A stretch of 64,000 nucleotides of DNA from Escherichia phage ECO340P2. Position numbers and translations under genes: made by a program. The notes beneath the pieces are model-generated. The model worked only from the letters and a program-made list of their open reading frames with translations, was not told the origin of the DNA and made no database searches. Positions within the stretch are counted from its first letter, which is position 1, and each line of letters opens with the position of its first letter. This document shows, piece after piece, positions 1 to 64,000 of this stretch. Location: sequence record OP172792; one strand, 5' to 3'.

Positions 1-1
1 A

Positions 2-547
2 GGTCGTTCAGCAGAACTGGATATTATTCATCGTAAAGTTAGCTATATCAACGATTATGGTTTCTTGGATAAAGCTAGTCGTAAGAAACTTATTGATGGG
101 GATACATTCTACTGCAACAAAGAATTCTGGGGTGATAAGAAGCTTGTGTTCATTGATGATGTAAATATCACTGGAACTCATGAAGACAAACTGATTGAGA
201 TCCTTGATGAAAATCAAGTTAAAAATGATGTTTACTTCTTGTATTTTGCAAAATATGAAGGTAATCAAGCAGATACCGAAGCTAAACTGAATTTTAACTA
301 TATTAATACACCAGAAGCATTTGTTAAAATGATTAATGAAGAACGTGATGCACAGTGTCTTGTTCGTCCTATTAAGTATCTTATGGGTCAAAATCACGAA
401 GACTTCAAAATCATTCTTAGCCAATTGCCACACTACTATGTAGAGCAGCTTTTCTTCGGATGTTTGGGAGAAGGTTACAACCGAATTGCAAAGTATGCTG
501 AAAACTTTGAGTTCTTGGATCGTTACACAAAACAACATATTCTGTGA
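2..547 (+). CDS. 5'-truncated ORF (continues upstream of window); phosphoribosyltransferase-like protein (tentative)
   Basis: Frame is open from window start; motif LVFIDDVNITGTHE resembles the PRPP-binding loop of type I PRTases (hydrophobic run, DD, then TG-T). Motif-level only. Confidence 0.35.
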   Translation, partial: GRSAELDIIHRKVSYINDYGFLDKASRKKLIDGDTFYCNKEFWGDKKLVFIDDVNITGTHEDKLIEILDENQVKNDVYFLYFAKYEGNQADTEAKLNFNYINTPEAFVKMINEERDAQCLVRPIKYLMGQNHEDFKIILSQLPHYYVEQLFFGCLGEGYNRIAKYAENFEFLDRYTKQHIL

Positions 548-560
548 TAAGGATCTAAAA

Positions 561-1046
561 ATGCTTAAAATGAAAACAGGTAATCTTATTGATGCCGCTA
601 AAGCAGGGGAAGTAACGGTTATTGCTCATTGTTGTAATTGTATGTGTAACATGGGGGCAGGTATTGCCCCACAAATAAAATATGCGTTTCCATATGCATA
701 CGAAGCAGATTTAGCTACAGGAGCAGGAAACCAGAAAAAGCTTGGTTCTTTTAGTTTAGGAGAACCAGAAGATTATCCTAATCCTATGGTATACAACCTT
801 TATGGACAATATCGTTATGGATATAATAGTAAAGGTCGTCAATTAGATTATGATGCACTGTATGATGCTCTTGCAGCTATGGCAATGGACTTACACAATT
901 ACGATAAAGGAGATCAACCAGCACATAAGATTGGTCTACCTATGATAGGTGCAGGTCATGCTGGAGGTAATTGGGCTATCATTGAAGTCATGATCAAAGA
1001 AACTTTAGTAAAAGCTGGTCACGATGTGACTATTTATAAACTTTAA
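561..1046 (+). CDS. Macro-domain protein, TARG1/OARD1/DarG-like (ADP-ribose removing)
   Basis: Motif VIAHCCNCMCNMGAGIA matches the TARG1-type macro signature (AHC..C.MGAGIA). Start moved to ATG 561 (AAGGA 7 nt upstream) instead of track start 486, which overlaps the previous gene. Confidence 0.6.
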   Translation: MLKMKTGNLIDAAKAGEVTVIAHCCNCMCNMGAGIAPQIKYAFPYAYEADLATGAGNQKKLGSFSLGEPEDYPNPMVYNLYGQYRYGYNSKGRQLDYDALYDALAAMAMDLHNYDKGDQPAHKIGLPMIGAGHAGGNWAIIEVMIKETLVKAGHDVTIYKL

Positions 1047-1058
1047 GAGGAGATTAGT

Positions 1059-1280
1059 ATGGGTGTTTTTGCAGGTATTGTTGCGGTGGTAGGGTTTTTT
1101 GTTATTGCTTTTATGCTTAGTTTGATCCCAGCTTGGTTACTGTTGCTGGCTTACAACTATGTTGCTGAAGTTATGGGTCATGCAGATATCACTGTTCCAG
1201 TAACCTTCTGGACCGTGGTTTGTGTTTCGTTTATTCTGGCTGTATTACGAGGAATCTTTTCCTCTAGTTCTTCTAAGTAA
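1059..1280 (+). CDS. Small hydrophobic membrane protein (2-3 predicted TM segments)
   Basis: ORF track; GAGG RBS upstream; sequence dominated by hydrophobic stretches (FFVIAFMLSLIPAWLLLLAY, WTVVCVSFILAVL). Confidence 0.5.
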   Translation: MGVFAGIVAVVGFFVIAFMLSLIPAWLLLLAYNYVAEVMGHADITVPVTFWTVVCVSFILAVLRGIFSSSSSK

Positions 1281-1300
1281 ATTTAAAACAGATGGAGGGC

Positions 1301-1525
1301 ATGATGAAAGTAGCTGTAGTAGAAACGGATACAGACTATCATGGAGCTTATGTTGACACCAAGATAATGGAATTCCCTTCTATGTTGGAGGCTGAAACCT
1401 GGTGTGATACAAGGTCTAGTAAAGGAAGTGCTTATTTTATCGACAAAAGCTTAACCAAAGCTTTGAACGAAGAGGAAAAGCCTAAGAAAGAGCCAGAAAA
1501 TAATATCAGCTTATCTTGGTATTAA
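1301..1525 (+). CDS. Hypothetical protein
   Basis: ORF track (1292..1525); GGAGGG RBS lies inside the 1292 start, so ATG 1301 is the likelier start. Confidence 0.45.
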   Translation: MMKVAVVETDTDYHGAYVDTKIMEFPSMLEAETWCDTRSSKGSAYFIDKSLTKALNEEEKPKKEPENNISLSWY

Positions 1526-1528
1526 CTG

Positions 1529-1557
1529 TTGACAAGCTTTTTAAAAAGAGTAAGATA
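1529..1557 (+). promoter_or_regulatory. Candidate sigma70-type promoter upstream of terC (weak -10)
   Basis: TTGACA at 1529-1534; best -10 is TAAGAT at 16-nt spacing. Confidence 0.3.
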
Positions 1558-1568
1558 TATCACATGAA

Positions 1569-1587
1569 GCGGGGAATAGTTCCCCGC
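1569..1587 (+). promoter_or_regulatory. GC-rich hairpin in the terC 5' leader
   Basis: GCGGGG-AATAGTT-CCCCGC, no U-tract, about 18 nt upstream of the terC start. Confidence 0.35.
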
Positions 1588-1604
1588 AAAGAGAGGAGAA
1601 AAGA

Positions 1605-2579
1605 ATGCAACTTGGTTTCCCAATTATTGATGTAGTTGTTTTAGTTGGTATTTTAGCATTGTCTATTGGTATCGATTTCTTTGGTCATAAAGAAAATAAA
1701 GAAATTGGAATCAAATCTGCTTTGCTTTGGTCTGTTTTTTGGATTGCTTTAGCTTTAGGGTATTACGCATTCATTTGGGTAGAACATGGTAAAGAATTTG
1801 CCGCGCTTTTCCTAAGTGGTTATGTGTTGGAAAAGAGTCTTTCTGTAGATAACCTAATGGTGTTCATGGCAATTTTTGCAAGCTTTGGAATTAAAAGCAC
1901 ACATCTCCAACATAAGATCTTACTTTGGGGGATTGCAGGAGCCATTGTCTTCCGAGGTATTTTTGTTGCAGCAGGCACCGCTTTGTTTAACCTTCATTGG
2001 TCGGTCCAAGTGTTGTTTGGTCTGATTGTAGCTTGGTCTGCCGTTGCTATTATCAAAGGGGGTGACGAAGAAGAGGATATTGATTACTCTAAACATTGGG
2101 CTGTTCGTTTAGTAGGTAAAGTTCTGCCTATGCACAATGCACTGGATGGTGAAAAGTTCATTACTATTAAGAATAGTATTAAATATGCAACCCCTGCTCT
2201 TCTTTGTGTGTTTGTTATTGAGCTTACAGATATTGTCTTCTCTTTTGATTCAGTTCCGGCTGTGATTGGTGTGACACAAGAACCTCTGCTAGTTTATTCT
2301 GCAATGCTGATGGCTGTTCTTGGCCTACGTGCACTTTTCTTTGTGTTAAGTGTAGCTGTGAAATATTTGGTTCACTTAGAGAAAGCTGTTGCTGTGGTTC
2401 TGGTGTTTGTTGGTGCTAAACTTATGTATCACCCGTTCGGTGAAACACTTCATGCCAAGTGGTCATTCCTCCCGCATGATATCTCTCCTAACGTAAGTTT
2501 AATGATTGTTCTAGGCACATTAGCTCTTGGTGTTATTGCAAGCTTTATCTTTCCTGAAAAAGAAGAAGCCACTGTTTAA
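1605..2579 (+). CDS. terC: TerC-family integral membrane protein
   Basis: Multi-pass hydrophobic protein carrying the TerC hallmark LEKSLSVDNLMVF; strong RBS GAGAGGAG upstream; followed by a terminator. Confidence 0.85.
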   Translation: MQLGFPIIDVVVLVGILALSIGIDFFGHKENKEIGIKSALLWSVFWIALALGYYAFIWVEHGKEFAALFLSGYVLEKSLSVDNLMVFMAIFASFGIKSTHLQHKILLWGIAGAIVFRGIFVAAGTALFNLHWSVQVLFGLIVAWSAVAIIKGGDEEEDIDYSKHWAVRLVGKVLPMHNALDGEKFITIKNSIKYATPALLCVFVIELTDIVFSFDSVPAVIGVTQEPLLVYSAMLMAVLGLRALFFVLSVAVKYLVHLEKAVAVVLVFVGAKLMYHPFGETLHAKWSFLPHDISPNVSLMIVLGTLALGVIASFIFPEKEEATV

Positions 2580-2585
2580 TAGATG

Positions 2586-2610
2586 AGCCTCCTTCGGGAG
2601 GCTATTTTAT
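2586..2610 (+). terminator. Rho-independent terminator after terC
   Basis: AGCCTCC-TTCG-GGAGGCT followed by ATTTTAT. Confidence 0.75.
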
Positions 2611-2621
2611 AGGAGAGACTT

Positions 2622-2972
2622 ATGAGTAATTTTGATGAAATTCAAGAACTTGTTTGGGATTTATGTGGTGATGTGGATTACGTTTCGGACTATCTTTCAA
2701 AAGTTTACCCTGGGGTAAGCGTTATGATTGTGACAAAAGATCCAATTAACTTACCTCCTAATGTGGTAGCTTGTTGTGGAAGTGGTTCAGGAGAAGTGGA
2801 GCCTGTATCTCGTTGGGAATTAACTAAAGCCGTTTCAAAACGAAACGGTGAAGTTTTGAATATTGATATCGAGCAAATATGGACTTCTCCAGCAGCCAAA
2901 TGGAATGATCCAAATGGTTGGGATTTGTTCTTTTGGGATAATGAAACTGATGATGAGGTATTTTTAAAATGA
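2622..2972 (+). CDS. Hypothetical protein
   Basis: ORF track; AGGAGAG RBS; no recognisable motif. Confidence 0.5.
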   Translation: MSNFDEIQELVWDLCGDVDYVSDYLSKVYPGVSVMIVTKDPINLPPNVVACCGSGSGEVEPVSRWELTKAVSKRNGEVLNIDIEQIWTSPAAKWNDPNGWDLFFWDNETDDEVFLK

Positions 2973-3214
2973 AATACTTGTTGGTTGTGTTTGAAAATAT
3001 TTGTTTTGCAATAGGTTTGTTTGTTGTAATTTTTGTATTGACAAGCGTAATCAACGGCAGTAAAGTGAGTTTATACCGAGATGGAGAGCAGCTTTATTGC
3101 TTCTCTGGAGATTTCAAACACAGATGTATTAATAGTCAAAACGAGGAAAGCAAATATGAAAAAACTAGCCCTGATTTTAATTGGTTGTATCTTTTTAACA
3201 GCTTGCGAGGATGA
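2969..3214 (+). CDS. Possible small single-TM protein (uncertain; overlaps next gene)
   Basis: ATGA start/stop overlap with preceding ORF; N-terminal hydrophobic helix LLVVFENICFAIGLFVVIFVL; overlaps the lipoprotein start by about 59 nt, so may be spurious. Confidence 0.25.
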   Translation: MKYLLVVFENICFAIGLFVVIFVLTSVINGSKVSLYRDGEQLYCFSGDFKHRCINSQNEESKYEKTSPDFNWLYLFNSLRG

Positions 3215-3593
3215 AACAAATCCTGCACAATACCAACAACCTCCTCAACAATACGCTCAACAAGGATCTGACGGAGATACAACTATTATCAACAATGGTG
3301 GCGGCTCTAGTAGTAGCGGTGTTGGGGAGTTTGCTACAGGTATGTTGTTAGGGCATATGATGAGCGGTGGTAGTAATCGTGGTGGCGGAGATTATAACGA
3401 TAACAGAACGATTATTAATAAACATTATAACACACCTAAACCAAAGACTAATTTTTATGGTAAACCTAAACAAGAGACAAAAACTTATGAAAAGCCGAGA
3501 CAAACTTTTAAAACAAATAGTAGCTATACAACTCGTAAATCTTACAGTAGCCCTTTAAGTAAAAAGAGTTCATCTCGTAGCAAGCGACGTTAA
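3156..3593 (+). CDS. Lipoprotein (signal peptide with lipobox LTAC), Q/G/S-rich, basic C-terminus
   Basis: MKKLALILIGCIFLTAC is a classic lipoprotein signal with lipobox Cys; GAGG RBS; start ATG 3156 preferred over track start 3081. Confidence 0.6.
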   Translation: MKKLALILIGCIFLTACEDETNPAQYQQPPQQYAQQGSDGDTTIINNGGGSSSSGVGEFATGMLLGHMMSGGSNRGGGDYNDNRTIINKHYNTPKPKTNFYGKPKQETKTYEKPRQTFKTNSSYTTRKSYSSPLSKKSSSRSKRR

Positions 3594-3607
3594 TAAGGAG
3601 AAAAACA

Positions 3608-4201
3608 ATGACAATTTCTATTCGTACTTCCATCGTAGGTGTTAAAAGGTTGCCTAATGCTTTGCAAATCACACGTGCTTTGAGGGATACGTTCTCTGCT
3701 GTGGATGAGCATAAAATGCTTGATAATCTCTCAAATTGGCCCTATTTTCATTATTTTAAAAATGAAGATGACGAGTTTATAGATGCTGTTTCTTATGGTT
3801 ATGATTTCGGTAAGGAGGTTTCTCCTGAAGAATTTGTAGCTACGGTATTCCCAAATGGTTTTCCTACTCGCAGCAAACGTAAAAAAGGACCAAAAAACAA
3901 GAAACGTGCTATTAATAAAGCTACCATTTTCTTTACTGATGGGACACAGTATACGATTAAAGATTTTGAAGAAGTATCTTATACAGCAGGTGGAAATCTT
4001 TCTTTCTACACCATCAAAAAACAAAACGCTACGTTCAGCCATGTTTCTAACATGATTGAAATGTTAGTAGAAGATATTGAAAGCGTGGCTGTGTTAGGTA
4101 TGCATAAAAGCTTTTTAATTACAAATATTTCAGATTTCAGTGCACGTTTATCTAGCCCTGATTTTGAAGCCACGACCACGCATTTCACTTTTAAGGTGTA
4201 A
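3608..4201 (+). CDS. Hypothetical protein
   Basis: ORF track; AAGGAG RBS; no recognisable motif. Confidence 0.5.
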   Translation: MTISIRTSIVGVKRLPNALQITRALRDTFSAVDEHKMLDNLSNWPYFHYFKNEDDEFIDAVSYGYDFGKEVSPEEFVATVFPNGFPTRSKRKKGPKNKKRAINKATIFFTDGTQYTIKDFEEVSYTAGGNLSFYTIKKQNATFSHVSNMIEMLVEDIESVAVLGMHKSFLITNISDFSARLSSPDFEATTTHFTFKV

Positions 4202-4204
4202 GTT

Positions 4205-4795
4205 ATGTATACCGAGAGAGACTTGCAACTCTTGTGGTGGGAAGTGATGCAGGAAATAAAAGAAGATTTTCCTGTTTACTACAACATGTTACGTGAAGCA
4301 GGATATAAAGCTTGCGTTAGAAACAAAGTGAATAACTCTTTTGGTTGGTGCAACTACCGAGATAAAATTGTTGTTGTAAATTGGCACTTGCATAAGAACT
4401 CTACAAGAGATATGATCGTGGATACAATGAAGCATGAAATTGCTCATGCTATTGATGGTTGTATGGGTAAGTTTAGTAGGCACGGTGCTCATTGGCAAAA
4501 ACTGGCAGCAGAATTAGGGGCTAATCCTAAAGCCACTTCCAAAGAGCCGTTGAACCACGAATATAAATATGTTCTTGTTCTGGTAGATAGGTTTGCGACA
4601 AGGTGTGTTAGAGGTTATAATCGTAAACCTAATCGCATGTACCCAGGTAAGCAACCTAATATGTGGTTGAAATCAGATAAAGAAGGGACCGAAGGAAAAT
4701 TATGGTTGTATAAATGGGACGATTGGGTTAAAGTAGCTAAAGAGTACGGTGTTTCACCATATATAAGAGATGCAGAAGAGGAGAATGAAGAATGA
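4205..4795 (+). CDS. HExxH zinc-metallopeptidase-like protein (SprT/Wss1-like)
   Basis: Motif MKHEIAHAIDGCMGKFSRHGAHW gives HExxH plus a downstream His; family assignment tentative. Confidence 0.5.
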   Translation: MYTERDLQLLWWEVMQEIKEDFPVYYNMLREAGYKACVRNKVNNSFGWCNYRDKIVVVNWHLHKNSTRDMIVDTMKHEIAHAIDGCMGKFSRHGAHWQKLAAELGANPKATSKEPLNHEYKYVLVLVDRFATRCVRGYNRKPNRMYPGKQPNMWLKSDKEGTEGKLWLYKWDDWVKVAKEYGVSPYIRDAEEENEE

Positions 4796-5904
4796 CAAGT
4801 CCATTTTTAAAAGCAGCTACTGGTGGTCAGAAGAAGTCTGAAATGAGTGTATTCGCTGCAACAACAGATGCAAGTAAATCTGTATTCGCGCCAAGCGTGT
4901 TAGATGCCAGTCCTGTTTATGCACCAGCCGCACCGCAAGAAGTCCCAGTTTTGCCTTCTATGACCCGACAAGAGATCGAAGAGATTGGGGCAGAGGCAGG
5001 AACAACCTTGCGTTCCTTGAATGCCGAGGTATTAAAACATCAACGTAGTAATCAAGGCGATCAGATGAGTGAACGACTCACAGCTTTGATTAAACAGGCA
5101 AAACAACTTGATCCAAACTCTATTAAACAAAGCAAGGGTATTACTAAACTCATTAAAAAGGTCATGGGTATGAAAGAAGACCTGTTCGGGGAGTTTGATA
5201 ATGTTAATAACCGTATTGAAGAGTTAGTAAAGAACCTTCAAATGGATATTCGCAAAGAAGAAGATTCCTTAGTATATCTTGAAAAACTACATCAAGCTAT
5301 TGGACAATATGCTGCAAGTTTGAACCGAGATATGCAGCTTCTAACAGCAACCTATGAAAAAGAAGAGCAAGCTTTGGCTGCTCTTCCAGAAGATGCAGTA
5401 GAACAGCGACAAGTGATCCGAGATACTTTGGATCTTCTGGAGATTCGTATTGCGGATTTAAAAGCATTGCGCCTACTGTGTGTCCAAATGGGACCACGTG
5501 TACAAGGTATGCAAAAAGTTTCTGCAAGCTTAATGCGATCTGCGCGTAACATAGTAAATAATGTTATCCCTGCTTACTCTGCTAACTTCTCAATGTATAT
5601 TGAGAGCTTACGTCAAATGAAAGCCGCAGAAACACAGAATAACGTTCTTGATGAATTTAACCTGGCAATTAAATTAGGTAGTGATTTGGCTACACAAAAT
5701 CAGATTGAAGCCGCAGCATTGGCTAACCGTCAAGTGTTAGATATTGATACTCTGCGACACGATCAGGAAAACTTAGTTAAAATGCTGGAAGAAACAAATC
5801 GCATCAATACAGAAGCCCGTGCTGCTCGTGTTGATTATATTAATGAAGTTCAATCTCTGGAAGACGGGATGGTAGCTGCTGTAAAACGAGGACTTGGTAA
5901 ATGA
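4792..5904 (+). CDS. TelA-like (toxic anion resistance family) coiled-coil protein, tentative
   Basis: About 370 aa, disordered N-terminus then long coiled-coil-prone helices; size, composition and position between terC and terD fit TelA/KlaA. No diagnostic motif verified. Confidence 0.4.
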   Translation: MTSPFLKAATGGQKKSEMSVFAATTDASKSVFAPSVLDASPVYAPAAPQEVPVLPSMTRQEIEEIGAEAGTTLRSLNAEVLKHQRSNQGDQMSERLTALIKQAKQLDPNSIKQSKGITKLIKKVMGMKEDLFGEFDNVNNRIEELVKNLQMDIRKEEDSLVYLEKLHQAIGQYAASLNRDMQLLTATYEKEEQALAALPEDAVEQRQVIRDTLDLLEIRIADLKALRLLCVQMGPRVQGMQKVSASLMRSARNIVNNVIPAYSANFSMYIESLRQMKAAETQNNVLDEFNLAIKLGSDLATQNQIEAAALANRQVLDIDTLRHDQENLVKMLEETNRINTEARAARVDYINEVQSLEDGMVAAVKRGLGK

Positions 5905-6095
5905 GAATCCGTGTTTATATGATTGATGATAGCTTTGGTGTCCGTTATGATGACGAAAAACGATTCGCGCCGATTAGCGGCATACATCCCCTAAGTGTTT
6001 TGGCAGCTTGTCGTGATAAATATCTCTATGAAGCTTGTAATCATTTTGGTTTTGAGCTTCTTTCAGATGTAGAGTTTAATGAGGAGGAAGGATGA
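5901..6095 (+). CDS. Small acidic hypothetical protein
   Basis: ORF track; ATGA overlap with upstream gene; acidic C-terminus. Confidence 0.4.
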   Translation: MRIRVYMIDDSFGVRYDDEKRFAPISGIHPLSVLAACRDKYLYEACNHFGFELLSDVEFNEEEG

Positions 6096-6265
6096 AAATA
6101 TTACGCGTGAATATTGAAACCGCTTGGTGCGGATGTAATGAGGTTGTGGATATTGAAATTGAAGATGATATGTCTAAAGAGGATATAGAAGATCTTGCAC
6201 ACGAAACCTTTCAGGACTATTGTAGCTATGGGTTCCATATTTTAGAGGAGGAAGAAGATGTATAA
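6092..6265 (+). CDS. Small acidic hypothetical protein (57 aa, not in ORF track)
   Basis: ATG 6092 preceded by GAGGAGGAAGG; read by hand to stop at 6263-6265; very acidic. Confidence 0.3.
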   Translation: MKILRVNIETAWCGCNEVVDIEIEDDMSKEDIEDLAHETFQDYCSYGFHILEEEEDV

Positions 6266-6656
6266 TCCAACAGGTATTCTTTTAAAACTCACAGTAACAG
6301 ATCCTACTCTTTTCACCAAGTTAGTCAGTGGTGAAGTCTATGAAGTAATGAAAGATGACGACGGTTGGTGTTATCTTTGTGGCTACTACCTCTGTGATGC
6401 AGAAGAGTTAGAATCCATTACAACTAAAGGTTTTTATGAAGAACCAGGCTTCCGTGTGGAAACTACACAGAAACCTGATACCATTACGTTGACTCGACAG
6501 GAACTGATCACAATCATTGAAGATGCTTTTATTGATGGTTGGAATACACAAGATAATGATTGGGGTGGACCTGAAGCTTTTCTAGAACATCATAAAGCTT
6601 ACGGAGAATTTTGTGAAACCACTGTAGCTCTTGATAATCTGAAGGAGGGTTTGTAA
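6258..6656 (+). CDS. Acidic hypothetical protein
   Basis: ORF track; GAGGAGGAAGAAG RBS; strongly D/E-rich. Confidence 0.5.
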   Translation: MYNPTGILLKLTVTDPTLFTKLVSGEVYEVMKDDDGWCYLCGYYLCDAEELESITTKGFYEEPGFRVETTQKPDTITLTRQELITIIEDAFIDGWNTQDNDWGGPEAFLEHHKAYGEFCETTVALDNLKEGL

Positions 6657-7219
6657 TGGGTTGTTTTAGCTTTTTGTGTAAGGAATCGGGCAAAGCTGCC
6701 CTTTCTACTTCTTTCGACGGATCGCCTTGCTATCTCTTTCTTTTGAAAGATGGTGTTGTTATTGAAGAGATGTATGGCAACTACGATAGTTATGGTTGTG
6801 TTTTCTCTGGAAAGGAGGACGAAAATGGCGTTCGTGAACGGTTTGATTGGGTTATGGATTGGAGTAAGGTTTGTGATTTGATGCATTCCTCAAATCCAAG
6901 GGACGGTATCGCTATGGTGCTGGAAGAGTACTTTACAGGTGAAATCCCTACAGAACAATCTGACAGAGATCCTAACCAAGGTTGGGGTGATGGTGAAGAA
7001 GATCCAGATTGTTTTTTCAGCACAGAAAAGAATAAGTTTAAACGTGTTGACAACCCTTATCACAAAGTGCATAATACTCTCATTGAAACAGAAGATGACA
7101 AGATGGAAATTGAAGAAGATGATCCTCTTGTAACACTTCCTATAAGCGAGTTACAAAAGATTACTAAAGAAGCTTACGATTTGGGCTTCAAAATTGGTAG
7201 AGGAGGTATGCGTGTTTAG
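6656..7219 (+). CDS. Hypothetical protein with acidic C-terminal half
   Basis: ORF track; GGAGGG RBS; several Cys pairs; no recognisable family. Confidence 0.5.
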   Translation: MGCFSFLCKESGKAALSTSFDGSPCYLFLLKDGVVIEEMYGNYDSYGCVFSGKEDENGVRERFDWVMDWSKVCDLMHSSNPRDGIAMVLEEYFTGEIPTEQSDRDPNQGWGDGEEDPDCFFSTEKNKFKRVDNPYHKVHNTLIETEDDKMEIEEDDPLVTLPISELQKITKEAYDLGFKIGRGGMRV

Positions 7220-7484
7220 ATTCAATATTCAAGAAGAAAAGTATAAGGATTTACCTGTTCCTTTCGAAGATCTTGACGTAGGGGATACATTCATGTATTA
7301 TGCTGCCTATGAAGATGCAGGGTTGGATACTTACATTAATTTGGTGTTCATTAAAAGTTCTCCAAACAGCGCAATCTGCATCAGTGGATCGCAACGAGGT
7401 TATACACATTGTATCCCGCCAGATACAAATATGGTGGAAGTAGATTTAGAAGTTACCAATATCACACTTAAGAAGGAGAAATAA
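7212..7484 (+). CDS. Small protein, paralog A of a duplicated pair (partner of the TerD-headed vWA gene)
   Basis: GTG 7212 preceded by GGAGG; motifs DLDVGDTFMYYAAYEDAGLD and EVDLEVTNITLKK are shared with ORF 8506..8775. Confidence 0.5.
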   Translation: MFRFNIQEEKYKDLPVPFEDLDVGDTFMYYAAYEDAGLDTYINLVFIKSSPNSAICISGSQRGYTHCIPPDTNMVEVDLEVTNITLKKEK

Positions 7485-7485
7485 T

Positions 7486-8280
7486 ATGTCCGAGAAAATC
7501 AGCCTGAAAAAACGTCAAGAAAACCTTGCTTTCTCTCTGAAAAAGAATAAGAACCTGAATGAAGGTAAGATTGTTCTTCGTGTAGCATGTGCTCTAGATA
7601 TTTCTGGTAGTATGCATGGTCTATATGCTCGTGGAGTAGTGAGTGATTTTGTAGGTAAACTGCTCCCTTTTGGTATGCTGTTCGACGATAATGAACAAAT
7701 TGATATGTGGGCCTTCAATACAAGTTCTCAAGAGCTTACTCCAGCAACAGCAGACGTTTACGATGATTATGTTGGTAAATGTATGCGTAATGTTCGTATC
7801 GGAGGTGGAACAAATTACGCCCCTGTAATGGCAGATATCTACGATGAGTATTTTGGCACTGTTACCAAATATATTACCACTAAACAAGTGGTACAAGAGG
7901 AGGCTCCAAAGAAAGGCTTCTTTAATCGTCTGCTTGGTAAAACTGAAACAGTATCTGTAGAGCGTGAAAAGGTTGTAGCTGTATCTGAACCAGGTGCTGA
8001 CGTTACCCCTGGTGTTGTATTCTTCCAGACGGATGGTGAGAATGGTGATCCTAGTGCTGTTCGTCGTCTTATTGAAGAGAATAAGAATAAACCTATTTAT
8101 TGGTTCATGGTTGGCGTCGGTAATGAGAAGTTTGGCTTCCTGAAAGAACTGGCAAATGCTTATGATAATGTTGGTTTTATTGGCATTAAAGATTTAGACT
8201 TGACAGATTCAGAGCTTTATGACAAACTCTTATCTGAAGAGTTCGGAGAGTGGGTTGTTAAAGTAGGTGCTAAAAAATGA
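7486..8280 (+). CDS. vWA (MIDAS) protein with TerD-like N-terminal head; TerF/TerY-like
   Basis: N-terminus MSEKISLKK...FSLKK mimics the TerD start; LRVACALDISGSM is a vWA MIDAS DxSxS motif. Confidence 0.65.
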   Translation: MSEKISLKKRQENLAFSLKKNKNLNEGKIVLRVACALDISGSMHGLYARGVVSDFVGKLLPFGMLFDDNEQIDMWAFNTSSQELTPATADVYDDYVGKCMRNVRIGGGTNYAPVMADIYDEYFGTVTKYITTKQVVQEEAPKKGFFNRLLGKTETVSVEREKVVAVSEPGADVTPGVVFFQTDGENGDPSAVRRLIEENKNKPIYWFMVGVGNEKFGFLKELANAYDNVGFIGIKDLDLTDSELYDKLLSEEFGEWVVKVGAKK

Positions 8281-8525
8281 TCGACGAGCTTGCCTCTCAA
8301 GTCGTAGAAAATTATTGGCGCGAGAGAGAAGCTTTCATTATGCGCAGTCTCAAAGAATATTTCATTGGGACTGTGCGGATGGAAGATATTGTAAGTAGAG
8401 TAGAGATTCATGTATGGCCTGATTATGAAGAATGGGTTGACAAAGAAAATGAAAATGCTATAATTCTTCGTATATACAAACCGGAGATAACATTAGGAGG
8501 AAGAAGTGTTAAACTTCGAAATTGA
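8277..8525 (+). CDS. Hypothetical protein
   Basis: ORF track; ATGA overlap with upstream gene. Confidence 0.4.
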   Translation: MIDELASQVVENYWREREAFIMRSLKEYFIGTVRMEDIVSRVEIHVWPDYEEWVDKENENAIILRIYKPEITLGGRSVKLRN

Positions 8526-8775
8526 TGAGCAAAAAATAAATAAACGATGCCTTACCATTAAAGATTTGGATGTAGGAGATACTTTCGTCTATGAAAATGC
8601 ATTTGACGAAAATGGTTTAGACCTTAGTGAAGTCATTGTTTATTTAAAAGTAGATGATGGGGAAAATGATTATTCTGCTGTAGAATTAAACCATCATGCA
8701 CAATTAGTAGCAATCCAAAACACATCTAAGCTTTTGGAAGTAGAATTGACTGTAACTGGTATTACACTTAAATAA
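8506..8775 (+). CDS. Small protein, paralog B of the duplicated pair (partner of terD)
   Basis: GTG 8506 preceded by AGGAGG; shares DLDVGDTF..Y and L.VELTVTGITLK motifs with ORF 7212..7484. Confidence 0.5.
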   Translation: MLNFEIDEQKINKRCLTIKDLDVGDTFVYENAFDENGLDLSEVIVYLKVDDGENDYSAVELNHHAQLVAIQNTSKLLEVELTVTGITLK

Positions 8776-8790
8776 TAGAGGAGACAAAAG

Positions 8791-9393
8791 ATGACTGATA
8801 AAATTTCCCTGAAAAAAGGCTCTAGCGAAAAAATTTCCCTGAAGAAAGTTGCTCCGGCTCTGAAAGAACTGCGCCTGGAATTCTCTTGGAAATCTGATTC
8901 TAAACTGGATCTGGATGTAAGTGCACTGGTTTGTCGTCATAATGCCGCTGGCAATCCTGAAATGCTGTCTGCACGTCATCTGGTTTGCTATGCTAACAAG
9001 TTTGATCCTGAACGTTCTACCTTTGCTGGTGACGATGTTCGTGATGGGACTGGCAGCATGGAGCAGATTGATATTACTCTGGCTAAAATCTCTCCCGATG
9101 CACAAGAGATTGCCTTTGTTCTGACCATTGATGATGATACAGGTCTGAAACGTTTTGGTCATGCTTCTGAAGGTATGCTTAAAATCTTCGACTCCGAGTG
9201 TAATGTGGAAATTCTGGATTTTGACTTCCTGGCTCCTGAAGTAGCTGGCAACACAATCTGCCACGTGGCTTCCTTGGTTCGTGAAGATGGTGAATGGAAG
9301 CTGAAAGCATATGGTGTAGGTAAAGCTGGTCTGGATATTTGTGATGTGGTGATGGCCTTCGGTGGTAAAAAAGAATGGTATGAATGTCCATAA
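8791..9393 (+). CDS. terD: TerD-family protein
   Basis: Collinear with remembered enterobacterial TerD: ISLKKGSSEKISLKK, LDLDVSALVC, GDDVRDGTGS..IDITL, FVLTIDD and GEWKLKAYGVGKAG all match. Confidence 0.9.
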   Translation: MTDKISLKKGSSEKISLKKVAPALKELRLEFSWKSDSKLDLDVSALVCRHNAAGNPEMLSARHLVCYANKFDPERSTFAGDDVRDGTGSMEQIDITLAKISPDAQEIAFVLTIDDDTGLKRFGHASEGMLKIFDSECNVEILDFDFLAPEVAGNTICHVASLVREDGEWKLKAYGVGKAGLDICDVVMAFGGKKEWYECP

Positions 9394-9412
9394 TAATTAA
9401 CAAATGATTTTG

Positions 9413-9434
9413 AGGGGGGAGAAATCCCCCTCTT
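9413..9434 (+). terminator. GC-rich hairpin after terD (possible terminator, short U-tract)
   Basis: GAGGGGG-AGAAAT-CCCCCTC followed by TT only. Confidence 0.4.
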
Positions 9435-9461
9435 GCAATAAAGCCTCTATCGTGTTATACT
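9433..9461 (+). promoter_or_regulatory. Sigma70-type promoter (TTGCAA-N17-TATACT) upstream of the cell-wall hydrolase gene
   Basis: -35 TTGCAA 9433-9438, 17-nt spacer, -10 TATACT 9456-9461. Confidence 0.55.
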
Positions 9462-9493
9462 AGAAGTTCGTTAACTTAAAAAGGAGGCAAAAT

Positions 9494-10015
9494 TTGCTGA
9501 TAAAAAACTTTGTAACAGTTGCGTTACTATCCTTAACTGCTTTTACATTTACACCTGTTGTGGCGAAAGCCGAAGCTGCAAACGTAAAAACCGCTAAAGT
9601 AGTTCACAAATGTACAAAGCAATATAATGATAAAATTCTATTAGCTTGTGCAATTTACGCAGAAGGTCGCGGTCTGGGTAAAAAAGGAATGAATGCCGTT
9701 GGGAATGTGGTAATCAATAGAAGAAATGATGCCTACTTTCCTAACACAGTCAGAGGAGTCTTGTTCCAGAAAGGACAATTTTCATATGCGAAAACTTTTA
9801 ACGTAACAGAGAAAGATAAGTGGCAGGAAGCAAAAGCAATAGCGGAGCGTTTACTTTATTTAGAGAAACATTTTCCTGAATTGCGATCTGTTTTAGATGT
9901 TACTAAAGGTGCTCTATACTTCAAGAAACGGAATATAAGGACACACTGGGAACGCGATATGCGTCTTGTTTATCGAGATAAAGTGCATGGTTTCTATCTA
10001 CCAAAGGAGAGTTAA
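9494..10015 (+). CDS. Secreted cell-wall hydrolase (SleB/CwlJ-type) with N-terminal signal peptide
   Basis: TTG start after AAAGGAGG; signal-like N-terminus; core CAIYAEGRGLGKKGMNAVGNVVINRRNDAYFPNTVRGVLFQKGQFS matches the SleB-type fold; own promoter upstream. Confidence 0.75.
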   Translation: MLIKNFVTVALLSLTAFTFTPVVAKAEAANVKTAKVVHKCTKQYNDKILLACAIYAEGRGLGKKGMNAVGNVVINRRNDAYFPNTVRGVLFQKGQFSYAKTFNVTEKDKWQEAKAIAERLLYLEKHFPELRSVLDVTKGALYFKKRNIRTHWERDMRLVYRDKVHGFYLPKES

Positions 10016-10016
10016 A

Positions 10017-10301
10017 ATGCAAGAAGATAATACTGTTGTTGTAGCAAGTTACCTGGTTGTCGGTCTTACCGAAGAGGATGTATACTACACCCGTAAACAT
10101 TTGGAAGCATACGCTACTTTGTTTATGGAAGATGAAAAGGATGTAGATAAATATAGCATTGATATGATCAACGACAGTATTTATCCTTGTATGGTTCTTA
10201 AAGTAGATGCTGTGTTGTGGGAGCGTTTTGCAAGGACTCATGATGCTGTAGAATGCTCCGCAGTAATGTCTCAAAACAACATTTTAGGGGAGATTCACTG
10301 A
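10017..10301 (+). CDS. Hypothetical protein
   Basis: ATG 10017 after AAGGAGAG; in frame with track ORF 9966..10301. Confidence 0.45.
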   Translation: MQEDNTVVVASYLVVGLTEEDVYYTRKHLEAYATLFMEDEKDVDKYSIDMINDSIYPCMVLKVDAVLWERFARTHDAVECSAVMSQNNILGEIH

Positions 10302-10531
10302 TGGGAGAAGTCATTGAAGTCAATTTTCGCACTAAACAAAAAGTGCAAAAGTATGTCGTTATTAAAAACATTTGCGTTGTCTGCTTCAATACAGTAATAT
10401 ACGACTCACGACGCGGAGAAAACGAAAATGAACCTTACATTGAAATTTCTAAGAACAAAGGTCAATGTATTTGTAAGAACTGTGCAGTAGCTATTAAGGA
10501 GGTTGTAAATGAAAACGCTTGGGACCAATGA
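10301..10531 (+). CDS. Small zinc-ribbon-like protein
   Basis: TGATG overlap; two CxxC pairs (CVVC, CKNC). Confidence 0.45.
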   Translation: MGEVIEVNFRTKQKVQKYVVIKNICVVCFNTVIYDSRRGENENEPYIEISKNKGQCICKNCAVAIKEVVNENAWDQ

Positions 10532-10700
10532 AACTGGCGAGATCTCTCTTCAAGAAGTGACAAACGACAAACTGATTAAACTACGAGATGTAGCTCGTGA
10601 CCATCTTCAAGAATCTTTTAAAGAATATATGGAAGCACGAGATCGTGTAATCCAGATCCAACAGGAAATGATTAAACGTGGGATTGTAGCCGACAGTTAA
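10509..10700 (+). CDS. Small hypothetical protein
   Basis: ORF track; AAGGAGG RBS. Confidence 0.35.
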   Translation: MKTLGTNETGEISLQEVTNDKLIKLRDVARDHLQESFKEYMEARDRVIQIQQEMIKRGIVADS

Positions 10701-10718
10701 TATAACGGAGGGGGGAGA

Positions 10719-11282
10719 ATGATTTATTATATTACTCCCTATCTGACAGGAAATATCGGCAAGGCTATTAATGAAGCCATTGCCGTTCTTCCAGATGATA
10801 GTTGGGTGTGTTTAAGAGATACTGATACAATGTTCCTTCTGCCTGATCAACCATCTATGTTGGAAGATCTTGTTATGTCAAACCCACCTTTTGATGTAAT
10901 AGGTGCAACTTGTAATAGACTAGGTAGTGGTTATCAGCTTTTCTCTAACCAAATTAATGATGACCCAGACATTCTAAACCATATAGAATATGCTAAAATT
11001 GCACGGGAATATCATAAAACAAACGTTGAAGAAGTTCCTTTTGGAACACCTTTAGCTGGTTTCTTTTTGCTTTTTAGAAAATCATTGTGGAATGAGATTC
11101 CTTTCGAAGAAAAATCTATCCAATTTGACTTAATTTTCTCTCGCACTTTACATGAAAAAGGAAAGAGGTTAGGATTGATGCGGGGAATGTATCTGTTCCA
11201 CATTTATAGGTTAGGTCAAACAAATCCTCAACGGTCTATAAACCATTTATTACACTGTCACGATCACAGTAAAACTATTTAG
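10719..11282 (+). CDS. Possible GT-A-type glycosyltransferase (tentative)
   Basis: GGAGGGGGGAG RBS; CLRDTDTMFL resembles a DxD-type nucleotide-sugar site; weak. Confidence 0.35.
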   Translation: MIYYITPYLTGNIGKAINEAIAVLPDDSWVCLRDTDTMFLLPDQPSMLEDLVMSNPPFDVIGATCNRLGSGYQLFSNQINDDPDILNHIEYAKIAREYHKTNVEEVPFGTPLAGFFLLFRKSLWNEIPFEEKSIQFDLIFSRTLHEKGKRLGLMRGMYLFHIYRLGQTNPQRSINHLLHCHDHSKTI

Positions 11283-11290
11283 GAGAGAAA

Positions 11291-11974
11291 ATGGAAAATA
11301 TTAAAATCGGAGTAGGTGTTATCACTGTAGGTGTCCGTCCACTTAAAGATTACCTTGTAACAGATCCACGTGCAGATTTTCGAGTATTCAACGATCCAGA
11401 TCGTAAAGGTGTAGCTTATGCCAGGAATGAACTTATGCACCAGTTCTATGAAGAAGGTTATGATTATTGGTTTATTTTTGACGATGATTGTTACCCAGTT
11501 ATGGAGGGATGGGAAACATATTTTGTAGACCAAGCTATTTCTGGAAGATGGGATTTCTTTGGTATGCCGGAGTATTTCAAAGATAAAGTTGTCGGAAGCA
11601 AAGGAGAAGTTATTCTCTGGGAACTTGCAATGTGTCAATTTGCAATGTATTCTCGTGCCGTTGTTGAGAAGATGGGTTATTTCCGCCCTTACACTCACGG
11701 TTATGGTTTTGAAGATGCCGAATGGGGACACCGTTTGAAAGCTGCTGGTTTGAATCATGGTATTCAGGCAACACCTTGTCCACTTCGCATTATGGCTTAT
11801 ATTCACCCAGACGATGTTTTTGGAAACAATCCTATGCCTTTTGCTAATCTGACTAAAGAAGAGAAAGAAGCCGCTATTGGGATTAACTGGGAAGAATATA
11901 AAGCGTCTTTAGAGGATATTAAAAATGGGAAAATCCGACTTTCCTATGAGGAGGCAATGGCACATGTCAAATAA
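11291..11974 (+). CDS. Glycosyltransferase, GT-A fold (DxD motif)
   Basis: Motif YWFIFDDDCYP in a GT2-like context; followed by two GT-B paralogs. Confidence 0.5.
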   Translation: MENIKIGVGVITVGVRPLKDYLVTDPRADFRVFNDPDRKGVAYARNELMHQFYEEGYDYWFIFDDDCYPVMEGWETYFVDQAISGRWDFFGMPEYFKDKVVGSKGEVILWELAMCQFAMYSRAVVEKMGYFRPYTHGYGFEDAEWGHRLKAAGLNHGIQATPCPLRIMAYIHPDDVFGNNPMPFANLTKEEKEAAIGINWEEYKASLEDIKNGKIRLSYEEAMAHVK

Positions 11975-12911
11975 AAAATGGTCTAAACTAAAAATTGATG
12001 CAAAACCTCACAGCGGTTGTGATTATCATCGTATTGTTATGCCATTTGACAACAATAATTTTCAACCTAAAAAAGATATTGTTGTGTTTAACCGTATTCA
12101 CTCTAAAGGAGCAGAATACGTTCTGTCTTTGAAACGTCAAGGTGTTAAGATTGTTGTAGATTTAGATGATTTCTACCAACTTAATCCAGAACACTATTTA
12201 GCAAGTTTATATGAGTCAAACACCCATGCTATTGTAGCTATGGTTAAGCTTGCAGATGTGGTTATTGTGACTACGGAATACTTGGCATATAAAATCCGAC
12301 ATTTAAATAGAAATGTTGTTGTGATCCGAAATGCACTTCCTTTTGATAGTGGACAGTTCACTTTGTCAAATGATCGTTCGTCCGGTACCCCTGTTGTATG
12401 GGCTGGCGGCGCTAGTCATGAACCTGATTTACGACTGGTTTCTAATACTTTTGATGATGAACTTCTTACTATTGCAGGATATGAAGCTTCACAGAGCATC
12501 ACAGGGCAAGAATGGATTAAGATCCGTAGAAATTTACCAAATGCTAAATATAAAGCTGCCGTAAAAGATTTAGATAATTACATGAGTGTTTATGAGAGTC
12601 ATGCTATTGCTATAGCTCCTTTGGTAGATAATGATTTTAATAATTGTAAAAGTAATCTCAAAATCCTGGAAGCTGGAGCAAAAGGTATTCCGATTGTTTG
12701 TTCTAAGGTGTTACCTTATTTTAACCCTGTAGATGCTCGCGCTGTTGCTTATGCAGAGAATAAAGCAGAGTGGCATTACGAAATTGTTAAGCTTCTTCGC
12801 AATCCAAACTATCGGGAAGATCGTGGTTTGTTCTTGGCGGAACATGTTCGAACACATTATAATCTGGCAGATGCAAACGAGTTGCGACGCCAGGTTATTG
12901 AAAGTTTGTAG
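11964..12911 (+). CDS. Glycosyltransferase, GT-B fold (GT1/GT4-like), paralog 1
   Basis: C-terminal NCKSNLKILEAGAKGIPIV resembles the GT4 EAxxxGxP sugar-donor motif; start ATG 11964 after GAGGAGG (track start 11925 lacks RBS). Confidence 0.5.
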   Translation: MSNKKWSKLKIDAKPHSGCDYHRIVMPFDNNNFQPKKDIVVFNRIHSKGAEYVLSLKRQGVKIVVDLDDFYQLNPEHYLASLYESNTHAIVAMVKLADVVIVTTEYLAYKIRHLNRNVVVIRNALPFDSGQFTLSNDRSSGTPVVWAGGASHEPDLRLVSNTFDDELLTIAGYEASQSITGQEWIKIRRNLPNAKYKAAVKDLDNYMSVYESHAIAIAPLVDNDFNNCKSNLKILEAGAKGIPIVCSKVLPYFNPVDARAVAYAENKAEWHYEIVKLLRNPNYREDRGLFLAEHVRTHYNLADANELRRQVIESL

Positions 12912-12918
12912 GTGAAGT

Positions 12919-13863
12919 ATGGGACAAATAATTCTTGACAATCGTAACGGAATCAATTATAGTGTCTGCGATTTCCATAGGGTAGTGCTGCCTTACTCAA
13001 GGCAGTTCTCTTCACAACCTAAACACAACGTTTTCGTTTTTAACGGAGTGCCAACAAAAGGTAAAGAGGGCTTTTTAGCCCTTAAAAACCTAGGCTTTAA
13101 AATGGTTATGGATTTGGATGACTCTTTAGTTATTCCAAAAGGACACATGTTAGAAGGTATTTTTGAATCAGGTATTCGTGAACATTTAAAATGGTTTTTA
13201 GAGCACAGTGACCTTGTTACAACTACGACACCTGCCTTGCAAGTTGAACTTTCACAATACAATGATAATGTGCACATAATCCCTAATGGACTTCCTTACG
13301 ATGAAGGTCAATTTGTGTTGACCCGTGATCGCTACTCCAAATCTCCTTTGGTCTGGGCTGGAAGTGAAACACATAAACAAGATTTGGCTATCTTGCCTGA
13401 TTTTGGTAAAGATCTTACAATATGTGGTTTTCGTAGGGATTCTGAAGTTTTAAGTAGTCGTGAATGGTCTGTAATCAGAGAAAATGTAGCACCAACTTGT
13501 GTTTATGAAGGTGTAAGACCATATTCCAACTACATGGAATCTTACGATGGTCATCAAATCAGTCTTGCACCATTAATCGATAACGTGTTTAATAATGCAA
13601 AAAGCAATCTTAAAATTCTTGAGGCAGGTGCTAAAGGTTTACCTTTAATCTGTTCTCCTCGTGAGAACTATCATACACAAGAGTTTAAAGATTTGTTATT
13701 CTTTGCTGAAACACCTTCCGAGTGGAAAGATATTACGGAATACTTATTAAGTGCTCCCGATGTTTGCATGGAGAAAGGATTAGCATTAGCTAAGTATGTC
13801 AGGACTCATTATCACATTGATGTGTTGAATGAGCGTCGTAGACTTTTATTTGAGGAGCTATAA
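12919..13863 (+). CDS. Glycosyltransferase, GT-B fold, paralog 2
   Basis: Collinear with 11964..12911 (APLIDNVFNNAKSNLKILEAGAKGLPLI versus APLVDNDFNNCKSNLKILEAGAKGIPIV). Confidence 0.5.
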   Translation: MGQIILDNRNGINYSVCDFHRVVLPYSRQFSSQPKHNVFVFNGVPTKGKEGFLALKNLGFKMVMDLDDSLVIPKGHMLEGIFESGIREHLKWFLEHSDLVTTTTPALQVELSQYNDNVHIIPNGLPYDEGQFVLTRDRYSKSPLVWAGSETHKQDLAILPDFGKDLTICGFRRDSEVLSSREWSVIRENVAPTCVYEGVRPYSNYMESYDGHQISLAPLIDNVFNNAKSNLKILEAGAKGLPLICSPRENYHTQEFKDLLFFAETPSEWKDITEYLLSAPDVCMEKGLALAKYVRTHYHIDVLNERRRLLFEEL

Positions 13864-14141
13864 TGATTAACACTTTTGATTTTGAATACACCACTCGTAA
13901 TGGGAAAACTTTAGTCGTGGAGGTGGATTACTATTATGAAGAACCTAATCCACTTTCTCGTGAAAGCGATTGGGACTACCACGGAGGGCTTTTAATTGAC
14001 GGTATTCGTTTTTATGAAGGATCTACAGAAGTTTTTGAAAAAGATTTAAATGTAACTGTGGCAGAAATTGCTTTTCAATTTAGAAAGCACATGGAAGAAC
14101 TAGAAGCAGAATATATGATGGAGACTAACGAACCATTTTAA
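13863..14141 (+). CDS. Hypothetical protein
   Basis: ORF track; ATGA overlap with upstream gene. Confidence 0.45.
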   Translation: MINTFDFEYTTRNGKTLVVEVDYYYEEPNPLSRESDWDYHGGLLIDGIRFYEGSTEVFEKDLNVTVAEIAFQFRKHMEELEAEYMMETNEPF

Positions 14142-14153
14142 CAGGAGAACAAA

Positions 14154-15932
14154 GTGTCGCACATTATAACTAAATATGGATTTGATGTTGATCTTAGCAA
14201 GGAAGGACATACAGGTTGTCCGCGCTGCATGAAAAATGGCAAGGATCGCTCTCGTAATAACCTGATGGTTTATGGATTAGATTCTAATGGAGAGCATAAA
14301 GGTGCTAAGTGCTTTGCGTGTGAATACACTATTCCTAGCGTAGAATGGTTACGAGAAAATGGTGAAGTTTTAGAAGAAGAGGAGGAGATTGTGGGTTCGG
14401 AATTTAATAAACAGATTCATCGTAAAATTGTTCAAGAAACATCAACCAACCCACGTGGTTATCGAGGCATTAAAGAAAAAGTTTCATCTTTCTATGGTGT
14501 TCGTTATGAATACCGTCAGGAAGGGGATCAGATGGTAGTAGAAAGCTGTTTATATCCAACTACTATCGGTAAAGAATTGGTTGGTTTCAAGCGTCGTATT
14601 CATCCTAAAGACTTCAGTAAGCCTATTGGTCAAGTAGGTAAAGATGTAGATCTTTTTGGACAAATTCGTTTTGCAGACCGTTCTCATACTGTTGTAATTA
14701 CAGGTGGTGAACACGATGCTCTGGCAGCTTATCAAATGCTGTCTGAAAACTTGGATAGTAAATATGAGCTTCCAGCAGTAGTAAGTGGCACAACTGGTGA
14801 AACCAGTATGTATAAACAAGTTCAGGCACAATATCCTTTCTTTGAAAAATTTAAGAAAATTATTGTTTGCATGGATAATGACAAAGCAGGTAATGAAGCA
14901 TTTGAAAATATTGTTAAGGTGCTGCCTCGTAACAAAGTATACCGTATGCAGATGGACCTTAAAGATGCCAATCAGTATCTGGAAGAAGGTCGTGCAAAAG
15001 ATTTCGTAAAAGCTTTTTGGAGTGCTCGTCTGTACACACCAGCAGGTGTTTATGCTTCCAACGTCTTGTATGAAGCTGCATTAGAATGCTTGGAATCCAA
15101 GATGATTACCTTGCCTCCTTTTATGCGTGTTGCTGCAAATATGCTGGGTGGTGGTTTAGTAGAAGAAGAGATTACAGTTATCCTGGCAAAGACTAGTATC
15201 GGTAAAACTTTGATGGTGAATGAGATCACCAAACATATTATCGTTGCGCACCCAGAACATACCCTAGGTATTCTGTCCTTGGAAGCAACTTATAAGAAAT
15301 ATTCTCGTAACCTGTTGTCCTCTTTCCTACACATTCCTCTACACAGGAAAACACCTGAAGAGAAATTTCAAATCTTGGAAGAGAATAAAGAAAAAATCCT
15401 AGATTTTTACGAAAGAGAAGATGGATCACCACGTTTTTATGTGTGTGATGATCGTGGAGCAGATGTGGAGTCTATCAAAGAAAAAGTTTTGGAGATGATC
15501 ATCTATTTTGGAGTAACAATTCTTGTTATCGACCCTTATTCTGATTTGCTTTCTGGTATGGATGTTCAAGCCCAGGAAGAGTTAGCAACATGGTTGAAGC
15601 GTATCATGAAAGAATATGCTATAACTATTATCGTCATCTCACACGTTAAGAAATCAGCTAATGGTGGCAATGAACACTTAACAGAAGACGATGCAATGGG
15701 TAGTAGTTTCTTGGCTAAAGGTGCTGGTATTACATTGGCTTTGGAACGAGATAAAGCTGCTGAAGACCCTGTAGAACGCAATACAACTCATTGCTTTATC
15801 CTAAAAAACCGTGAGTTCTCGGAAACTGGTCCGGCAGGGCAGTTTTACTATGACATTAGAACTGCAACTCTGCACGACAAAGAGCAGTATTTCAACAATC
15901 CTGCTAATTTGCCTACGGATAGCAACTACTAA
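14154..15932 (+). CDS. Bifunctional DNA primase-helicase (T7 gp4-like)
   Basis: GTG start after CAGGAG; N-terminal zinc ribbon (CPRC...CFAC), TOPRIM-like IVCMDNDKAGNEAF, DnaB-type Walker A AKTSIGKT and Walker B VLVIDPYSD. Confidence 0.8.
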   Translation: MSHIITKYGFDVDLSKEGHTGCPRCMKNGKDRSRNNLMVYGLDSNGEHKGAKCFACEYTIPSVEWLRENGEVLEEEEEIVGSEFNKQIHRKIVQETSTNPRGYRGIKEKVSSFYGVRYEYRQEGDQMVVESCLYPTTIGKELVGFKRRIHPKDFSKPIGQVGKDVDLFGQIRFADRSHTVVITGGEHDALAAYQMLSENLDSKYELPAVVSGTTGETSMYKQVQAQYPFFEKFKKIIVCMDNDKAGNEAFENIVKVLPRNKVYRMQMDLKDANQYLEEGRAKDFVKAFWSARLYTPAGVYASNVLYEAALECLESKMITLPPFMRVAANMLGGGLVEEEITVILAKTSIGKTLMVNEITKHIIVAHPEHTLGILSLEATYKKYSRNLLSSFLHIPLHRKTPEEKFQILEENKEKILDFYEREDGSPRFYVCDDRGADVESIKEKVLEMIIYFGVTILVIDPYSDLLSGMDVQAQEELATWLKRIMKEYAITIIVISHVKKSANGGNEHLTEDDAMGSSFLAKGAGITLALERDKAAEDPVERNTTHCFILKNREFSETGPAGQFYYDIRTATLHDKEQYFNNPANLPTDSNY

Positions 15933-15950
15933 GGGCTTCGGCCCTTTTAT
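15932..15950 (+). terminator. Rho-independent terminator after primase-helicase
   Basis: AGGGC-TTCG-GCCCT followed by TTTAT. Confidence 0.7.
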
Positions 15951-15961
15951 TAAAATACCTG

Positions 15962-15990
15962 TTGACAACTGTGCGGAAGGGATTTATACT
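15962..15990 (+). promoter_or_regulatory. Strong sigma70-type promoter (TTGACA-N17-TATACT)
   Basis: -35 TTGACA 15962-15967, 17-nt spacer, -10 TATACT 15985-15990; just after the primase-helicase terminator. Confidence 0.65.
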
Positions 15991-16023
15991 TGTCTCATCA
16001 ACCAAACAAGAGGAGAAGTAAAA

Positions 16024-16455
16024 ATGCGTATGACAATCGATCTGAATGCAAAAGTTAAAGCTGCTGGTGCTCTGGGTGCTGGTGTTATTAAACATAAACA
16101 AGCGTTGGCGTTTGCCATCCCACATATGATTGTTGAGGATCATCCTGAAGAGTTTGCTGTAAAAGTTGTTGAGAACAATGTCTCTGTTATTGAACATATC
16201 CCAACTGGACGTTCTTACCGTGTTGTTTCTTCTAAAGGTTTCCGTTTCGATGTAAGCCCTTCTTTCACAAAAGGGGCTGGTCGTAGTAAAGTAGGTATTC
16301 TTTCTTACAAATATTACATCAATAAAGTTGCAGATGGTGTTGCATTCTGTCGTGTAAGTGAGGGTAAAGTAGATATCATCTTTAAAAATACCAAAAACAT
16401 GGTTATTTCTGATGATGGTAAAGTTGACCTCACTATTGAGTTCGCTAACAACTAA
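16024..16455 (+). CDS. Hypothetical protein (first gene after a strong promoter)
   Basis: ATG 16024 after AGAGGAGAAG; the upstream part of the track ORF overlaps the primase gene. Confidence 0.5.
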   Translation: MRMTIDLNAKVKAAGALGAGVIKHKQALAFAIPHMIVEDHPEEFAVKVVENNVSVIEHIPTGRSYRVVSSKGFRFDVSPSFTKGAGRSKVGILSYKYYINKVADGVAFCRVSEGKVDIIFKNTKNMVISDDGKVDLTIEFANN

Positions 16456-16464
16456 GGAGGACTA

Positions 16465-17259
16465 TTGAGCAAGTTGAACACACTTGATCAATATTACACT
16501 AACCCCGCTTATGCGGGGTTCTTATGTGATAAGATCAAAGAAATTTTTGGAGAGGAAGCTAACTACGTAGAACCATCTGCGGGAGAAGGAGCTTTCTCTT
16601 CTTGTTTTAAAAACATAACTTCTTTTGATATTGACCCTAAGTTTGAAGATTGTATTGAGGCAGATTTTTTAGCCCAATCTGTTGAGTCTGTTGGTAGTGT
16701 AACTGCTTTTGTCGGTAATCCTCCATTTGGAAAAAATGCTAGTCTTGCCATTAAATTCTTTAACCATTGTGCTGAAATGCTAGATAACGAAGGTGGTATT
16801 TGTTTTATCTTGCCTCGCACATTTCAAAAAATCTTTTTTGCACACAAACTAAATCCCCACATGCATCTTCTTTACGAAGAAGAATGTCCAAAAGGATCTT
16901 TTATTCTTCATGGAGAACCTTGGGATGTTCCTTGTGTATTCCAGATATGGATTAAACGCAACGAGAAGCGTTCTCCCGTTGTTTTAGGAGAAAATCGACT
17001 ATTTGTATTAGGCAACAGTAAAGACTACGACATAGCCGTTAGGAGAGCGGGAGCAAGTGCAGGTAAAGTGTTATCAGAAGAAGATTCTTTATCTGAAGCG
17101 TCTACCTATTTTTTAAAAGCCTTGACTTCTGATCTTAAAACGCGTATCATTGAGGCTTACCCGTTACTTAAAGCTGAAGCTAGTAAAACTGCGGGAGTAA
17201 GAAGTTTAAGTTTAAAAGAACTTCAGTGGGTTCTGGAGAACATTAGAAAGGAGGAATAG
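16465..17259 (+). CDS. DNA methyltransferase (amino-MTase, likely N6-adenine; gamma-type motif order)
   Basis: TTG start after AAGGAGG; motif I-like EPSAGEGAF precedes catalytic NPPFG; N-terminal DQYYTNP. Confidence 0.55.
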   Translation: MSKLNTLDQYYTNPAYAGFLCDKIKEIFGEEANYVEPSAGEGAFSSCFKNITSFDIDPKFEDCIEADFLAQSVESVGSVTAFVGNPPFGKNASLAIKFFNHCAEMLDNEGGICFILPRTFQKIFFAHKLNPHMHLLYEEECPKGSFILHGEPWDVPCVFQIWIKRNEKRSPVVLGENRLFVLGNSKDYDIAVRRAGASAGKVLSEEDSLSEASTYFLKALTSDLKTRIIEAYPLLKAEASKTAGVRSLSLKELQWVLENIRKEE

Positions 17260-20200
17260 TGAGTAAGTTTACATGGGATATTGAAGCAAACGGATTGTTG
17301 AATAATGACACTATTGATTATTTGGCTAGTCCTTATCGTCTCAAAGACACATTTCAAATGCACTGTATTGTCTTAGAGAACCATGAAACAGGAGAAATAG
17401 TAGCTTTCCACGATGGCCCTAAATACATTTTTGATGGGCGTCCTTATGAAGAATCAGATGGTAAATACACGTATGTTCTTAAAGAGTATGTGGCGCAAGA
17501 TTACACACATTTTCAACTAAAAGATTTCCCAGACTTTATTAATCATGAAGGTTATTTTCAAGACAAGCCGGAATATCTGGTTGAAATGGCTGTGGCACAT
17601 AACGGTATCAACTACGACTGGTTGGCTACAAAACTGTTTTACGGATTGGATTACAGTGTTAAATATAATACATGGGGTAAAAGCAAGGTAAAACTTATTG
17701 ACTCCTTGATTTTGAGTAAAGTGTTGAACCCAGATCGAAAGATTGAGGGCAAATCAGGACATAGCTTGGCAGCACTTTCTCGAAAGGCAGGTGGTGATGT
17801 AAAAATAGATTTCCGTAAAGAGATTCCAGAAGAAGATCGATTTAAGACTTTTGCTGCGGATATGCTTTATTACTGTATCTATGACAACAAAGCCAATACG
17901 AGCGTATATAATTACCTTATGGAAGAATGGGGTGATTATGATAAATGGGAAGGTCCGTTTGAACTTGAACAACGTGTAGCAGACATTATTACACGCCAGG
18001 AACACCGTGGGTTTGCTTTTAACATGAAGCAAGCAGAAGAGAACCTTGCTTTTTTGGATGCCGAAATGGAGCGTCTTCGTTTACTCGTTGAGCCTATTTT
18101 GCCACCTAAGCCAGCAACAAAAGGTTATCTTAAGGCTTTTATCCCACCTAAGTTGCAAATTAAAAAGAACTTAGAACCAACTAACCATATGATCAATTTT
18201 GCTAAGAAACATGATGGTCATTTGGAAGAGAGAGATGGGGACTGGTGGTTAGTTATGTTGGGGAAAGAGTGGAAACTGCCAGTTGCAGCAGACGAACCTT
18301 TATGTGATCCTCATATCCCTGCAACATTGAATGATACAACCCATATTAAAAACTGGCTTGTAGGTTTAGGTTGGGTACCATCAGAATATAAAGATAAAGA
18401 CTTGACTCTTAAATCTGGCACCAAGATTAAAAAGAGTGAGGAAGAACTTCAGAAAGGTATTCGAGCTTACGTTGAGCAAACTCTATCTTCTAATTTTTGT
18501 CAGGATCGTTGTGATCACCTTGAGTGCACACCGGAAACCTTAGAAAGGAAAATTCAAGAGCGTATAGCAAAAGGTAAAGGTCGCGGTCTTAAAGTGTTGA
18601 CTAACCCATGTTTTACCAAAGGTCAGGAAAAAGAAATTTGTCCTAACCTGCAAGCTTTGGGTGAGAAATTTCCTTATGCTACACAGATTGTAGAATACTT
18701 AACGTATAAACATCGTAGGAACTCTATTTTAGGTGGTGGTGCTGATTGGGAAGAAGACGAAGAAGATCAAGAATACGATAAAGGTTTCTTAGCCGCAGTA
18801 AGGGCGGATGGTCGTATTCCTACCCCAGCCGCTACATGTGATGCTGCAACCTCTCGTATGAAGCATAGGTCTGTCGCTAATATTCCTCGTGTTACATCTT
18901 TGTTTGGATGGGAGATGCGTAACCTGTTTGGTGTGGAGGTTCCTAAATACTTCCAGATCGGCTACGACTTCGACTCTTTGGAAGCAAAAATTGAATCACA
19001 CTACTGTGTGCCGATGGATGCTCAAGCTTTGACTCGTAAAGGTTGGGTAGGATATCACGACCTGAAGGAAGGGGATGAGATTTTAGGGTACAATGCTGAA
19101 ACAGGTCTGAAAGAATGGACTAAAGTAAAAGGTAAGGTCTTCTATAAAAATAGTAAGACGTTTGAGATTAAAGGGAAATCACACACTTACCGTGCAACAG
19201 CAGATCACCGTTGGTATGTTAATACCCGTAGTAAAGGGAATACTTATGTGCCTAAAGTCAGAACAACTGCCGAGCTTTGCACAGGAGATAACATTATTTG
19301 TAATGCTCCATTTAATATGGAACAAGATCAGGTAAATAGTTTAACTTCTGTTCAACAAGGTAAATGGGATGTTCCGTGGGTAGAACGTGTAGTTAATATG
19401 TCTCATGCCGAGCGTGTAGCTTTCTTGGAAGGTTTCTTGATTGCAGATGGTTACTGGCACGAACATAAACAAAAACCTGTTTGGCGTTGGGCGCAGAACC
19501 CAGGTGAACTTTTTGAAGCAGCTTTAACTGCCTCGTACCTGGTGCATGGAGGCAATATCTCTGTAGCTTTCAATACAAAAGAGCAGAAAGTAAAAGTGGC
19601 AACATTGACTAACCGCTCTCACATTCCTGTTCAAAGTTTGACTATTGAAGAGTGGGGTGTAGAGGATGTTTGGTGTCCACAAACAGAACTTGGTACGTGG
19701 GTCATGCGTCAGAAAGACTGCATTACCATCACAGGAAACTGTTGGCGGTACGAGCCGGAGCCACACGAGTATTGTAACGCTCTGTTGTTAGAGAAACCTA
19801 ATGATGTTCACACAATGATGGCAAAACGTATCACTGAAACTATCGGACGTAAATTTGAACGTAGTCCTGCTAAATCTGTTAAGTATGGTATTACCTATGG
19901 TGCACAAGCCGACAAGGTTGCTAAAACAATTGGTAGCGATAAGTTTACAGGTCAATTAGTGTTTGATGCTTTCTGGGAAGCTGCATTCCCATTGGCGCGT
20001 CTTAAAGAACGTTTAAACGATTTCTGGGTTAAGACTGGTAAACAATATGTTTTGGGTATTGACGGTCGTAAGGTTCCTACTCGTTCTGCTCACGCGATTC
20101 TTAACTCTCTGTTCCAAAGTGGTGGGGTTATCTGTGCTAAACGTGCAATGGTTATTTATGACGACATGATCGAAGAAGAAGGACTAAGTGTTGACTTCTT

Positions 20201-20591
20201 TAAAGATGACTGGAAGAATAAAGACTTCGTGCAACAAATGATTGCATATCACGATGAAGCCCAGCTTGAAGTTTCTCGTAACCTTGTAGAATTTAAATGG
20301 TTTTCACCTGAATCATTAGGTTGGAAGAAAGTAGACGATCCTGAAGAACAAAAGAAAATTGATAAAGAATGCCTTGCTAAAGTTGAAGAATGGAAGCATA
20401 ATAAGGAAAAAGAGACGGGACAAATTTGGGCTAACATTCATGAATCTCCCAAAGGTGGATGGTTTACAGCCTATAGTCGGGCAGGTGAACTTGCTGCCTT
20501 AGCTGTTACTAAGGCTGGAGAATTTTACAATCTTAATGTTCAGCTTACTGCCGGATATGATGTGGGTAATTCTTGGGCGTCCTGTCACTGA
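17259..20591 (+). CDS. Family A DNA polymerase with 3'-5' exonuclease domain, interrupted by an intein
   Basis: Exo I WDIEANGL; motif A DFDSLEAKIESHY; after the insertion DVHT, motif B RSPAKSVKYGITYGAQ and motif C IAYHDEAQ. GTG start after AAGGAGGAA. Confidence 0.85.
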   Translation: MSKFTWDIEANGLLNNDTIDYLASPYRLKDTFQMHCIVLENHETGEIVAFHDGPKYIFDGRPYEESDGKYTYVLKEYVAQDYTHFQLKDFPDFINHEGYFQDKPEYLVEMAVAHNGINYDWLATKLFYGLDYSVKYNTWGKSKVKLIDSLILSKVLNPDRKIEGKSGHSLAALSRKAGGDVKIDFRKEIPEEDRFKTFAADMLYYCIYDNKANTSVYNYLMEEWGDYDKWEGPFELEQRVADIITRQEHRGFAFNMKQAEENLAFLDAEMERLRLLVEPILPPKPATKGYLKAFIPPKLQIKKNLEPTNHMINFAKKHDGHLEERDGDWWLVMLGKEWKLPVAADEPLCDPHIPATLNDTTHIKNWLVGLGWVPSEYKDKDLTLKSGTKIKKSEEELQKGIRAYVEQTLSSNFCQDRCDHLECTPETLERKIQERIAKGKGRGLKVLTNPCFTKGQEKEICPNLQALGEKFPYATQIVEYLTYKHRRNSILGGGADWEEDEEDQEYDKGFLAAVRADGRIPTPAATCDAATSRMKHRSVANIPRVTSLFGWEMRNLFGVEVPKYFQIGYDFDSLEAKIESHYCVPMDAQALTRKGWVGYHDLKEGDEILGYNAETGLKEWTKVKGKVFYKNSKTFEIKGKSHTYRATADHRWYVNTRSKGNTYVPKVRTTAELCTGDNIICNAPFNMEQDQVNSLTSVQQGKWDVPWVERVVNMSHAERVAFLEGFLIADGYWHEHKQKPVWRWAQNPGELFEAALTASYLVHGGNISVAFNTKEQKVKVATLTNRSHIPVQSLTIEEWGVEDVWCPQTELGTWVMRQKDCITITGNCWRYEPEPHEYCNALLLEKPNDVHTMMAKRITETIGRKFERSPAKSVKYGITYGAQADKVAKTIGSDKFTGQLVFDAFWEAAFPLARLKERLNDFWVKTGKQYVLGIDGRKVPTRSAHAILNSLFQSGGVICAKRAMVIYDDMIEEEGLSVDFFKDDWKNKDFVQQMIAYHDEAQLEVSRNLVEFKWFSPESLGWKKVDDPEEQKKIDKECLAKVEEWKHNKEKETGQIWANIHESPKGGWFTAYSRAGELAALAVTKAGEFYNLNVQLTAGYDVGNSWASCH
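19005..19739 (+). mobile_element. Intein (about 245 aa) in DNA polymerase, with a LAGLIDADG-like motif
   Basis: Starts with Cys right after motif A; block-B-like TADHRW; LEGFLIADGYW resembles LAGLIDADG; ends ...ITITGN followed by Cys +1. Penultimate Gly instead of His is non-canonical. Confidence 0.55.
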
Positions 20592-20610
20592 TCTAACATA
20601 TTGTTTTATA

Positions 20611-20630
20611 AGGGGCTTCTGCCCCTTTAT
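20611..20630 (+). terminator. Rho-independent terminator after DNA polymerase
   Basis: AGGGGC-TTCT-GCCCCT followed by TTAT. Confidence 0.6.
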
Positions 20631-20640
20631 AGGAGGAGAT

Positions 20641-20832
20641 ATGCATTACGATTTAGATTGTCTTGGTATGCCTTACCTACCAGATGAATTCGAAGGTGAA
20701 GAAGAACGTGAATGGGACGATGGGGATATCCGTTGTTGGTCTTGTGGTAAAGATATGTCTTATGAACAACATATGCACAATGATGGTTTCTGCATACATT
20801 GTTATAATGAAATTGATCTGGAGGAAGATTAA
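20641..20832 (+). CDS. Small acidic zinc-ribbon-like protein
   Basis: ATG after GGAGGAG; CxxC...CxxC; acidic tails. Confidence 0.4.
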   Translation: MHYDLDCLGMPYLPDEFEGEEEREWDDGDIRCWSCGKDMSYEQHMHNDGFCIHCYNEIDLEED

Positions 20833-20999
20833 TGGGAAATGGTATCATGATTTGCTATAAAATTGTGCGTATTGTCGGAGACGAAGTTACCACTCGGTAT
20901 TTTATGATAGAGTCTCAAGCCGATGAGGTTTACAATGACTGGCTTGAAAAAGGTGGATACGATTTTGTATCTAAAGAAACTTTCCGTTTAGAAGTATAA
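20832..20999 (+). CDS. Small hypothetical protein (55 aa, not in ORF track)
   Basis: Hand-read ORF; ATG 20832 overlaps upstream stop; weak support. Confidence 0.25.
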   Translation: MGNGIMICYKIVRIVGDEVTTRYFMIESQADEVYNDWLEKGGYDFVSKETFRLEV

Positions 21000-21009
21000 G
21001 GAGAAAACA

Positions 21010-21228
21010 ATGCGTAAATTAGTGAGCTTTAATGTTTCAATTCTTGTTGATGAACAAAATGAAGATGTTATTAAAGGTCTTGCAAATAAGATTGCAGGTG
21101 GAATGACGGAAGCTGAAGTGTGGGAAGAATGTGCTCGACTTTATGAGGAAGGTGTTATTGAGGTCTTAGGGGATGAGATTAATATGGACGATGTTGTAAA
21201 AGTAACTGTGGAGCGTATCAATGACTAA
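21010..21228 (+). CDS. Hypothetical protein
   Basis: ORF track; AAGGAGAAAAC RBS. Confidence 0.4.
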   Translation: MRKLVSFNVSILVDEQNEDVIKGLANKIAGGMTEAEVWEECARLYEEGVIEVLGDEINMDDVVKVTVERIND

Positions 21229-21814
21229 ATCAAAACAAATCAATATTGCCAAAGAAATTCTTACCATATTAAAGATCGCTGATCCTAATTCTGTCTTGGC
21301 TGGCGGTGCTGTTCGTGATTGGCGTATTCTTGATATTGCTGGACGTGATCTGGATTTCTATACATCCCTTCCTGCACATCGGACTGAAGAACAAATACAA
21401 GGATTAATTGCATCTGCTTTAATGGGAACCAATATTCGTAAACTAGGAAACAAAGAGGCTTCTGACAATTATGAAGGTGTTACTGGTCTTAAACACGTTT
21501 TTGAGTTTGAACGTGATGGTCAGCTTTGCAACCTTATGATTATGGAACCAAGCGTAATGACAACCTTTCTAAATGAGTTCGATCTGTCCATCTGCCAGGC
21601 TGCATTTGATGGGAAGGACTGTTATTATTCTAAAGATTTTGAAACAACCTTGGAAACAGGGATCTGCTTCTTGCACAAAGATGTTAGAGAAGATGCCAAA
21701 CATGTTATTAAAATTGCTACACGTTTCCCATATCTTCGTTTTGTGAAAGAGGTTAAGGTTCCACGTCCACCTCAAGTAGATACCAGATTGGAAGAAGATG
21801 ATATTCCTTGGTAA
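21221..21814 (+). CDS. Minimal nucleotidyltransferase, CCA-adding/poly(A) polymerase head-domain-like
   Basis: Motif VLAGGAVRDWRILDIAGRDLDF matches the GG.VRD...D.D catalytic signature of CCA-type nucleotidyltransferases; only about 197 aa, so head domain only. Confidence 0.5.
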   Translation: MTKSKQINIAKEILTILKIADPNSVLAGGAVRDWRILDIAGRDLDFYTSLPAHRTEEQIQGLIASALMGTNIRKLGNKEASDNYEGVTGLKHVFEFERDGQLCNLMIMEPSVMTTFLNEFDLSICQAAFDGKDCYYSKDFETTLETGICFLHKDVREDAKHVIKIATRFPYLRFVKEVKVPRPPQVDTRLEEDDIPW

Positions 21815-21821
21815 TTAAAGC

Positions 21822-21851
21822 TTGACAATATTAAACATTTTATGATAGGAT
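21822..21851 (+). promoter_or_regulatory. Candidate promoter (TTGACA with weak -10)
   Basis: TTGACA 21822-21827; best -10 is TAGGAT at 18-nt spacing. Confidence 0.3.
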
Positions 21852-21859
21852 AGCATTCA

Positions 21860-22252
21860 ATGACTGAACGTTCTAAGATAGCTGTTGAAACTGTTTATGG
21901 AAACTATACCAGTTTGACACTAGTTGAGAAAAATGTTGTAGGTCTTGACAACTCTTTTTATTTTCAAATTTTGGTTATTCAAGGTGGAAACAAGAAGCTA
22001 ACTGCTCGTGTCGAAACATCTGAAATAATTGAAACCACTGTTACAAACAAAGAATTCATTTCACTGCAAGATACAATCCGAAACGTTATAGACGAAGAAG
22101 GCAAAGCTGCCACAATTAAACTCGGAGGTTTCCCAGTGCAAATAGTTCATTTTCCTAATGGTGAAATTGGAGTTGGAATAGGTAAAGGTAAATACCTGTT
22201 AGAGCAAGATGATATGGAAAGACTCCGCTCTTTCTGTGCAAAATTAATGTAA
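21860..22252 (+). CDS. Hypothetical protein
   Basis: ORF track; preceded by a candidate promoter. Confidence 0.45.
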   Translation: MTERSKIAVETVYGNYTSLTLVEKNVVGLDNSFYFQILVIQGGNKKLTARVETSEIIETTVTNKEFISLQDTIRNVIDEEGKAATIKLGGFPVQIVHFPNGEIGVGIGKGKYLLEQDDMERLRSFCAKLM

Positions 22253-22268
22253 TGTAGAGGAGATAATA

Positions 22269-23201
22269 ATGTCCGTAATTAATACTGAAACTGATCGTAA
22301 AGGCAAAACCGTAACTTATGCAACTGGTATCGTAGACTACGTTAAACTGGATAAATTCGCTGAACCTAAAACTTTCCATTGGGAAGGAAAAACGATTGTT
22401 TCAACTCACCGAGCTTCTCTTGTTCTGAAAGAGAAAGGTGCTAAACCAGATGAGAAAGGTGTTTGGATTTCTCTTGGTGACATTGAACTGAAAGAAGGTT
22501 ATGAAAACCTGCAAGTCAAAGAAGGTGATAATTGGATCACTATTGAAAAAGGTGTAGAAGTAAGTATTGATATTGATCGCGTTGATAATAAAGGCGGTAA
22601 AACTTACTACAATACTAAAAAATCTCGTATTACAGTATTGTCTACCGAGGGTGTTCAGAAGTCTAACAAATCTTCTGGCAATAAAGGTTCCAACGATGCT
22701 GCTCCTAAGCAATCCTATAAAAAACGTGATACTGTAGGTCTGGAAACTGGTCACGCAGTAAATGGTGCACTGGAACTGATTCGTAATGGTGTTAAAGGCG
22801 ATGCTTTCGATATCGCTGGGGTTGTTCAATCTGCAACTGTCACGCTGAAATCGGAAATTGCTGAATCTCGTGGCGTTGATATTAATGATTATGATCTTGG
22901 GGCATCTGTTGGTCACGCTATCCTCAATGCTTGTAAAGACCATACCATTAAGACTGTATCTGTAGAAGATTTGATTGACTCTGCTCGTAAAGTTCTAGCT
23001 TTGTCTGATAAAGTTGCTGCTGCCATTCGTGGTTCCGTAGAACAACCTAAGAAAGAAGAGAAGAAAGAAGTTAAAAAGCCTGAACCACAACCAGAACCAA
23101 CTCCAAGCAATCAAGAAGAACCTCCAATGGACTTCGATGATGATATTCCATTTGCTCCTATTGGACTGCAATATGGTCGAAACTTCCTGCATTGCTTCTA
23201 A
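22269..23201 (+). CDS. Putative ssDNA-binding protein carrying a host-SSB-like acidic MDFDDDIPF motif 15 aa before its C-terminus
   Basis: MDFDDDIPF is identical to the E. coli SSB C-terminal tip but is followed by APIGLQYGRNFLHCF; GGAG RBS; last plus-strand gene before a bidirectional terminator. Confidence 0.5.
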   Translation: MSVINTETDRKGKTVTYATGIVDYVKLDKFAEPKTFHWEGKTIVSTHRASLVLKEKGAKPDEKGVWISLGDIELKEGYENLQVKEGDNWITIEKGVEVSIDIDRVDNKGGKTYYNTKKSRITVLSTEGVQKSNKSSGNKGSNDAAPKQSYKKRDTVGLETGHAVNGALELIRNGVKGDAFDIAGVVQSATVTLKSEIAESRGVDINDYDLGASVGHAILNACKDHTIKTVSVEDLIDSARKVLALSDKVAAAIRGSVEQPKKEEKKEVKKPEPQPEPTPSNQEEPPMDFDDDIPFAPIGLQYGRNFLHCF

Positions 23202-23241
23202 GGTTTGTTTCAAGTGCGTGAGGTTGAATGCTGAATAAAAG

Positions 23242-23263
23242 AAAGGAGCCAAATGGCTCCTTT
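23242..23263. terminator. Bidirectional terminator at the convergence of early (+) and late (-) transcription
   Basis: AAAGGAGCC-AAAT-GGCTCCTTT flanked by A-run on one side and T-run on the other. Confidence 0.75.
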
Positions 23264-23265
23264 TC

Positions 23266-25938
23266 TTATTTATAACCCGAAGGAATATTATTATAATCAG
23301 AAAGTTTTGTGCAATACCTGAATAGGTAACTATTAGCTACTCCGCCTAATGTATTTGTTAATGTTGTTCCTGTTCCTGTAAGATTTGTGCATCCACTAAA
23401 GAAAGAAGATAATGCTCCACGTTTACCACAAACAGTTAACCCTGGGTTGTCATTAAAGATTTTATTAAAATCTGTAAGTGCTAAACAACCTTGGAATGTA
23501 GCTGTTAAAGAGGTCACTTTCGTTGGAATATTATCAAACATTCCTGCTGGAACTTCTGCAAGAGAGGTGCAATCTTTAAAGGTGTAAGAATATCTTGTAA
23601 CTTTTGATAGATTCTTAAATAAATCTGAAGGAATAGATGTTAAAGATGTACAACCTTCAAACGTGCTTGACATTGTTGTCATTGAAGGAAATAAAGCATC
23701 ACTGAATAATCCTTCAGGGATAGCTGTCAAACTTGTGCAGCCAGAGAAGATACCGCTTATAGATGTTCCGGTGTAAGATGTGTTACTAAAACAATCAGAA
23801 GTTATTCGTCTTAAGTTAGCACAACCTTTTAAGAATTGTGAGGCTGGGCTTGTAGAATAACCAATTCTGTTGCCGCCCCATAATTCTAAAAGATTTGGAT
23901 TTGCTTCCATAGACACATCAACACTATTCACTACTGAAGCACTTGCAAATTCAATAGCCAGTCTATATTCTCCTGCTGGATAACTATCCACTGTAGAGAA
24001 AGCTTTATTTCTAAATATTACTTTATTTGAAGGTATTACAACGTCATCCACTTTAACTACAAAGTTAGCTGGTGTGACAGTACCCGATAAAATTGGGAAC
24101 GTAATTGCCCCATCTGCCGAGTGGTTGAAATATCCGTTTAGAACCGTTAAACTACTACTCGGAGATGGAGCTAACTCCTTTCCCGCAACAGCATTCACCG
24201 TTAAATAAGAACTATCGGAAGCGGTAACAACACCTTGATACGTAGCTGTGCAACCAATCCTACAACCACCATCACCAACACCAGTTATTACACCAGTTGT
24301 AGGATCTACTGTAGCAACACTAGAATCTGTAGTTGTATATTCAACAACCATGCCAGGTAAGCTTGCTGCCCCTGTTGGCGTTATTTCTGCTACCATTGTT
24401 TGTGTTGTTCCTACATCCATCGCAGATAAGCTAGGGGTGTAAACACTCAATGTTGAAGCATATCCTCCAGAGGTATCTGATAAAGTTGTTCCTTCAGCGT
24501 TTAAGGCTGTCATACCTGCATCAAAACCACCTTCTGCATGGAAAGTCATTAAACCAGTAGATGATATTGTCATGTTTGCAGGGGCAGAAGAAGTGTATTT
24601 AATATTGAAAAGTTTACCTCCTTCTGGGCTAACAGAATGTGTCAACTGTTTAGTTCCACCTACAATACAAACTCCTAAAGAATCTGTAGTTAAGCTAGTT
24701 GCCAGCACATCTCCCGTAATCACAGAGCTTGCTATCGGTGTGAATTTATTATAATTTAGACCACTGTTGAACAGATACGAGGCTTTCCCATCTTTCCAAA
24801 TACCGGAATAATACATATCCCCGTTATAAACGAAAAAGGTTCCTTGATAACCTAATTGGTTAGTAATATCCATATTCAGCGTATGAACGCTTGTGAGCTT
24901 GTTTATATCCCAAGAACCCACTCCTTCAGGTTTAACTGGTTTTCCCACTTGGAGTGGATCTCCGCTCGCAGAATCATACCCCAAACCTAAGTTTGCAGTG
25001 TAGTTCTTACCAATAGCCCACAAGGAATTGTTGATCCCAACGAAAAAAGAGTGGCGGCTTGGTGGAAATTTCCATGTTGAGAAACCTGCTGCAAAGGTAT
25101 CCAGTTTAGTGTAGGTTGTTTCTGTATTAGACCTGACATATAAGTAGTTTACCGTGCCCGTACCACCAGAGGTGTCTCCTACAACTATTGTCTGGGAAAC
25201 TGTATTGATGTAATCTTTGACATACACTGTTTCAGTAGTGGATATCGTGGCATTGACAAAAGCGGTTGTTGTGTTATTATTACCTGCTAAACCTTTACTA
25301 GCTCCACAAACACGCAAGGTTCCCACATTGTTGACATAAGAGCATTGGTTGTAACCTGCATCAAAAGCAACTGCTGAACTTGTTATCTGACGAGGAGTAG
25401 AAACTTCGTTAGTAGTGCTTGCACCTAAACTACCTACTGTGTTTTGACCCGATCCATAAAGAACACCGCTATTCATTAACCAGAGAGTATTGTTATACCC
25501 TCCTTTAACCTCTTTAAGATTGGCTAAAGAAATAGTCCCTGTTATTACAGATGGAAAGCTGGTCCAAGTAGTTACACATGCATCCGTACCACCTGCTGCT
25601 ATAGATCCTACCAACCCTGCTGTCAATCCTGAATATTGCCATCCCCCACTGTTAGTTTTAATAACAAAACAACGATCTGCGGTAAACACATCCGCTACTA
25701 CAGTAGAAGCTAAGTGGAAATTATTGAATCGTGCACTACGAGTTCCATCTGCAATCTCACCAAAGAGGTTTGCGCCTTGAGTAAACAATCTACCATCATT
25801 AAGCAAAATTGCTAAACTGTTGTTAGAATTACCAGCGTTATCTGGGTAATCTAAAGTGATTACTTTTTTAACAATACCTGCTGGCAGAGGAACGACACCA
25901 GTGCTGGTCATAATAGTAAATATTGGAATTGGAAACAT
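23266..25938 (-). CDS. Tail fibre/adhesin with C-terminal BspA-type leucine-rich repeats
   Basis: C-terminal tandem units F.GCTSLT.IP..LF ... FKDCTSLAEVP ... FQGCLALT ... FSGCTNLT fit BspA-type LRRs; last gene of the late strand. Confidence 0.5.
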   Translation of the reverse strand: MFPIPIFTIMTSTGVVPLPAGIVKKVITLDYPDNAGNSNNSLAILLNDGRLFTQGANLFGEIADGTRSARFNNFHLASTVVADVFTADRCFVIKTNSGGWQYSGLTAGLVGSIAAGGTDACVTTWTSFPSVITGTISLANLKEVKGGYNNTLWLMNSGVLYGSGQNTVGSLGASTTNEVSTPRQITSSAVAFDAGYNQCSYVNNVGTLRVCGASKGLAGNNNTTTAFVNATISTTETVYVKDYINTVSQTIVVGDTSGGTGTVNYLYVRSNTETTYTKLDTFAAGFSTWKFPPSRHSFFVGINNSLWAIGKNYTANLGLGYDSASGDPLQVGKPVKPEGVGSWDINKLTSVHTLNMDITNQLGYQGTFFVYNGDMYYSGIWKDGKASYLFNSGLNYNKFTPIASSVITGDVLATSLTTDSLGVCIVGGTKQLTHSVSPEGGKLFNIKYTSSAPANMTISSTGLMTFHAEGGFDAGMTALNAEGTTLSDTSGGYASTLSVYTPSLSAMDVGTTQTMVAEITPTGAASLPGMVVEYTTTDSSVATVDPTTGVITGVGDGGCRIGCTATYQGVVTASDSSYLTVNAVAGKELAPSPSSSLTVLNGYFNHSADGAITFPILSGTVTPANFVVKVDDVVIPSNKVIFRNKAFSTVDSYPAGEYRLAIEFASASVVNSVDVSMEANPNLLELWGGNRIGYSTSPASQFLKGCANLRRITSDCFSNTSYTGTSISGIFSGCTSLTAIPEGLFSDALFPSMTTMSSTFEGCTSLTSIPSDLFKNLSKVTRYSYTFKDCTSLAEVPAGMFDNIPTKVTSLTATFQGCLALTDFNKIFNDNPGLTVCGKRGALSSFFSGCTNLTGTGTTLTNTLGGVANSYLFRYCTKLSDYNNIPSGYK

Positions 25939-25949
25939 TTAAACCCTCC

Positions 25950-25975
25950 ATAAAAAGAAAGCCCCTTTCGGGGCT
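25950..25975 (-). terminator. Rho-independent terminator after collagen-like fibre gene
   Basis: Minus strand: AGCCCC-GAAA-GGGGCT followed by TTCTTTTTAT. Confidence 0.7.
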
Positions 25976-25979
25976 TCTG

Positions 25980-28004
25980 TTATCGTGTTACAACAACCAT
26001 GTCCACGACATTACCCACACCAGGATACGTTAATTGCAAAATTGTTACTGCGTTAGCAGTAGTTGCTATTTCTGTATCATTCAGTGCTCCATAAGACGCA
26101 TCTAGTGTAACCGTGTGTCCCGTTGTATCTTGAATCAAATAAATCATTGCTGAAAACGCTTTAGGCTTTGTAGAGCCAGTGACACCAGGCCATGCTCCAA
26201 CTGTCAGAGCGTCAGTTACTGTAACAACATACATATTGGAAGTTCCAGAAGGAGTCCAAGATGCTCCAGAGTTGGCAGTAGTTGTTTCAAGTTCCATGAA
26301 ACCTGCTGTAACTTTAGTTGGTGTTATAGCTTCTGTAGGATCTGATCCTGATATTTCGATCCAGTTTCCATCAGAACGACCATACGTCAAGCCATCTTGA
26401 GGGGCTTCTGGTATACTAGGAAGAGTGCCTATAAGTATCCACGTAGAAGAATCTGTTTTCTTAAACACTGCTCCAGTGTTAGTATTGAAGGCGTAATCAT
26501 TGATAACACCGTCTCCTGCGACTGGATTAGTTGTTGCTACAAACCACTGTGCGCCGTCCTTACCGTTGGTCCCATCAGTACCATTGGTTCCGTTTGTTCC
26601 AGGATCACCCTTATCTCCTTTATCCCCTTTTTCACCTTTGTCACCTTTAATACTTCCCATGTCAACAAAAGATGCGGAATTAGTGTCTTGATCGTAGGTA
26701 TAGATGTAAAGATTACTAGTGTCTTCAGTTAAATAGGCATCACCATAGTTATTATAAACAGGGAGAGCTTCACTGTTCGGAACATGACCTTTAGCTGTAA
26801 TTGATGTTCCTCCAAGACTGCCAACATTCATCCATTCCGTAGCATCTTGAATCCAAACATACAAATCATTATTAATTTTATATGCATCACCTACTTCTCC
26901 AGTAGGAGGAAGTTCAGCTTCACTGTTCAGAACCCCGATAATCTCTAAGCCTGATCCTGTTGCACCCACTGGTCCTTGTGGACCTAGTTCACCTTGTGGA
27001 CCTCGCTCTCCTTGATCACCCTTGTCTCCTTTTGGACCTTTAAGTGAGGCAATAAAATCTACTTCTGTCCCTTCATTACCAGCATCCAGCCAACTTTGAT
27101 ATGCAGATTTCCCTTCATCTCCATCTGTTCCATCAAGACCGTCTTTACCTGCCTCACCTTGTGGACCTTGAGGACCAACAATATTACCCATGTTGACCCA
27201 AGCTGTCCCATTAGAGACATAAAGATTACCATTGATAGAATAAGCTTGGCTTACGTTTTCAGAGTTAGGTTGTGGTAAGTTACTTGTAGAAGGCAAATCC
27301 CCACGATAATCAAAACCGTTGGCGTTAACACCAGGTGCTCCCTGTGGCCCTGTAGGACCAACATCACCTTTATCACCTTTTATAGAGGTAAGAAAATCAT
27401 AAACAGATCCTGTATTACCATCTGCCAACCATACCTCGTAAGCTGATTTACCTTCTGGCCCAAGAGAAGAAATAAGTTTCCAAACAGAACCATCCCAAGC
27501 GTAGATTACATCACCTACGATATAACCATCCCCTGCAACGTTACCTGTGGATGGTAGTTCACTAGTGCTTGCTAATGATCCTTTAATATTAAGTTGAGCA
27601 CCAGTATCCCCTTTCAAAGAAGCAAGCCATTGTGCTTCTGTTCCAACAAAACCATTATCAAGTGCGATCTGATAAGCCGATTTACCAGCTTCAGGTATTG
27701 TTTCCGACAGATCATCAATTTGTTGCTGCATTGCCGTAAACTTGGCATTGATAATTGCTATATCATCAGCGGTCCCAACACTTTGCCATGCAAGGGAAGA
27801 AATACCACCTGTGGTGGCTGGCGTAGAGTTTGCTGGAACTACTTTAGGAAAAGTTCCTTTCCATTGGTAATAATTCCCTTCTGCTGCTAACAGCAAAACT
27901 TCACGGGAATTACGTAATGTAAAACCTGCCTCAAAGCTGCGACGTTTTCGATAAGTAGCTTCTACCAGATCGGCTATCGCACTATTAGGTCTTGTTAAAT
28001 TCAT
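25980..28004 (-). CDS. Tail fibre with interrupted collagen-like (G-X-Y) segments and phage tail-fibre repeats
   Basis: Four G-X-Y runs (e.g. GDKGEKGDKGDKGDPGTNGTNGTDGTNGKDG) alternate with three GKSAY...L..G..GT...(W/F)L.S(L/I)KG modules. Confidence 0.65.
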   Translation of the reverse strand: MNLTRPNSAIADLVEATYRKRRSFEAGFTLRNSREVLLLAAEGNYYQWKGTFPKVVPANSTPATTGGISSLAWQSVGTADDIAIINAKFTAMQQQIDDLSETIPEAGKSAYQIALDNGFVGTEAQWLASLKGDTGAQLNIKGSLASTSELPSTGNVAGDGYIVGDVIYAWDGSVWKLISSLGPEGKSAYEVWLADGNTGSVYDFLTSIKGDKGDVGPTGPQGAPGVNANGFDYRGDLPSTSNLPQPNSENVSQAYSINGNLYVSNGTAWVNMGNIVGPQGPQGEAGKDGLDGTDGDEGKSAYQSWLDAGNEGTEVDFIASLKGPKGDKGDQGERGPQGELGPQGPVGATGSGLEIIGVLNSEAELPPTGEVGDAYKINNDLYVWIQDATEWMNVGSLGGTSITAKGHVPNSEALPVYNNYGDAYLTEDTSNLYIYTYDQDTNSASFVDMGSIKGDKGEKGDKGDKGDPGTNGTNGTDGTNGKDGAQWFVATTNPVAGDGVINDYAFNTNTGAVFKKTDSSTWILIGTLPSIPEAPQDGLTYGRSDGNWIEISGSDPTEAITPTKVTAGFMELETTTANSGASWTPSGTSNMYVVTVTDALTVGAWPGVTGSTKPKAFSAMIYLIQDTTGHTVTLDASYGALNDTEIATTANAVTILQLTYPGVGNVVDMVVVTR

Positions 28005-28030
28005 TTATCTCTCCTATCATTAGACCATTC

Positions 28031-28060
28031 TATTGGAAGAAGAGGGGGGATTCCCCCTCT
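28031..28060 (-). terminator. Hairpin after tailspike gene (probable terminator)
   Basis: AGAGGGGG-GATT-CCCCCTCT with a T/C-rich tail on the minus strand. Confidence 0.5.
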
Positions 28061-28066
28061 ATTCCA

Positions 28067-31000
28067 TTAGGTTGTTGGCACATCTACTACTGGCGTTGGG
28101 CGAATAACCGCAGTATTACCTACAGAAACATTACTGGAATCATTAGGTATGGTTTTAATTCTAACTCCAGCACTTGTAGGCGTTACAATGGGATCTGCAA
28201 TGTCTATTTTAACTGGGTTAGTCCACGTATCATTATCTTGATAAGGTGCACGAGTAATAACTGTGTCCAAATCTGCTCCACCTACGCCAGCACCAGGAAT
28301 ACGGATACGTGTCCCTGCTGACAGAGGGTAATGATACAACCAAGAAGCATTTGTTGCTGTCCCGTTAGGAGTCAAGTTCTGTGTCAGGAAGGTATCTCCT
28401 GCTTGTGTAGCTCGAATACCGAAAGCTGGGATATCTGGAATATATGCCCCACTTGTTGTTACAAGGAAGAACGTATTATCCGCCTTGACTATCATATCAC
28501 CTTTGTCAAACTCTTTCCCTGTTGGGAAATGCATTCCATCAATGTTTCGACTAGGATTAGGCTCTAAGTAATAAACTTTGCCCGTTGTCCCTACAATAGC
28601 TCCAATACCACCTGCGATATTGGTATACATATTAGCTTCAACATTACAGTTGACACGATGAATATCCGAGTAACGGCAACGGCTCCACTGTGGACGACCA
28701 GTAACCATCGTCTTGCCATCTGGGTAACAGTTTACGTTAACCATTTCAAGAACAGATTTTTCTCTACGGAAGAATCCATCATAAAATGTCCCTGGACCAG
28801 ATTCAGGTTGACCAACACAATCGAAGATATTACAGGTGATGTTAGACATTGAAAGCCAAGAAGCTATACCGAACAACTGCAATGCAGCGCAACGAATATT
28901 TTCAAAGCTAACTCTGTTTTCATAACCTGGCCCAGCGGAAACTCCCGCAAAAACACGCCCAGTTTTGGTGTGAATGTTACGAACAGAATAGTTAAAGCAT
29001 GGGTTTGAAGGTCTACCCTGTGCCGGAACTACCGGATTACCCTCTTCGTCCAGAACTGCGTTAGTTCCCCACTCCAAATAAATCATACGGATATTACTTG
29101 CAAGTGTGCTACCGTCTGTTTTAGGCTCTCCATAAACACCGTCAATCGTAAAATCTTTACTTCCATACATTACAACTGCGCCAGTTGCCAAACCTGTCCC
29201 AACAGATACAGTCTGGTCTGGATCGCCATGAATGTTTTCGATAGAGATATTACGACCAACTTCTACGTGGACAATCTGACGACAACGTTTTGCAAAAACG
29301 TTACGAATTGTAATATTCTTGCAATATTGATCATCAGGGATTCCGTAACCATATGGTCCTTTACCAGCTACACCGATACCGATACCCCAGTTGGACAGAG
29401 GAATAGGAGCGTTAGTCCCATCGATATTAGACAGGTAAATATTCTCAATCACACAACCATCGTCATAATGTTTATTGATGACGTTCAGTTCTATTGCATC
29501 ACCTTGCATGTCCATGAAGGTAAGGTTACGGAAGACACCACGTGTTACTGGTTCCCCTGTTCCTTGTTGAAGGATGCCGTACAACCCGTTTTTAAAAGTA
29601 CAGTTATCAATTTCAAAAGTACCTGATATTGGGTTGCCTTGGAATACCAAGCTACCAACTTGACCTGGGCGAGGAGCACCGTCCCACAAACAATCGAACA
29701 TGCGCACAGCACCACCCCAATACATAACACGAGAGTTACGGAAAGTTGTGCCTTCTACTGTAGCATTCTGCACACGATAGTCGCGTTGACCACGGAACAC
29801 ACCACCACGCAAAGTGATATCTTGAATATCAAAAGAGCTTGTCGTGAAAGTCATATCGCAACCGTAAGCATCGAGAATCTTACTTTTCGAAGCTTTTGCT
29901 GCTAACAGTGCCGCCTGGAAAGCTGCTTCTGGTGTGGTATAGGTAGTTGTATTGTTAGCAAATTCGGACAAGTAAACAACATCGAATAAATCGTTGTATG
30001 TTCCACCACGAGGGGTTAACAGTCCTTCTGTATTAGTTAAAACCCATGCATTTGGACCTAATCCACCGCTTGTCTCCAATGTATCGGAGGCCAAAATACT
30101 TTTTGGTAAACTTCCAGCCCAACGATAACGACCAGCACCACGTCCAATCGTCTGATTTTTAGCTGTCAGAGTTACGTTGTTACCAAAGCTTGTAGGCAAA
30201 TGAACAAACTGTCCACGTTCAACAGCTAGTGCAGAAAGATCTACAGACCCCCCAGAATAAGTCATTACTCCAGAAACAGACAAGGATGTTAAAGTTCCTG
30301 TGATGTTAGGAGGTAATGTGTAGGAAGACTGTGCTACTGGATCATACAGAGCTTTAATCCCTGTTAACGATTGACCTGCTGTTGCGTAAGCCACCTCATC
30401 ATCTAACAAACCATATTTACGAGCAATAGTTTGCAGAGGGACTTTATCCATGCTTTCTGTTAGTTCTTCCGTTTTTGTTTCTAAACTAACAAGACGGTTC
30501 TCTAGATTAGGATCTGTATCTGCTGAAGCTACGATTTTACCAATATAAGCAAAAAGCTTGTTTGGCAGTCCTGTTGCAGGATCGTGTCCCAAAGGTTCAG
30601 ATAAGATGATCTTACTATCTTCTATACGGAAAGCTTCCCCCAGAACCTGAATAACACCATTGATCGTAACAATAGCACTATCAAAGATGTAAGGAGGACT
30701 AATTACTGTTTCATAACCAGTTGCACCAGAATATACCCAAGGGGTGACTTCTGTTGCCAATTGTTCTGTCTTCAGTCCCCACAATACCCAGTTGTTATCT
30801 CCTACTGGAGTCCCTTGCATAGGGATAGGGTTAACCAATGTAGCGTTAGGAGCATAGTAATAACCGCTCAATACTCCATTCTGGAAATAACGAAGTTGGT
30901 TAAAAACCGTTTCATTTGTGCCTTGCGCCCAATCCAATGGGCTTTTAAAGAAAAAGTTATCAACAAGGGCTTTTCTCAGGGTTGGTATCAATCCTGATTC

Positions 31001-31120
31001 TGTCTCAATACTTTCTGTCGCACTTCCATTAATAACATCATGAAGTTGATTGGACGAGAAAATAACCAGATCTACGCCCTGTTCAAGAGACGTTGCTGGA
31101 TACGTTGGGAATGTTGCCAT
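28067..31120 (-). CDS. Tailspike with right-handed parallel beta-helix (pectate-lyase-like) domain; putative depolymerase
   Basis: 1017 aa; central region has beta-helix-type N/G/I-rich rungs (NITIRNVFAKRCRQIVHVEVGRNISIENIHGD); depolymerase activity is inferred. Confidence 0.5.
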   Translation of the reverse strand: MATFPTYPATSLEQGVDLVIFSSNQLHDVINGSATESIETESGLIPTLRKALVDNFFFKSPLDWAQGTNETVFNQLRYFQNGVLSGYYYAPNATLVNPIPMQGTPVGDNNWVLWGLKTEQLATEVTPWVYSGATGYETVISPPYIFDSAIVTINGVIQVLGEAFRIEDSKIILSEPLGHDPATGLPNKLFAYIGKIVASADTDPNLENRLVSLETKTEELTESMDKVPLQTIARKYGLLDDEVAYATAGQSLTGIKALYDPVAQSSYTLPPNITGTLTSLSVSGVMTYSGGSVDLSALAVERGQFVHLPTSFGNNVTLTAKNQTIGRGAGRYRWAGSLPKSILASDTLETSGGLGPNAWVLTNTEGLLTPRGGTYNDLFDVVYLSEFANNTTTYTTPEAAFQAALLAAKASKSKILDAYGCDMTFTTSSFDIQDITLRGGVFRGQRDYRVQNATVEGTTFRNSRVMYWGGAVRMFDCLWDGAPRPGQVGSLVFQGNPISGTFEIDNCTFKNGLYGILQQGTGEPVTRGVFRNLTFMDMQGDAIELNVINKHYDDGCVIENIYLSNIDGTNAPIPLSNWGIGIGVAGKGPYGYGIPDDQYCKNITIRNVFAKRCRQIVHVEVGRNISIENIHGDPDQTVSVGTGLATGAVVMYGSKDFTIDGVYGEPKTDGSTLASNIRMIYLEWGTNAVLDEEGNPVVPAQGRPSNPCFNYSVRNIHTKTGRVFAGVSAGPGYENRVSFENIRCAALQLFGIASWLSMSNITCNIFDCVGQPESGPGTFYDGFFRREKSVLEMVNVNCYPDGKTMVTGRPQWSRCRYSDIHRVNCNVEANMYTNIAGGIGAIVGTTGKVYYLEPNPSRNIDGMHFPTGKEFDKGDMIVKADNTFFLVTTSGAYIPDIPAFGIRATQAGDTFLTQNLTPNGTATNASWLYHYPLSAGTRIRIPGAGVGGADLDTVITRAPYQDNDTWTNPVKIDIADPIVTPTSAGVRIKTIPNDSSNVSVGNTAVIRPTPVVDVPTT

Positions 31121-31123
31121 TAA

Positions 31124-31459
31124 TTACCCCTTATTCTGTGTACGTTTAACTATGTCATCTAGCATCATTTGGATAGTCGCATTCTTGAGGTCCATAATCT
31201 TTTCAATTTTTTGCTCAAGAGTGTTATTATTTGCCATTAATGTAGAGTTAATTTGATTTAGCATCTGGGTAAGTTCGGCTTTAGTTGCATAAGTTGATTC
31301 AACAAAGACCAACTTCTTCTCTAGCTCTCGACTTTTCTCCTCCATTTCCTCAAGATCAGAGCCGAATTTATCCATTTTTTGTTTGAAAAAGAACCAGATG
31401 ACTCCGATTAAAGGGATTATTGCATCCTTTGCAAGTCCCCATGCTTCTTGAAATTCCAT
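31124..31459 (-). CDS. Membrane-anchored coiled-coil protein (function unknown)
   Basis: N-terminal hydrophobic helix IIPLIGVIWFFF followed by a charged helical region. Confidence 0.4.
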   Translation of the reverse strand: MEFQEAWGLAKDAIIPLIGVIWFFFKQKMDKFGSDLEEMEEKSRELEKKLVFVESTYATKAELTQMLNQINSTLMANNNTLEQKIEKIMDLKNATIQMMLDDIVKRTQNKG

Positions 31460-31468
31460 AATGATCCC

Positions 31469-32014
31469 TTATTCCGTTGGTAATGTAGGCCAATCTATAG
31501 TGTAAGGATAGTCTTTTTGAAGCGGAACACGGTTTAGTTTAACCACATAAACTTGAAGATTTTTAAGATAAGCTAATTCATCTTCAGTAGCCATTTCTAA
31601 ATCTTTAGCATACTGTAAAGGTGTTATAAGTGCTACCGCTGTTTCTTGTAAAGAGCGAATTTTTGCACTAGCTTGTGTCATCAACTCTTCACGGGAATAC
31701 TCTTTATCCTTAAGAGTCAAAGTTTCTAAATCCAGAACCTTGTTTCTAATATCCTCAAAAGTGTCTATATTAAAGTCCACTTGTGCTATAGAAAGATCTT
31801 CAGGGCAAAGTAATGTAGGATCAGTGTTCCAAAACACAATACGATTTTGATCGTCAAAAACGACTTTCATTTTATCGTTATTGAATTCTGTGCTACGTAA
31901 ATCATACCAATCGTAACCTTGATCGCAACGAAGAAAAAGAATGTTCTCTACTTCTACCAATTCTTTTAGTTCGGGATCTTCGGGAATATATCTTTTAAAA
32001 TTTGTAAATATCAT
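31469..32014 (-). CDS. Tail fibre assembly protein (Tfa-like)
   Basis: C-terminal ALITPLQYAKDLEMATEDELAYLKNLQVYVVKLNRV matches the conserved tail-fibre-assembly core; directly downstream of a fibre gene. Confidence 0.6.
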   Translation of the reverse strand: MIFTNFKRYIPEDPELKELVEVENILFLRCDQGYDWYDLRSTEFNNDKMKVVFDDQNRIVFWNTDPTLLCPEDLSIAQVDFNIDTFEDIRNKVLDLETLTLKDKEYSREELMTQASAKIRSLQETAVALITPLQYAKDLEMATEDELAYLKNLQVYVVKLNRVPLQKDYPYTIDWPTLPTE

Positions 32015-33076
32015 TTAGCCTCCGATATCGTACCAGTTTCCGTTAACGTTGCGCTGGAGGCGTTTGAAATAAACCCCACCGATGTTATCCGCAGAACTAC
32101 GTCCTGTTTCCTGGACAATAATACCAGAAAGAACATAACCAGAAGAACAGATATAAGTCCAAGAAACTTCGTTCCCTGGTGGATAATACACGCCTTGGCT
32201 AGTGTAACGAATATCTCTTACAAAGGTTCCGTTAGCATAGTTGTAGTTGTTTGTAATCTGACTTTGATGATTACTTTCTACATTGTTTATACGGGAAGAG
32301 AGGTTGCTGTTAACACTATTCAGGTTGTTTTGAACAGTGTTAATATTCGTCTGCAATGTGTTCTGAAGAGAAGTCAAACGAGAATTCAGATAATCTAAGC
32401 GAACTAAAGCATTTCCGTTAGAAGTATCTTGTCCACTGTTTGATCTTGGACTGTCTATTAGAACATAACCTGCATCATATAAACGAACACCTGCTGATAC
32501 ACTACCTGTGCTAGGATTTCTACGATAAATATAAAGCTGACCTCCACTTTGGTATTCGGCAGAAATCTCACCATTAGTTTGTCCTGCAAAGTTTTTGAAA
32601 AACAGTGTCGCAGGATCTGTTGTGGAAGTACCGTTAACATAAACATCACCACCATAAATAGCACCACCCGCATCACGTTTTACCAACACGTTTGGTGTTA
32701 CTGTTGAACTAGTAGCATCTGTAATGTTTGCCGACAAGTGATTATGACTGTTATCTTGAACTTGGATAGATAAAGTAACTTCTTTATTACCATTCCAAGT
32801 AGCCTCACCAGTAGCATCACCTGCCATTGTAATCTTAGTTCCAACTAAAGGCAAGTAAGTATCAGGTAAAGTTGGAAGAAAGTCATCCACCAAATAGCGA
32901 ATCCATAAACCGATATTATTAAGAATCCAGTTCATTTCTTCGCAAGTCATGATTTGACCATAATCCATACCAACTGTGCGGATGGTTTCTTTAGGTCTAA
33001 TTTTGTTTGTGTTTAAAGTTCCTGGGAGCGTTACAGTTTGTGTAGCCCAGTCAGGATAATATATTGGCTTCGCCAT
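32015..33076 (-). CDS. Tail fibre protein
   Basis: Position between baseplate-like genes and Tfa; N/S/T-rich repetitive sequence. Confidence 0.5.
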   Translation of the reverse strand: MAKPIYYPDWATQTVTLPGTLNTNKIRPKETIRTVGMDYGQIMTCEEMNWILNNIGLWIRYLVDDFLPTLPDTYLPLVGTKITMAGDATGEATWNGNKEVTLSIQVQDNSHNHLSANITDATSSTVTPNVLVKRDAGGAIYGGDVYVNGTSTTDPATLFFKNFAGQTNGEISAEYQSGGQLYIYRRNPSTGSVSAGVRLYDAGYVLIDSPRSNSGQDTSNGNALVRLDYLNSRLTSLQNTLQTNINTVQNNLNSVNSNLSSRINNVESNHQSQITNNYNYANGTFVRDIRYTSQGVYYPPGNEVSWTYICSSGYVLSGIIVQETGRSSADNIGGVYFKRLQRNVNGNWYDIGG

Positions 33077-33085
33077 TTAAACTCC

Positions 33086-33715
33086 TTAATCTATTTGCTT
33101 GAGAAGCGTACACATGCGTCCTGTTTCATCCCCAGTAGATTCCATGTACAGGGAACCTAAACCACCAATACCATGAGGCGGTTTGGTAGCATAATAAGAA
33201 CTAAAACCAAAAGCTGATCCTGCTTTTGCTCCAAGACGGTAGCTACTAATAATAGGGAAAACACTTAGCAACTGCTCTAAAGCTTGATCAGATTGAAGAC
33301 ACAGGTTGTAGAAAAACACATCAAAGGTTTTATTCAAACCTACGTAAGTATTAAGCGTTTCACGCTCTGTTCCTGTGAAACGGGCGAAGATATCAATTAT
33401 GTCACCACGAGTCCCCGATGAGGCTACGCGGTAAGCCCTGATTTTTAATATTGTTCTATACTCTTCATCATCAGAGCCATTACGTTCGATCCCCATTTCT
33501 TCTCCTAAGATATCTAGGTATTTGCCTGTGGCTGTGGAGATCAAGCGGTGTTTAGCAAGATAGATCATTGCCTGATCTATCTTTTGCTTTTCACTGGATA
33601 CGATGTAGAGGAGCTTGACAATGTTAGGAGAAGATTTAAAATCTTCAATCAGAAGGTTTTTAACGTCTTCATTGATACTGGCCCAAGTTGTTACATGGTC
33701 AACACTCACTGCCAT
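33086..33715 (-). CDS. Baseplate protein (P2 gpI / Mu gp48-like, tentative)
   Basis: Assigned by size and position between a J-like gene and the fibre gene; no motif verified. Confidence 0.35.
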   Translation of the reverse strand: MAVSVDHVTTWASINEDVKNLLIEDFKSSPNIVKLLYIVSSEKQKIDQAMIYLAKHRLISTATGKYLDILGEEMGIERNGSDDEEYRTILKIRAYRVASSGTRGDIIDIFARFTGTERETLNTYVGLNKTFDVFFYNLCLQSDQALEQLLSVFPIISSYRLGAKAGSAFGFSSYYATKPPHGIGGLGSLYMESTGDETGRMCTLLKQID

Positions 33716-33717
33716 TT

Positions 33718-35205
33718 TTACACTCCATACTCGTAAGAAATGTTATCAAGGTCAAAAGAAGGGACAACATTATAAGCAGGAACTATATTATTCTCTGTAT
33801 ATTTACTGTCATCCTCAGTATTAAGTTTAACATAAACACGAAGAGAAGTCAAGCGTCCAAAAGCAAGTGCTGCATAAATAACACCTTTGATTTGATCGTT
33901 CGTTACTGAAGAACCTAATTCAAAGTAAGCTTGCAGGTTTTGTAAAGCTTCTACAATGTTTTGTTTTTCTGTTCCACTTAAAGTTGTTCCGTTGACAGTT
34001 TGATAAACAAGTTTTACGGAATACGTAGCAGAAGCACCAGGAGAAAAACGAATAATTTCTTGTCCTCCGTCTTCCGTTGTAACAGTTATGTTGGTTGTTC
34101 CATGTGTCAAACTGTTGATTGGTTTAGTTTTGTAAATAACTTCAGCAACTTCTTCAGCACTTCCTCCATAAACTATAGTCTGGAAAGTCATAGCCGGAGC
34201 ATGTTCTTGATCATGTAATGTAGGGTTATCATAAATCTTCACCTTAGTAACACCATCTGTAAGTAGCAGAGCTTTCACAATAGCTGCTCGTGTCCCTGCG
34301 TTAGCTTCATCAACGTTGTCATTGAAACGAGAGCGGAATTCTGCGTCTGTCTCAACATCCCGACCAGGAGAAAATGAATAAAAGTTACCACTGTCAAGAT
34401 AACCTGTAAAGGTAGAAGATATCCCTGTAATAGACTCCACGCCAACAGGGTTGTATCCTTTCTCTGCTGCAACTACCGGAATCTCACTCCACTTGGTTCC
34501 AACCGGAACACTAGCATAAAATTTAATAGGAGTTACCAGTCCCACTGGAGTATCACTAGTTAAAGAAGTAAAACCAATTGATAAGTTACCTGAATCAGAA
34601 AATACAAGACTACGATCAGCTTCTGTTAAATTTGCCTTGATAAAAGTTTCAAGATCGGTTATAAATGTAGAAGAACCAGGTGCAAGTGTTTTACTGTTTA
34701 GTCCTCCATCTACCGCACTTTGTGCATAAAAAGTAATATTTGGAACACCTGTAGCAGTTGCATTAGCACGAGAGATTTGATAAGCTGCAATCTTAGCATT
34801 CAACATAGTTGGTGTGCTAACATAGTAGTTCATATCACTATCAGAGTTGAAGTAAATATCCGTGCCTAGCTCATAAGTCCAAGCTGCTTTGTTATTGCTC
34901 TTAACATATGCATAACCTGTACTTGCTGCTGCCCCTGCTCGATAGAAACCGCGTTTAGAAAAGATTTCGTCAAGATAAATACCTTCTGCACCATCCAGTG
35001 TTTGAGTATTATAAACACCTTGCATACCTTCCCACAATGTGTAATCTGTGTATGCAATTATTCTAAACAGTTGCCCGATCACAGTATCTTCCGAAGTGGC
35101 TGCATCTGCACCAAATGTGTTTTTTACTGCTGTCATGTAGTTGTTTAAAACATCGTCAAAAGTCGGGATTACAAATCCCGCATCTGTCAAACCATATTCG
35201 TCCAT
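33718..35205 (-). CDS. Baseplate J-like protein (tentative)
   Basis: Assigned by size (495 aa) and position upstream of the I-like and fibre genes. Confidence 0.4.
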   Translation of the reverse strand: MDEYGLTDAGFVIPTFDDVLNNYMTAVKNTFGADAATSEDTVIGQLFRIIAYTDYTLWEGMQGVYNTQTLDGAEGIYLDEIFSKRGFYRAGAAASTGYAYVKSNNKAAWTYELGTDIYFNSDSDMNYYVSTPTMLNAKIAAYQISRANATATGVPNITFYAQSAVDGGLNSKTLAPGSSTFITDLETFIKANLTEADRSLVFSDSGNLSIGFTSLTSDTPVGLVTPIKFYASVPVGTKWSEIPVVAAEKGYNPVGVESITGISSTFTGYLDSGNFYSFSPGRDVETDAEFRSRFNDNVDEANAGTRAAIVKALLLTDGVTKVKIYDNPTLHDQEHAPAMTFQTIVYGGSAEEVAEVIYKTKPINSLTHGTTNITVTTEDGGQEIIRFSPGASATYSVKLVYQTVNGTTLSGTEKQNIVEALQNLQAYFELGSSVTNDQIKGVIYAALAFGRLTSLRVYVKLNTEDDSKYTENNIVPAYNVVPSFDLDNISYEYGV

Positions 35206-35468
35206 TAGTCATCCTCTTTAGTAGATTGTGATCTGCCCCAACGTAAATCAATAAGATTTTTCATGAGGCGAGAAGGGGTTATCATGAAAACAAAAGCCCA
35301 ACCCATCCATTCAGGAATTTCTTTTTCTATTCCTAAAAAGATAAACATGCCTGTCATAACAGACATGCCTACAGCGTTCCAGACTTTCGTAGAGCTTACC
35401 CCGTTGCCGGGGTAAGTGCAGAACATTCCGCGAATAAATTTTTTAAAACCGTTTTTCTCTTTAGCCAT
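35205..35468 (-). CDS. Small membrane protein
   Basis: ORF track; two hydrophobic segments. Confidence 0.4.
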   Translation of the reverse strand: MAKEKNGFKKFIRGMFCTYPGNGVSSTKVWNAVGMSVMTGMFIFLGIEKEIPEWMGWAFVFMITPSRLMKNLIDLRWGRSQSTKEDD

Positions 35469-35516
35469 GAGTACCTCTAAGTGAGATATAAAGATTGAAA
35501 TACCACCTAAGCTGTA

Positions 35517-38282
35517 TTATTTACTTTCCAGGGTTGCAAGTCTTTCTTCAAGAGCTTTTAACTTTTTACGTTGATAAGCCATCTCAATAAAAAACATTTG
35601 GTCAGCGCGGATACCCCATCGCGATCCTGCTGGAATTATTTCGATAGTTTCTACAACATCTTCTACGATTGTTACTGGATTACCTTCTTCATCAATTACA
35701 ACATTCCCTTCATCATCAAATAAAGGGATTTCTTTTTGTCCCGTAACAACACTATCGTACATAGCAGGGTATTCATCATAACACAGAAAAGCATACTTAC
35801 AATCAGTGCTATTTTCATCCATTAAACCATAATTAATCAGAATATCTCTTACATCTTGAGCTATAACACCAAAATGAATACGCGCAGAATCTCCTTTCTC
35901 CGCGACAGCACTAAGCCATTGGTAAGAGATTACATGAATATCTTCCCATGCTTTCAGTAAAATATCTTCAATCTCTGTAGGTTTAGTTTTTAATGTTCCA
36001 TCCGAAGTATTAATGGTTCCTGTAGATGCGTACACTTCTGACCATCTGTTAGACGCACCGCCTAATGCAACTTGTCCATCTAAATACGGCATGAAATTAT
36101 TTTGGGTATATGCTCCTCCTGGGGCATATAAAACTGCTCTGTTTGGATACGTATGGTTTGAACCATATAGTTGTAATAGCGATCCATCCGTAACGTAAGG
36201 AGTTTCTCCTCCACATAGGATTAGTCGCTGTTCAGAAGGATTTTTTATTGGGACATTTTTTGCAACAACCCCATAATCACCGTCTAATTTTATTCTAACG
36301 GCAGATTGTTGCGTCCCATCATGCTCAAGGCCAGTAACTGTTAAAGAGTATACTTGTACATCATTATCAAAAGTTACAGGGGCTGAGACATGCCTTACCC
36401 CATCTGTACCCATAGATACAGGCAACGTACGGTTTGGCGTAGCTCCATATTTGAAATCACGTGATACAAAATCATGTTCGGTAATCTTTAGTCTATAACT
36501 ATATAAATCGGCTGGATGACCATCATGCTTGTACCATAATTTTTTACTATTATCTCCAATAGACCAAGGAGATAAGAAATCTTCGCCTCCAAAGATATAA
36601 TATAACCAACCATCTTTAACACATACCGAACCAACACCACATGCAGAATTAACAATATGCCCTTGATACATCTGATCAGTGATATTAAACCATTGAACAT
36701 CGGATAAAGATGTAGGCCATGAAGATACATTAATCTTGCACATAAACGTTCGAGGATACGTGCCTTTATATCTATTATCTAGTTCTTCTCCTTCCCATTC
36801 TCCGAATGAACGTTCTGTACCAAAGATATAAAGGTAGTTACCAACTTTTGCAAATGGTAAGTTTGTATGATGAACGTTGTTAGGGAATCTTAAGTAATTC
36901 CAGTTTTCTCCAAGGTCGGTACTCATTGCTAATGTAGAACCAGCAGCAGAAGTTGAAGTACCTCTAGTAGTTAAATATAAAATTCCATCATAATATTTAA
37001 TGCAGGGTTCTGCTGCATTGTCAGCATATTCTTGACTAATTGTTCTACGAGTAAAAGAACTTGGGTCAGAGTAAGCATTATTGAAATACAAAATACCTAA
37101 TCTTCTTGGGGAAACATCACCATTGTGATAACCAACAGCAAAAGTGTAATTATCATCATCTATAACTGTAAAACTATGGGTTTCTGTAACACATAAATCT
37201 GCATTAGTAGAATAGGCAACATCTGGTAATTCTGTAATTTCCCAAGGGCTATCCCAGAAACGTGTTCCAAAATGCCAAGTAGTTCCTGTATTATCTATAT
37301 TAGATGTGGCAGCACTCGCTAATGTAACAGTAAATGTATCCTTGTTAATTACAGATGCAACAGTCATATTTCCAGATACGCCAGTTGCACCTGAATTGGA
37401 AAAGTTAACAGCATCTCCAACTTTAAGACCATGCTTTTCTAAAACAATTGTCGCTGTAGTAGACCCAGAACTAATTGTTATGCCTCCAGTTGGCCTTCTA
37501 TAATAAGGCATTGGACGTGACCAAAGTTCTGCTTTCTTCAATCGCATGTTAGATAAGTAACGGGTTTCGATCACTGCATATAAGCGATTACCACATACAC
37601 CCATACTCATACAATGATAGTTAACTTTGTTTGCTGAAGAGGCATTATAATCAGGATGAATTGGAGTTAACCATTCTGGCATAGACCAAGTTTGTCCATC
37701 ATCTCCTGATTTAACCCACGCTACATGGAGGTTTTGTACACCATGACGTTCGCCAGCCATAAATGGTGCATATATAACATTGTCATAAACAAACGTCTTA
37801 TCTTGCGTCCAAGCATTGTAAAATGGTGTATCCGTAATTTTTGTCAGATTTCCATCGAAGAAACCCGCAGATACGTAAGTAAGGGGTTGTCCAACAATAC
37901 GCTCATAAACAAAAGCGGCGTTTTTAAACTTGCTTATATCTGGTAGTGTTGTAACCTTGAAAGTGAGATTACGCCCATCAACAATCCATCCATCAGGCAT
38001 AGCAGCAAGAAGCTGTGTTATGGCATTAGTATCGTCTGTTGCTCCGTCACCTACTGCTCCCCATCCTCTAGGATCACCTTCATCTCTCCAACGTGACATT
38101 TGAAGTTCTGGATACTTGGTAGCACCATCTGTATCTTTCAACTGGGTGGCTAAAACCACCCCAGTGTCAGTAAGAAAGTTGGAAACTGTGCTTTTAACAG
38201 TCTTATCAGGTTGGTCTAAAACCAGGTAATCAGAAGCATTAACTTTTGATGTTTCGGGTAAATTAGTAATTGTAGTTGACAT
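35517..38282 (-). CDS. Tail spike/fibre with C-terminal intramolecular-chaperone (peptidase S74-like) domain
   Basis: C-terminal GGASNRWSEVYASTGTINTSDG...ARIHFGVIAQDVRDIL resembles the autoproteolytic chaperone of endosialidase/L-shaped fibre proteins. Confidence 0.6.
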   Translation of the reverse strand: MSTTITNLPETSKVNASDYLVLDQPDKTVKSTVSNFLTDTGVVLATQLKDTDGATKYPELQMSRWRDEGDPRGWGAVGDGATDDTNAITQLLAAMPDGWIVDGRNLTFKVTTLPDISKFKNAAFVYERIVGQPLTYVSAGFFDGNLTKITDTPFYNAWTQDKTFVYDNVIYAPFMAGERHGVQNLHVAWVKSGDDGQTWSMPEWLTPIHPDYNASSANKVNYHCMSMGVCGNRLYAVIETRYLSNMRLKKAELWSRPMPYYRRPTGGITISSGSTTATIVLEKHGLKVGDAVNFSNSGATGVSGNMTVASVINKDTFTVTLASAATSNIDNTGTTWHFGTRFWDSPWEITELPDVAYSTNADLCVTETHSFTVIDDDNYTFAVGYHNGDVSPRRLGILYFNNAYSDPSSFTRRTISQEYADNAAEPCIKYYDGILYLTTRGTSTSAAGSTLAMSTDLGENWNYLRFPNNVHHTNLPFAKVGNYLYIFGTERSFGEWEGEELDNRYKGTYPRTFMCKINVSSWPTSLSDVQWFNITDQMYQGHIVNSACGVGSVCVKDGWLYYIFGGEDFLSPWSIGDNSKKLWYKHDGHPADLYSYRLKITEHDFVSRDFKYGATPNRTLPVSMGTDGVRHVSAPVTFDNDVQVYSLTVTGLEHDGTQQSAVRIKLDGDYGVVAKNVPIKNPSEQRLILCGGETPYVTDGSLLQLYGSNHTYPNRAVLYAPGGAYTQNNFMPYLDGQVALGGASNRWSEVYASTGTINTSDGTLKTKPTEIEDILLKAWEDIHVISYQWLSAVAEKGDSARIHFGVIAQDVRDILINYGLMDENSTDCKYAFLCYDEYPAMYDSVVTGQKEIPLFDDEGNVVIDEEGNPVTIVEDVVETIEIIPAGSRWGIRADQMFFIEMAYQRKKLKALEERLATLESK

Positions 38283-38290
38283 TTTTACTC

Positions 38291-40444
38291 CTATATATAA
38301 AATTTTTGTGTTGTTACTAAATCTTCTCCAGATTTAGTAGCTAATGTAATTCCACTTATGGTAGCAATCTCAACATTTGCTTGTTTAAGATTGATATCTT
38401 GCAAATAACAATTCAAAGGCACATTACCCATATAGAAAACTTGGGATTGAGAGTTAACTACCGTAATGGAATCGTGCATTATTTGAGGATAGGCCCATAT
38501 ATATTGTGTAAGTCCGTTAAACTTGTTGGCGTTCAACACTATATTACCTATAATCATTTTCCAAAGATACGTGCGGTAGTTTGATTCAGGATCGAAGCCA
38601 TACAAAGGCGCAAGAGTAGCATCTGGAACAAAACCTGAAAGATAGTGAATATCAGAATATTCAAAACCTAATTTTTCATGTGGTATGGTAATTGCATCAA
38701 ATGCTTTCATCATCTTACCTTCCAGAAGCCAGTCGTAACACTCTGAACAGTAAAAATCAAAAGCTTCAGGAATGTAGTAATCAGACGGAAAGTTAACTTT
38801 CTCCATCAAACCGTTGCCGATAATCGATGGTAAGAACGGAAGCAATGTTACTTTAGCTCCTGGGTAAGATGCTCTAGTATCTGTTGCAAACTTTGTAACT
38901 CTTAATCCTAGTTTACGAGACAAAAACGCATAATATTCGTCAAACGGCGTTCCTGTTTTATAATTATCTATTGTTCCTGCATCTTGTGCAAATAAGCCAG
39001 TTTCTGTGTTGAATGCCAGTTTGGTAGTGTAATCGTATATGCAAGGCATTTTACTTGCTGTATTATACCACCACCAAGGTTCACCAATTTGAATGACGAC
39101 TGGAATATTGTTAGCTTGAGAAATAGATGCTATTTTGTTAATAACATTTTGCAAATATTCCATGCCTTCGTCAATAGTTGGAGACAACACGTAACTAGGA
39201 GGCTTATACCCTGTTGCTGCAAGAGCATCGTTCCAATCATGCTGGACCCATTCAACAGGACAAACTGTGCTCATCAACTCAAAACTTAAAGAGTTCATTA
39301 TTGTGTAACCCTTCTCGTTCGCTATAGAATGGAAACTATTTAGCCAAGCTTCTGTAGCTGGATTCAGGAAGACAGATCTATTTAAAGCCCAAGATGTTCC
39401 GTTCCATGAGAACTCATAATAGTGAGACATTCCGTTGTAATGGTTAATCATTCCACGATAACCTAGTGCATATGTATTATAAATAACTCTCTCTGGAGTC
39501 AGGTTATACATATCATCATAAGATGTGCACATGCGAATATCATGTTCAGGCTGGACAAGGTTGCTGACTTTCATCATACTATAACCAGAGGTAGGTTCAA
39601 GAAGAGTGAAAGTAAACCAAGCCTCTTGACTGCCAATAGGTACAACCTCTTCTATTTCTTCATACCTTGCTGTAATCAAAGAGAAGAAAATATTATCTAC
39701 AGCACTCATATCCAAAGGAATATCATTATTAGGGCCAGAAAAGATATTACCAAAATCTAACTTTATTGTGGCTGTTTTACCATCTTCTGAAATATCTGAA
39801 GCGTAGAATCCTAAACTGACATAATGAACACTTTTATCCAGGAGAGTTACAGTCAAAGTCGGCACCAAAGGTTCTTCTTTAAAACCTGGCATGTTTTGAC
39901 TAATTTCCATTTTAAACCAAAGTTTCTCTGAACTTAAATCTGTGTGAGGCAAATACCCAACACCTTTATGATCATATTTGTCAACTGTACTCCAGATAAC
40001 CCCTGCCAAACCTGCTGTTGTTCTGTTTACAAATCTTGCAGTAAAAGAGTCTCCATGAGATACAATAGAACAACTTTCCGTTGCTTGAGAATCTATTGTC
40101 CAATACATAGGAGAGAACATTTTAACGTCTTTTGTAGTCCAAGTTATTGGAGTAGTATTTTCTTGGATAGTAGTTATAATACAATTGATGGTTGTTTCAA
40201 CCATCATGTTATTTTGACTAATCCCTGAAACTTGGAGGGAGAAGTTAAGATCTATTGAGTTCTTTGGTCGTTCAAATACTTCAACCACAATAGTAGCAGA
40301 ATCAGCATCATCAGGGAACACAAGTGTTCCCGATTTTGCAATATAATCTCTACCAGCGACTGCTGTTCCGTCAACAGTCGTGTAGTTAAATGAACTCGCA
40401 TTTACTCTCTTGTCTCGCGTGACAGTAAATATAGCTTGTTTCAT
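38291..40444 (-). CDS. Large tail-associated protein with N-terminal Calx-beta-like domain
   Basis: N-terminal VNASSFNYTTVDGTAVAGRDYIAKSGTLVFPDDADSATIVVEVFERP fits the Calx-beta signature; remainder unassigned. Confidence 0.45.
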   Translation of the reverse strand: MKQAIFTVTRDKRVNASSFNYTTVDGTAVAGRDYIAKSGTLVFPDDADSATIVVEVFERPKNSIDLNFSLQVSGISQNNMMVETTINCIITTIQENTTPITWTTKDVKMFSPMYWTIDSQATESCSIVSHGDSFTARFVNRTTAGLAGVIWSTVDKYDHKGVGYLPHTDLSSEKLWFKMEISQNMPGFKEEPLVPTLTVTLLDKSVHYVSLGFYASDISEDGKTATIKLDFGNIFSGPNNDIPLDMSAVDNIFFSLITARYEEIEEVVPIGSQEAWFTFTLLEPTSGYSMMKVSNLVQPEHDIRMCTSYDDMYNLTPERVIYNTYALGYRGMINHYNGMSHYYEFSWNGTSWALNRSVFLNPATEAWLNSFHSIANEKGYTIMNSLSFELMSTVCPVEWVQHDWNDALAATGYKPPSYVLSPTIDEGMEYLQNVINKIASISQANNIPVVIQIGEPWWWYNTASKMPCIYDYTTKLAFNTETGLFAQDAGTIDNYKTGTPFDEYYAFLSRKLGLRVTKFATDTRASYPGAKVTLLPFLPSIIGNGLMEKVNFPSDYYIPEAFDFYCSECYDWLLEGKMMKAFDAITIPHEKLGFEYSDIHYLSGFVPDATLAPLYGFDPESNYRTYLWKMIIGNIVLNANKFNGLTQYIWAYPQIMHDSITVVNSQSQVFYMGNVPLNCYLQDINLKQANVEIATISGITLATKSGEDLVTTQKFYI

Positions 40445-40452
40445 TTTACCCC

Positions 40453-43329
40453 TTACTCGGTAACGTCCACACTAATGTTTGCCATTGTCAAAACAGTAAG
40501 TGCAGGAATATTGCTCGAATCCAAAACAGGTAATGCATTTTGGGGATTAAGTTTTTTGTATAAAGCATACAACCCAAAACCACGTAACAACTCTCCAGCG
40601 TGGAAGCCAAAGAAGACTCCGTTATCACTGTCTGGTCTAGGAGCAGCACTCCAACAACCATTCATAACGTGATTAGGACCAAGAACAATATAGTTTTCCT
40701 GAATAAGTTCAAAACAGCGGTCTGCTACTATTTTAATGTTAGGGATTTCTGAATCATATCCAGCCATCCCCATTATAGCACATCCCGCCATAAAGAGCGC
40801 AGACATGTGACTTGTAAAGTCATCTACAGGCGCAGCCACTTCTCCGTTGGGATAAAATATTGTTGGTGTTCTTCCTTCGTTGTTATCTTGGAACCACTTC
40901 AGGTAGTTGATCCAGTTTTTACAAACTGTTAAAAGTTTTTCAGGAACTTCGGCTCCTCGTCGCTTTAGTTCGTATACCGTATGACACGCACAGAAGAATG
41001 CTCGTGCTTCATAACCATCCCAAGCTTTATCGTTCCAATGATACATTGTGAACTCATTTTTGTTTCCATATTTATGAGCATCCCAACGATCCCAAACATA
41101 AGCTTGTGCCATTGGCCCAGGCATTACAGGGGCAAACTTATTATAAAACCACATTTGTGAATCATATAAAAAGTCTATACTGTTGTTCATACGAACCCAG
41201 TCAATATCTCTCCCTTTAAAACAATATAAGGATGGGTATTGATAACCTGGGTAAGGAATACCACGCCAACCGTCATATAATGCTGTGTTAGGATCACTAA
41301 TATTGGAAAATGGAATGATTCCTGGAGTATAATTCAAACTGTCAAGTTTGTAGTCCAGTATTGTACAATCTCCAAGTTTTGCTGTATAAGGATTTTCAGA
41401 TGAAACTGTAACCCTGAAATACATTGTGTAATCATCACCAGCGGCTGAAGAATACAAAGATGGGATATCGTTAACACAATAAAAATCGATTGCCCCTGTC
41501 AAGCCATTTGCAGGTTCAGAATCCAATGCAATGTTGATCTGATCAACAGCAGTCAGGTTTATTGACGAAGGTTTTGTCTCTGTGTCGTTATGATTGGGTT
41601 GCCAAGTGCTTAATTTGAAATCAGCAGGACTTAAAGCTTTAGTAACCCATGTAGAATTTGTTTTTTCTAACATGGCCCACCATCTCCAACCTGCGGAATC
41701 CGTAATAGTGATGTTAAAATCATCTGCGTATGAACGATATGTAATAGATTTTAAATTGGCTGTTTTAGTTGGTGTTAACCAAAACCCAACAGTAAAACCA
41801 CCATCTGAATCCATATTAGCAGAAACTATCTGATCACTATTTGTCCCAGCAATACCAGTTGCATATTTATATTGTATCACAGTATTGCTTCCCCAGTCAA
41901 CAATGATTCTAGGTTCAGCAATAATATATACACCGCCTCCAGGAGGTTCAGTGCGCATAAAACTGGATAAAGGTATATCCATCTTAGTCATATTAGCTGC
42001 ACCAAGAGGTAAGCCACAACGATATGTAACTGTATCTGTTTCACTCTTAGTTTTGCTTAATTCTAACTCTGGACGGAAAAGAACACCTTCCCCTGCATCA
42101 TCTACACCTTGAAACTCAATACGAAGTTTTGAATTCTGATCCACTCTGAACCAAACTGCCTGTTGTTCTAGAGTTGTTTGTGCTGAAACATCTTGGCGAA
42201 TTACTGTGTATCCTAATTCGTCACGAGAATATTTAGGTATTGCTGTAGATGGGTATGAGTAATCATACGAGATACCATCTGTAAAAGGAATTATTGCTGT
42301 CGTAGATCTACGGAAGAATTTATCAAACATATCTATGTTTGAGTAGTCTTGACACAACAATAAAGAAGATTGCCAGCAAAGCCAGTATTTTCTCTCTCCT
42401 GTGATCTGATACATCAAGTAGTTTGCATCACACCACCACGTTTCAGCATCGGAAGCATTATCTTGATAACCTAACTCTACCGGAACGTTTACAGGACGGT
42501 TATGCCACATCTCATTACGCTTAAGAAGATACCCACCGTGTTCTACAGGATTGCATGTAGCGTAGTTGAATTTATAGTCCCCGTTCACAGAAGCATTTTT
42601 AAGTTGCACTGTTCCATATTCTGCGAAGCTGTGCCCTGTAGATAAAATGTTACCGTCCCAATCAACTTTACGTCCTAGACGATCTATAATCCATTCAACG
42701 TCCCACTGATCTCCATATTCTTTCCAGTTGGTTGAACCATCTGGGTTAGTTGCATAAACTGTTGCGTTAACGGAGTTCCAACCAAGATTGCCATTGAAAG
42801 CAAACCAAGCTTTATCTAAGTATTCCCCCCAATGCGGTGCACCTTTAGGAATAACAGTCCTTCCGTTAATCCAAGTCATCATGCTACCTTTGAACCCGCC
42901 GTGCGTAGGATACCCATCATCTGTGAGAGGGTAATGTGCTAAACGTGGTTCTTTACCATTGATGATCCAGTTGGGACGATATTTAGCTGGAGGATCAGGG
43001 ATAGGTTGGCCCCCGAAGAAGTGATCTATATAGGCTTGCCAATACTTCTCGGCAGATTCAAGATATTTTTTATCCCCTGTAGCCAAATATGCATAAGCAA
43101 AACCAGTGATAAGCACAGATTGACCTTCGGTAGTAGCGTCACCGTTTGGTTGCCCTTCCTGCGCTGTCCAGTTAATAAAGTGTCTGTTGTTCGCCAATAC
43201 GTTTTGTGGGTTGATAATGTAATGCTGAACCGTAGGATCTATGGTAAGCCCAGTATTTCTTTCCAAAAACTGAACCAACCCTTCAATCAACTGAAACGTG
43301 TTGTCAATATTGTGCTTAACTCTTGACAT
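40453..43329 (-). CDS. Large tail-associated protein, possible glycan-degrading enzyme (tentative)
   Basis: 958 aa, W/Y-rich and enzyme-like; fold not determined. Confidence 0.35.
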   Translation of the reverse strand: MSRVKHNIDNTFQLIEGLVQFLERNTGLTIDPTVQHYIINPQNVLANNRHFINWTAQEGQPNGDATTEGQSVLITGFAYAYLATGDKKYLESAEKYWQAYIDHFFGGQPIPDPPAKYRPNWIINGKEPRLAHYPLTDDGYPTHGGFKGSMMTWINGRTVIPKGAPHWGEYLDKAWFAFNGNLGWNSVNATVYATNPDGSTNWKEYGDQWDVEWIIDRLGRKVDWDGNILSTGHSFAEYGTVQLKNASVNGDYKFNYATCNPVEHGGYLLKRNEMWHNRPVNVPVELGYQDNASDAETWWCDANYLMYQITGERKYWLCWQSSLLLCQDYSNIDMFDKFFRRSTTAIIPFTDGISYDYSYPSTAIPKYSRDELGYTVIRQDVSAQTTLEQQAVWFRVDQNSKLRIEFQGVDDAGEGVLFRPELELSKTKSETDTVTYRCGLPLGAANMTKMDIPLSSFMRTEPPGGGVYIIAEPRIIVDWGSNTVIQYKYATGIAGTNSDQIVSANMDSDGGFTVGFWLTPTKTANLKSITYRSYADDFNITITDSAGWRWWAMLEKTNSTWVTKALSPADFKLSTWQPNHNDTETKPSSINLTAVDQINIALDSEPANGLTGAIDFYCVNDIPSLYSSAAGDDYTMYFRVTVSSENPYTAKLGDCTILDYKLDSLNYTPGIIPFSNISDPNTALYDGWRGIPYPGYQYPSLYCFKGRDIDWVRMNNSIDFLYDSQMWFYNKFAPVMPGPMAQAYVWDRWDAHKYGNKNEFTMYHWNDKAWDGYEARAFFCACHTVYELKRRGAEVPEKLLTVCKNWINYLKWFQDNNEGRTPTIFYPNGEVAAPVDDFTSHMSALFMAGCAIMGMAGYDSEIPNIKIVADRCFELIQENYIVLGPNHVMNGCWSAAPRPDSDNGVFFGFHAGELLRGFGLYALYKKLNPQNALPVLDSSNIPALTVLTMANISVDVTE

Positions 43330-43802
43330 TAAATAACTCCTGCTAAAACTAAGCTACCTGTCCAAGTTGCACCATTATCATAACTGATAAACTCAAAAGT
43401 GTCTGTTGCACCTTGACGATAACTCAAAACTGGGGAACGACCAAAACTCCATTTTACAGAAGAAGGCCATACGACTTTATTTGCGCCACTTCCTTGACGC
43501 AAAGCTAAAGTAAAGTTTAAAACTGCATTCGTTGCTACTGGAATATTAGTAAAACTAACTGTGCATGTTGCAGAAGATAAAGTTGCCGAAAAATATTCTG
43601 CTGAACTAATATCTAATGCCAAGGTGCTAGTTACTGTTCCACGTGCATTTAAACGGTTTCTAGTTACCCCTGCACCACTCAACAGCACTTTCAAAGAAGT
43701 CTTCTTTGTTATTCCAGCCTGATCTGTTACAAAGAAATCTGTATCAGATACAGAGGTTGTTTGTGTAAGATCAGAAACTTTGATCGTAGTTAAATCTGCC
43801 AT
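43329..43802 (-). CDS. Baseplate/tail fibre-associated hypothetical protein
   Basis: ORF track; S/T-rich beta-like sequence in the baseplate cluster. Confidence 0.4.
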   Translation of the reverse strand: MADLTTIKVSDLTQTTSVSDTDFFVTDQAGITKKTSLKVLLSGAGVTRNRLNARGTVTSTLALDISSAEYFSATLSSATCTVSFTNIPVATNAVLNFTLALRQGSGANKVVWPSSVKWSFGRSPVLSYRQGATDTFEFISYDNGATWTGSLVLAGVI

Positions 43803-44425
43803 TATTCTACTCCTGTCATAGCTGTTATACCGAAATTATTGTTTGTAGCTAATGCATCACCTTTTTCGTTAACCATGATTCTTTCCCCTGCTGACTCTGT
43901 AGACCATTCATTCCACCAAGTAGAGTAGGTATCACGTGGCAAACCAACAAAGTTGATAAAGCGATAAAGTCTATTCGAATTCTCAACAATACTGTAAGCT
44001 TCACAAATGATCGCTGCATTGTCTTCACCAGCTTCAGGGTAAATAAACTCTTCAGAAGGTTGAGTATTGAATATGGATGTTACTGTATCTGCTCCAACTG
44101 TCACCATAACTGTCATTGAGTAATAACGTTGGTCCATGTCATAAGCAGATTTATAACTGTTTATTGTATCTATGTAAACGTTTTTGGCAATCTCCGCTAA
44201 AAATATTCTGTCTACAATATCTTTCTTTCTAGCAACACCAATAATCTCTTGTAAGTAAGGAACACCGAAGTTAGTATTTAAAAACCACTCTCCACGATAC
44301 GTGTTCAGAGTTATCCCAAGAGTTTGTGCTGCAATTTCTGTTCTGGTTGTGGTGAGGACCAAATCCCCATCGTCCATGATGAGGTCGTTGTTTGGTCCAA
44401 GCTTTAAGTCAAAAGGGATTCCCAT
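43802..44425 (-). CDS. Baseplate wedge protein (gp25/W-like, tentative)
   Basis: Directly downstream of the spike gene; assigned by position. Confidence 0.35.
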   Translation of the reverse strand: MGIPFDLKLGPNNDLIMDDGDLVLTTTRTEIAAQTLGITLNTYRGEWFLNTNFGVPYLQEIIGVARKKDIVDRIFLAEIAKNVYIDTINSYKSAYDMDQRYYSMTVMVTVGADTVTSIFNTQPSEEFIYPEAGEDNAAIICEAYSIVENSNRLYRFINFVGLPRDTYSTWWNEWSTESAGERIMVNEKGDALATNNNFGITAMTGVE

Positions 44426-44426
44426 G

Positions 44427-45161
44427 TTAGGCTCCTGTTGGTTTTAAGGACTCGGCACTTGAGTTACCGCTCTGAATGTTACGAACCGTGTGCGTGTGAG
44501 TATGGAATCCGATGCCATTGCCATCTGTCATCAAACCGTTCTGATCTATTTTAAGACCATTGATATCTGCCACGCCGCCTTTGAAAGTTAAATTACCACC
44601 TTTTAAATCCAAAGTCCCTGTGCCATCTGTAATAGTAATACCGGAGGTAGTAATATCTATTTTCATCCCTTGACTATTCCATATTGAAATATTACCTGTA
44701 GGGTCGAAAGAAGCGTACGTGTTTTTGTTATTAGAAATAACTACCTTTTCAGAATCTACAGCTTCTGTTGAATCTGTTCCTGTAGCTATTTTGGGAATAA
44801 AACAAATAGGGTATAATCCACAAGGCTGCATAAAAGTGGATGATGAAGAGGTTTCTCCACTAGTTTGCAGTGCATTAGAAGGATCTCTTTCAGAAAATAT
44901 AACAGTTCCTAAATCGCCAGCTTTAATAGGGAATGAGATTCTTCCTGTCCCACCCCCGTTAACCATAAAAGGAACATCTTCAAAAGTAGGGTAATCTATT
45001 TCATCTTCACTAGATCGTGTGTTTTTAACAATAGATTCTAAAGTGACAGTTTTAGCACCATAATTAACGCCAGTCACACGGACTGGCAGGGCTGTATGGA
45101 CTTCTGCTAATTGTTCTGTCATTAAGCCACGCATTGCTGTGACAAAATTTAATGCATCCAT
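44427..45161 (-). CDS. Baseplate central spike (gpV/gp45-like) with HxH apex motif
   Basis: C-terminal GIGFHTHTHTV provides the HxH motif typical of spike tips; downstream of hub-like gene. Confidence 0.5.
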   Translation of the reverse strand: MDALNFVTAMRGLMTEQLAEVHTALPVRVTGVNYGAKTVTLESIVKNTRSSEDEIDYPTFEDVPFMVNGGGTGRISFPIKAGDLGTVIFSERDPSNALQTSGETSSSSTFMQPCGLYPICFIPKIATGTDSTEAVDSEKVVISNNKNTYASFDPTGNISIWNSQGMKIDITTSGITITDGTGTLDLKGGNLTFKGGVADINGLKIDQNGLMTDGNGIGFHTHTHTVRNIQSGNSSAESLKPTGA

Positions 45162-46171
45162 TATTTCTCCTTAGTCATTATTTCAGACACGGATACACAC
45201 TCCACTTCAGTAACCCACTCTTTACCCTCTTTATCACCATTGTGAGAAACAGAAACAACTTTAAATGGACCATCATAATCTCGGCTTTTTAACCAGATTG
45301 TTTTTTCTGGTAATATTGCACCATTCATTTGGCATTTGAATTTAACACCATCTGTAGGTTTCTTTGCCTTCTTAGAGGACTTGGTAACTTTTTTAGTAGG
45401 TTTTATATCGTTGTGGAATGGTTCTGGGCTTCCTATCAGACCAGTTTCAGGGCTAATGTAGGCGCTACGTGCACTAGACATTTGTGAACGAGGAGTGACA
45501 TAAACAGATCCATCTTGTATTGACACATTGTGATCAATACTTTTACAAATATGTTCTAGGTAATGTGAAGTGTTTCCACACATAGCTGTTGCTGAGGATA
45601 AGGTTTGATCATTATCTACGTGTATATTACCTTCTGTAGTTCCTAAATCCTTTACCAAATCTGTCACAACACGTTTGATTTTAGTTCCTTTTGGATAACT
45701 GCGGCTTGTTCTTGCTTCTGCAATGTTAATACCGCCATCCAAACAGTGTAAAGTGGTTTTCCTGTCTACCGAGTCAAAAGTATCACTGACCCACTGGATA
45801 GTTCCTTTGAAGACCATAACCAACTCTTCACCTTCGTATCCTACCGCTAAAGCAACAGCCAAGTTATTTCGGATACCACGGTTTATATAGTTAACAGTAT
45901 CATCCGAAAGGTTATAAACTACAATCTCTGCTTGGTTAGGATCTTTGTTATTATCTTTCTTAATACTGAAGGTTATTTGATGGTCTTGCAACAAATACAA
46001 ATTAGAAGAGGATTTTTCTGTTGTCCCTAACTTGGTATCCAAATCTACTGTAGATTTAAATGCCGAGTTCTTAGTTCTCTTCTGTATTGTGTTTGTGGCA
46101 GAACCAATTAATAATTTGTATGCCCTGTTTAAATTAGGGGCAGGAGCTTTTGTATACTCTCTTTCTGCCAT
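45161..46171 (-). CDS. Baseplate hub protein (gpD/gpP-like, tentative)
   Basis: 336 aa, directly upstream of the spike gene; assigned by position. Confidence 0.4.
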   Translation of the reverse strand: MAEREYTKAPAPNLNRAYKLLIGSATNTIQKRTKNSAFKSTVDLDTKLGTTEKSSSNLYLLQDHQITFSIKKDNNKDPNQAEIVVYNLSDDTVNYINRGIRNNLAVALAVGYEGEELVMVFKGTIQWVSDTFDSVDRKTTLHCLDGGINIAEARTSRSYPKGTKIKRVVTDLVKDLGTTEGNIHVDNDQTLSSATAMCGNTSHYLEHICKSIDHNVSIQDGSVYVTPRSQMSSARSAYISPETGLIGSPEPFHNDIKPTKKVTKSSKKAKKPTDGVKFKCQMNGAILPEKTIWLKSRDYDGPFKVVSVSHNGDKEGKEWVTEVECVSVSEIMTKEK

Positions 46172-46180
46172 ATTATCTCC

Positions 46181-46594
46181 TTACGCCTGATTAGGTTTGT
46201 TATCAATATAAACCAATACAAAACGTTTATCTCGACCTGTAGTTGTATACCCAGGACGACCATTAATCTTAACTGTATCTACTATATACAATTGACCATC
46301 TGGCACACTTTCAAGATATTTATAAGGTTTAAGAAGATCTAAACCATTTGTAACTTTAAAACTTATACTTGGATCATCTCCAGATAATCCTATCTGACAT
46401 TGCCAAGACTCGTCCCTAGTGTTCCACCTTAAACGAATGTCATAATCAACTCCATCCAATGTAACTGTATATGTTTGATCAGGGTACTCTTCAGTTTTCA
46501 GATACCATGCAAAATAAGTAGAATGGTCCTCCAGATAAACCGCACTGTAGCCTGTATTACTTGTAGACCTTGTTGTTTTAGAATAAGTTGTCAC
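46181..46594 (-). CDS. Tail/baseplate hypothetical protein
   Basis: ORF track; between tape measure and hub genes. Confidence 0.4.
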   Translation of the reverse strand: MTTYSKTTRSTSNTGYSAVYLEDHSTYFAWYLKTEEYPDQTYTVTLDGVDYDIRLRWNTRDESWQCQIGLSGDDPSISFKVTNGLDLLKPYKYLESVPDGQLYIVDTVKINGRPGYTTTGRDKRFVLVYIDNKPNQA

Positions 46595-46596
46595 TA

Positions 46597-47298
46597 TTAA
46601 CCTCCGTTGTTTGTTGGGGTATTAGTAGCTTCAGCAGTTCTTACTGTAATATCTGACTTAGGACCATTAGAAGCGACTTGACCTTTCACATCACCACCAG
46701 TTGACTTATTTGGTGCTGTTTTTACAGCAATAGCATTAGTAGTGGCCTTAGAGACTAGACGAATTTGTTCGAACTCTAAATCAAATTGCATAGCAAATTC
46801 AGATTTATAATCATAAGAGTAACCTTTCAGAATAACATTTTCAAAAGTCCTGTGTTCTGTCAAAAGAACTATTGGTTGTCTTGACTCAAATATTTGATCT
46901 AGATATTCTATTGCTTGAGAAATCCTTGCCCCATTTACACCTGCACTGTATAATTGATCTCGCATAAGCCGAATTGGTGTTTCGGTAATTATACCTGAAA
47001 GTTTAAATCTGTTGTTTTTTATTTGAACGTGGTCACTTACATCCGATCCTGATTCTACTGGAAAACTTGTAACATCTGCTTCACGAGTTACACCTACTTC
47101 AGGGACCGAATCGAAAGTAATTGCTTTAAAGTTTTGAATGTATTGATCACTTGAACTATTATAAACACTTGCTAAAATGCAGAAACCATTATCACCCTTT
47201 ACAGTAGATGCCGAGGTATTTTTATTCTCGGTAGAGTTGATTTCCTGTTCTGCCTTATAGACGGCTCTCACCGACTGTTGTGGAGTCATTGCTGCCAT
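46597..47298 (-). CDS. Tail/baseplate protein (first gene after tape measure)
   Basis: ORF track; preceded on minus strand by a candidate promoter and the tape-measure terminator. Confidence 0.4.
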   Translation of the reverse strand: MAAMTPQQSVRAVYKAEQEINSTENKNTSASTVKGDNGFCILASVYNSSSDQYIQNFKAITFDSVPEVGVTREADVTSFPVESGSDVSDHVQIKNNRFKLSGIITETPIRLMRDQLYSAGVNGARISQAIEYLDQIFESRQPIVLLTEHRTFENVILKGYSYDYKSEFAMQFDLEFEQIRLVSKATTNAIAVKTAPNKSTGGDVKGQVASNGPKSDITVRTAEATNTPTNNGG

Positions 47299-47357
47299 GA
47301 TAACCTCGTAGTAATGATAATGCCAAAAGGAAGATGCAAGATCTTCCCATATTGATT

Positions 47358-47387
47358 ATTGTAACACATATAGAAACTTCGTGTCAA
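47358..47387 (-). promoter_or_regulatory. Candidate promoter downstream of the tape-measure terminator (TTGACA-N18-TACAAT)
   Basis: Minus strand: -35 TTGACA (plus 47382-47387), 18-nt spacer, -10 TACAAT (plus 47358-47363). Confidence 0.45.
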
Positions 47388-47394
47388 GGGAAAC

Positions 47395-47420
47395 GAAAAA
47401 ACCCCGCCGAAGCGAGGTAT
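47395..47420 (-). terminator. Rho-independent terminator immediately after tape measure gene
   Basis: Minus strand: CCUCGC-UUCG-GCGGGG followed by UUUUUUU. Confidence 0.8.
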
Positions 47421-47424
47421 TTTA

Positions 47425-49413
47425 TTAACCACCAGTGTTAGATTGTCCACTTAGAGTTGAAAGAGACAAACGTTGGAAAATACTATTTCCGCTATTTTGA
47501 ATTCTTGCATCAAGAATATTTCCAAACTCTGAAGAAGGGCTGATCGTAACTTTGATAAGATCACTTGGTATTGCTACCGTATTCTCAACAACAGGTTGAT
47601 TACGAGCCAAACTTACGTTAGGTGTATAGGCTGATTCACGTAAATCTTCAAGAGGATTACCAAATCCAAAAGCACGTGTCCTTGTTTGTTCTCCTCTCCA
47701 CATACGACCAATATCTTGTGTATCAATACCTGTTAAATTGTACAACCAATCTGCTACAGGATTGCTGTCTCCACTTTGCGTTGCCTCGTATGCTTTTTGT
47801 GCCATAGATTTATTAGGATCTGTGTTATCTCCGAATGTATCTGGGAATGTTTCTTTAAGCCAATTGGTAAAAGATCCGAAACCATCTCCCAATTCTTTAG
47901 CAAAACCTCCTAATTGAACTGTTGTCTTACCGAGTTCTTCACCTAAATCTTTGGCAAACTGATCTAGCACTTTAACATTATCCAACCAAGAATCATCTTT
48001 AGGTAAGGCTTTCACAAAACCCTCTAAGAAGTGGTTCTGCATACCTTGACCTACAAGCTGAACTGTTGCAGCAAAACGAGTAAACTCTTTAGAAGCATCT
48101 ATTTGTTCTTGAGTTAATGTTGCACCTGTTCTTTGAAGCATTTTCAATACTTCATTATACCCTTCGCCGTTTTTACTAAACATACGTTGGTAGTGCATAA
48201 GGTCATCACCAAGGTTTTCAAGAAGTCGCCCGATTTGAGCAGAGTTCATACCTCGACGTTCACCTTCATTAACAGTAGCCTGAATAAAAGCTAAAGGATC
48301 GTTCTGTAAAGGTTTAAGCTGTTCTGGATTCCATCCAAACAAGTTCATAATGTCATTTATGCCATTATCACCGCCTTTCCACTTCCCTTCTTTCTCATTC
48401 CATTTTGAGGCTAAAACTGTATTACCAAGACGTTCACGAACGTCTTTAATATTATCTATTGACTTAATAATATTTGCAGAGTCTACACCGTTCTGTTCAC
48501 CCCAAGCTGTCATTGCCAAAATAGCGTTGGCGTTTGTCTGAACGTTTTCAGCACCACGACTTACAAGTTTAATTCTTTCGTTAGTATTCATCAACGTGTT
48601 ACCAACTACAGAACCACCTGCAAACAGCCCAGCACCTATTAAAGAGGATGCAATCATGCGTGGATTAAGACCTGCTGCACCTTCTTTTAATTGTCCATAT
48701 CGACGATCACGATCACGTTTTTGTTGAGCTAATTCACGCTTACGGTTGCGTTCTATATCTCTAAGTTCACGATTTCGCATACGTATACGCATTTTAGCTT
48801 CTGCTTCTAGCTCTCTACGAATACGGCGACGACCGCGAACCTCGTCTTCTATTTCAGCATTCTTTTCACGATGAGATCTGCGTAAGGCATCTAACTGGTG
48901 AGCAAGAGCTTGGTTCATACGTTGAAGAGTTATTTCACCCTTTTTGTATTGCTCTACAGCTTTACCCATAACGTCTCTAGCTTCTTGCATAGCGCCAGGA
49001 CTAGCTTTACTAAATGCTCTTGCTCGATAGTTAAAGTTCTGCAAACGAAGATTACCTAAATCTTCCCTACGTGCTGCTGCTTTAGCTTCGCGTTCAGCAG
49101 CTTTACGAGCTTTTTCTTCTTCTCTTCCTTGCGGGGTTTTAGGAGTTCTAGGTCTACCAGATCCGCCTACAGGAGCACCCGCTCCAGCGGGAGTAGGTGC
49201 TCGCATAGGTTTTTGACTTTGAGTTTGAGCTTTCTTAAGTTCACGCTCAATCTCTTTCATTTGTTGTCTAAACTTGGTCATGTTCATAGTGGGTTGCATT
49301 TTATTTGCAAACTTCTGAACACTCAACACGGCATCTTTTGCTTCCTTGAGACTGTTCTTGTCCACCTTAAACGTAACCACGTTACTAATTTTGGAGGCGT
49401 TAATTTCTAACAA
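47425..49413 (-). CDS. Tail tape measure protein
   Basis: 662 aa, long charged helical segments (KARKAAEREAKAAARRED), immediately after the frameshifted chaperone genes. Confidence 0.65.
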   Translation of the reverse strand: MLEINASKISNVVTFKVDKNSLKEAKDAVLSVQKFANKMQPTMNMTKFRQQMKEIERELKKAQTQSQKPMRAPTPAGAGAPVGGSGRPRTPKTPQGREEEKARKAAEREAKAAARREDLGNLRLQNFNYRARAFSKASPGAMQEARDVMGKAVEQYKKGEITLQRMNQALAHQLDALRRSHREKNAEIEDEVRGRRRIRRELEAEAKMRIRMRNRELRDIERNRKRELAQQKRDRDRRYGQLKEGAAGLNPRMIASSLIGAGLFAGGSVVGNTLMNTNERIKLVSRGAENVQTNANAILAMTAWGEQNGVDSANIIKSIDNIKDVRERLGNTVLASKWNEKEGKWKGGDNGINDIMNLFGWNPEQLKPLQNDPLAFIQATVNEGERRGMNSAQIGRLLENLGDDLMHYQRMFSKNGEGYNEVLKMLQRTGATLTQEQIDASKEFTRFAATVQLVGQGMQNHFLEGFVKALPKDDSWLDNVKVLDQFAKDLGEELGKTTVQLGGFAKELGDGFGSFTNWLKETFPDTFGDNTDPNKSMAQKAYEATQSGDSNPVADWLYNLTGIDTQDIGRMWRGEQTRTRAFGFGNPLEDLRESAYTPNVSLARNQPVVENTVAIPSDLIKVTISPSSEFGNILDARIQNSGNSIFQRLSLSTLSGQSNTGG

Positions 49414-49433
49414 AGTATGTTCCTCGTGTTGGA

Positions 49434-50182
49434 TTAAACAAGTTTCTTAAACAAATCTGACATTTTATTTGTCTGGTTTTGATGTTTTCTCTTTATTGAA
49501 GTGTCTTTAACATACATGGCTTCAACATACTCTTCGTATGTTAAATACTCATATAGTTTTAAAAGATAATCTACACCGTAGTTATCCAATGTTTTCAGTG
49601 TTTCCGAGGTATCTTTAACGACTTTGCAAAGAATAACCTCATACCACTTCAAAGTAAGGGTTTTCGTTGCTATGTCGATAGCATGTTCAATCGCAGGTGT
49701 TAATTTGCTGCTAAACTCGTCATCGCCTGAAGCTGTGTGAACAGTTTTCCGAAACCTCGTTTGAAAAAAGGGCCGTAGTTTACCTCCAGAACTTTAGCAG
49801 TAAGATCTAACACTAGTTCTGGGTGAGCCATAAATAATTCATCAAAATTTTCTGCAACGTTATAACCGTCTTGAGTATAAACCTCATCTAAAATTTTACG
49901 CAAAAAGACAGTTAAATTCTTTTCTTCCAAACCTGCAAAAAGTTGGATCAATGCCATAGCAATACGTGACTCAAGGTCTTCGTCTGCGGACATTGTTGCT
50001 GTGCTATACATAGTCATAGGAACAACCAGAACACTACCTAATTCTGGAATCCTGTCAAACACTTTAGATGGACTCCACTTCATAATACGGAAAGTAACAG
50101 ATCTGTTTCCATCTAACGGAATCTCAACTACTTCTTCTGGTCGAGCATATTTTTGAATTGTGTTATCTTGTTCTTGTGACAT
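49434..50182 (-). CDS. Tail assembly chaperone, long form made by programmed -1 frameshift (gpGT / E+E'-like)
   Basis: The -1 frame is open from the slippery site (49763-49769) to the stop at 49434; the downstream ORF has no ATG start (track start is TTG), consistent with expression by frameshift only. Confidence 0.5.
49700..50182 (-). CDS. Tail assembly chaperone, short form (gpG / P2 E-like)
   Basis: Sits between tail tube and tape measure; slippery heptamer T_TTT_TTC lies 20 codons before its stop. Confidence 0.55.
   Translation of the reverse strand: MSQEQDNTIQKYARPEEVVEIPLDGNRSVTFRIMKWSPSKVFDRIPELGSVLVVPMTMYSTATMSADEDLESRIAMALIQLFAGLEEKNLTVFLRKILDEVYTQDGYNVAENFDELFMAHPELVLDLTAKVLEVNYGPFFKRGFGKLFTQLQAMTSLAAN
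49763..49769 (-). promoter_or_regulatory. -1 ribosomal frameshift slippery heptamer T_TTT_TTC
   Basis: Zero frame reads CCT TTT TTC (P F F); X_XXY_YYZ pattern in the correct register. Confidence 0.5.
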
Positions 50183-50202
50183 ATTTTCCTCTCTAATGAT
50201 AA

Positions 50203-50220
50203 AAAGGGCATTTCTGCCCT
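50203..50220 (-). terminator. Terminator after tail tube gene
   Basis: AGGGCA-TTTC-TGCCCT flanked by T-runs on both strands. Confidence 0.65.
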
Positions 50221-50227
50221 TTATTTA

Positions 50228-50707
50228 TTATTGAATTGTCAGAGCAGAGATTGAGTTAAGGGTGCTCAAACCTACACCAACTTCATTACGCAGAAGGCTT
50301 GCATCTTTAAGACCAATAACCCATTGGTTCTCTGTAATCATTTCGCCAATAGTATCTTCAGGCTGACTTTGAATCCATCCAATCGTGCTAATGTAATAGC
50401 CACGTGGGTCTTCTAAATAAACACTGAACGCTACTTGACGAGTAGAATACATTGTTTGTGCATATGTTGCAAGTACTTCGTTAGCTGGAGATGTGCGTTG
50501 CAAAGACATTGTGAGTGTTCCCAAACGGTTACGACTCAAAGCTAGTGAAACGTCGCCATCAGTCCCTGCATAAGGGTTGATAATATCGTTAGATTTAGCA
50601 ATAACGATTTTAGTATCAGCCGCAAAACCCCACGGTTCCCAACCACCTAATGAAAGGATAACTTGAGATGGGTCGTAGGCCATTACGCCAGTAAGCATTT
50701 TATCCAT
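50228..50707 (-). CDS. Tail tube protein
   Basis: 159 aa directly downstream of the sheath gene and followed by a terminator. Confidence 0.6.
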   Translation of the reverse strand: MDKMLTGVMAYDPSQVILSLGGWEPWGFAADTKIVIAKSNDIINPYAGTDGDVSLALSRNRLGTLTMSLQRTSPANEVLATYAQTMYSTRQVAFSVYLEDPRGYYISTIGWIQSQPEDTIGEMITENQWVIGLKDASLLRNEVGVGLSTLNSISALTIQ

Positions 50708-50730
50708 TATAGATCCTCTTTATTTTGATA

Positions 50731-50747
50731 ACGGGGGCTTAACCCCC
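50731..50747 (-). promoter_or_regulatory. GC hairpin between sheath and tube genes (possible attenuator)
   Basis: CGGGGG-CTTAA-CCCCCG, no clear U-tract. Confidence 0.3.
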
Positions 50748-50753
50748 GCCGTA

Positions 50754-52127
50754 TTAGTTTGCAGTACGGTTAGTCAGGACGTTGACCTGAACTTTAACGT
50801 AATGGAAGAAGCCAGCGTAAACATATTCAATCTTCATCCCATCTACCAGACGAGCATTGATTTGCGCATCGGTCATATCAGCACGAGAAGGAATATAAAC
50901 AATAGGTTTCAGATCGACACGCAAACCAGTCTCTTCAGAAGTAACAACTTCATTAGCGATGGAACCGTTGAGGATACCTACTTGGATCGGGTTAGCCAGA
51001 ACAGCTTGTCGAATCAAAGCCAGACCGTTTGAAGTAGCACGAACACCACCACCCAGCATAGACTGTTGTTTAAACAGTGTAAACAGTGATTCTTCTGTGC
51101 GAGCTTTAAACCACAAAGCATGAACAACATAGTCAACAAAGAAACCGCTAACCATCAATCCATCACGATAGAACAGAGTTCCATGCTCTTTACGATAGAT
51201 GTTGCCGTTCTGTTGAACAATATTGTTTTCCGAAGTCTGATCCAGTTTCTCGATCTCTACACCTACCAGTGTTTTACCGTGAAGAGTAGTTAAACCAGGT
51301 TGACGAGAACAGATTGCACCAACAACTGCTGCTTCTGGGAATACAGAATCTGCATCGGTCATCCACAAAGCAAAGCAAGTGTTATTATAACCGAGGTCAT
51401 TCAGTCGTTCCAGAACGTTATCTTCTGCTTTCGTTTTAATTCCAGGTTCAGAGCTAGAGAAGAAGTAAACTTTATCATTCTCTTCTACCCATGCAGCCAA
51501 AGCTAGAACATCTTCTGTTTCATGGGAATCTGAAAGGGTCCAGAACCAGCTACTATCGATATCATGCAGAGCAGCAATATCTTCCGTAATAGCATTAGCA
51601 TAGACAGTTTCTTGAGTGAAACCTGTGCTGTCAATAGAACCAAACTTACCTTCTACTGGAGTGAAAGTCATTGCAGCGCCGTTGTTAGCTACTGTAAACA
51701 GTGGGCCATAAACAAGATCTGCATTGATCATTTCAGTCAGACCAACTACAATCTCTTGTGCAGTTGCAGTGTCATCAGCAATGAATTTAAATTCTTTTTT
51801 CTTGGTACCATTTTTGATGGTAATTGTGTAAGTTGCACTATCTTCTACGATTGGAGTTAGAGTAAAGTTTGTAACTTCACGCTTACCAACCATGACTTGA
51901 TCTGGTGGGAACAAACCGTTAAACAGTTTGACTGCCATAATATACGCTGGATCATTTAATCCATAACCTGCTTCCAAAAGTGCATCGGAAGAAGAGTAAT
52001 ATTGAATCGCTTCGCCAGTTACGTTCTGACCTGTAAGGATCAGGGGAATATCGAACTGGGTTTCACGAATTGATGTAGCACCATACAGTAAAGTTACGGT
52101 TGCTACCTTTTCACGAAAAGTTGCCAT
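50754..52127 (-). CDS. Contractile tail sheath protein
   Basis: 457 aa immediately upstream of tube gene, after the head-tail joining genes. Confidence 0.6.
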   Translation of the reverse strand: MATFREKVATVTLLYGATSIRETQFDIPLILTGQNVTGEAIQYYSSSDALLEAGYGLNDPAYIMAVKLFNGLFPPDQVMVGKREVTNFTLTPIVEDSATYTITIKNGTKKKEFKFIADDTATAQEIVVGLTEMINADLVYGPLFTVANNGAAMTFTPVEGKFGSIDSTGFTQETVYANAITEDIAALHDIDSSWFWTLSDSHETEDVLALAAWVEENDKVYFFSSSEPGIKTKAEDNVLERLNDLGYNNTCFALWMTDADSVFPEAAVVGAICSRQPGLTTLHGKTLVGVEIEKLDQTSENNIVQQNGNIYRKEHGTLFYRDGLMVSGFFVDYVVHALWFKARTEESLFTLFKQQSMLGGGVRATSNGLALIRQAVLANPIQVGILNGSIANEVVTSEETGLRVDLKPIVYIPSRADMTDAQINARLVDGMKIEYVYAGFFHYVKVQVNVLTNRTAN

Positions 52128-52161
52128 TTATGCTCCTGTTAGAAACTTAATTCCAATGAGT

Positions 52162-52821
52162 TTATTCGGTAGGGTTGTTAAATAATGATCCATTTTGATT
52201 GACTGACGAGTATTCGCCTGGAACCAAAGTAATTGCATAAACCCTGTTTAGAATTAAATCTAAAGGGATAGGATCATTGTAACTATCTCTGAATGAACGG
52301 ATGTGCATGTTGATTGCTTCTATTGGTGTAGTAGCAATATCTTCAATACTCATACGAGTGTTGAACGTCATAACCATACGCGCTCTTAATTCAGTCTTAT
52401 CTCCGTCTACAATTGTATTGGCTTGAGCTATATTGGAGGCTCCTAAAAAACCAAGACCTTTAGAATAGAGATGTTTGTATTTTAATTCCTCTGCACCACG
52501 GAGAGCAGCCAGAACATAGCTCATCAAAGTGGTAGGTCTTCCACGATAGGCTACAAGTTCAATCTCGTAGGTATTATCCATCTCGTAGGAATACATATCA
52601 TTTTGAATAGAGCTTCGGTAAGACCAACCTCCAGAATCGCTGGAAGTGATAATACGTAGTGCTAGGTAAGGAGTATCCGGTTTAATGAATGGCTTATCCA
52701 TAACATAGACTGGCAACCCCACTAATTCTTGAAGGAAGCCACCTATATTTAAGTAGATGGCATTTTCGTATGCTTCTATTTGTTGGTAAATATTAGCCAA
52801 AGTTTCCTCCTTCTGTTCCAT
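52162..52821 (-). CDS. Tail/neck hypothetical protein
   Basis: ORF track; between connector genes and sheath. Confidence 0.4.
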   Translation of the reverse strand: MEQKEETLANIYQQIEAYENAIYLNIGGFLQELVGLPVYVMDKPFIKPDTPYLALRIITSSDSGGWSYRSSIQNDMYSYEMDNTYEIELVAYRGRPTTLMSYVLAALRGAEELKYKHLYSKGLGFLGASNIAQANTIVDGDKTELRARMVMTFNTRMSIEDIATTPIEAINMHIRSFRDSYNDPIPLDLILNRVYAITLVPGEYSSVNQNGSLFNNPTE

Positions 52822-53242
52822 AAGACCAGGAGTTGTTTTGATCGTCTAATATTGCAACACAGTGATGATGGACTAAGAAAGATGTTCTGGTCCAATCTTT
52901 AAGGGAATAAACAGAATACCATTTACCATCTATCAGTATTTGATCTGATAACTGTTCTGTTCCTTGTTGTAACCCCTTCATTTCTGTTTTAGTCCAGAAA
53001 CTATATTGAGCCTTAGATCTGTAACCTTCAGGTAGTGCATTCAGTGTTTTACCAGATATCGGTTGTAAGCTTGCCGCTTCAATGGTAAATGGTTCATATT
53101 CTACACTACTTTCTAAGTTAGCAATAACTGAACCAACTGCCTCTTTGTAGACTCGTCTACGACCTTGGTATTCAGTTAGATCAAGGAGAGTAAATTGATC
53201 TAGTAACACTTGTATCTCCTTTTTAGTATACATCAAAAACAA
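52793..53242 (-). CDS. Neck/tail completion protein (tentative)
   Basis: ORF track; position. Confidence 0.4.
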   Translation of the reverse strand: MFLMYTKKEIQVLLDQFTLLDLTEYQGRRRVYKEAVGSVIANLESSVEYEPFTIEAASLQPISGKTLNALPEGYRSKAQYSFWTKTEMKGLQQGTEQLSDQILIDGKWYSVYSLKDWTRTSFLVHHHCVAILDDQNNSWSYGTEGGNFG

Positions 53243-53254
53243 AGTTTATGCAAG

Positions 53255-53743
53255 TTATTTTTTAGACTTGCTTTTTGTGATTTTTGTTTCGATTGCATTT
53301 ATCATGTGTGCCGTATCTATTAAGATATGATTAGAATAGTTGCCTTTATCTTGTCGTATCTTAATTGTCACAGGAGATAAAGGACGATAACGTTGCATTG
53401 CAATCGCTTGAGCTATTCCTTCTTTAGAGGCTCTCGCTATAGGCTCAAAAACAGCTAACCCGACATTATTCAGTAAGTAATTTGCAAACACCTGCTTCAT
53501 CTTTTTAGCGATATTGTTCTGTGAGATAACAGCACCATCTGTTATAAAAGGGCGAGCAGGTATGTTATTTGTTTCATTACCATATTGTTGAATAGCTGCT
53601 ATTGCAGGAATAGTGAGATCTGATTCAGGATGCCTTTTGTTTGTTAAAAAACCAGCCTCGATTTGAACTTGTTCAAGGTCCATCATCTTTTTGATAATGG
53701 TTTCCCAATCTGTATCGTCACCTGGTAAGATCTCACTTTCCAT
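53255..53743 (-). CDS. Head-tail connector protein (tentative)
   Basis: ORF track; position downstream of capsid gene. Confidence 0.4.
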   Translation of the reverse strand: MESEILPGDDTDWETIIKKMMDLEQVQIEAGFLTNKRHPESDLTIPAIAAIQQYGNETNNIPARPFITDGAVISQNNIAKKMKQVFANYLLNNVGLAVFEPIARASKEGIAQAIAMQRYRPLSPVTIKIRQDKGNYSNHILIDTAHMINAIETKITKSKSKK

Positions 53744-54291
53744 TATTTGTCCCTACGATAAAAAGAAACAGGTCCGTAATTTCGCAAATAATTAACGTTG
53801 CGTGTATTACGATCAACACTTGCAACATTACCAAGACCATTTACAGAGTTAGGATCGCTGTTTACTCGATCAATCTCACGAGCATCCACACCGCCAATAA
53901 GAACTTTGCTGGTTGCTCCTCGTCCTGCCGTGCACCCAGGGATCACCATAAGACCATTTAAATAGTTATGATAGATATCTTCCCACGGAGATTTATAAGT
54001 GACTTGACCGTTGTTAAATTTAACTTCAACTTCGACTTCACCCATCTTTTCTCTGCGGGACATAGCTCCTCCTGTTTGAGTACTGTTGTTAAGAACATCG
54101 TTGTTCCATAAATACTCTAAAACAGAAATCAAGCTGTTCCACAATACTGCACACTTATCCTTATCTTCATTCCCTATAATATCAATCCAAGTTTGGATGA
54201 TCTGAATCAGCATCGCATCTGGCAATACTTCTTGAGAAGGGTTATAAACAAGAATTCGGATCAGTGGTGCCAACTCTACCGCATTCAGCAT
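53743..54291 (-). CDS. Head-tail adaptor protein (tentative)
   Basis: ORF track; position. Confidence 0.4.
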   Translation of the reverse strand: MLNAVELAPLIRILVYNPSQEVLPDAMLIQIIQTWIDIIGNEDKDKCAVLWNSLISVLEYLWNNDVLNNSTQTGGAMSRREKMGEVEVEVKFNNGQVTYKSPWEDIYHNYLNGLMVIPGCTAGRGATSKVLIGGVDAREIDRVNSDPNSVNGLGNVASVDRNTRNVNYLRNYGPVSFYRRDK

Positions 54292-54300
54292 AAGCCCACC

Positions 54301-54696
54301 TTATTTTTTACGAAGGGAACGTTTTTTAGCTGGAGTGTCTACCGCTTCTACTTTTAAAACTTCTTCTTTGATTTTTACAGGCGAATAGTCTTCGTAACTT
54401 ACAAGATAGTAACCCATGTGTTCTTCACTTGCAAAAGGATGCACAAGAATACCTGTTTCTTCTCTCAAACGCGTGAGGAAGTGAATGAAGTTTCCACCTA
54501 ATGCAATACGACCATCTTTCAGATAGAAAGACATTGGTGGCGCAGATACTAATGTTTTATCAGCATCGATCAGTGGTGAAAGCGATTCGAAATCACGAAT
54601 CATTTCGTGATAACTAAAGTAACGTTTCAATTCTGGGTTTGACATATCAATCTCCTCATTGTAAACTCTTATTGTAAACAGAAAAGGCTCGCCCAT
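54301..54696 (-). CDS. Head completion/connector protein (tentative)
   Basis: ATG at 54694-54696 (track start 54699 is GTG one codon upstream); first gene after the capsid terminator. Confidence 0.4.
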   Translation of the reverse strand: MGEPFLFTIRVYNEEIDMSNPELKRYFSYHEMIRDFESLSPLIDADKTLVSAPPMSFYLKDGRIALGGNFIHFLTRLREETGILVHPFASEEHMGYYLVSYEDYSPVKIKEEVLKVEAVDTPAKKRSLRKK

Positions 54697-54712
54697 CACG
54701 GACGAGCCTCTA
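54680..54712 (-). terminator. Terminator after major capsid gene; hairpin loop contains the start codon of the next gene
   Basis: Minus strand: AGGCUCG-(loop with GUGAUG)-CGAGCCU followed by UUUUCUGUUU. Confidence 0.65.
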
Positions 54713-54729
54713 ATATTAACAGAGTTCTA

Positions 54730-55731
54730 TTAAGCCGTAGTCAGTTTAACTACCAGTTCTGGACGGGTGTTAACTGCGAGCAGCGAGAATTCAGACTGAA
54801 GCTGAATAGTGCGGTGCTGGCTGATCATGAAGGTATACAGTTCACGAGCCTGGGTGTTAGCCAGTTCTGGAGTATCCGCAGGAGCGTAGTGCGCCTGGAA
54901 CATACCTTCGATACCCATAGGCAGAACATATGCTTCACCAGCAGGGATGTTACCGTGGATATCTTCAATGTAAGTTACACCGTTCCATTCGAACACCTGA
55001 ACATCCATGTTACCGCTAAGGCGGTCACGCAGAAGGTTAGGAGTTCCCTGGAAATACTGATATGCCTGGCGAACAAATGGAGAGTTAACCAGAGATGCGA
55101 AAAACTCACGAGAACACAGAGCTACGATACGGGTAGCGGTAGAGCCATCTTGTTTAGTATCGATGATGTAAGCACGAGCTTCTTGTTCGATAGTGGCTGC
55201 TGGAGAAACAGTGGTAGAAGCAAAGTCTACAGCAACAGATTTCTGGGTAGCACCCCATTCGGTATACCAGTTGTATGCAGAGTTAGCTGCACCACCTACG
55301 CCGTTATAGGCACGACCCATAACTGCTTCTGCAAAGATTTTTTCTTTGGTTTTTGCTACGTCACGCAGAATCTGGGACATATAGCGGTTAACAACTTCAG
55401 CGTCTGTGCGCAGAGAGTCATTGATTCCTGCCATTGCAAAGCTACGGAAAGATTGAATATCTTGAGCTTTGATGTTTTTATCCAGAGGGAAGAACGGAAT
55501 GCGGAACGCTTTCAGTTCTGGATTTTTCATGGTCAGGAAGTTACGCTCACCACCACGCTCACGAGCGGAGATCAGAGCATCTTCAGCTTTTTCTTTACCG
55601 ATTTCAATAGCGGTAGTTGAATGATAGTCAACACTGAACAGATTCAGGCTGGCAATCAGTGTATCAGGGGAATCCTGAAGTTCGATCATAGGGCTGAAAT
55701 CTACAACCTGATCTAAAATTACTGCTGGCAT
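54730..55731 (-). CDS. Major capsid protein
   Basis: 333 aa between decoration/scaffold genes and connector genes, followed by a strong terminator. Confidence 0.7.
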   Translation of the reverse strand: MPAVILDQVVDFSPMIELQDSPDTLIASLNLFSVDYHSTTAIEIGKEKAEDALISARERGGERNFLTMKNPELKAFRIPFFPLDKNIKAQDIQSFRSFAMAGINDSLRTDAEVVNRYMSQILRDVAKTKEKIFAEAVMGRAYNGVGGAANSAYNWYTEWGATQKSVAVDFASTTVSPAATIEQEARAYIIDTKQDGSTATRIVALCSREFFASLVNSPFVRQAYQYFQGTPNLLRDRLSGNMDVQVFEWNGVTYIEDIHGNIPAGEAYVLPMGIEGMFQAHYAPADTPELANTQARELYTFMISQHRTIQLQSEFSLLAVNTRPELVVKLTTA

Positions 55732-55752
55732 TATATTAATCTCCTATTAAAA

Positions 55753-56151
55753 TTAAGAAGTGAAAACGACTTTTTCGGTCAGTTTCAGATCATGTGTTTC
55801 CAGTGCTGCTACGCCAGCGTCATCTACCAGGGAGCCATCTTTGTAGTATACTGCAAAGCGGTTCAGAGTAAGATCACGTACGCCAACAACTGCGGTGAAA
55901 GTGTCACCTACTGCTACATCGTCAATACCGAACAGAGCATCAGTCCAAATCAGAACTTTAGCAGCGTCGGCAGCTTCAGCTTTAGCAGCTTCAGTGTTGT
56001 CAGCTTTCAGGATAGAACCAATTTTCATGGTTGCTGTTTTAACCAGGTTAACTTCACGTACACAGTGTCCAAGGTCAGAGCTAAACACTCCACCCAGAAC
56101 CAGGTGTCCGAATTCCTGGCGAGAGTTAGATAAAGTAATTCCTTTAGCCAT
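55753..56151 (-). CDS. Head decoration protein (tentative)
   Basis: 132 aa between scaffold and major capsid genes. Confidence 0.45.
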   Translation of the reverse strand: MAKGITLSNSRQEFGHLVLGGVFSSDLGHCVREVNLVKTATMKIGSILKADNTEAAKAEAADAAKVLIWTDALFGIDDVAVGDTFTAVVGVRDLTLNRFAVYYKDGSLVDDAGVAALETHDLKLTEKVVFTS

Positions 56152-56170
56152 TTAATTTAATCTCCTAAGA

Positions 56171-64000: not shown

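Follow-up and report, generated by a model that had tools for sequence, protein, structure and literature searches.

A four-gene glycosyltransferase cluster in phAPEC8-like Escherichia phages: possible glycosylation of a non-DNA target, and a neighbouring orphan methyltransferase

The replication region of Escherichia phage ECO340P2 carries four glycosyltransferase (GT) genes, and the evidence points to a rhamnose-containing glycan placed on a target other than DNA, possibly the virus particle. Glycosylation of virion proteins is our best guess among the readings weighed below, and a tentative one; we infer donor, acceptor and role in the phage from folds, motifs, homologies, gene neighbourhoods and a phage-encoded rml pathway. 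The DNA analysed (accession OP172792; 64,000 nucleotides, hereafter the window) belongs to Phapecoctavirus and is ~97% identical to phage phAPEC8. Its 6.5-kb stretch with the GT genes was found in 64 phage records at 95% or more (96.8-96.9% identity). At these positions the RefSeq annotation already has four GTs together with a putative N6-adenine methyltransferase (MTase), and the GT cluster with a neighbouring orphan MTase in phAPEC8-like E. coli phages is a known annotation, not a new one. Because the 64 phage records are near-identical and RefSeq gives the same five functions, the five ORFs are not chance. All five genes lie on the + strand, where an earlier sequence-only reading had placed them.

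Glycosyltransferase genes, donor sugar and neighbourhood

Both genes flanking the cluster were identified by their Pfam domains, in agreement with the sequence-only reading, which had set it between a hydrolase gene and a primase-helicase gene: a Hydrolase_2 cell-wall hydrolase (9494-10015, + strand) and a primase-helicase with Toprim_2 and DnaB_C (14154-15932, + strand). A small conserved ORF of 92 aa (13863..14141, + strand; phrog_4240, E 1e-32) is always located 3' of a GT-B gene and 5' of the primase-helicase gene, and homologs occupy the same place in EmilieFrey, KP2025 and three metagenomic relatives. It is a possible member of the GT module.

Two GT-A-like genes, one of them with a DDD motif, had been read from the letters, and the folds and motifs of GT1 and GT2 bear this out, GT2 being the DDD gene. 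GT1 (10719..11282, + strand) encodes a small GT-A glycosyltransferase of 187 aa that matched phrog_14179 'glycosyltransferase' (E 3e-112) and no Pfam model. Its AF2 model (pLDDT 89) shows a GT-A fold, D34-T-D36 (DxD) and H161 are invariant in the homolog alignment, and its Foldseek matches in the PDB were all GT-A enzymes (LH3, COLGALT1, LARGE1, GalNAc-T2 and RmlT; E 1e-4 to 4e-3). The top viral match was the C-terminal domain of a two-domain GT of Cellulophaga phage phi18:2 (TM 0.86), and many of the 978 representatives of the GT1 family are fused to other GT or methyltransferase domains, including Methyltransf_24. GT2 (11291..11974, + strand; 227 aa, GT-A; phrog_2456, E 7e-78) contains FIFDDD and YGFED motifs, of which F-x-F-D64-D65-D66 and Y138-G-x-E-D142 are invariant in the alignment and H172 is nearly so. 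It aligned with the N-terminal domain of the mycobacteriophage RedBird gp102 'galactosyltransferase' (hhalign probability 99.4%, E 2.4e-21, 195 columns, 27% identity), and tblastn with GT2 returned 249 Mycobacterium phage records and no T-even record. Its matches to TAGT, Glycos_transf_2 and Glyco_transf_7C were all sub-threshold, and it matched phrog_842, a T-even HMC glucosyltransferase family, locally. TAGT, the DNA 5hmC glycosyltransferase family, gave a sub-threshold match in 11 of 18 members of the GT2 family; these matches speak against a virion-protein acceptor.

The other two genes had been described as paralogous GT-B genes, and they are: GT4 (12919..13863, + strand; 314 aa) shares 40.6% identity with GT3 (E 2e-76). 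GT3 (11964..12911, + strand; 315 aa, phrog_7162, E 5e-149) has a GAGGAGG ribosome-binding site 5' of its RefSeq start at 11964, and translation probably does not begin at 11925, where a longer ORF starts. Pfam Glyco_trans_1_4 and Glyco_trans_1_2 matched GT3 below threshold. The AF2 model of GT4 (pLDDT 94) has a GT-B fold, with PglA, GlgM, MshA, GtfC/Gtf3, BshA and SdgB as its top Foldseek matches in the PDB (E ~1e-9, TM ~0.55-0.64). Where related phages have a single GT-B protein, its identity is 47-63% to GT3 and no more than 37-40% to GT4, which is present only in Phapecoctavirus and Justusliebigvirus. GT3 is thus the ancestral copy, and GT4 a lineage-specific duplicate that arose in E. coli Stephanstirmvirinae.

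None of the four GTs contains a transmembrane segment (maximum KD19 1.65), and all four are predicted to be soluble cytoplasmic enzymes. In phAPEC8, RmlA, RmlB, RmlC and RmlD scored above the NCBIfam equivalog cutoffs (464/361, 431/365, 225/156 and 237/224 bits, respectively). Since the RmlABCD set is complete, dTDP-L-rhamnose is the likely donor. The rmlABCD genes lie ~70 kb from the GT cluster, and 64 phage records have RmlC with at least 95% identity, exactly as many as carry the GT region at 95% or more. The metagenomic relatives L014 and L026 have an NDP-sugar epimerase/4,6-dehydratase gene inside or adjoining the GT module. In phAPEC8 the rml operon is surrounded by nucleotide-metabolism genes, a placement that Olsen et al. 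called 'peculiar' (PMC7552041).

The same four-GT cluster is syntenic in Bas61 (EmilieFrey, phi92-like). In all large myovirus relatives the module lies in the replication operon, immediately 5' of the primase-helicase and DNA polymerase genes; this early position beside primase and polymerase, like that of the T4 DNA glucosyltransferases, counts against a virion role. A set of PRTase_3, HAD, Macro, TerC, TelA, vWA-TerF and TerD genes is located directly upstream of the GTs in the same orientation, and it is syntenic with them also in KP2025 and metagenomic relatives. The module core (one or two GT-A genes and one GT-B gene) occurs in unrelated small phages as well. A Serratia prophage keeps the order GT1-GT2-GT3 between its lysis genes and its terminase/HK97 head genes. 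Among the small phages, the module stands between terminase and portal in L004, immediately 5' of terminase, portal and major capsid protein in L027, and beside tail genes in L030 and L034. Sites beside lysis, terminase or tail genes are typical of unrelated 'moron' genes too.

The methyltransferase and its partner gene

An amino-methyltransferase with an NPPFG motif had been noted directly before the DNA polymerase gene, and its stop codon indeed overlaps the GTG start of the polymerase at 17259. The gene (16465..17259, + strand; 264 aa) encodes an orphan (N/D)PPF amino-methyltransferase with gamma-type motif order, a putative DNA N6-adenine methyltransferase in which VEPSAGEGAF (motif I) is followed ~45 residues on by GNPPFG (motif IV). 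Across five distant homologs, E36-P-x-x-G40-x-G42 and N85-P-P-F-G89 do not vary. The protein matched phrog_5172 (E 2e-110) and phrog_799 'DNA methyltransferase' (E 1e-10), and scored 15.6 bits against Pfam Eco57I (cutoff 25.3). Profile matches in the PDB were weak (Ta1320, E 0.006; M.TaqI, 0.13; PH1948 and METTL5, 0.19-0.21, with METTL5 at 0.19). No endonuclease gene adjoins the MTase gene.

A hypothetical protein of 143 aa (16024..16455, + strand; phrog_9938, E 5e-62) travels with the MTase: its homolog in Vequintavirus MaxTheCat (30% identity, E 1e-12) is encoded directly beside the MTase ortholog, and at the syntenic site of EmilieFrey both genes are absent. A strong sigma-70-like promoter site (15962..15990, + strand; TTGACA-17-TATACT, 11/12 consensus matches, a consensus match only) coincides with a 'putative host dependent promoter' annotated in phAPEC8, and would divide a GT/primase unit from a unit of the 143-aa gene, MTase and polymerase. 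The MTase is found in rV5-like phages without the GTs (54% identity for the Vequintavirus ortholog), and phi92-like phages with the GTs do not carry it. With a promoter-like site between them and independent phyletic distributions, the GTs and the MTase do not form the one group as which they had been presented; the MTase and the 143-aa gene are instead a separate cassette with its own promoter-like site.

The MTase would most likely be a sequence-specific DNA N6-adenine methyltransferase marking replicating phage DNA. An action on RNA (rRNA or tRNA, as an N6-adenosine or other amino-methyltransferase) is unlikely in our judgement, even though Ta1320, PH1948 and METTL5 (rRNA m6A type) scored about equal to or better than M.TaqI and no Pfam or NCBIfam DNA-methylase model scored above threshold. 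These PDB matches are all too weak to discriminate, and the phrog_799 match (E 1e-10) is to DNA methyltransferases. Moreover, translation of the gene is coupled to that of DNA polymerase, in Vequintavirus the gene stands beside a DnaQ-like exonuclease, and the homologs found, in a phage-only collection, are all in phage records and annotated as orphan DNA methylases. Vequintavirus phages, which carry the MTase ortholog, fall in the same RM-sensitive group as Bas60-62 (PMC8594841); relatives with the ortholog are not broadly shielded from the common E. coli RM systems that were tested.

The acceptor of the glycan

DNA hypermodification, proposed earlier by Olsen et al. 2020, takes a modified base of the phage DNA as the acceptor, to which the GTs would attach rhamnose or another sugar (cf. 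T4 5-hmC glucosylation) in order to evade restriction. Consistent with it are the site of the module inside the replication operon of large myovirus relatives, the rml operon amid nucleotide-metabolism genes, the sub-threshold TAGT and local phrog_842 matches of GT2, and, in the small phage L004, an Nmad5 ('nucleotide modification associated') gene at a distance of ~6 kb from its GT pair. However, annotation and tblastn of phAPEC8 and the window gave no ThyA/gp42-type hydroxymethylase, TET/JBP or other base-modifying enzyme. The best tblastn match of T4 gp42 in the window had E 7.3, in keeping with the earlier remark that no base-hydroxymethylase is seen there, and a search of the rest of the genome, made on the 97%-identical phAPEC8, found none either. 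Thymidylate-synthase likeness is limited to one protein, a weak ThyX match whose gene the record's note lists for rV5 and PVP-SE1 as well, and no Vequintavirus record is among the GT matches listed. Across 80 viral loci with GT-B relatives, no gp42-like gene lies within 10 kb. The GT-B model looks like a GT4-family enzyme, and T4 a-gt and b-gt were not among the best 50 PDB matches and were undetectable by tblastn. In addition, Bas60-62 (phi92-like, BASEL), among which Bas61 shares the cluster, are described as a group as 'exceptionally susceptible' to RM systems 'despite ... a putative dTDP glycosylation machinery' (PMC8594841; echoed in PMC10844046), and HincII fingerprinting was routine on a 19-phage collection including Phapecoctavirus and Justusliebigvirus isolates (PMC10269720). 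Given the missing hydroxymethylase, the GT4-like fold and the RM-sensitive relatives, we consider DNA a decidedly improbable acceptor, and the suggestion of the sequence-only reading that the placement reflects hypermodification or methylation against restriction is not upheld.

Its alternative, modification of host surface glycans, keeps a minor chance but is not the best supported. Here a lipid-linked glycan of the host (LPS core, ECA or another on the surface) would be remodelled by the GTs with dTDP-rhamnose as donor, and this could block superinfection, keep progeny off debris or give lysogenic conversion in temperate carriers. The nearest GT-B structures include enzymes acting on lipid-linked or membrane acceptors (PglA, PimA and PimB'), BASEL annotators named GT3 and GT4 'putative disaccharide synthase', surface glycans (ECA/NGR and LPS core) are receptors of these phages, and the Serratia prophage module follows the lysis genes, a classic moron position. 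On the other hand, the GTs lack a membrane segment, no GtrA/GtrB-type flippase or bactoprenol transferase is encoded alongside, and the strongest specific homology, that of GT2, leads to a GT of a phage genus with glycosylated virions rather than to an LPS enzyme. The phages are also virulent with short cycles, and the BASEL authors regard complete surface-glycan modification in lytic infection as futile (PMC11990801). Quite unlikely acceptors are a protein of the host or a non-structural one of the phage (for take-over or anti-defence) or a small molecule, a candidate for which is the nucleoside-like metabolite proposed for the Ter-associated module just upstream. Such a soluble acceptor would fit the directly adjoining Ter-associated set, whose synteny with the GTs is kept in KP2025 and metagenomic relatives, the small-molecule glycosyltransferases MshA and BshA among GT4-like folds, and apparently early expression from host-type promoter-like sites. 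Yet small phages carry the GT module without Ter genes, and the two sets are therefore separable; nor is there precedent or specific homology for any particular acceptor of this kind.

Under virion-protein glycosylation, the reading we prefer, the GTs would build up a short oligosaccharide containing rhamnose, one sugar at a time, on a non-DNA acceptor, most likely one or several virion proteins of the phage itself. The result would resemble the O-glycans that Che8-type mycobacteriophages put on capsid and tail-tube subunits, and a phage with its own dTDP-L-rhamnose would be free from dependence on the host O-antigen type. By its profile match, GT2 is a nearly full-length homolog of a GT of Cheoctovirus, a genus whose member Che8 has glycosylated virions; the link is at genus level. 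Between GT1 and the second Cheoctovirus GT no similarity was detected, and none of the major capsid, tube, sheath and decoration proteins in the window ends in an obvious Ser/Thr-rich tag at its C-terminus. Freeman et al. reportedly saw little sign of virion glycosylation outside actinobacteriophages, and the literature searched held no direct evidence of glycosylated virions in any Stephanstirmvirinae phage.

Comparison with known systems

In Che8, as relayed in later papers, phage GTs make O-glycans on the C-termini of capsid and tail-tube proteins (Freeman 2023 via PMC11256854, PMC12619734 and PMC13445384). The GTs of Cheoctovirus (Che8, cluster F) are, like those described here, phage-encoded, soluble and encoded by several genes side by side, and nearly full-length GT2 matches the N-terminal GT-A domain of the 478-aa 'galactosyltransferase'. 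Unlike that system, the present one belongs to a virulent 150-kb myovirus of a Gram-negative host with its own dTDP-rhamnose pathway, its other three GTs have no counterpart there, and any virion glycosylation is predicted from genes. T-even DNA glucosylation likewise has GT genes of GT-B and GT-A folds amid the replication genes of a large virulent coliphage, and GT2 has sub-threshold similarity, around the DxD motif, to the TAGT-type second GT of T2/T6. The present system differs in lacking a hydroxymethylase and any sequence or close fold similarity to a-gt/b-gt, in its likely donor (a dTDP-6-deoxyhexose instead of UDP-glucose) and in its RM-sensitive relatives.

The closest structures to phage GT4 are GT4-family retaining GT-B enzymes (PglA, MshA, BshA, PimA, GtfC/Gtf3 and SdgB), among them the protein O-glycosyltransferases Gtf3, GtfC and SdgB. 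Identity is 12-16%, the Pfam group-1 models are at or under threshold and the phage proteins are shorter (~315 aa); matches of this kind, based on a model, do not identify the acceptor. The MTase shares motif I followed by NPPF, a C-terminal variable domain and the lack of a partner endonuclease with the rV5 'putative DNA N6-adenine methyltransferase' family and gamma-class M.TaqI. Its differences are that it matches M.TaqI very weakly (E 0.13), travels with a small partner gene and is unrelated to T4 Dam by sequence. In the chlorovirus PBCV-1, A064R combines two rhamnosyltransferase domains with a methyltransferase domain, and such giant-virus machinery puts rhamnose-containing glycans on the capsid protein without relying on the host, N-linked and in a eukaryotic virus. 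GT1 relatives, often fused to other GT domains and Methyltransf_24, recall A064R by a likeness of architecture.

The glycosyltransferase genes and their probable sugar donor

The region 10719-17259 shared 96.8-96.9% nucleotide identity with 64 Phapecoctavirus phage records (subfamily Stephanstirmvirinae), including that of the type phage phAPEC8. The RefSeq record of phAPEC8 gives the corresponding genes as four glycosyltransferases (gp071-074), one hypothetical protein and a primase/helicase, then a second hypothetical protein, a 'putative DNA N6-adenine methyltransferase' (gp078) and DNA polymerase I. The four glycosyltransferase genes (GT1 to GT4) and the methyltransferase gene (MTase) that had been proposed from the sequence alone are real, as their functions agree with this record. 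Since the five functions stand on the RefSeq record of phAPEC8, the observation is not new; the region is already known and annotated, and the idea of DNA modification is already in print.

GT1 (10719-11282, + strand) matched phrog_14179, which is annotated as a glycosyltransferase (E 3e-112), and gave no match in a Pfam search. Its AlphaFold (AF2) model, built from 22 homologs (pLDDT 89), matched only GT-A enzymes in the PDB, namely LH3, COLGALT1, LARGE1, GalNAc-T2 and the Listeria rhamnosyltransferase RmlT (E 1e-4 to 4e-3, TM-scores ca. 0.5), and D34-x-D36 and H161 were invariant. The family is large, with 978 representatives in a representative search whose family listing carries no gene context and so gives no pointer to the acceptor. 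In GT2 (11291-11974, + strand), the motifs F-x-F-D-D-D (D64-D65-D66) and Y-G-x-E-D (E141-D142) were invariant and H172 nearly so, and three GT-A families of Pfam were matched, all below threshold. Both proteins are assigned to the GT-A type (a single Rossmann-like domain carrying a DxD motif for metal and nucleotide sugar), GT1 from the model and the invariant DxD and GT2 from the invariant motifs and the sub-threshold Pfam matches. A profile-profile comparison revealed no relationship between GT1 and GT2, and sequence searches of GT1, GT2, GT4 and MTase against PDB chains returned nothing usable.

GT3 (11964-12911, + strand), whose start is preceded by a GAGGAGG ribosome-binding site, and GT4 (12919-13863, + strand) are paralogs with 40.6% identity. 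The AF2 model of GT4 (pLDDT 94) has a GT-B fold and gave 240 PDB matches with E < 1e-3 in Foldseek, the top ones all GT-B. The best were enzymes of the family also called GT4 (PglA, GlgM, MshA, BshA and PimA), and the protein O-glycosyltransferases GtfC/Gtf3 and SdgB were also among them. GT4 scored 24.7 bits against Pfam Glyco_trans_1_2 (cutoff 25), and PF13524 is precomputed on most homologs. Two Rossmann domains, with a C-terminal domain resembling group-1 glycosyltransferase models, identify the type as GT-B (GT4-like). The single GT-B protein of Klebsiella phage KP2025, where the locus contains GT1 and GT3 alone, and those of three metagenomic relatives showed 47-63% identity to GT3 versus 37-40% to GT4. 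Their orthology to GT3 makes GT4, judged from these identities, a later duplicate specific to the E. coli lineage. Between GT4 and the primase-helicase gene lies a 92-aa ORF (phrog_4240; 13863-14141), and its position was kept in every large-myovirus relative examined (EmilieFrey, KP2025, L012, L013 and L014).

All four genes of the set rmlA-rmlB-rmlC-rmlD are present in phAPEC8, and their products each score above the respective NCBIfam equivalog cutoff; genes for ribonucleotide reductase and glutaredoxin and a ThyX-like gene are neighbours. RmlC with at least 95% identity was found in 64 phage records, which equals the number with the GT region at that level; in Justusliebigvirus, a phi92-like genus, its identity was ca. 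62%. The rml operon lies outside the 64-kb window, and its presence in ECO340P2 is deduced from phAPEC8 and close relatives. Two metagenomic relatives have an NDP-sugar epimerase/4,6-dehydratase gene inside or directly beside the GT module (L014, 2667-3737; L026, 7952-9016), just upstream of the primase-helicase gene; the sugar-nucleotide genes of phAPEC8 are 70 kb away. From the phage rml set, the co-occurrence of RmlC and the epimerase/dehydratase genes beside the module, we infer that the glycosyltransferases use dTDP-L-rhamnose or a related 6-deoxyhexose as a donor. The genes rmlC and rmlD are missing from many E. coli strains, and with a rhamnose pathway of its own a phage of broad host range would not depend on the O-antigen type of its host.

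Just upstream of the GT genes, a set of Ter (tellurite-resistance-type) genes occupies 486-9393 on the + strand and encodes a Macro domain protein (486-1046), a TerC membrane protein (1605-2579), a SprT-like protein (4205-4795), TelA (4792-5904), a vWA-TerF-like protein (7486-8280) and a TerD-like protein (8791-9393). The set continues upstream in the phAPEC8 record (positions 122208-124778), where ComF-like PRTase_3 and HAD hydrolase genes follow further upstream, and it is syntenic in KP2025 and metagenomic relatives. In 2012, Anantharaman, Iyer and Aravind reportedly predicted Ter-associated 'nucleoside-like metabolite' systems, which this set resembles. Treating the GT and Ter-type genes as one system was rejected as the main reading because GT modules of small phages occur without Ter genes.

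The methyltransferase and its small partner gene

MTase (16465-17259, + strand; 264 aa) carries motif I, E36-P-x-x-G40-x-G42, ca. 45 residues upstream of N85-P-P-F-G89. Both motifs were invariant in five homologs, down to 28% identity, and the C-terminal half was conserved. The motif order is that of gamma-type amino-methyltransferases, and NPPF conforms to the (N/D)PP(Y/F) motif of the gamma class. The protein matched phrog_799 'DNA methyltransferase' (E 1e-10), stayed below threshold with Pfam Eco57I (15.6 bits, cutoff 25.3) and had no match in an NCBIfam search. The profile of the five homologs gave weak and non-discriminating PDB matches, METTL5-type RNA methyltransferases at E 0.006-0.2 and M.TaqI at E 0.13. 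MTase is a putative DNA amino-methyltransferase. That it is an orphan whose gene directly precedes that of the DNA polymerase, as the sequence-only reading had it, was confirmed: its neighbours encode a 143-aa hypothetical protein and the DNA polymerase, with no adjacent endonuclease gene. Homologs in MaxTheCat (Vequintavirus), KIL2 and Atu_ph07 likewise have no adjacent endonuclease gene, and in GAP32 unrelated DUF262 and HNH genes lie near the homolog.

The same reading had placed MTase in one group with the glycosyltransferases, and here it did not hold. A strong sigma-70-like site (15962-15990), annotated as a promoter in phAPEC8, lies between the GT/primase unit and MTase. The distribution of MTase is also independent, since the ortholog with 54% identity in Vequintavirus (rV5-like) phages sits in a different genomic neighbourhood and the GT-bearing EmilieFrey has no MTase at the syntenic site. 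Moreover, MTase is paired with the 143-aa gene (16024-16455), a homolog of which (30% identity, E 1e-12) adjoins MTase in MaxTheCat, the order of the two genes being inverted between Phapecoctavirus and Vequintavirus. In Pseudomonas phage KIL2 and Agrobacterium phage Atu_ph07, more distant homologs of MTase are followed by another small gene, which is conserved between the two phages (46% identity). The recurrence of such pairs (16024-16455 with 16465-17259 in the window; 4001-5240 in L015, 1480-2584 in L017 and 1489-2542 in L018) suggests that MTase and the small gene form a two-component unit. Since the Vequintavirus phages bearing the ortholog belong to a group sensitive to restriction-modification (RM) systems (PMC8594841), the enzyme confers no broad protection from the RM systems assayed in that study.

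Several neighbouring or similarly named genes and records were also inspected. The DNA polymerase gene (17259-20591) encodes 1110 aa in the window versus 865 aa in phAPEC8, and the two proteins align with 99.5-100% identity up to and beyond an insertion of 244 residues (584-827; window 19008-19739). The insertion, which starts with Cys (CVPMDAQ...), ends with ...ITGN and is followed by Cys, looks like an intein missing from phAPEC8; it had no match among the Pfam intein and homing-endonuclease models. Between the portal and head genes, a 159-aa protein (57289-57768, - strand; phAPEC8 gp117) bears the RefSeq name 'DNA methyltransferase' and matched the XkdF-like family of phage serine proteases (Peptidase_S78_2, E 1.4e-11). 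A prohead protease is the likelier identity, and the name looks mis-annotated. The proteins gp177 and gp194 of phAPEC8, also named 'DNA methyltransferase', had no Pfam or NCBIfam support. The GT cluster or MTase is also carried by records MG065635-MG065672, labelled Campylobacter jejuni ('Campylobacter phage' B15, C3, C5, C9, C11, C12, C15 and A141). Their identity is that of E. coli Phapecoctavirus, Justusliebigvirus and Vequintavirus phages (98.7% for GT4 of B15), and they look like coliphage genomes under a wrong host name.

DNA as a possible acceptor

Olsen et al. (2020; PMC7552041) noted the rhamnose pathway and proposed glycosylation of hydroxymethylated nucleotides, an idea repeated by Vitt et al. 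(2024; PMC10844046), and the sequence-only reading had likewise suggested DNA hypermodification or methylation as a defence against restriction. The location of the GT module in the replication operon favours this explanation, as do matches of the GT2 family to the TAGT model, which was matched at E <= 0.01 by 11 of the 18 family members (best 1.1e-4). These matches are sub-threshold, and GT2 of the window fell below the family cutoff (19.3 bits versus 27.5) and aligned only over residues 32-68. The enzymes on which such a modification depends in T4 were not detected. In tblastn searches, which have limited sensitivity, no match of T4 gp42 to the window or the complete phAPEC8 genome was better than E 1.2. 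This bears out the earlier remark that the window holds no base-hydroxymethylase, and the search for a dNMP hydroxymethylase beyond the window, by tblastn and annotation over the whole of phAPEC8, found none either; no hydroxymethylase or TET/JBP dioxygenase is annotated in phAPEC8. Its 'thymidylate synthase', which the record notes as similar to those of PVP-SE1 and rV5, is a weak ThyX match (31 bits, cutoff 87.9), and no Vequintavirus record was among the GT matches listed. A gp42-like gene was not found by tblastn within 10 kb at any of 80 viral contigs with GT-B relatives. T4 a-gt, b-gt and Dam had no tblastn match in the window, phAPEC8 or the 80 viral loci, and a-gt and b-gt (the alpha- and beta-glucosyltransferases) were not among the best 50 Foldseek PDB matches of GT4. 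Thus, neither a hydroxymethylase or dioxygenase nor an alpha-GT, beta-GT or TAGT homolog above cutoff, the two gene components of a T4-type DNA glycosylation system, was found.

Observations on phages argue in the same direction. Bas61 (EmilieFrey), one of the phi92-like BASEL phages Bas60-62, has the identical order GT1-GT2-GT3-GT4-small ORF-primase with 65-77% protein identity, and PMC8594841 calls the Bas60-62 group 'exceptionally susceptible' to RM systems, and this 'despite ... a putative dTDP glycosylation machinery'. In addition, HincII fingerprinting was routine on a collection of 19 phages that included Phapecoctavirus and Justusliebigvirus isolates (PMC10269720). With neither a hydroxymethylase nor T4-like glycosyltransferases detected, and with Bas60-62 sensitive to RM systems, anti-restriction hypermodification is unsupported, and the probability that the glycosyltransferases modify phage DNA is low. 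A narrower form of this explanation, in which the module and the dTDP-rhamnose made by the phage would place a rhamnose-containing glycan on DNA by a route lacking a ThyA-type hydroxymethylase, seems very improbable. The acceptor would then be unconventional, or the sequence-specific sites so sparse that the DNA stays sensitive to restriction in general; if true, such rhamnosylation would be a new class and chemistry of DNA modification. Among the GT-module contexts examined, the sole hint of DNA modification was an Nmad5 ('nucleotide modification associated domain 5') gene in L004 (16754-17359, - strand; E 2e-41), which lies among structural genes ca. 6 kb from a GT pair.

Virion proteins and other candidate acceptors

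Outside the large myoviruses, homologs of the module were found in other genomic settings. A Serratia prophage has homologs of GT1, GT2 and GT3 (41%, 35% and 51% identity), which keep this order and lie between lysis genes and terminase/HK97-type head genes. Homologs of the GT-B protein and GT2 lie between terminase and portal in one contig (L004) and immediately upstream of the genes for terminase, portal and major capsid protein in another, and in two contigs these homologs are beside tail genes, next to the tape measure protein, tail lysozyme or DUF3383. As judged from these arrangements, the module is portable, with a GT-A/GT-A/GT-B core. It may build a glycan stepwise on a non-DNA acceptor, for which virion proteins would be the best single candidate. 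However, positions near lysis, packaging and tail genes also collect unrelated accessory genes, and inspection of the capsid, decoration, sheath and tube proteins revealed no evident Ser/Thr-rich C-terminal tag, which is uninformative either way.

Modification of a host envelope glycan and action on another soluble acceptor are both reasonable alternatives. None of the four glycosyltransferases is hydrophobic enough anywhere to suggest a membrane helix (19-residue Kyte-Doolittle mean at most 1.65), and no gene for a GtrA flippase, GtrB bactoprenol glucosyltransferase or serotype-specific membrane glycosyltransferase is present in the cluster. A Gtr-type seroconversion system was rejected for this lack of membrane components. 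The searchable literature yielded no glycosylated Stephanstirmvirinae virion, no experiments on these glycosyltransferases and none on the DNA chemistry of these phages. As the best explanation of the module, we tentatively favour glycosylated virions, the first among phages of Gram-negative bacteria, while holding this to be somewhat short of an even chance. If true, virion glycosylation would be extended to phages of these bacteria. Phages of Phapecoctavirus and Justusliebigvirus infect a broad range of hosts, and their use in therapy and biocontrol is suggested repeatedly; a rhamnose-containing glycan on the particles, if present, could alter antibody recognition, stability, pharmacokinetics and adsorption, as is reported for mycobacteriophage Che8. 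The analysis thus shifts the focus to virion glycoproteomics, beyond nucleoside LC-MS alone.

GT2 is related to a glycosyltransferase of Cheoctovirus, the mycobacteriophage genus of Che8, for which virion glycosylation is reported. Using GT2 in tblastn, 249 Mycobacterium phage records and zero T-even phages were matched, and the GT2 family profile aligned with RedBird gp102 over 195 columns (hhalign 99.4%, E 2.4e-21). The second Cheoctovirus glycosyltransferase (RedBird gp104) showed no similarity to GT1 in a profile-profile comparison. According to passages of PMC11256854, PMC12619734 and PMC13445384 citing Freeman 2023, the Cheoctovirus Che8 carries O-glycans on the C-termini of its capsid and tail-tube subunits, which are added by phage-encoded glycosyltransferases. 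Over its full length, GT2 is homologous to the N-terminal GT-A domain of the 478-aa 'galactosyltransferase' found in Cheoctovirus mycobacteriophages.

Follow-up and report, generated by a model that had tools for sequence, protein, structure and literature searches.

Among the systems described so far, the closest to the element considered here are its own copies in two sister phages, PaulScherrer (MZ501100, bas60_0044; BASEL collection) and SD2 (PQ821640), in which the polymerase intein is already annotated and therefore known. Both records name the product 'intein-containing DNA polymerase precursor' and mark the polymerase and the intein as mat_peptide features, and the element lies at the same site, has 245 aa and shares 97.6% amino acid identity with ours. 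PaulScherrer itself belongs to a different genus, Justusliebigvirus, and its exteins are 72-79% identical to ours in DNA. The inteins of the BASEL phages were delimited through comparative genomics (PMC8594841), and neither that paper nor the GenBank features contain a splicing test or a residue description of the PaulScherrer/SD2 element. Our literature searches for the polymerase intein also found no description of it.

By analogy, the Gly-Asn end has its best experimental precedent in the intein of the recombination directionality factor (RDF; a metallophosphoesterase) of mycobacteriophage Bethlehem. Like ours, this intein is phage-borne and has Cys1, a TxxH block B, VWC in block F and a TGN end (TGN/S; here and below, a slash marks a junction), and it matches our family model over both lobes with 52.8 bits. 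Treated as a class 1 intein, it spliced completely in E. coli, and substitution of its penultimate Gly with His slowed the reaction (Kelley et al. 2016, PMC5050341). It differs from ours in its length (317 aa), its two LAGLIDADG motifs, a nuclease toxic to E. coli and Val at B:12, and it resides in a different host protein and has only distant kinship to the polymerase intein. A second group, in phages nepoznato, ukendt and nieznany and Pseudomonas phage KIL3, belongs to the same family and shares with the window intein the host type, a family A polymerase, as well as Cys1, T..H.W, V(W/F)C and TGN/C. However, these inteins are 324-331 aa long, carry two LAGLIDADG motifs, are about 32% identical to ours and sit 50 residues downstream, within motif B (KYG/.../CTYGAQ); in the phages that bear them, Thr replaces Cys at the insertion site used in the window. 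Finally, the class 3 inteins (MP-Be DnaB, Dra Snf2, MP-Catera gp206, Msm and Mch DnaB-1, and AceL NrdHF) showed no specific sequence kinship with the window intein in family-model and family-profile comparisons, and their hosts are helicases or P-loop ATPases, whereas ours is a polymerase.

The window, a stretch of 64,000 nucleotides from Escherichia phage ECO340P2 (OP172792), contains a precursor ORF for a family A (T7-like) DNA polymerase with a 3'-5' exonuclease domain (17259..20591, + strand, stop codon included; 1110 aa, GTG start), and genes 97-98% identical to it carry a DNA polymerase annotation in relatives. Based on alignments to the polymerases of T7 and phAPEC8, the N-extein comprises residues 1-582 (17259..19004, +) and ends with DFDSLEAKIESHY of motif A, Y582 being its last residue, while the C-extein of 283 aa (19740..20588, +) begins with CWRYEPEP and holds motif B (AKSVKYGITYG) and motif C. 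Between them lies the 245-aa intein, Cys1 to Asn245 (19005..19739, +), which is supported by its exact absence from phAPEC8 and other alleles, its HINT fold and the PaulScherrer/SD2 annotation. Its translation is free of stops (CVPMDAQALT...CITITGN), and the codon that follows is TGT (19740-19742, Cys+1), after which the protein continues with WRYEPEP. A preliminary description of this DNA had reported an insert that begins with Cys, ends ITITGN before another Cys and carries TADHRW and LEGFLIADGYW; we located all of these strings at 19005-19739, the latter two at 19197-19214 and from residue 141 (19425), respectively. Since the ORF has 1110 aa and the insert 245 aa, the predicted spliced product has 865 aa, which is the length of the phAPEC8 polymerase. 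As a TGT codon stands at either end of the insert, its DNA boundary can be drawn at two positions one codon apart, and this is probably why the intein feature of PaulScherrer is drawn one codon downstream, as VPMD...GNC instead of the chemically sensible CVPMD...GN. The GC content of the insert (0.422) is compared with 0.396 and 0.410 in the exteins, and GC3 is similar; base composition thus gave no foreign-DNA signal for the insert. A minus-strand ORF within the intein (19524-19766, 80 aa) was considered and rejected, as nothing supported it.

The insertion site was fixed by comparison with intein-free alleles. The phAPEC8 polymerase is 865 aa long and its gene lacks exactly these 735 nt. Alleles without the intein, among them those of phAPEC8, tuntematon and ESCO37, match ours with 96.8% and 98.7% identity in the two flanks and read ...ESHY-CWRYEPEP...; the empty site of phAPEC8-type alleles is CAC TAC TGT/TGG, and the corresponding DNA of phAPEC8 or tuntematon continues from ...CACTAC into TGTTGGCGG. 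The protein spliced in silico aligned with T7 DNA polymerase without a gap across the junction (E 1.3e-19), with D570 at the position of the catalytic aspartate T7 D475 and Y582/C at that of T7 F487/M488, which places the insert 12 residues past the motif A aspartate. The phAPEC8 and T7 alignments are the comparison with intein-free family A polymerases that had been proposed as a check, and they agree with the earlier placement directly after motif A. The match to the Pfam model DNA_pol_A is broken in two in the precursor and runs uninterrupted through the intein-free phAPEC8 polymerase. An unspliced product would be a polymerase interrupted within its palm domain. As these are lytic phages, and as the relatives' records that we checked show one annotated polymerase at the locus, the viability of phages with an interrupted palm domain is an indirect argument for splicing.

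An AlphaFold2 model of the insert (pLDDT 79, pTM 0.77) consists of a HINT fold plus one LAGLIDADG half-domain, and all Foldseek matches at E<=1e-3 were intein, Hedgehog or BIL (bacterial intein-like) domains. In PI-SceI, PI-PfuI, PI-PkoII and TliVMA, the LAGLIDADG fold interrupts HINT at the same usual place, and 222-230 of the 246 residues of our model align to TliVMA, PI-PkoII and PI-PfuI. In an exhaustive representative search, 2205 cluster representatives matched at E<=1e-3, of which 794 reached E<=1e-10; the insert is a member of a large phage intein family that has hardly been curated. Chance is excluded as an explanation of the insert by these 794 representatives together with the near-identical allele that lacks exactly 735 nt. 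Both the precise absence from the alleles with near-identical flanks and the HINT-fold model uphold the original reading of the segment as an intein. The unbroken reading frame and the HINT fold of the insert led us to reject a group I intron that encodes a nuclease, and the +1 nucleophile and the site within a conserved motif to reject a bacterial intein-like domain.

Taken together, we infer splicing and regard the segment as an intein that is very probably functional and interrupts the polymerase of a coliphage of the phAPEC8 type (Stephanstirmvirinae). Translation of the gene would yield a 1110-aa precursor of ~127 kDa, in which the 245-aa insert (28 kDa) would fold as HINT, excise itself and join Tyr582 to Cys828 to give the 865-aa polymerase; without this step, the palm domain would remain split.

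The curated libraries neither confirm nor refute the intein call. Pfam searches with the insert gave sub-threshold matches only (Intein_splicing with E 0.007 and 16.6 bits, below its cut-off of 35.8 bits, and LAGLIDADG_3 with E 0.15), NCBIfam gave no match, and just 3 of 18 family members were touched by Intein_splicing. When the PDB was searched with the single sequence of the insert, matches were found only at E>0.07; with the family profile, E values fell to between 1e-4 and 1e-3, over the N-lobe only. A word-indexed protein search returned only 9 matches, and the family became visible in the exhaustive representative search. In the 150 nearest cluster representatives (115 inteins), the commonest architecture is a single-motif form of ~250 aa, which is present in several different host sites and genes, and family members are numerous in the family A polymerases of uncultured phages. 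The family also includes mini versions of 142-163 aa, from which we conclude that loss of the nuclease is frequent. The conservation counts given below refer to 116 close, full-span family members.

The LAGLIDADG half-domain (residues about 118-212; 19356..19640, +) corresponds to the C-terminal (block E/H) half of the nucleases of two-motif relatives. It comprises one alpha-beta-beta-alpha-beta-beta unit of ~95 residues with one LAGLIDADG motif only, LEGFLIADG (residues 141-149; 19425..19451, +). As in other LAGLIDADG folds, a conserved acidic residue and Gly end the motif helix: the putative metal-binding residue 148 is acidic in 114 of 116 members (Asp in 103, Glu in 11), and Gly149 is found in 115. 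Gln164 (19494..19496, +), which in the model closes the second beta strand of the half-domain, is present in all 116, and from the I-CreI topology we presume that it occupies the position of the active-site Gln47 of I-CreI. By itself, the nuclease insert matched I-DmoI, I-CeuI and I-MsoI. The dN/dS of the nuclease part is 0.043, indicating purifying selection. Our literature searches found no description of an intein with a single LAGLIDADG motif.

Lying between the HINT lobes and kept by selection, the half-domain may be a present or recent homing nuclease that would spread the element among co-infecting phages, necessarily as a dimer, since a lone LAGLIDADG domain is unable to cut both strands. 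To our knowledge, the characterised intein nucleases have two motifs in one chain, and we know of no characterised intein with a dimer-acting single-LAGLIDADG nuclease. The single-motif enzymes reported so far are free-standing or intron-encoded homodimers with near-symmetric sites (PMC13619312). Unlike the sites of the homodimeric single-motif enzymes I-CreI, I-MsoI and I-CeuI, the insertion site of our intein shows no symmetry: no pseudo-palindrome was found at the empty site, where at most 5 of 11 pairs within +/-12 bp of the insertion point are complementary, a background value. Symmetry at background level lends no support to a palindromic target or a homodimeric enzyme; an asymmetric target could still be used.

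The distribution of the intein bears on the same question. Found in Phapecoctavirus as well as Justusliebigvirus, it occurs in 34 of 127 gene-matching records, and phage anhysbys is one of its carriers; the gene is covered to at least 80% in 33 of 127 related records, and among the best 30 of the 127 records 21 cover the gene fully and 9 cover 78% of it. Between the window and PaulScherrer, DNA identity is 92.0% in the intein compared with 72.3% and 79.1% in the exteins, and divergence at fourfold sites is 0.295 compared with 0.55 and 0.47 (Fisher p = 1e-4). This patchy distribution and a synonymous divergence below that of the host gene imply lateral spread, although the synonymous divergence of 0.3-0.45 between the intein copies of the two genera means that the transfer was not very recent. 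No co-conversion tract was detected around the intein, as identity to phAPEC8 shows no drop near the junctions.

These observations can also be read differently. The element may be a splicing-competent intein whose LAGLIDADG part is a non-catalytic remnant needed by the HINT fold, spreading only by descent and ordinary recombination during co-infection; we find this credible, at somewhat less than an even chance. Conservation of the nuclease half could indeed reflect a role in folding and not catalysis, and the single motif (against two in characterised intein nucleases), the nuclease loss evident from the mini versions and the lack of a symmetric target all fit such a remnant, as does a terminase mini-intein of the same genome, which is fixed without any nuclease. 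However, the conserved residues of the half-domain (148, Gly149 and Gln164) are of the type expected in an active site and go beyond core hydrophobics, and a dN/dS of 0.043, the prevalence of the ~250-aa single-motif form among the nearest representatives, at several sites and in several genes, the patchy distribution and a synonymous divergence below that of the host gene also argue against it.

The splicing residues were assigned from family conservation, alignment and spacing. Block A (CVPMDAQALTRKGW; 19005..19046, +) starts with Cys1, the N-terminal nucleophile, and includes Gly13 (116/116) and Trp14 (92% of the family). The core of block B is TADHRW (residues 65-70; 19197..19214, +), with Thr65 at B:7, His68 at B:10 and Trp70 at B:12. 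Its TxxH (T65-A-D-H68) aligns to block B of solved inteins, and the family profile aligns His68/Trp70 with His68/Met70 of AceL NrdHF, documented as N3:10 and N3:12 (PMC7891396). In block F (DVWCPQTELGTWVMRQ; 19665..19712, +), Cys224 occupies F:4, which is Asp in class 1 inteins, and Val233 the usual position of the F:13 helper His. Block G, CITITGN plus Cys+1 (19719..19742, +), provides Thr243 (G:5), Gly244 (G:6), Asn245 (G:7) and Cys+1 (G:8). Cys1, Thr65, His68, Cys224, Thr243 and Asn245 are invariant (116/116), Trp70 and Gly244 are each found in 115 of 116 members, and Trp223 in 112. The +1 residue is always of nucleophile type (Ser in 48 members, Cys in 38 and Thr in 30), and it is Cys here. 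The distance of 21 residues from Cys224 to the terminal Asn equals that in MP-Be DnaB (C320/N341), Msm DnaB-1 (118/139) and Mch DnaB-1 (124/145).

Judged from these residues, the family mixes class 1 and class 3 signatures, with both helper histidines absent. On the class 1 side, the set that activates the N-junction is present (Cys1, Thr B:7 and His B:10), but Asp F:4 and the helper histidines of block F (F:13) and of the penultimate position (G:6), which assist junction coupling and Asn cyclisation, give way to Cys224, Val233 and Gly244, so that canonical class 1 assistance is missing. The Gly-Asn end, which the preliminary description had singled out as non-canonical, is a family trait, and the lack of a G:6 His is not disqualifying because the Gly-ending Bethlehem RDF intein splices fully. 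On the class 3 side, the WCT triplet is complete with Trp70 (B:12), Cys224 (F:4) and Thr243 (G:5). However, class 3 inteins have no nucleophile, or a dispensable one, at residue 1, which here is an invariant Cys; this distinction is not absolute because the class 3 intein Catera gp206, taken directly from its genome, also begins with Cys. In addition, class 3 inteins usually have DxxH in block B without Thr B:7 (PMC6195587) and Ser or Thr at +1 (PMC6195587, PMC5222942), whereas Thr65 is invariant in the family and this copy has Cys+1. The early account had not remarked on the sister-phage annotation, the single LAGLIDADG motif or the Trp B:12, Cys F:4 and Thr G:5 that accompany the Gly-Asn end.

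We propose that Cys1 would perform the N-S acyl shift, aided by Thr65 and His68, and that the acyl group would then be transferred to Cys+1; Thr B:7 is described as 'spring-loading' residue 1 of class 1 inteins (PMC6195587). Asn245 would cyclise unaided by the two histidines that usually help, Gly being the norm for the family in the penultimate position, and Cys224, in place of the block F Asp, may coordinate the two junctions or join an acyl relay. The mixed residue set could mean a relay through two cysteines, from Cys1 to Cys224 and on to the +1 residue. A class 3 route, in which Cys224 at F:4 attacks the N-junction first, so that a block F branched intermediate passes the N-extein to Cys+1 before Asn245 cyclises, is a rival reading that we consider unlikely. 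A dispensable residue 1 should drift, and Cys1 does not in 116 members; Thr B:7, which class 3 inteins generally lack, is likewise invariant. Family model scores favour the class 1 Bethlehem RDF intein (52.8 bits) over the class 3 Catera gp206 (22 bits), and in the family-profile PDB search AceL NrdHF was matched with E 8e-4 over the N-lobe only, while the class 3 structures of Msm and Mch DnaB-1 gave no match at E<=1. The class 3 clade, of which about 1700 inteins have been catalogued (PMC7891396), is reportedly monophyletic, and Tori et al. are said to have reported three WCT inteins with Ser1/Cys1 in 2010. The family could be the long-postulated phage-borne class 1 form ancestral to class 3 inteins. 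The wider proposal that this very large family departs from known inteins in two respects, combining class 1 and class 3 sets without helper His and a single-LAGLIDADG homing nuclease that acts as a dimer, is put forward tentatively, as something possible but well short of probable.

It is highly improbable that the segment is a native polymerase subdomain or a decayed, non-splicing insertion that is tolerated: although the sub-threshold intein matches in curated domain libraries and the name 'DNA polymerase I' given to the whole ORF in most GenBank records would suit such a reading, sister phages with flanks more than 96% identical lack precisely these 735 nt, which contradicts a native subdomain, the HINT fold and all junction residues are intact, the palm domain would be split 12 residues past the catalytic Asp, and the dN/dS of the whole intein, 0.023, is incompatible with decay.

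What is unusual in this otherwise ordinary intein is its catalytic residues and its half-size nuclease domain, and what is new here is the large uncurated family, the mixed class 1/3 residues, the conserved single-motif nuclease domain and the lateral spread that the data imply. In roughly a quarter of the records of phAPEC8-/phi92-like phages, which are used in therapy and biocontrol collections, the polymerase is encoded as a precursor of 1110 aa that would have to splice to 865 aa; since Pfam and NCBIfam miss the intein family, the label in most records is simply 'DNA polymerase I' or 'hypothetical protein'. If splicing occurs as we propose, replication of the intein-bearing members, this phage included, would depend on a processing step after translation, and redox state or temperature could influence this step. 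The family also offers natural material for asking whether a LAGLIDADG domain of half size, housed in an intein, is able to act as a homing enzyme in dimeric form, and whether the class 3 Trp-Cys-Thr set arose within Cys1-bearing phage inteins or separately; a convergent origin of the class 3 catalytic set has been proposed (PMC7664689).

A search of the window with the polymerase intein (tblastn) found no second copy of it, and the terminase intein of the same genome is therefore not a close paralogue. The latter is a 159-aa insert (61002-61478) in the Walker A loop of the terminase ORF (59529-61604, -), GGAAG/CVSAETEY...HCFVTGN/SGKS, and it matches the family model with 31.8 bits over the N-lobe only. 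It too finishes with Thr-Gly-Asn, in line with the shared ending noted earlier for the two inteins.

The polymerase precursor of the window is encoded by a 1110-aa ORF with a GTG start (17259-20591), whose gene shares 97.8% identity with that of phage anhysbys and 96-98% with those of many other phages; the source is a phAPEC8-like coliphage (Stephanstirmvirinae, Phapecoctavirus). Within the ORF, an open stretch of 245 codons (19005-19739, + strand; CVPMDAQALT...KDCITITGN) follows residues ...GYDFDSLEAKIESHY and precedes a TGT codon (Cys) and WRYEPEP. Translation of 19005-19739 and the next codon reproduced exactly the insert that had been proposed in the preliminary description, about 245 aa starting with Cys and ending with ITITGN before another Cys, and its TADHRW and LEGFLIADGYW motifs were found at residues 65-70 and from residue 141, respectively. 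The GTG start shares one base with the TGA stop of an upstream DNA N6-adenine methyltransferase ORF (16465-17259), suggesting translational coupling; the annotations of phAPEC8 and nepoznato show the two genes placed in the same way.

The polymerase spliced in silico aligned with T7 DNA polymerase without a gap across the junction (E 1.3e-19), with GYDFDSLEAKIESHY↓CWRY opposite T7 GIDASGLELRCLAHF↓MARF (arrows mark junctions). As counted on the printed alignment, D570 corresponds to T7 D475, the metal ligand of motif A, and the insertion point falls between the equivalents of T7 F487 and M488. The Pfam DNA_pol_A match is broken in two in the precursor and unbroken in the phAPEC8 protein (residues 504-764, 51 bits). 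The palm domain is thus interrupted 12 residues past the catalytic aspartate, and the earlier placement right after motif A is correct. Among 127 phage records matching the polymerase gene, 33 had full coverage (at least 80% of the gene), and the remaining records among the matches listed, including phAPEC8, tuntematon, ESCO37, SKA64, and Mt1B1_P17, matched in two pieces with 78% coverage. The phAPEC8 polymerase is 865 aa long and reads ...ESHY-CWRYEPEP...; the empty site is CAC TAC TGT↓TGG CGG, relative to which the window has 735 additional bases, and its flanks match the empty allele at 96.8% (N) and 98.7% (C) identity. [quoted passage not shown] The same repeated codon probably accounts for the GenBank 'intein' mat_peptide of PaulScherrer (MZ501100; locus 3004-3738) lying one codon too far downstream of our match at 3001-3735.

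PaulScherrer (BASEL collection) and SD2 carry the same 245-aa element at the same site (97.6% identical); the product is labeled 'intein-containing DNA polymerase precursor', and mature peptides are given for both the DNA polymerase and the intein. The BASEL inteins were delimited via comparative genomics (PMC8594841). The finding is correct and the intein interpretation supported, and the element, of a well-known kind, is already in public annotation. Our literature search found no publication characterizing it, and a 2024 paper stated that inteins had never been reported in coliphages (PMC11162368). In most GenBank records the ORF is entered as 'DNA polymerase I' or 'hypothetical protein', consistent with Pfam and NCBIfam hardly detecting this intein family. 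What remains of interest are two points that the preliminary description touched on only lightly: the Gly-Asn end, which belongs to a conserved catalytic set combining class 1 and class 3 residues and shared by a very large uncurated phage family, and the LAGLIDADG-like motif, which is a single half-domain under selection.

An exhaustive HMMER search over 1.84 billion cluster representatives gave 2205 matches to the intein at E ≤ 1e-3, 794 at E ≤ 1e-10, and 78 at E ≤ 1e-30. In the best 150 proteins, 115 inteins cover the whole query unbroken (228-263 aa, median 251), and about 33 proteins have 303-374-aa versions with approximately 80-100 extra residues between query positions ~105 and ~120. 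Eight of the 10 top matches scanned were family A polymerases with the intein at the same site as in the window (...HY↓[C/T][W/Y][R/K]Y...) or in motif B, and one was a primase-helicase. The known phage members include inteins within polymerase motif B in nepoznato (324 aa), Pseudomonas phage KIL3 (331 aa), and Acinetobacter phage Mithridates (a 149-aa mini-intein), and inteins in the GordTnk2 terminase, in the Mcklovin tape-measure protein, and in Pinkcreek gp135. The last, a two-motif member (C..TMNHRW..VVWCPTT..YFTGN↓S), occupies residues ~157-498 of an unannotated 792-aa protein encoded by gene 135 of Mycobacterium phage Pinkcreek (MZ958745, cluster C1), next to baseplate and minor tail genes. 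Seven metagenomic proteins each contain two family inteins merely ~20-180 residues apart (288-545 and 567-809 in one). A small lysine-rich protein whose function is not known (...KFDVYP↓intein↓SAYANGWAAKYYKSKGG...), one member of which has a precomputed PF19846 domain, also hosts family inteins of the single-motif (243-245 aa) and mini (163 aa) kinds; the family is thus not confined to replication or packaging enzymes.

Residue conservation was examined in 116 full-span members that are 26-51% identical to the window intein. Cys1 (block A:1), Thr65 (B:7), His68 (B:10), Cys224 (F:4), Thr243 (G:5), and Asn245 (G:7) are present in 116/116, Trp70 (B:12) and Gly244 (G:6) in 115/116, and Trp223 (F:3) in 112/116, and the +1 residue (G:8) is Ser in 48, Cys in 38, and Thr in 30. 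The previously noted Gly-Asn end, in place of His-Asn, was confirmed and is a family trait. As to block B numbering, the family profile places His68/Trp70 on His68/Met70 of AceL NrdHF, which are N3:10 and N3:12 (PMC7891396). The 21 residues from Cys224 to the terminal Asn match the spacing from the F:4 Cys in MP-Be DnaB (320/341), Msm DnaB-1 (118/139), Mle DnaB (124/145), and Mch DnaB-1 (124/145).

Trp B:12, Cys F:4, and Thr G:5 constitute the 'WCT' signature of class 3 inteins (PMC2807308, PMC5222942), and the polymerase intein has this set as Trp70, Cys224, and Thr243. Three features of class 3 inteins, however, argue against a plain class 3 assignment of the family. They normally have no nucleophile at residue 1. 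Ser/Thr is nearly always found at +1 (PMC5222942). Thr B:7 is 'generally' absent from them, whereas in class 1 inteins it spring-loads residue 1 (PMC6195587). In the family, Cys1 and Thr B:7 are invariant alongside WCT, and the window copy has Cys at +1, so the family carries both class 1 and class 3 sets. Textbook class 1 inteins also have an F:4 Asp, an F:13 His (Val233 in the window copy), and a G:6 His, all of which the family lacks. Given the invariance of Cys1 and Thr B:7, we favor a route in which splicing would start at Cys1, with Cys224 in the place of the coupling Asp or as part of a relay, and consider a pure class 3 route unlikely. A Cys1 is nevertheless compatible with class 3: the genome sequence of MP-Catera gp206, which has been cited as class 3 (PMC3196547), starts the intein with Cys (CSTPIL...AEHLW...VRCITV...PTHN↓T). 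The Bethlehem RDF intein (C...TANHRV...EVWCLRV...HLTGN↓S), which was handled as class 1 and has a penultimate Gly, spliced completely in E. coli and more slowly after Gly-to-His substitution (PMC5050341). Against the family model, it reached 52.8 bits in a match that covers both lobes, whereas Catera gp206 reached 22 bits and matched in the N-lobe only.

An AlphaFold2 model of the intein, with nine metagenomic relatives in the input (pLDDT 79, pTM 0.77), matched exclusively inteins, Hedgehog, and bacterial intein-like domains in the PDB (Foldseek, E ≤ 1e-3), the best being the nuclease-bearing inteins TliVMA, PI-SceI, and PhoVMA. Between the lobes of the HINT (intein) fold, helix 134-148 is followed in the model by two strands (149-154 and 157-164), a second helix (168-181), and two further strands (184-189 and 197-202), which make up one LAGLIDADG core, not two. 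The LAGLIDADG-like motif originally described is present, as part of a single half-domain: full-size relatives have two motifs (LGWLLSDG and LEAFWMADG in nepoznato), whereas the window intein has one. The ~95-residue nuclease unit aligned better with the C-terminal than with the N-terminal half in nepoznato (z 10.1 versus 3.5), KIL3 (5.0 versus 0.7), and Mcklovin (4.8 versus 1.4); GordTnk2 was ambiguous between halves. The half-domain is not in decay: across the 116 members, the acidic residue of the motif is Asp in 103 and Glu in 11, the next Gly occurs in 115, and Gln164 in all. Gln164 closes the second strand, directly ahead of the next helix, and by position probably corresponds to the active-site Gln47 of I-CreI. 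Between the window and PaulScherrer, the nuclease half shows 16 synonymous and 3 non-synonymous differences (dN/dS 0.043; 0.023 for the whole intein). It may be a dimeric or nicking intein nuclease, or a domain conserved for folding reasons. Single-domain LAGLIDADG enzymes are homodimers acting on near-symmetric sites (PMC13619312); symmetry was looked for at the empty insertion site and none was found, and the literature search yielded no report of a single-motif intein nuclease.

The polymerase intein occurs in 34 of 127 related records, in both Phapecoctavirus and Justusliebigvirus (the latter including phi92 itself). DNA identity between the window and PaulScherrer is 92.0% in the intein, 72.3% in the N-extein, and 79.1% in the C-extein, and fourfold-degenerate sites differ at 31/105 (0.295) in the intein versus 83/151 (0.55) and 47/100 (0.47) in the exteins (Fisher p = 1.1e-4). 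This lower divergence indicates that the intein copies share a more recent common ancestor than their host genes, the trace that would be expected from lateral spread, albeit not of very recent date; the GC content of the intein gave no foreign-DNA signal. Nepoznato-type phages (nepoznato, MN850571, 1105-4674) have a different, two-motif family member inside motif B (KYG↓C...LTGN↓CTYGAQ). Within ~50 residues upstream of it are about 10 amino-acid substitutions (TWRYDNPDHAY..., KHITDII..., ERGP; compare window 19740-19900), including Cys-to-Thr at +1 of the window's insertion site, and the gene is otherwise nearly identical to that of the window; the cluster resembles a co-conversion tract left by homing. 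The nepoznato-type intein is also present in the 'Campylobacter phage' records A150, A145, A110a, and B15 (MG065639, MG065645, MG065689, and MG065650), which are ~97% identical to E. coli Phapecoctavirus genes; their host label looks doubtful.

A terminase intein had been said to share the Gly-Asn end, and this held: a 159-aa mini-intein with no nuclease domain (61002-61478, - strand, in ORF 59529-61604) interrupts the large terminase at its Walker A loop (GGAAG↓CVSAETEY...HCFVTGN↓SGKS) and ends with Thr-Gly-Asn followed by Ser. It has Cys1 and a block B His-Arg-Phe, and by analogy with DVWCPQT, as read by eye and not from an alignment, the Cys of its KYCFET stretch may be F:4. It is a distant relative of the polymerase intein, scoring 31.8 bits against the family model in the N-lobe. 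The terminase gene had at least 80% coverage in 72 of 73 related records, and its mini-intein, unlike the polymerase intein, appears fixed. In nepoznato (NC_052658, 3553-6597), the match to the terminase gene is split in two, and two features annotated 'terminase large subunit' flank an HNH endonuclease, suggesting an extra intron or a free-standing homing-endonuclease insertion in this phage.

Follow-up and report, generated by a model that had tools for sequence, protein, structure and literature searches.

A small nucleotidyltransferase in the replication module of a phAPEC8-like phage and a tentative link to Gad2-type counter-defence

The gene, its neighbours and its relatives

Escherichia phage ECO340P2 belongs to Phapecoctavirus, that is, to the phAPEC8-like E. 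coli myoviruses of ~150 kb, and the stretch of its record OP172792 analysed here (the window) is 64,000 nucleotides long. [quoted passage not shown] The features are as follows.

17122–17150, plus strand: sigma-70-like promoter match 5' of the polymerase gene (consensus match only)
17259–20591, plus strand: family-A DNA polymerase gene, 5' of the nucleotidyltransferase gene, with a 245-aa intein-like insert at nt 19005–19739
20536–21228, plus strand: three small ORFs (PHROGs 25582, 22931 and 25475), the last of which overlaps the nucleotidyltransferase start codon
21221–21814, plus strand: nucleotidyltransferase ORF, 197 aa, stop codon included (ORF list and translation)
21822–21851, plus strand: sigma-70-like promoter match (TTGACA, 18-nt spacer, TAGGAT, with TG) right after the nucleotidyltransferase stop codon
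22269–23201, plus strand: phage SSB gene, 455 nt 3' of the nucleotidyltransferase gene

A GGAG sequence lies 7 nt 5' of the nucleotidyltransferase start codon, and the ATG overlaps the stop codon of the preceding small ORF. The polymerase and nucleotidyltransferase genes are probably part of one transcription unit, and the promoter match directly after the nucleotidyltransferase gene suggests that this gene is the last in its unit. Farther downstream, the terminator-like sequence is a perfect bidirectional hairpin (23241–23264) with a 10-bp stem and T-runs on both strands, which separates the convergent genes of SSB and an 890-aa tail protein.

The 2.8 kb around the nucleotidyltransferase gene are matched at 95–99% identity by 67 phage records. 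In phAPEC8, a protein that is 100% identical is named 'putative tRNA nucleotidyl transferase / poly(A) polymerase', and the tRNA nucleotidyltransferase assignment made by the initial annotation of this DNA is thus already in GenBank. The protein matches PHROG 10174 (E 7.9e-63) and PHROG 1614 (E 1.8e-11), both labelled 'nucleotidyltransferase'. No match was found among the NCBIfam models or the PADLOC defence-system models, the latter including those for MNT antitoxins, MenT-AbiEii toxins and CBASS-type nucleotidyltransferases. At E ≤ 1e-3, a viral structure library yields 123 matching proteins, among them many podovirus proteins of 167–230 aa whose annotation is nucleotidyltransferase or poly(A) polymerase head domain, while a profile of close relatives retrieves 1044 cluster representatives among 1.8 billion proteins, nearly all 175–230 aa long and with clusters named only 'nucleotidyltransferase' or 'hypothetical'. 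Longer members were considered as domain fusions, and this was rejected, as they carry no extra Pfam or PHROGs domain and seem to be ORF calls that were run together. Most family members are acidic, with a median pI of 5.9 and a pI of 5.3 for the ECO340P2 protein.

A shorter form is found in ICP1 phages, where the homologue of Vibrio phage ICP1_2004_A (locus L003, 3956–4375) has 139 aa and ORF223 in the viral structure library has 137 aa. The ICP1 homologue, on whose short form PHROG 10174 is based, ends directly after the FxxSxC motif, and thus without the C-terminal third of the family; its gene may have been truncated or split.

The family is associated with DNA replication and nucleotide metabolism. 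In phi92, whose protein is 37% identical, the genes for polymerase, nucleotidyltransferase, gp157 and SSB stand in the same order as in ECO340P2, and in a metagenomic relative (P0016) the nucleotidyltransferase gene follows those for a primase-helicase and DNA_pol_A. The copy in a Vibrio podophage overlaps a 5'-3' exonuclease gene and lies three genes from the likely polymerase, and other homologues are found among genes for ribonucleotide reductase (RNR), glutaredoxin and ThyX, or for thymidine kinase, NT5C and RNR. Among the Autographiviridae, the gene of the more distant PHROG 1614 protein is adjacent to the family-A DNA polymerase gene or one gene away from it in all five genera sampled: polymerase then nucleotidyltransferase in the Klebsiella phage fHe-Kpn01, the reverse order in phi80-18, DU_PP_II and CF7, and polymerase, one gene, nucleotidyltransferase in TCU_VP01_ZB. 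Others are found in early-gene regions, where no replication gene or informative neighbour lies nearby, and the adjacency to polymerase may be due in part to shared middle-gene timing. No RNA-repair genes are consistently found near family members. On rV5-like metagenomic contigs, a weak match to an RlaP-type nucleotidyltransferase lies beside a UvrD-like helicase (L021, 1–981, minus strand), and an 80-aa ORF gives a weak match to RNA ligase (L007, 4326–4568, minus strand). These matches are 3.5–5 kb from the family members and on the opposite strand, too weak and too distant for an RNA-repair context.

Fold and active site

[quoted passage not shown] With these enzymes the protein has in common the N-terminal helix, the GGAVRD...DxD signature, a five-stranded sheet and the first neck helix, but it has only about half their length and lacks the body and tail domains, by which class II enzymes bind the acceptor/T-arm and keep the tRNA elbow anchored (PMC3925840). 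Sequence comparisons cover the N-terminal part of the fold: the Pfam model PF01743 (PolyA_pol head) aligns with residues 26–65 only and scores 13.9 bits against a gathering cut-off of 23, the family profile finds PDB entries at E 0.0025 over positions 7–52 only, and a search of the PDB with the single sequence returned only noise. The protein is thus confirmed as a stand-alone class-II-type core consisting of a head domain and one neck helix. The initial annotation had named structure prediction and comparison with CCA-adding enzymes as a check and is borne out in what it said of the protein itself, as GGAVRD is found at residues 28–33 and DLD at 43–45, and the chain stops at residue 197, after one neck helix, without body and tail domains. 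Supply of these domains in trans by an adjoining ORF was considered and rejected, since those next to the gene are short and fall into no family that is known. Streptococcus pneumoniae NP_344798.1 (PDB 2LA3) is a bacterial stand-alone 'CCA-adding enzyme head domain', with no sequence-level relation detected. In the literature on the phAPEC8 nucleotidyltransferase, 2LA3, minimal CCA-adding enzymes of phages and phiKMV-type nucleotidyltransferases, no biochemical characterisation was found.

The motifs of the protein are located as follows.

21302–21355, plus strand: motif A, G28-G29-A30-V31-R32-D33-W34...D43-L44-D45, the NTP/metal-binding loop and two catalytic Asp
21503–21532, plus strand: beta-hairpin with E95 (nt 21503–21505) and N104 (nt 21530–21532)
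21578–21610, plus strand: F120-D-L-S-I-C125-Q-A-A-F-D130, in place of class II motif B (RRDFTINA), with neither of its two Arg
21689–21733, plus strand: helix E157-D158-A-K-H161-V-I-K164-I-A-T-R-F169-P170, the counterpart of the first neck helix in class II enzymes

Among 187 family members, G28, G29, R32, D33, W34, D43, D45, Y84 and K164 are invariant or nearly so, a pattern that argues for an active enzyme. The position of the canonical third catalytic carboxylate is variant. N104 sits in the column of the canonical carboxylate, which is Glu74 in the Aquifex aeolicus A-adding enzyme (PMC3925840), and the same column holds D115 in fHe-Kpn01 Gp22 and Q88 in Gad2; within the family it is Q in 78% and N in 19%. 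On the strand beside N104 lies E95, a position that is acidic in ~70% of the family. In the four family sequences that carry Asp in column 104, column 95 is R, K or G, and the podoviral PHROG 1614 proteins keep the canonical Asp at column 104 (hDhLF) and have Lys where the ECO340P2 protein has E95, which suggests that the carboxylate has moved to the adjacent strand in the family. In size and architecture, these podoviral mini-nucleotidyltransferases (e.g., fHe-Kpn01 Gp22, 182 aa, matching PHROG 1614 at E 1e-39) are like the ECO340P2 protein.

The RRD of class II motif B serves in ribose recognition. It is absent from the family, in which F120 is conserved at this place, and the alignment sets N-E-F-D of the ECO340P2 protein against K-R-R-D of the E. 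coli CCA-adding enzyme and Q-R-R-D of PcnB. In class II enzymes, an Asp and an Arg of the neck domain (EDxxR) template CTP/ATP. The ECO340P2 protein has E157-D158 at the place of EDxxR, but conservation of this ED does not extend through the family, and no templating Arg stands out, its position being taken by H/Y or by K164 (conserved in 98% of the family) depending on which of two possible alignment registers is used. The placement of motif D is not confident, because the hhalign comparison of the query family with the E. coli CCA-adding enzyme (33.8%, 40 columns) covers motif A only.

Kinship with Gad2 and the C-terminal tail

Precomputed Pfam matches label many relatives of the protein as PF26128 (Gad2). 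Among them are P0009 (60% identity) and P0016 (37%), while P0001 (97%) has no such match. As reference, Gad2 of Bacillus phage SPbetaL7 was used (OQ921347.1, 109563–110765; 400 aa, WIT28108.1). With hhalign, the query family aligns with Gad2 alone at 83.7% (E 8e-6) and with an alignment of 39 Gad2 sequences at 96.6% (E 5e-10) over 112 columns (query 19–149, Gad2 22–136), and is thus much nearer in profile to Gad2 than to the E. coli CCA-adding enzyme. An HMM built in this analysis from Gad2 homologues matches 89 of 196 targets at E ≤ 1e-3, including P0016 (2e-10), phi92 gp158 (6e-6) and P0009 (4e-5). It does not match the E. coli CCA-adding enzyme or PcnB, and the podoviral Gp22 group, which is weakly similar to Gad2, is marginal. 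The ECO340P2 protein itself reaches E 0.08, below significance, and its 97%-identical relative lacks the PF26128 match. From these comparisons, homology with Gad2 is solid at the level of the family and transitive for the 197-aa protein itself.

Where the two proteins align, identity is ~19–24%. Both are phage-encoded and have in common AGGA...DxD(I/F)Y and a FDxxxCxxAFD motif (FDFTVCMGAFD in Gad2, FDLSICQAAFD in the ECO340P2 protein), and the Gad2 signature AGG...DxD...Q...FDxxxC corresponds to A27-G28-G29, D43/D45, N104 and F120-D121...C125. At the third-carboxylate column Gad2 has an invariant Gln, the residue found in most of the query family. The two differ in that Gad2 lacks the R32-D33-W34 triad that the query family has in common with class II enzymes, and in their C-terminal parts. 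The alignment ends at Gad2 residue 136, after which the ECO340P2 protein continues for 48 residues of unrelated sequence, whereas Gad2 has ~230 extra C-terminal residues, which may be needed for anti-Gabija activity. Many Gad2 homologues are shorter than that of SPbetaL7, with 190–335 aa. In SPbetaL7, Gad2 is encoded in a dedicated anti-Gabija locus with no adjoining polymerase. The phage needs Gad2 to resist Gabija, expression of Gad2 alone is toxic, a homologue from a Brevibacillus prophage also blocks Gabija, and the sole predicted domain of Gad2 is a nucleotidyltransferase (10.1101/2023.05.01.538930). In a 2026 review, the mechanism of Gad2 is listed as unknown, and inhibition of RecBCD and DNA ends are given as what Gabija senses (PMC12904381). 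Because the mechanism is so listed, stating that an enzyme works like Gad2 specifies no chemistry.

The C-terminus of the ECO340P2 protein is a further difference, as Gad2 has no such tail.

21788–21811, plus strand: C-terminal tip L-E-E-D-D-I-P-W, of low model confidence and probably flexible

The sequence EEDDIPW resembles the DDDIPF tip of SSB, which in E. coli SSB stands at the very end (PPMDFDDDIPF) and is a known handle for many SSB-interacting proteins (PMC5872125). In six frames of the 64-kb window, the pattern DD[ILV]P[FWY] occurs only twice, 1.3 kb apart, in the nucleotidyltransferase tail and in the phage SSB. In relatives down to 58% identity the linker varies and DDIPW is kept, with DSFPW in one sequence. 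Given this variable linker, the retained tip and the low model confidence, the tail behaves, at the level of sequence, like a short linear docking motif. Neither phi92 gp158 nor most of the wider family has the DDIPW tail, which for this reason is an addition specific to the Phapecoctavirus-like clade. An acidic/aromatic C-terminal tail as a trait of the whole family was considered and rejected, as it is found in only 19 of the 187 members and shows no consistent pattern in the podoviral proteins.

The C-terminal tail of E. coli SSB has a near-copy in the phage SSB (PSNQEEPPMDFDDDIPF in the phage, PSNEPPMDFDDDIPF in E. coli), where it is not terminal. PPMDFDDDIPF (DDIPF at nt 23138–23152) is followed there by 15 more residues (APIGLQYGRNFLHCF), which are also conserved in phi92.

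Possible roles, and further features of the window

We tentatively favour a replication-linked, Gad2-type counter-defence enzyme, a proposal that we rate at somewhat less than an even chance. What the analysis shows is a conserved gene that looks expressed and is placed among replication genes, a fold with conserved catalytic residues and a variant third-carboxylate position as in Gad2, family homology with Gad2, and the tail motif, while the activity, the acceptor, a target associated with replication, the anti-defence role and the function of the tail are inferred. The protein would be a member of a Gad2 / phage mini-nucleotidyltransferase family with a class-II-like head, a neck helix and a variant DxD...N/Q site, and would be a catalytically competent nucleotidyltransferase expressed together with the phage DNA polymerase. 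NTP or dNTP with Mg2+ would be held by the GG loop and D43/D45, and the nucleotide would be transferred to a hydroxyl acceptor. Its most likely role would be to shield phage DNA during replication from a nuclease system that senses DNA ends, such as Gabija, a role put forward because Gad2 is the only functionally tested relative. Through its flexible EEDDIPW tail, the enzyme may dock on proteins that recognise the C-terminal tip of SSB. Going further, it could be speculated that this mimic of the SSB tip tethers the enzyme to the replisome or to SSB clients, where it would nucleotidylylate DNA or primer ends, or an SSB-reading helicase or nuclease, and so blind Gabija-type defences. In this full form the proposal is rather unlikely, though if true it would reveal the chemistry of the Gad2 family and explain the mini-nucleotidyltransferase genes beside DNA polymerase in many unrelated phages.

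The initial annotation had suggested that the protein, together with the tRNA genes of the phage, could repair damaged tRNA 3' ends or act as another nucleotide-adding enzyme.

63107–63673, minus strand: genes for tRNA-Met, tRNA-Ile, tRNA-Pro, tRNA-Gln and tRNA-Gly (ARAGORN, Rfam)

These five genes lie 41 kb from the nucleotidyltransferase gene and on the opposite strand, and all five encode CCA (read in the sequence; the ARAGORN calls end 3 nt past the Rfam model ends). No tRNA gene was found in a Vibrio podophage of 47 kb that has a clear homologue (31% identity, E 6e-18), nor in any of 17 loci around homologues, ~180 kb in total, with no sign that the family is linked to phage tRNA sets. 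A minimal CCA- or A-adding enzyme that restores host or phage tRNA ends trimmed by nucleases or defences would fit the nearest solved folds, the GGAVRD...DLD signature and the E157-D158 at the place of EDxxR. Defences that cut tRNA 3' tails exist (PMC12851939), and some phages encode full-length CCA-adding enzymes (PMC7824862). Against tRNA repair stand the missing body, tail and RRD, the ED that is not conserved, the templating Arg that is not evident, N/Q at the third-carboxylate column, the acidic protein, and the tRNA genes that already encode CCA. The homologue loci contain neither tRNA genes nor consistent RNA-repair neighbours, the profile points to Gad2, and the gene is part of the replication module and adjoins the DNA polymerase in several unrelated lineages of phages. 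In addition, distant relatives are toxic when over-expressed, which fits promiscuous activity better than benign repair. Toxicity in P. putida is described for gp22 of Emajogi, whose homologues bear the annotation Gad2 family and which is followed in number by gp23, a primase/helicase; fHe-Kpn01 Gp22 is toxic in E. coli (PMC7291057). The MenT/AbiEii toxins are likewise small Pol-beta-fold enzymes that are toxic, and they add nucleotides onto tRNA 3' ends (PMC10435456, PMC11541572). Repair of tRNA ends is therefore unlikely, and of the initial annotation the class-II nucleotidyltransferase core and the reasonable fallback of another nucleotide-adding enzyme are what we retain.

Unspecific tailing of RNA 3' ends, in the manner of a poly(A) polymerase, could mark host RNA for decay and so shut off the host and supply nucleotides for phage DNA. 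We regard this as improbable, as the protein is acidic and, unlike PcnB and CCA-adding enzymes, has no C-terminal domains after the catalytic core, the variant third-carboxylate position would be unusual for a processive polymerase, and the closest relative by profile is Gad2 and not PcnB. A further alternative is a replication accessory without a role in defence, docked by its tail, that adds to or caps DNA or primer 3' ends or nucleotidylylates a protein of the replisome. The repeated adjacency to genes for family-A DNA polymerase, ligase and exonuclease in several lineages and the SSB-tip-like tail speak for it, and the loss of RRD could permit the use of dNTPs. Yet the distribution of the gene is patchy, as is typical of accessory or counter-defence genes, and to our knowledge most T7-like phages lack it. 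Moreover, the only tested relative is an anti-defence protein, and no class-II-type enzyme acting on DNA was found described in the literature searched, which together make a purely accessory role fairly improbable. Finally, the protein could be a largely non-catalytic binder or decoy, in which the DDIPW tip competes with SSB for host SSB-interacting proteins and the nucleotidyltransferase fold is a scaffold. While the lost canonical third carboxylate and a tip strongly conserved behind a variable linker are consistent with a decoy, GG, DxD, R32, W34, Y84 and K164 are near-invariant across the 187 diverse sequences, most of them tail-less, which points to selection for catalysis and renders a decoy very unlikely.

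Databases already contained the gene with its 'tRNA nucleotidyltransferase' label, and some relatives are assigned to the Gad2 family by Pfam. In the literature searched, we did not find described the Gad2-like DxD...Q core that the family has instead of a CCA-adder active site, the recurrent adjacency of mini-nucleotidyltransferase and DNA polymerase genes across unrelated phages, a family without a link to tRNA genes, or the SSB-tip mimic in the phAPEC8-like clade. Thousands of phage genomes label such small proteins 'tRNA nucleotidyltransferase / poly(A) polymerase' from one short motif, and the present comparisons suggest that for this Gad2-like family the label is probably misleading. A small member from an E. 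coli phage, with a tail like the SSB tip, offers a tractable system for the targets of Gad2-type enzymes, and could show how phages evade DNA-end-sensing immunity such as Gabija.

Apart from the nucleotidyltransferase, the module carries traces of mobile elements. The insert in the polymerase gene (19005–19739, plus strand) comprises precisely 245 aa (aa 583–827), begins with Cys, ends with ...TGN and is followed by Cys. It contains a LAGLIDADG-like sequence (FLEGFLIADGYW), and its flanks match the polymerase of phage Mt1B1_P17, which has 865 aa and no insert, at 99.5–100% identity. By these sequence features, the insert resembles an intein that carries a homing endonuclease. In Mt1B1_P17, an additional 'endonuclease' gene of 408 nt (L002, 8761–9168) lies between the SSB and tail protein genes, and this gene is absent from the ECO340P2 window (between ~23200 and 23266). 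This extra gene and the polymerase intein suggest that mobile endonuclease genes come and go in the module.

Between tRNA-Ile and tRNA-Met, a degenerate tRNA-like sequence is found (63192–63261, minus strand), with good acceptor and T arms, a shortened anticodon region and no CCA after it. It scores 24.6 bits with the Rfam tRNA model (gathering cut-off 29), is not called by ARAGORN, and may be a tRNA pseudogene or an unusual tRNA.

What the first reader, a model, noticed from the sequence alone, without database searches (positions are those of the whole stretch)
22269..23201. Host-SSB C-terminal tip MDFDDDIPF embedded internally in a phage ssDNA-binding-like protein
The nine residues that end E. 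coli SSB and recruit its partner proteins occur here followed by 15 more residues (APIGLQYGRNFLHCF). The phage protein may mimic or compete for host SSB partners, or the extension may mask the tip; a frameshift sequencing error is the trivial alternative.
Basis: seen in the sequence. Interest (0 to 1): 0.45.

Follow-up and report, generated by a model that had tools for sequence, protein, structure and literature searches.

The report
Conserved cap on phage SSB tail
A phage DNA-binding protein carries the exact partner-recruiting tail of the host's SSB protein followed by 15 extra residues, and this "cap" is not an error: it is a conserved, portable peptide that is present or absent among near-identical phages and sits on many unrelated phage replication proteins, where it should block the tail's normal way of binding.

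Summary
ORF 22269-23201 (+) encodes a 310-aa protein whose residues 284-295 (EPPMDFDDDIPF) equal the last 12 residues of E. coli SSB. They are followed by APIGLQYGRNFLHCF.

It is not a sequencing error. Eight Phapecoctavirus isolates and the sister genus Justusliebigvirus (phi92) carry the identical extension. Between the two genera the tail differs only at synonymous sites, while the protein body is 68% identical.

The protein is the SSB-like protein of Stephanstirmvirinae (PHROG 4477). It has a predicted OB-like domain, a helical domain and a disordered tail.

The extension belongs to a motif I found described nowhere: [AS]-P-[IVLM]-G-L-[QPM]-[YHF]-x3-4-hydrophobic end. It follows a ...D-x-P-F tip in at least 162 phage genomes. 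It occurs on six PHROG families of ssDNA-binding(-like) proteins and on T7 gp4-like primase/helicases. Near-identical phages have it or lack it.

One family of HNH homing endonuclease genes repeatedly sits directly after it, starting inside its codons. The window keeps a 21-codon remnant of such a gene.

Function is inferred only. The cap removes the free C-terminal Phe that canonical SSB-tip pockets need, so it probably insulates or re-routes the tail.

The parts
22269..23201 (+). Gene for the 310-aa SSB-like protein (PHROG 4477), long ('capped') allele
   Evidence: ORF and sequence. PHROG 4477 E=4e-97, no Pfam family. 99% identical to the gene Mt1B1_P17 annotates as 'single-stranded DNA-binding protein'.
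22269..22643 (+). N-terminal beta-rich, OB-like domain (aa 1-125)
22734..23027 (+). Four-helix domain (aa 156-253)
   Evidence: AlphaFold2 pLDDT about 95. Only non-specific helical matches. In Bas52_0087 the escape mutations are placed by the authors' AlphaFold2 model at a putative oligomerisation interface (preprint read); not mapped onto this domain here.
23028..23117 (+). Disordered Lys/Glu/Pro-rich linker (aa 254-283)
   Evidence: pLDDT about 50. Poorly conserved: 52% identity to phi92.
23118..23153 (+). Acidic tip EPPMDFDDDIPF (aa 284-295), identical to the last 12 residues of E. coli SSB
   Evidence: Sequence. E. coli SSB fragments. Profile match to PDB 1eqq/7f2n C-termini.
23154..23198 (+). 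15-residue cap APIGLQYGRNFLHCF (aa 296-310)
   Evidence: Identical in phi92 and alia, with synonymous differences only. Consensus motif seen across phage families. Third-position bias 24:16:93.
23173..23238 (+). 21-codon remnant (MVETSCIASKVCFKC|VRLNAE*) of an HNH homing endonuclease gene, in the +1 frame, overlapping the last 9 cap codons
   Evidence: Window 23100-23218 aligns to Mt1B1_P17 L001 6832-6950 (117/119) and 23222-23330 to L001 7383-7491 (107/109), so about 432 nt of the intact gene are missing. The intact gene belongs to phrog_2340 'endonuclease', E=9e-49.
23246..23268 (.). GGAGCC-AAAT-GGCTCC hairpin with T-run, a likely bidirectional terminator between the SSB-like gene and the convergent 890-aa tail-fibre gene (23266-25938, -)
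   Evidence: Read from the sequence. The same hairpin follows the endonuclease gene in nepoznato.

Best explanation
The 15 residues are a genuine, selected C-terminal 'cap' on the SSB-type acidic tip. Tip plus cap form one portable unit: ...D-[DE]-[IVT]-P-F + [AS]-P-[IVLM]-G-L-[QPM]-[YHF]-x3-4-hydrophobic-x-x-hydrophobic-COOH. Phages attach this unit to very different ssDNA-binding proteins and to primase/helicases. They lose it easily, by a stop or frameshift right after Phe or by cassette replacement.

Shown: the cap is real, it is older than the split of two genera, and it is the most constrained part of the protein. It is found only after a tip. It is switchable between near-identical phages. 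In several lineages it is physically coupled to an HNH homing endonuclease gene that starts inside its codons.

Inferred: making the Phe internal removes the free carboxylate that canonical SSB-tip pockets require. The capped tail therefore no longer engages the ordinary tip receptors, whether host SSB partners or, by analogy with T7, the phage polymerase. It instead presents a composite motif with a new hydrophobic C-terminus. That motif either folds back on the tip (the P-x-G turn) or binds a different, probably host-conserved, partner. The net effect would be to insulate or re-route phage ssDNA-binding and replisome proteins relative to the host SSB interactome. The endonuclease next door probably helps move the unit between genes by co-conversion.

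The confidence of 0.5 is for the whole statement. The shown part alone I put at about 0.9 and the inferred function at about 0.4.
For: Real and selected:
- Identical 23-aa tail in window and phi92 against 68% identity in the body. Synonymous divergence is similar in both (30% against 38% of identical-aa codons differ), so the tail is as old as the body.
- Across seven lineages found through the protein body, differences in the first 8 cap codons fall 24:16:93 on codon positions 1:2:3.
- The window-versus-phi92 changes are synonymous in the SSB frame but non-synonymous in the endonuclease frame.

Portable:
- 29 of 120 listed homologues carry it.
- It sits on PHROGs 4477, 44 (PF00436 SSB), 2544, 32668, 3284 and 9002, and on DnaB_C primase/helicases of Mydovirus and relatives.
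- 162 phage records cover at least 80% of tip plus cap.
- Only 25 of 72,556 plasmid records match, and 24 of these are non-mobilizable.

Always after a tip: 7 of 9 IMG/VR matches to APIGLQYG follow a tip, and the other 2 are chance matches.

Switchable:
- ECO340P1-type Phapecoctavirus stops at DDDIPF through a 1-nt insertion (TTC TGA).
- Bas52_0087 is uncapped, Bas54_0087 is capped.
- KB57 primase/helicase stops at DDDTPF while the otherwise 100% identical BIS47 protein is capped.

The cap should block canonical binding: E. coli SSB+Gly has no detectable chi binding and is impaired in vivo (PMC3045619). The T7 gp2.5 and gp4 acidic tails dock on the polymerase basic patch (PMC12339929).

No single phage partner: upstream neighbours of capped SSBs are Erf-, Rad52-, RdgC- or YqaJ-like, or none.
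Against: No binding or structural evidence exists for any partner or for fold-back. AlphaFold2 leaves the tail disordered and undocked, with pLDDT about 50. A pure mask would not obviously need so conserved a sequence, and the tip stays conserved under the cap, which fits a composite binding motif at least as well. DRT10, which is triggered by the uncapped homologue Bas52_0087, is reported to restrict Stephanstirmvirinae too; the BASEL members I checked carry the cap, so the cap does not obviously evade that defence. The second half of the cap varies a lot. In endonuclease-bearing alleles it is also constrained by the overlapping frame.
Confidence: 0.5

Rival explanations
1. Independent short linear motif. 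The cap is a docking peptide for one specific conserved partner, such as a host replisome or repair protein or the sliding clamp. The tip underneath is only the usual place to hang it, so the cap adds a partner rather than removing any.
For: Strong conservation of A-P-[IV]-G-L-Q-Y over saturated synonymous sites. Presence on both the SSB-like protein and the primase/helicase of the same phages (VIK251, KpS11) mirrors the way T7 uses similar tails on gp2.5 and gp4 for one receptor. The hydrophobic X-small-hydrophobic-COOH end resembles C-terminus-dependent recognition motifs (inference).
Against: The cap is never seen without the tip. It does not fit the known beta-clamp motif QL[SD]LF (own knowledge; spacing differs). 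No candidate partner was identified. Contexts range from lambdoid prophages to 150-kb lytic myoviruses, so a phage-encoded partner is unlikely.
Confidence: 0.25
2. By-product of a mobile element. The extension is read-through into the 5' end of a homing endonuclease cassette inserted right after the Phe codon. Its conservation reflects the cassette's DNA (ribosome-binding site, start codon, N-terminal codons), not a peptide function.
For: Endonuclease genes of one family (phrog_2340/1035) lie directly after the cap with their start inside it in Mt1B1_P17 and nieznany, L012, L014, Bas54, lambdoid mEp554, L052, L061 and L064. In three lineages the ATG lies inside the CAA-TAT-GG (Q-Y-G) codons. 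The window keeps a remnant.
Against: The most conserved part (APIGLQY) lies upstream of the endonuclease start, yet it shows 3-periodic, third-position variation in the SSB frame. Most capped genes have no endonuclease next to them: phi92, KB57, Kashira, HK75, epsilon34 and roughly 40 of 48 IMG/VR loci. The endonuclease also sits after an uncapped allele in nepoznato. The tail's synonymous divergence matches the body, so there was no recent transfer.
Confidence: 0.08
3. Degradation or remodelling tag. The hydrophobic C-terminus preceded by basic residues (…RHAIHAI, …KSRIYAL, …SALYA, …CRKAIYAIS) is a C-terminal degron or ClpX-type recognition signal that limits or remodels the phage SSB or helicase.
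For: Resemblance of many variants to ssrA (…YALAA) and MuA (…RRKKAI) C-terminal signals. This rests on my own knowledge of those signals compared with the variants. Easy loss of the cap among relatives fits a tunable dosage device.
Against: It does not explain the invariant APIGLQY half or the strict coupling to the acidic tip. The resemblance is from memory and was not scored against any model.
Confidence: 0.1
4. Sequencing or assembly frameshift in this window that hides a stop directly after DDDIPF.
For: Most Phapecoctavirus orthologues do stop there.
Against: The same 933-nt reading frame occurs in eight independent Phapecoctavirus genomes and the same peptide in more than 50 Justusliebigvirus records. 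The short allele differs by an extra base plus further substitutions, not the reverse.
Confidence: 0.01

Closest known systems
E. coli / gamma-proteobacterial SSB C-terminal tip (SSB-Ct, ...MDFDDDIPF-COOH)
   Same: 12 of 12 identical residues (EPPMDFDDDIPF) after a disordered linker behind an OB-type domain.
   Different: The OB domain is not PF00436 and an extra helical domain is present. The tip is not terminal, being followed by a conserved 15-aa cap. A single added Gly already abolishes chi binding in E. coli SSB.
Bas52_0087, SSB-like protein of Vequintavirus RudolfGeigy, trigger of the DRT10 (UG17) defence (bioRxiv 10.64898/2026.04.29.721553)
   Same: Probably the same family: both proteins end in the FDDDIPF tip, and Vequintavirinae SSB-like proteins (KB57, Bas54) turn up through the shared tail. 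Bas52_0087 itself was not aligned to the window protein. Same order of neighbouring genes, with polymerase upstream. SSB-like fold and FDDDIPF tip.
   Different: Bas52_0087 is longer (408 aa, two OB-like domains according to the authors) and uncapped: it ends ...SFDDDIPF*. The cap is not mentioned in that paper.
Acidic C-terminal tails of T7 gp2.5 (SSB) and gp4 (primase/helicase)
   Same: In Vequintavirinae both the SSB-like protein and the T7 gp4-like primase/helicase end in similar acidic ...D-x-P-F tails, and both can carry the cap. This parallels T7, where both tails dock on the polymerase basic patch.
   Different: The T7 tails end with the aromatic residue itself; no capped form is known to me. 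The primase/helicase in this window (14154-15932) ends ...PTDSNY and has neither tip nor cap.
Free-standing HNH homing endonuclease genes of phages (phrog_2340 / phrog_1035, 'endonuclease VII'-like)
   Same: A small endonuclease gene wedged between conserved genes, overlapping the 3' end of the upstream gene, patchy among close relatives and decaying by deletion.
   Different: The recurrent target position is the end of SSB-tail-bearing genes in unrelated phages. The start codon is embedded in the conserved Q-Y-G codons of the cap. I know of no description of this.

Membership tests
Bacterial-type SSB (Pfam PF00436) | OB-fold domain recognised by the PF00436 profile | tested here: not met
Bacterial-type SSB (Pfam PF00436) | Acidic tip ending in Phe at the extreme C-terminus with a free carboxylate | tested here: not met
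   The tip sequence is present (23118-23153), but 15 residues follow it.
Bacterial-type SSB (Pfam PF00436) | Intrinsically disordered linker between the fold and the tip | tested here: met
   aa 254-283 have pLDDT about 50, are Pro/Glu/Lys-rich and poorly conserved.
Bacterial-type SSB (Pfam PF00436) | ssDNA binding and homo-oligomerisation | not testable with these tools
   Needs biochemistry. Only a monomer model could be made.
PHROG 4477 / Stephanstirmvirinae-Vequintavirinae SSB-like proteins (Bas52_0087 family) | Full-length profile match | tested here: met
   PHROG 4477 E=4.4e-97. 225 homologues with E<=1e-3.
PHROG 4477 / Stephanstirmvirinae-Vequintavirinae SSB-like proteins (Bas52_0087 family) | Conserved position downstream of the T7-like DNA polymerase and next to convergent tail-fibre genes | tested here: met
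   Window ORFs. The same order in Mt1B1_P17, phi92, L010, L012 and L014.
Tip+cap module (proposed here) | ...D-x-P-F immediately followed by [AS]-P-[IVLM]-G-L-[QPM]-[YHF], then 7-10 residues ending in hydrophobic-x-small-hydrophobic, then stop | tested here: met
   DDDIPF-APIGLQY-GRNFLHCF*. Matches the consensus derived.
Tip+cap module (proposed here) | Purifying selection on the peptide in the host gene's frame | tested here: met
T7 gp2.5/gp4-type polymerase-docking tails | The tail binds the phage DNA polymerase through a terminal aromatic residue | not testable with these tools
   Analogy only. Here the terminal residue is Phe310 of the cap, not Phe295.
HNH homing endonuclease (phrog_2340) | Intact zinc-finger N-terminal region plus the HH...N...H catalytic motif | tested here: not met
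   The window keeps only 21 codons, with the interior deleted. The intact relative scores E=9e-49.

The most novel reading that the evidence does not exclude
Tip plus cap is a switch module that phages use to flip their ssDNA-binding and helicase tails between a 'public' state and a 'private' state. In the public state the free DDDIPF-COOH is readable by the host SSB interactome and by SSB-sensing defences. In the private state it is capped. A dedicated family of homing endonucleases, which recognises the tip/cap-coding DNA, carries the module between unrelated genes and phages. Presence or absence of the cap would then be a fast-evolving determinant of host range and defence sensitivity.
Probability: 0.2. 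Interest if true: 0.85.

Novelty: new variant of a known kind. Interest (0 to 1): 0.62.

Why it matters
The free C-terminal Phe of the SSB tip is the accepted key to the whole bacterial SSB interactome, and phage SSBs are now known triggers of several defence systems. A conserved peptide that buries that Phe would be a new layer of control over who reads an SSB tail. It occurs in more than 160 phage genomes and on primase/helicases as well, and it is gained or lost between near-identical phages. It is directly testable with existing natural pairs: Bas52 (uncapped) against Bas54 (capped) in the BASEL collection, KB57 against BIS47 for the primase/helicase, and ECO340P1-type against this phage. 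It also bears on recombineering, where compatibility between SSB tails and annealing proteins limits portability. Finally, it points to a homing endonuclease family that seems to target the ends of tail-bearing genes.

Tried and rejected
- Pfam gave nothing for the protein.
- A PDB sequence search matched only the tail.
- Full-text literature searches for IPFAPIG, PIGLQY, DDDIPFAP, PFPRHAI and similar strings found no paper. Concept searches found no description of a capped tip.
- The HK620 SSB/Sak4 system has a different tail (NDYPPF) and is not this motif.
- The profile search with short tails returned only short fragments, a limit of the tool. The all-against-representatives search was used instead.
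- 'The cap is a phage annealing-protein docking site' was rejected as a general explanation, because neighbours differ (Erf, Rad52-like, RdgC-like, YqaJ-like, none).
- 'The cap arrived recently with the endonuclease from a phi92-like donor' was rejected, because synonymous divergence of the tail equals that of the body.
- A beta-clamp motif and a PIP box were rejected on spacing (own knowledge, not scored).
- No other ORF in the window carries a tip or cap. The window's primase/helicase ends ...PTDSNY.
- AlphaFold2 did not dock the cap onto the protein. Complexes could not be modelled with these tools.
- The DRT10 preprint supplements hold no per-phage plating data with which to compare capped and uncapped phages.
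- Possible short endonuclease remnants after the stop in KB57, Kashira and phi92 were seen by eye only and are not claimed.

Full report
**The observation**

The ORF at 22269-23201 (+) starts at an ATG behind a GAGGAG ribosome-binding site and encodes 310 aa ending ...NQEEPPMDFDDDIPFAPIGLQYGRNFLHCF*. MDFDDDIPF is at 23127-23153. The identity with the E. coli SSB C-terminus covers 12 residues (EPPMDFDDDIPF, 23118-23153), as shown by E. coli SSB fragments and by the profile match to PDB 1eqq. Fifteen residues follow at 23154-23198.

**Where the window comes from, and whether the extension is an error**

The gene is 97-99% identical to Phapecoctavirus genomes (Stephanstirmvirinae, roughly 150-kb E. 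coli myoviruses). Seventy-one records match.

- Ten records, representing seven phages, match over all 933 nt.
- All other listed records match only to position 895. One of them, ECO340P1, annotates a 295-aa protein ending exactly at DDDIPF.

The alignment shows ...CCA TTC TGA TCT TAT TG... in the short allele against ...CCA TTT GCT CCT ATT GG... here. That is one extra base, a stop, and then 9 of 11 matching bases before similarity decays. Both alleles therefore exist in nature, and the short one looks like a frameshifted long one.

The sister genus Justusliebigvirus (phi92 gp156, alia and many others) has the identical 23-residue tail DFDDDIPFAPIGLQYGRNFLHCF. Comparing window with phi92:

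| Segment | aa identity | Identical-aa codons that differ (synonymous) |
|---|---|---|
| Body (aa 1-253) | 68% | 38% |
| Tail (last 23 aa) | 100% (23/23) | 30% |

The tail is as old as the rest of the gene and is its most constrained segment. A sequencing error is excluded. The long allele is most simply ancestral in the subfamily.

**What the protein is**

Pfam finds nothing. PHROG 4477 ('unknown function') matches at E=4e-97, and only the tail hits SSB PHROGs.

An AlphaFold2 model built from 49 homologues gives:

- a beta-rich domain, aa 1-125, pLDDT about 88;
- a four-helix domain, aa 156-253, pLDDT about 95;
- a disordered tail, pLDDT about 50, with the cap not docked.

A 2026 preprint identifies a Vequintavirus homologue, Bas52_0087, as an SSB-like protein with an FDDDIPF tip that triggers the DRT10 defence in connection with ExoI/SbcB. 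I checked that protein: it is 408 aa and ends ...SFDDDIPF*, so it is uncapped.

**The extension is a widespread module**

Among the 120 best homologues nearly all end in an acidic ...D-x-P-F tip, and 29 carry a further 14-17 residues. Examples: APIGLQYGRNFLHCF, APIGLPYGRNFIHCI, APVGLQYARHAIYAV, APIGLQYRELLYAM, SPLGLQYPNHSMYALYA.

The same motif follows the tip of canonical Gln/Gly-rich SSBs:

- prophage fragments from Proteus, Salmonella, E. coli, Klebsiella and Providencia;
- phages HK75, epsilon34, g341c, mEp235, mEpX2, CP-1639;
- Vibrio, Hafnia and Proteus phages.

A profile search of 1.84 billion representatives, followed by PHROG scans, puts the module on PHROGs 4477, 44 (PF00436), 2544, 32668, 3284 and 9002.

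tblastn with the 27-aa tip plus cap finds 211 phage records, 162 of which cover at least 80% of the query. Only 25 of 72,556 plasmid records match, and 24 of those are non-mobilizable, so this is a phage feature.

It also sits on the T7 gp4-like primase/helicase (DnaB_C) of Mydovirus and relatives...GPDDDTPF-APIGLQYAKHAIYVI.

When APIGLQYG is searched in IMG/VR without requiring the tip, 7 of 9 matches follow a tip. The other two are chance matches that are not at a C-terminus.

String and concept searches of 8 million full texts found no description of the motif.

**Selection acts on the peptide**

Seven lineages were found through the protein body, not through the tail. In their first eight cap codons, pairwise nucleotide differences fall 24:16:93 on codon positions 1:2:3, with 85 synonymous against 28 non-synonymous codon differences. 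The window-versus-phi92 changes are silent in the SSB frame but would change residues in the overlapping endonuclease frame.

**The module switches on and off**

| Protein | Capped | Uncapped |
|---|---|---|
| Phapecoctavirus SSB-like | this window, 310 aa | ECO340P1-type, 295 aa |
| Vequintavirus SSB-like | Bas54_0087 | Bas52_0087 |
| Mydovirus primase/helicase | BIS47, KpS8, Mydo | KB57, KPP-1 |

In the Mydovirus case the flanks are 100% identical. KB57 has a stop plus a 155-aa ORF (PHROG 8569) exactly where the cap codons would be.

**The homing endonuclease connection**

In Mt1B1_P17 and nieznany a 164-aa endonuclease gene (phrog_2340, E=9e-49) follows the cap. Its ATG lies inside the CAA-TAT-GG (Q-Y-G) codons, so its first ten codons overlap the last nine cap codons in another frame.

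The same family, in the same place, occurs in:

- two distant metagenomic relatives, L012 and L014;
- Vequintavirus Bas54, and lambdoid mEp554 behind a canonical SSB, both with the ATG in the same Q-Y-G register;
- IMG/VR loci L052, L061 and L064.

The window lacks about 432 nt of this gene. It keeps an in-frame stub, 23173-23238, MVETSCIASKVCFKC|VRLNAE*.

Most capped genes nevertheless have no endonuclease beside them, and nepoznato has the endonuclease behind an uncapped allele. I conclude that the cap is the older, protein-level feature. The endonuclease repeatedly homes to the end of tail-bearing genes and probably spreads or exchanges tails by co-conversion. That last step is inference.

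**How it most likely works**

- Established: the SSB tip binds its partners with the terminal Phe in a hydrophobic pocket and its carboxylate on basic residues.
- Published: one extra Gly on E. coli SSB abolishes measurable chi binding and impairs growth (PMC3045619).
- Published: the T7 gp2.5 and gp4 acidic tails dock on the polymerase basic patch (PMC12339929).
- Seen here: the Vequintavirus primase/helicase and SSB-like protein have similar tips.
- Inferred: a 15-residue cap should stop the tail from being read by canonical tip receptors, whether host or phage, and should present a composite motif with a new hydrophobic C-terminus.

Two observations favour a composite or self-interacting unit, or a host-conserved partner, over a phage-specific partner. 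The only constant companion of the cap is the tip itself. The phage contexts are very diverse.

I could not test binding. AlphaFold2 gives no docked conformation. DRT10 is reported to restrict capped Stephanstirmvirinae as well, so evasion of that particular system is not supported.

**Verdict**

It is one instance of an apparently undescribed, conserved, switchable cap on SSB-type tails, with a decayed homing endonuclease attached. The function remains inferred.

Noticed in passing
window 17259-20591 (+), insertion at 19005-19739: The family-A DNA polymerase gene (1110 aa) carries a 245-aa insertion absent from the Mt1B1_P17 orthologue (865 aa; flanks 579/582 and 283/283 identical). The insertion starts with Cys, ends ...ITITGN followed by Cys, and contains LEGFLIADG. 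It looks like an intein with a LAGLIDADG-type homing endonuclease.
   Followed up: partly
window 23173-23238 (+): A 21-codon in-frame deletion remnant of the HNH homing endonuclease gene that is intact in Mt1B1_P17 (L001 6905-7399). About 432 nt are missing.
   Followed up: yes
L069 (BIS47) 1-1707 against L068 (KB57) 1-1662 and 1672-2139: The T7 gp4-like primase/helicase of Mydovirus ends DDDTPF plus cap in BIS47, KpS8 and Mydo. In KB57 and KPP-1 it stops at DDDTPF, and a 155-aa ORF (PHROG 8569, unknown function) occupies the place of the cap. The flanks are identical.
   Followed up: partly
L018 (Bas54 MaxBurger) 2525-2572 and 2544-3167; L019 (mEp554) 2537-2584 and 2553-3086; L001 6886-6933 and 6905-7399: In three unrelated phages the endonuclease start codon is the ATG formed by the TAT-GGN (Tyr-Gly) codons of the cap. 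The cap's second half is therefore dual-coding in those alleles.
   Followed up: partly
L072 (Bas52 RudolfGeigy) 7982-9208 against L018 (Bas54) 1301-2572: Two phages of the public BASEL collection form a natural uncapped/capped pair for the DRT10-trigger protein. Bas52's primase/helicase ends ...EDDETPF*.
   Followed up: partly
L058 2027-3931 (+) (IMG/VR 3300020046_003745): One ORF joins a complete SU10-type portal protein (PF23899, E=2e-178) to a Gln-rich linker plus tip plus cap. It is either an assembly chimera or a real fusion.
   Followed up: no
L006 (nepoznato) 1202-2089 and 2086-2517: An uncapped allele (…DFDDNIPF*) is followed directly by an endonuclease of the same family with a different N-terminus and a TTG start overlapping the stop. 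The endonuclease therefore does not need the cap.
   Followed up: partly
window 14154-15932 (+): The primase/helicase of this phage ends ...NPANLPTDSNY*, with a terminal aromatic residue but no acidic D-x-P-F tip. This differs from the Vequintavirinae enzymes.
   Followed up: no
search results: Several near-identical genomes are deposited as Campylobacter, Acinetobacter, Pseudomonas or Klebsiella phages (for example A150, ABPW7, PsgM04F, ZCKP1) although they are Phapeco-/Justusliebigvirus-like. The host labels may be unreliable.
   Followed up: no
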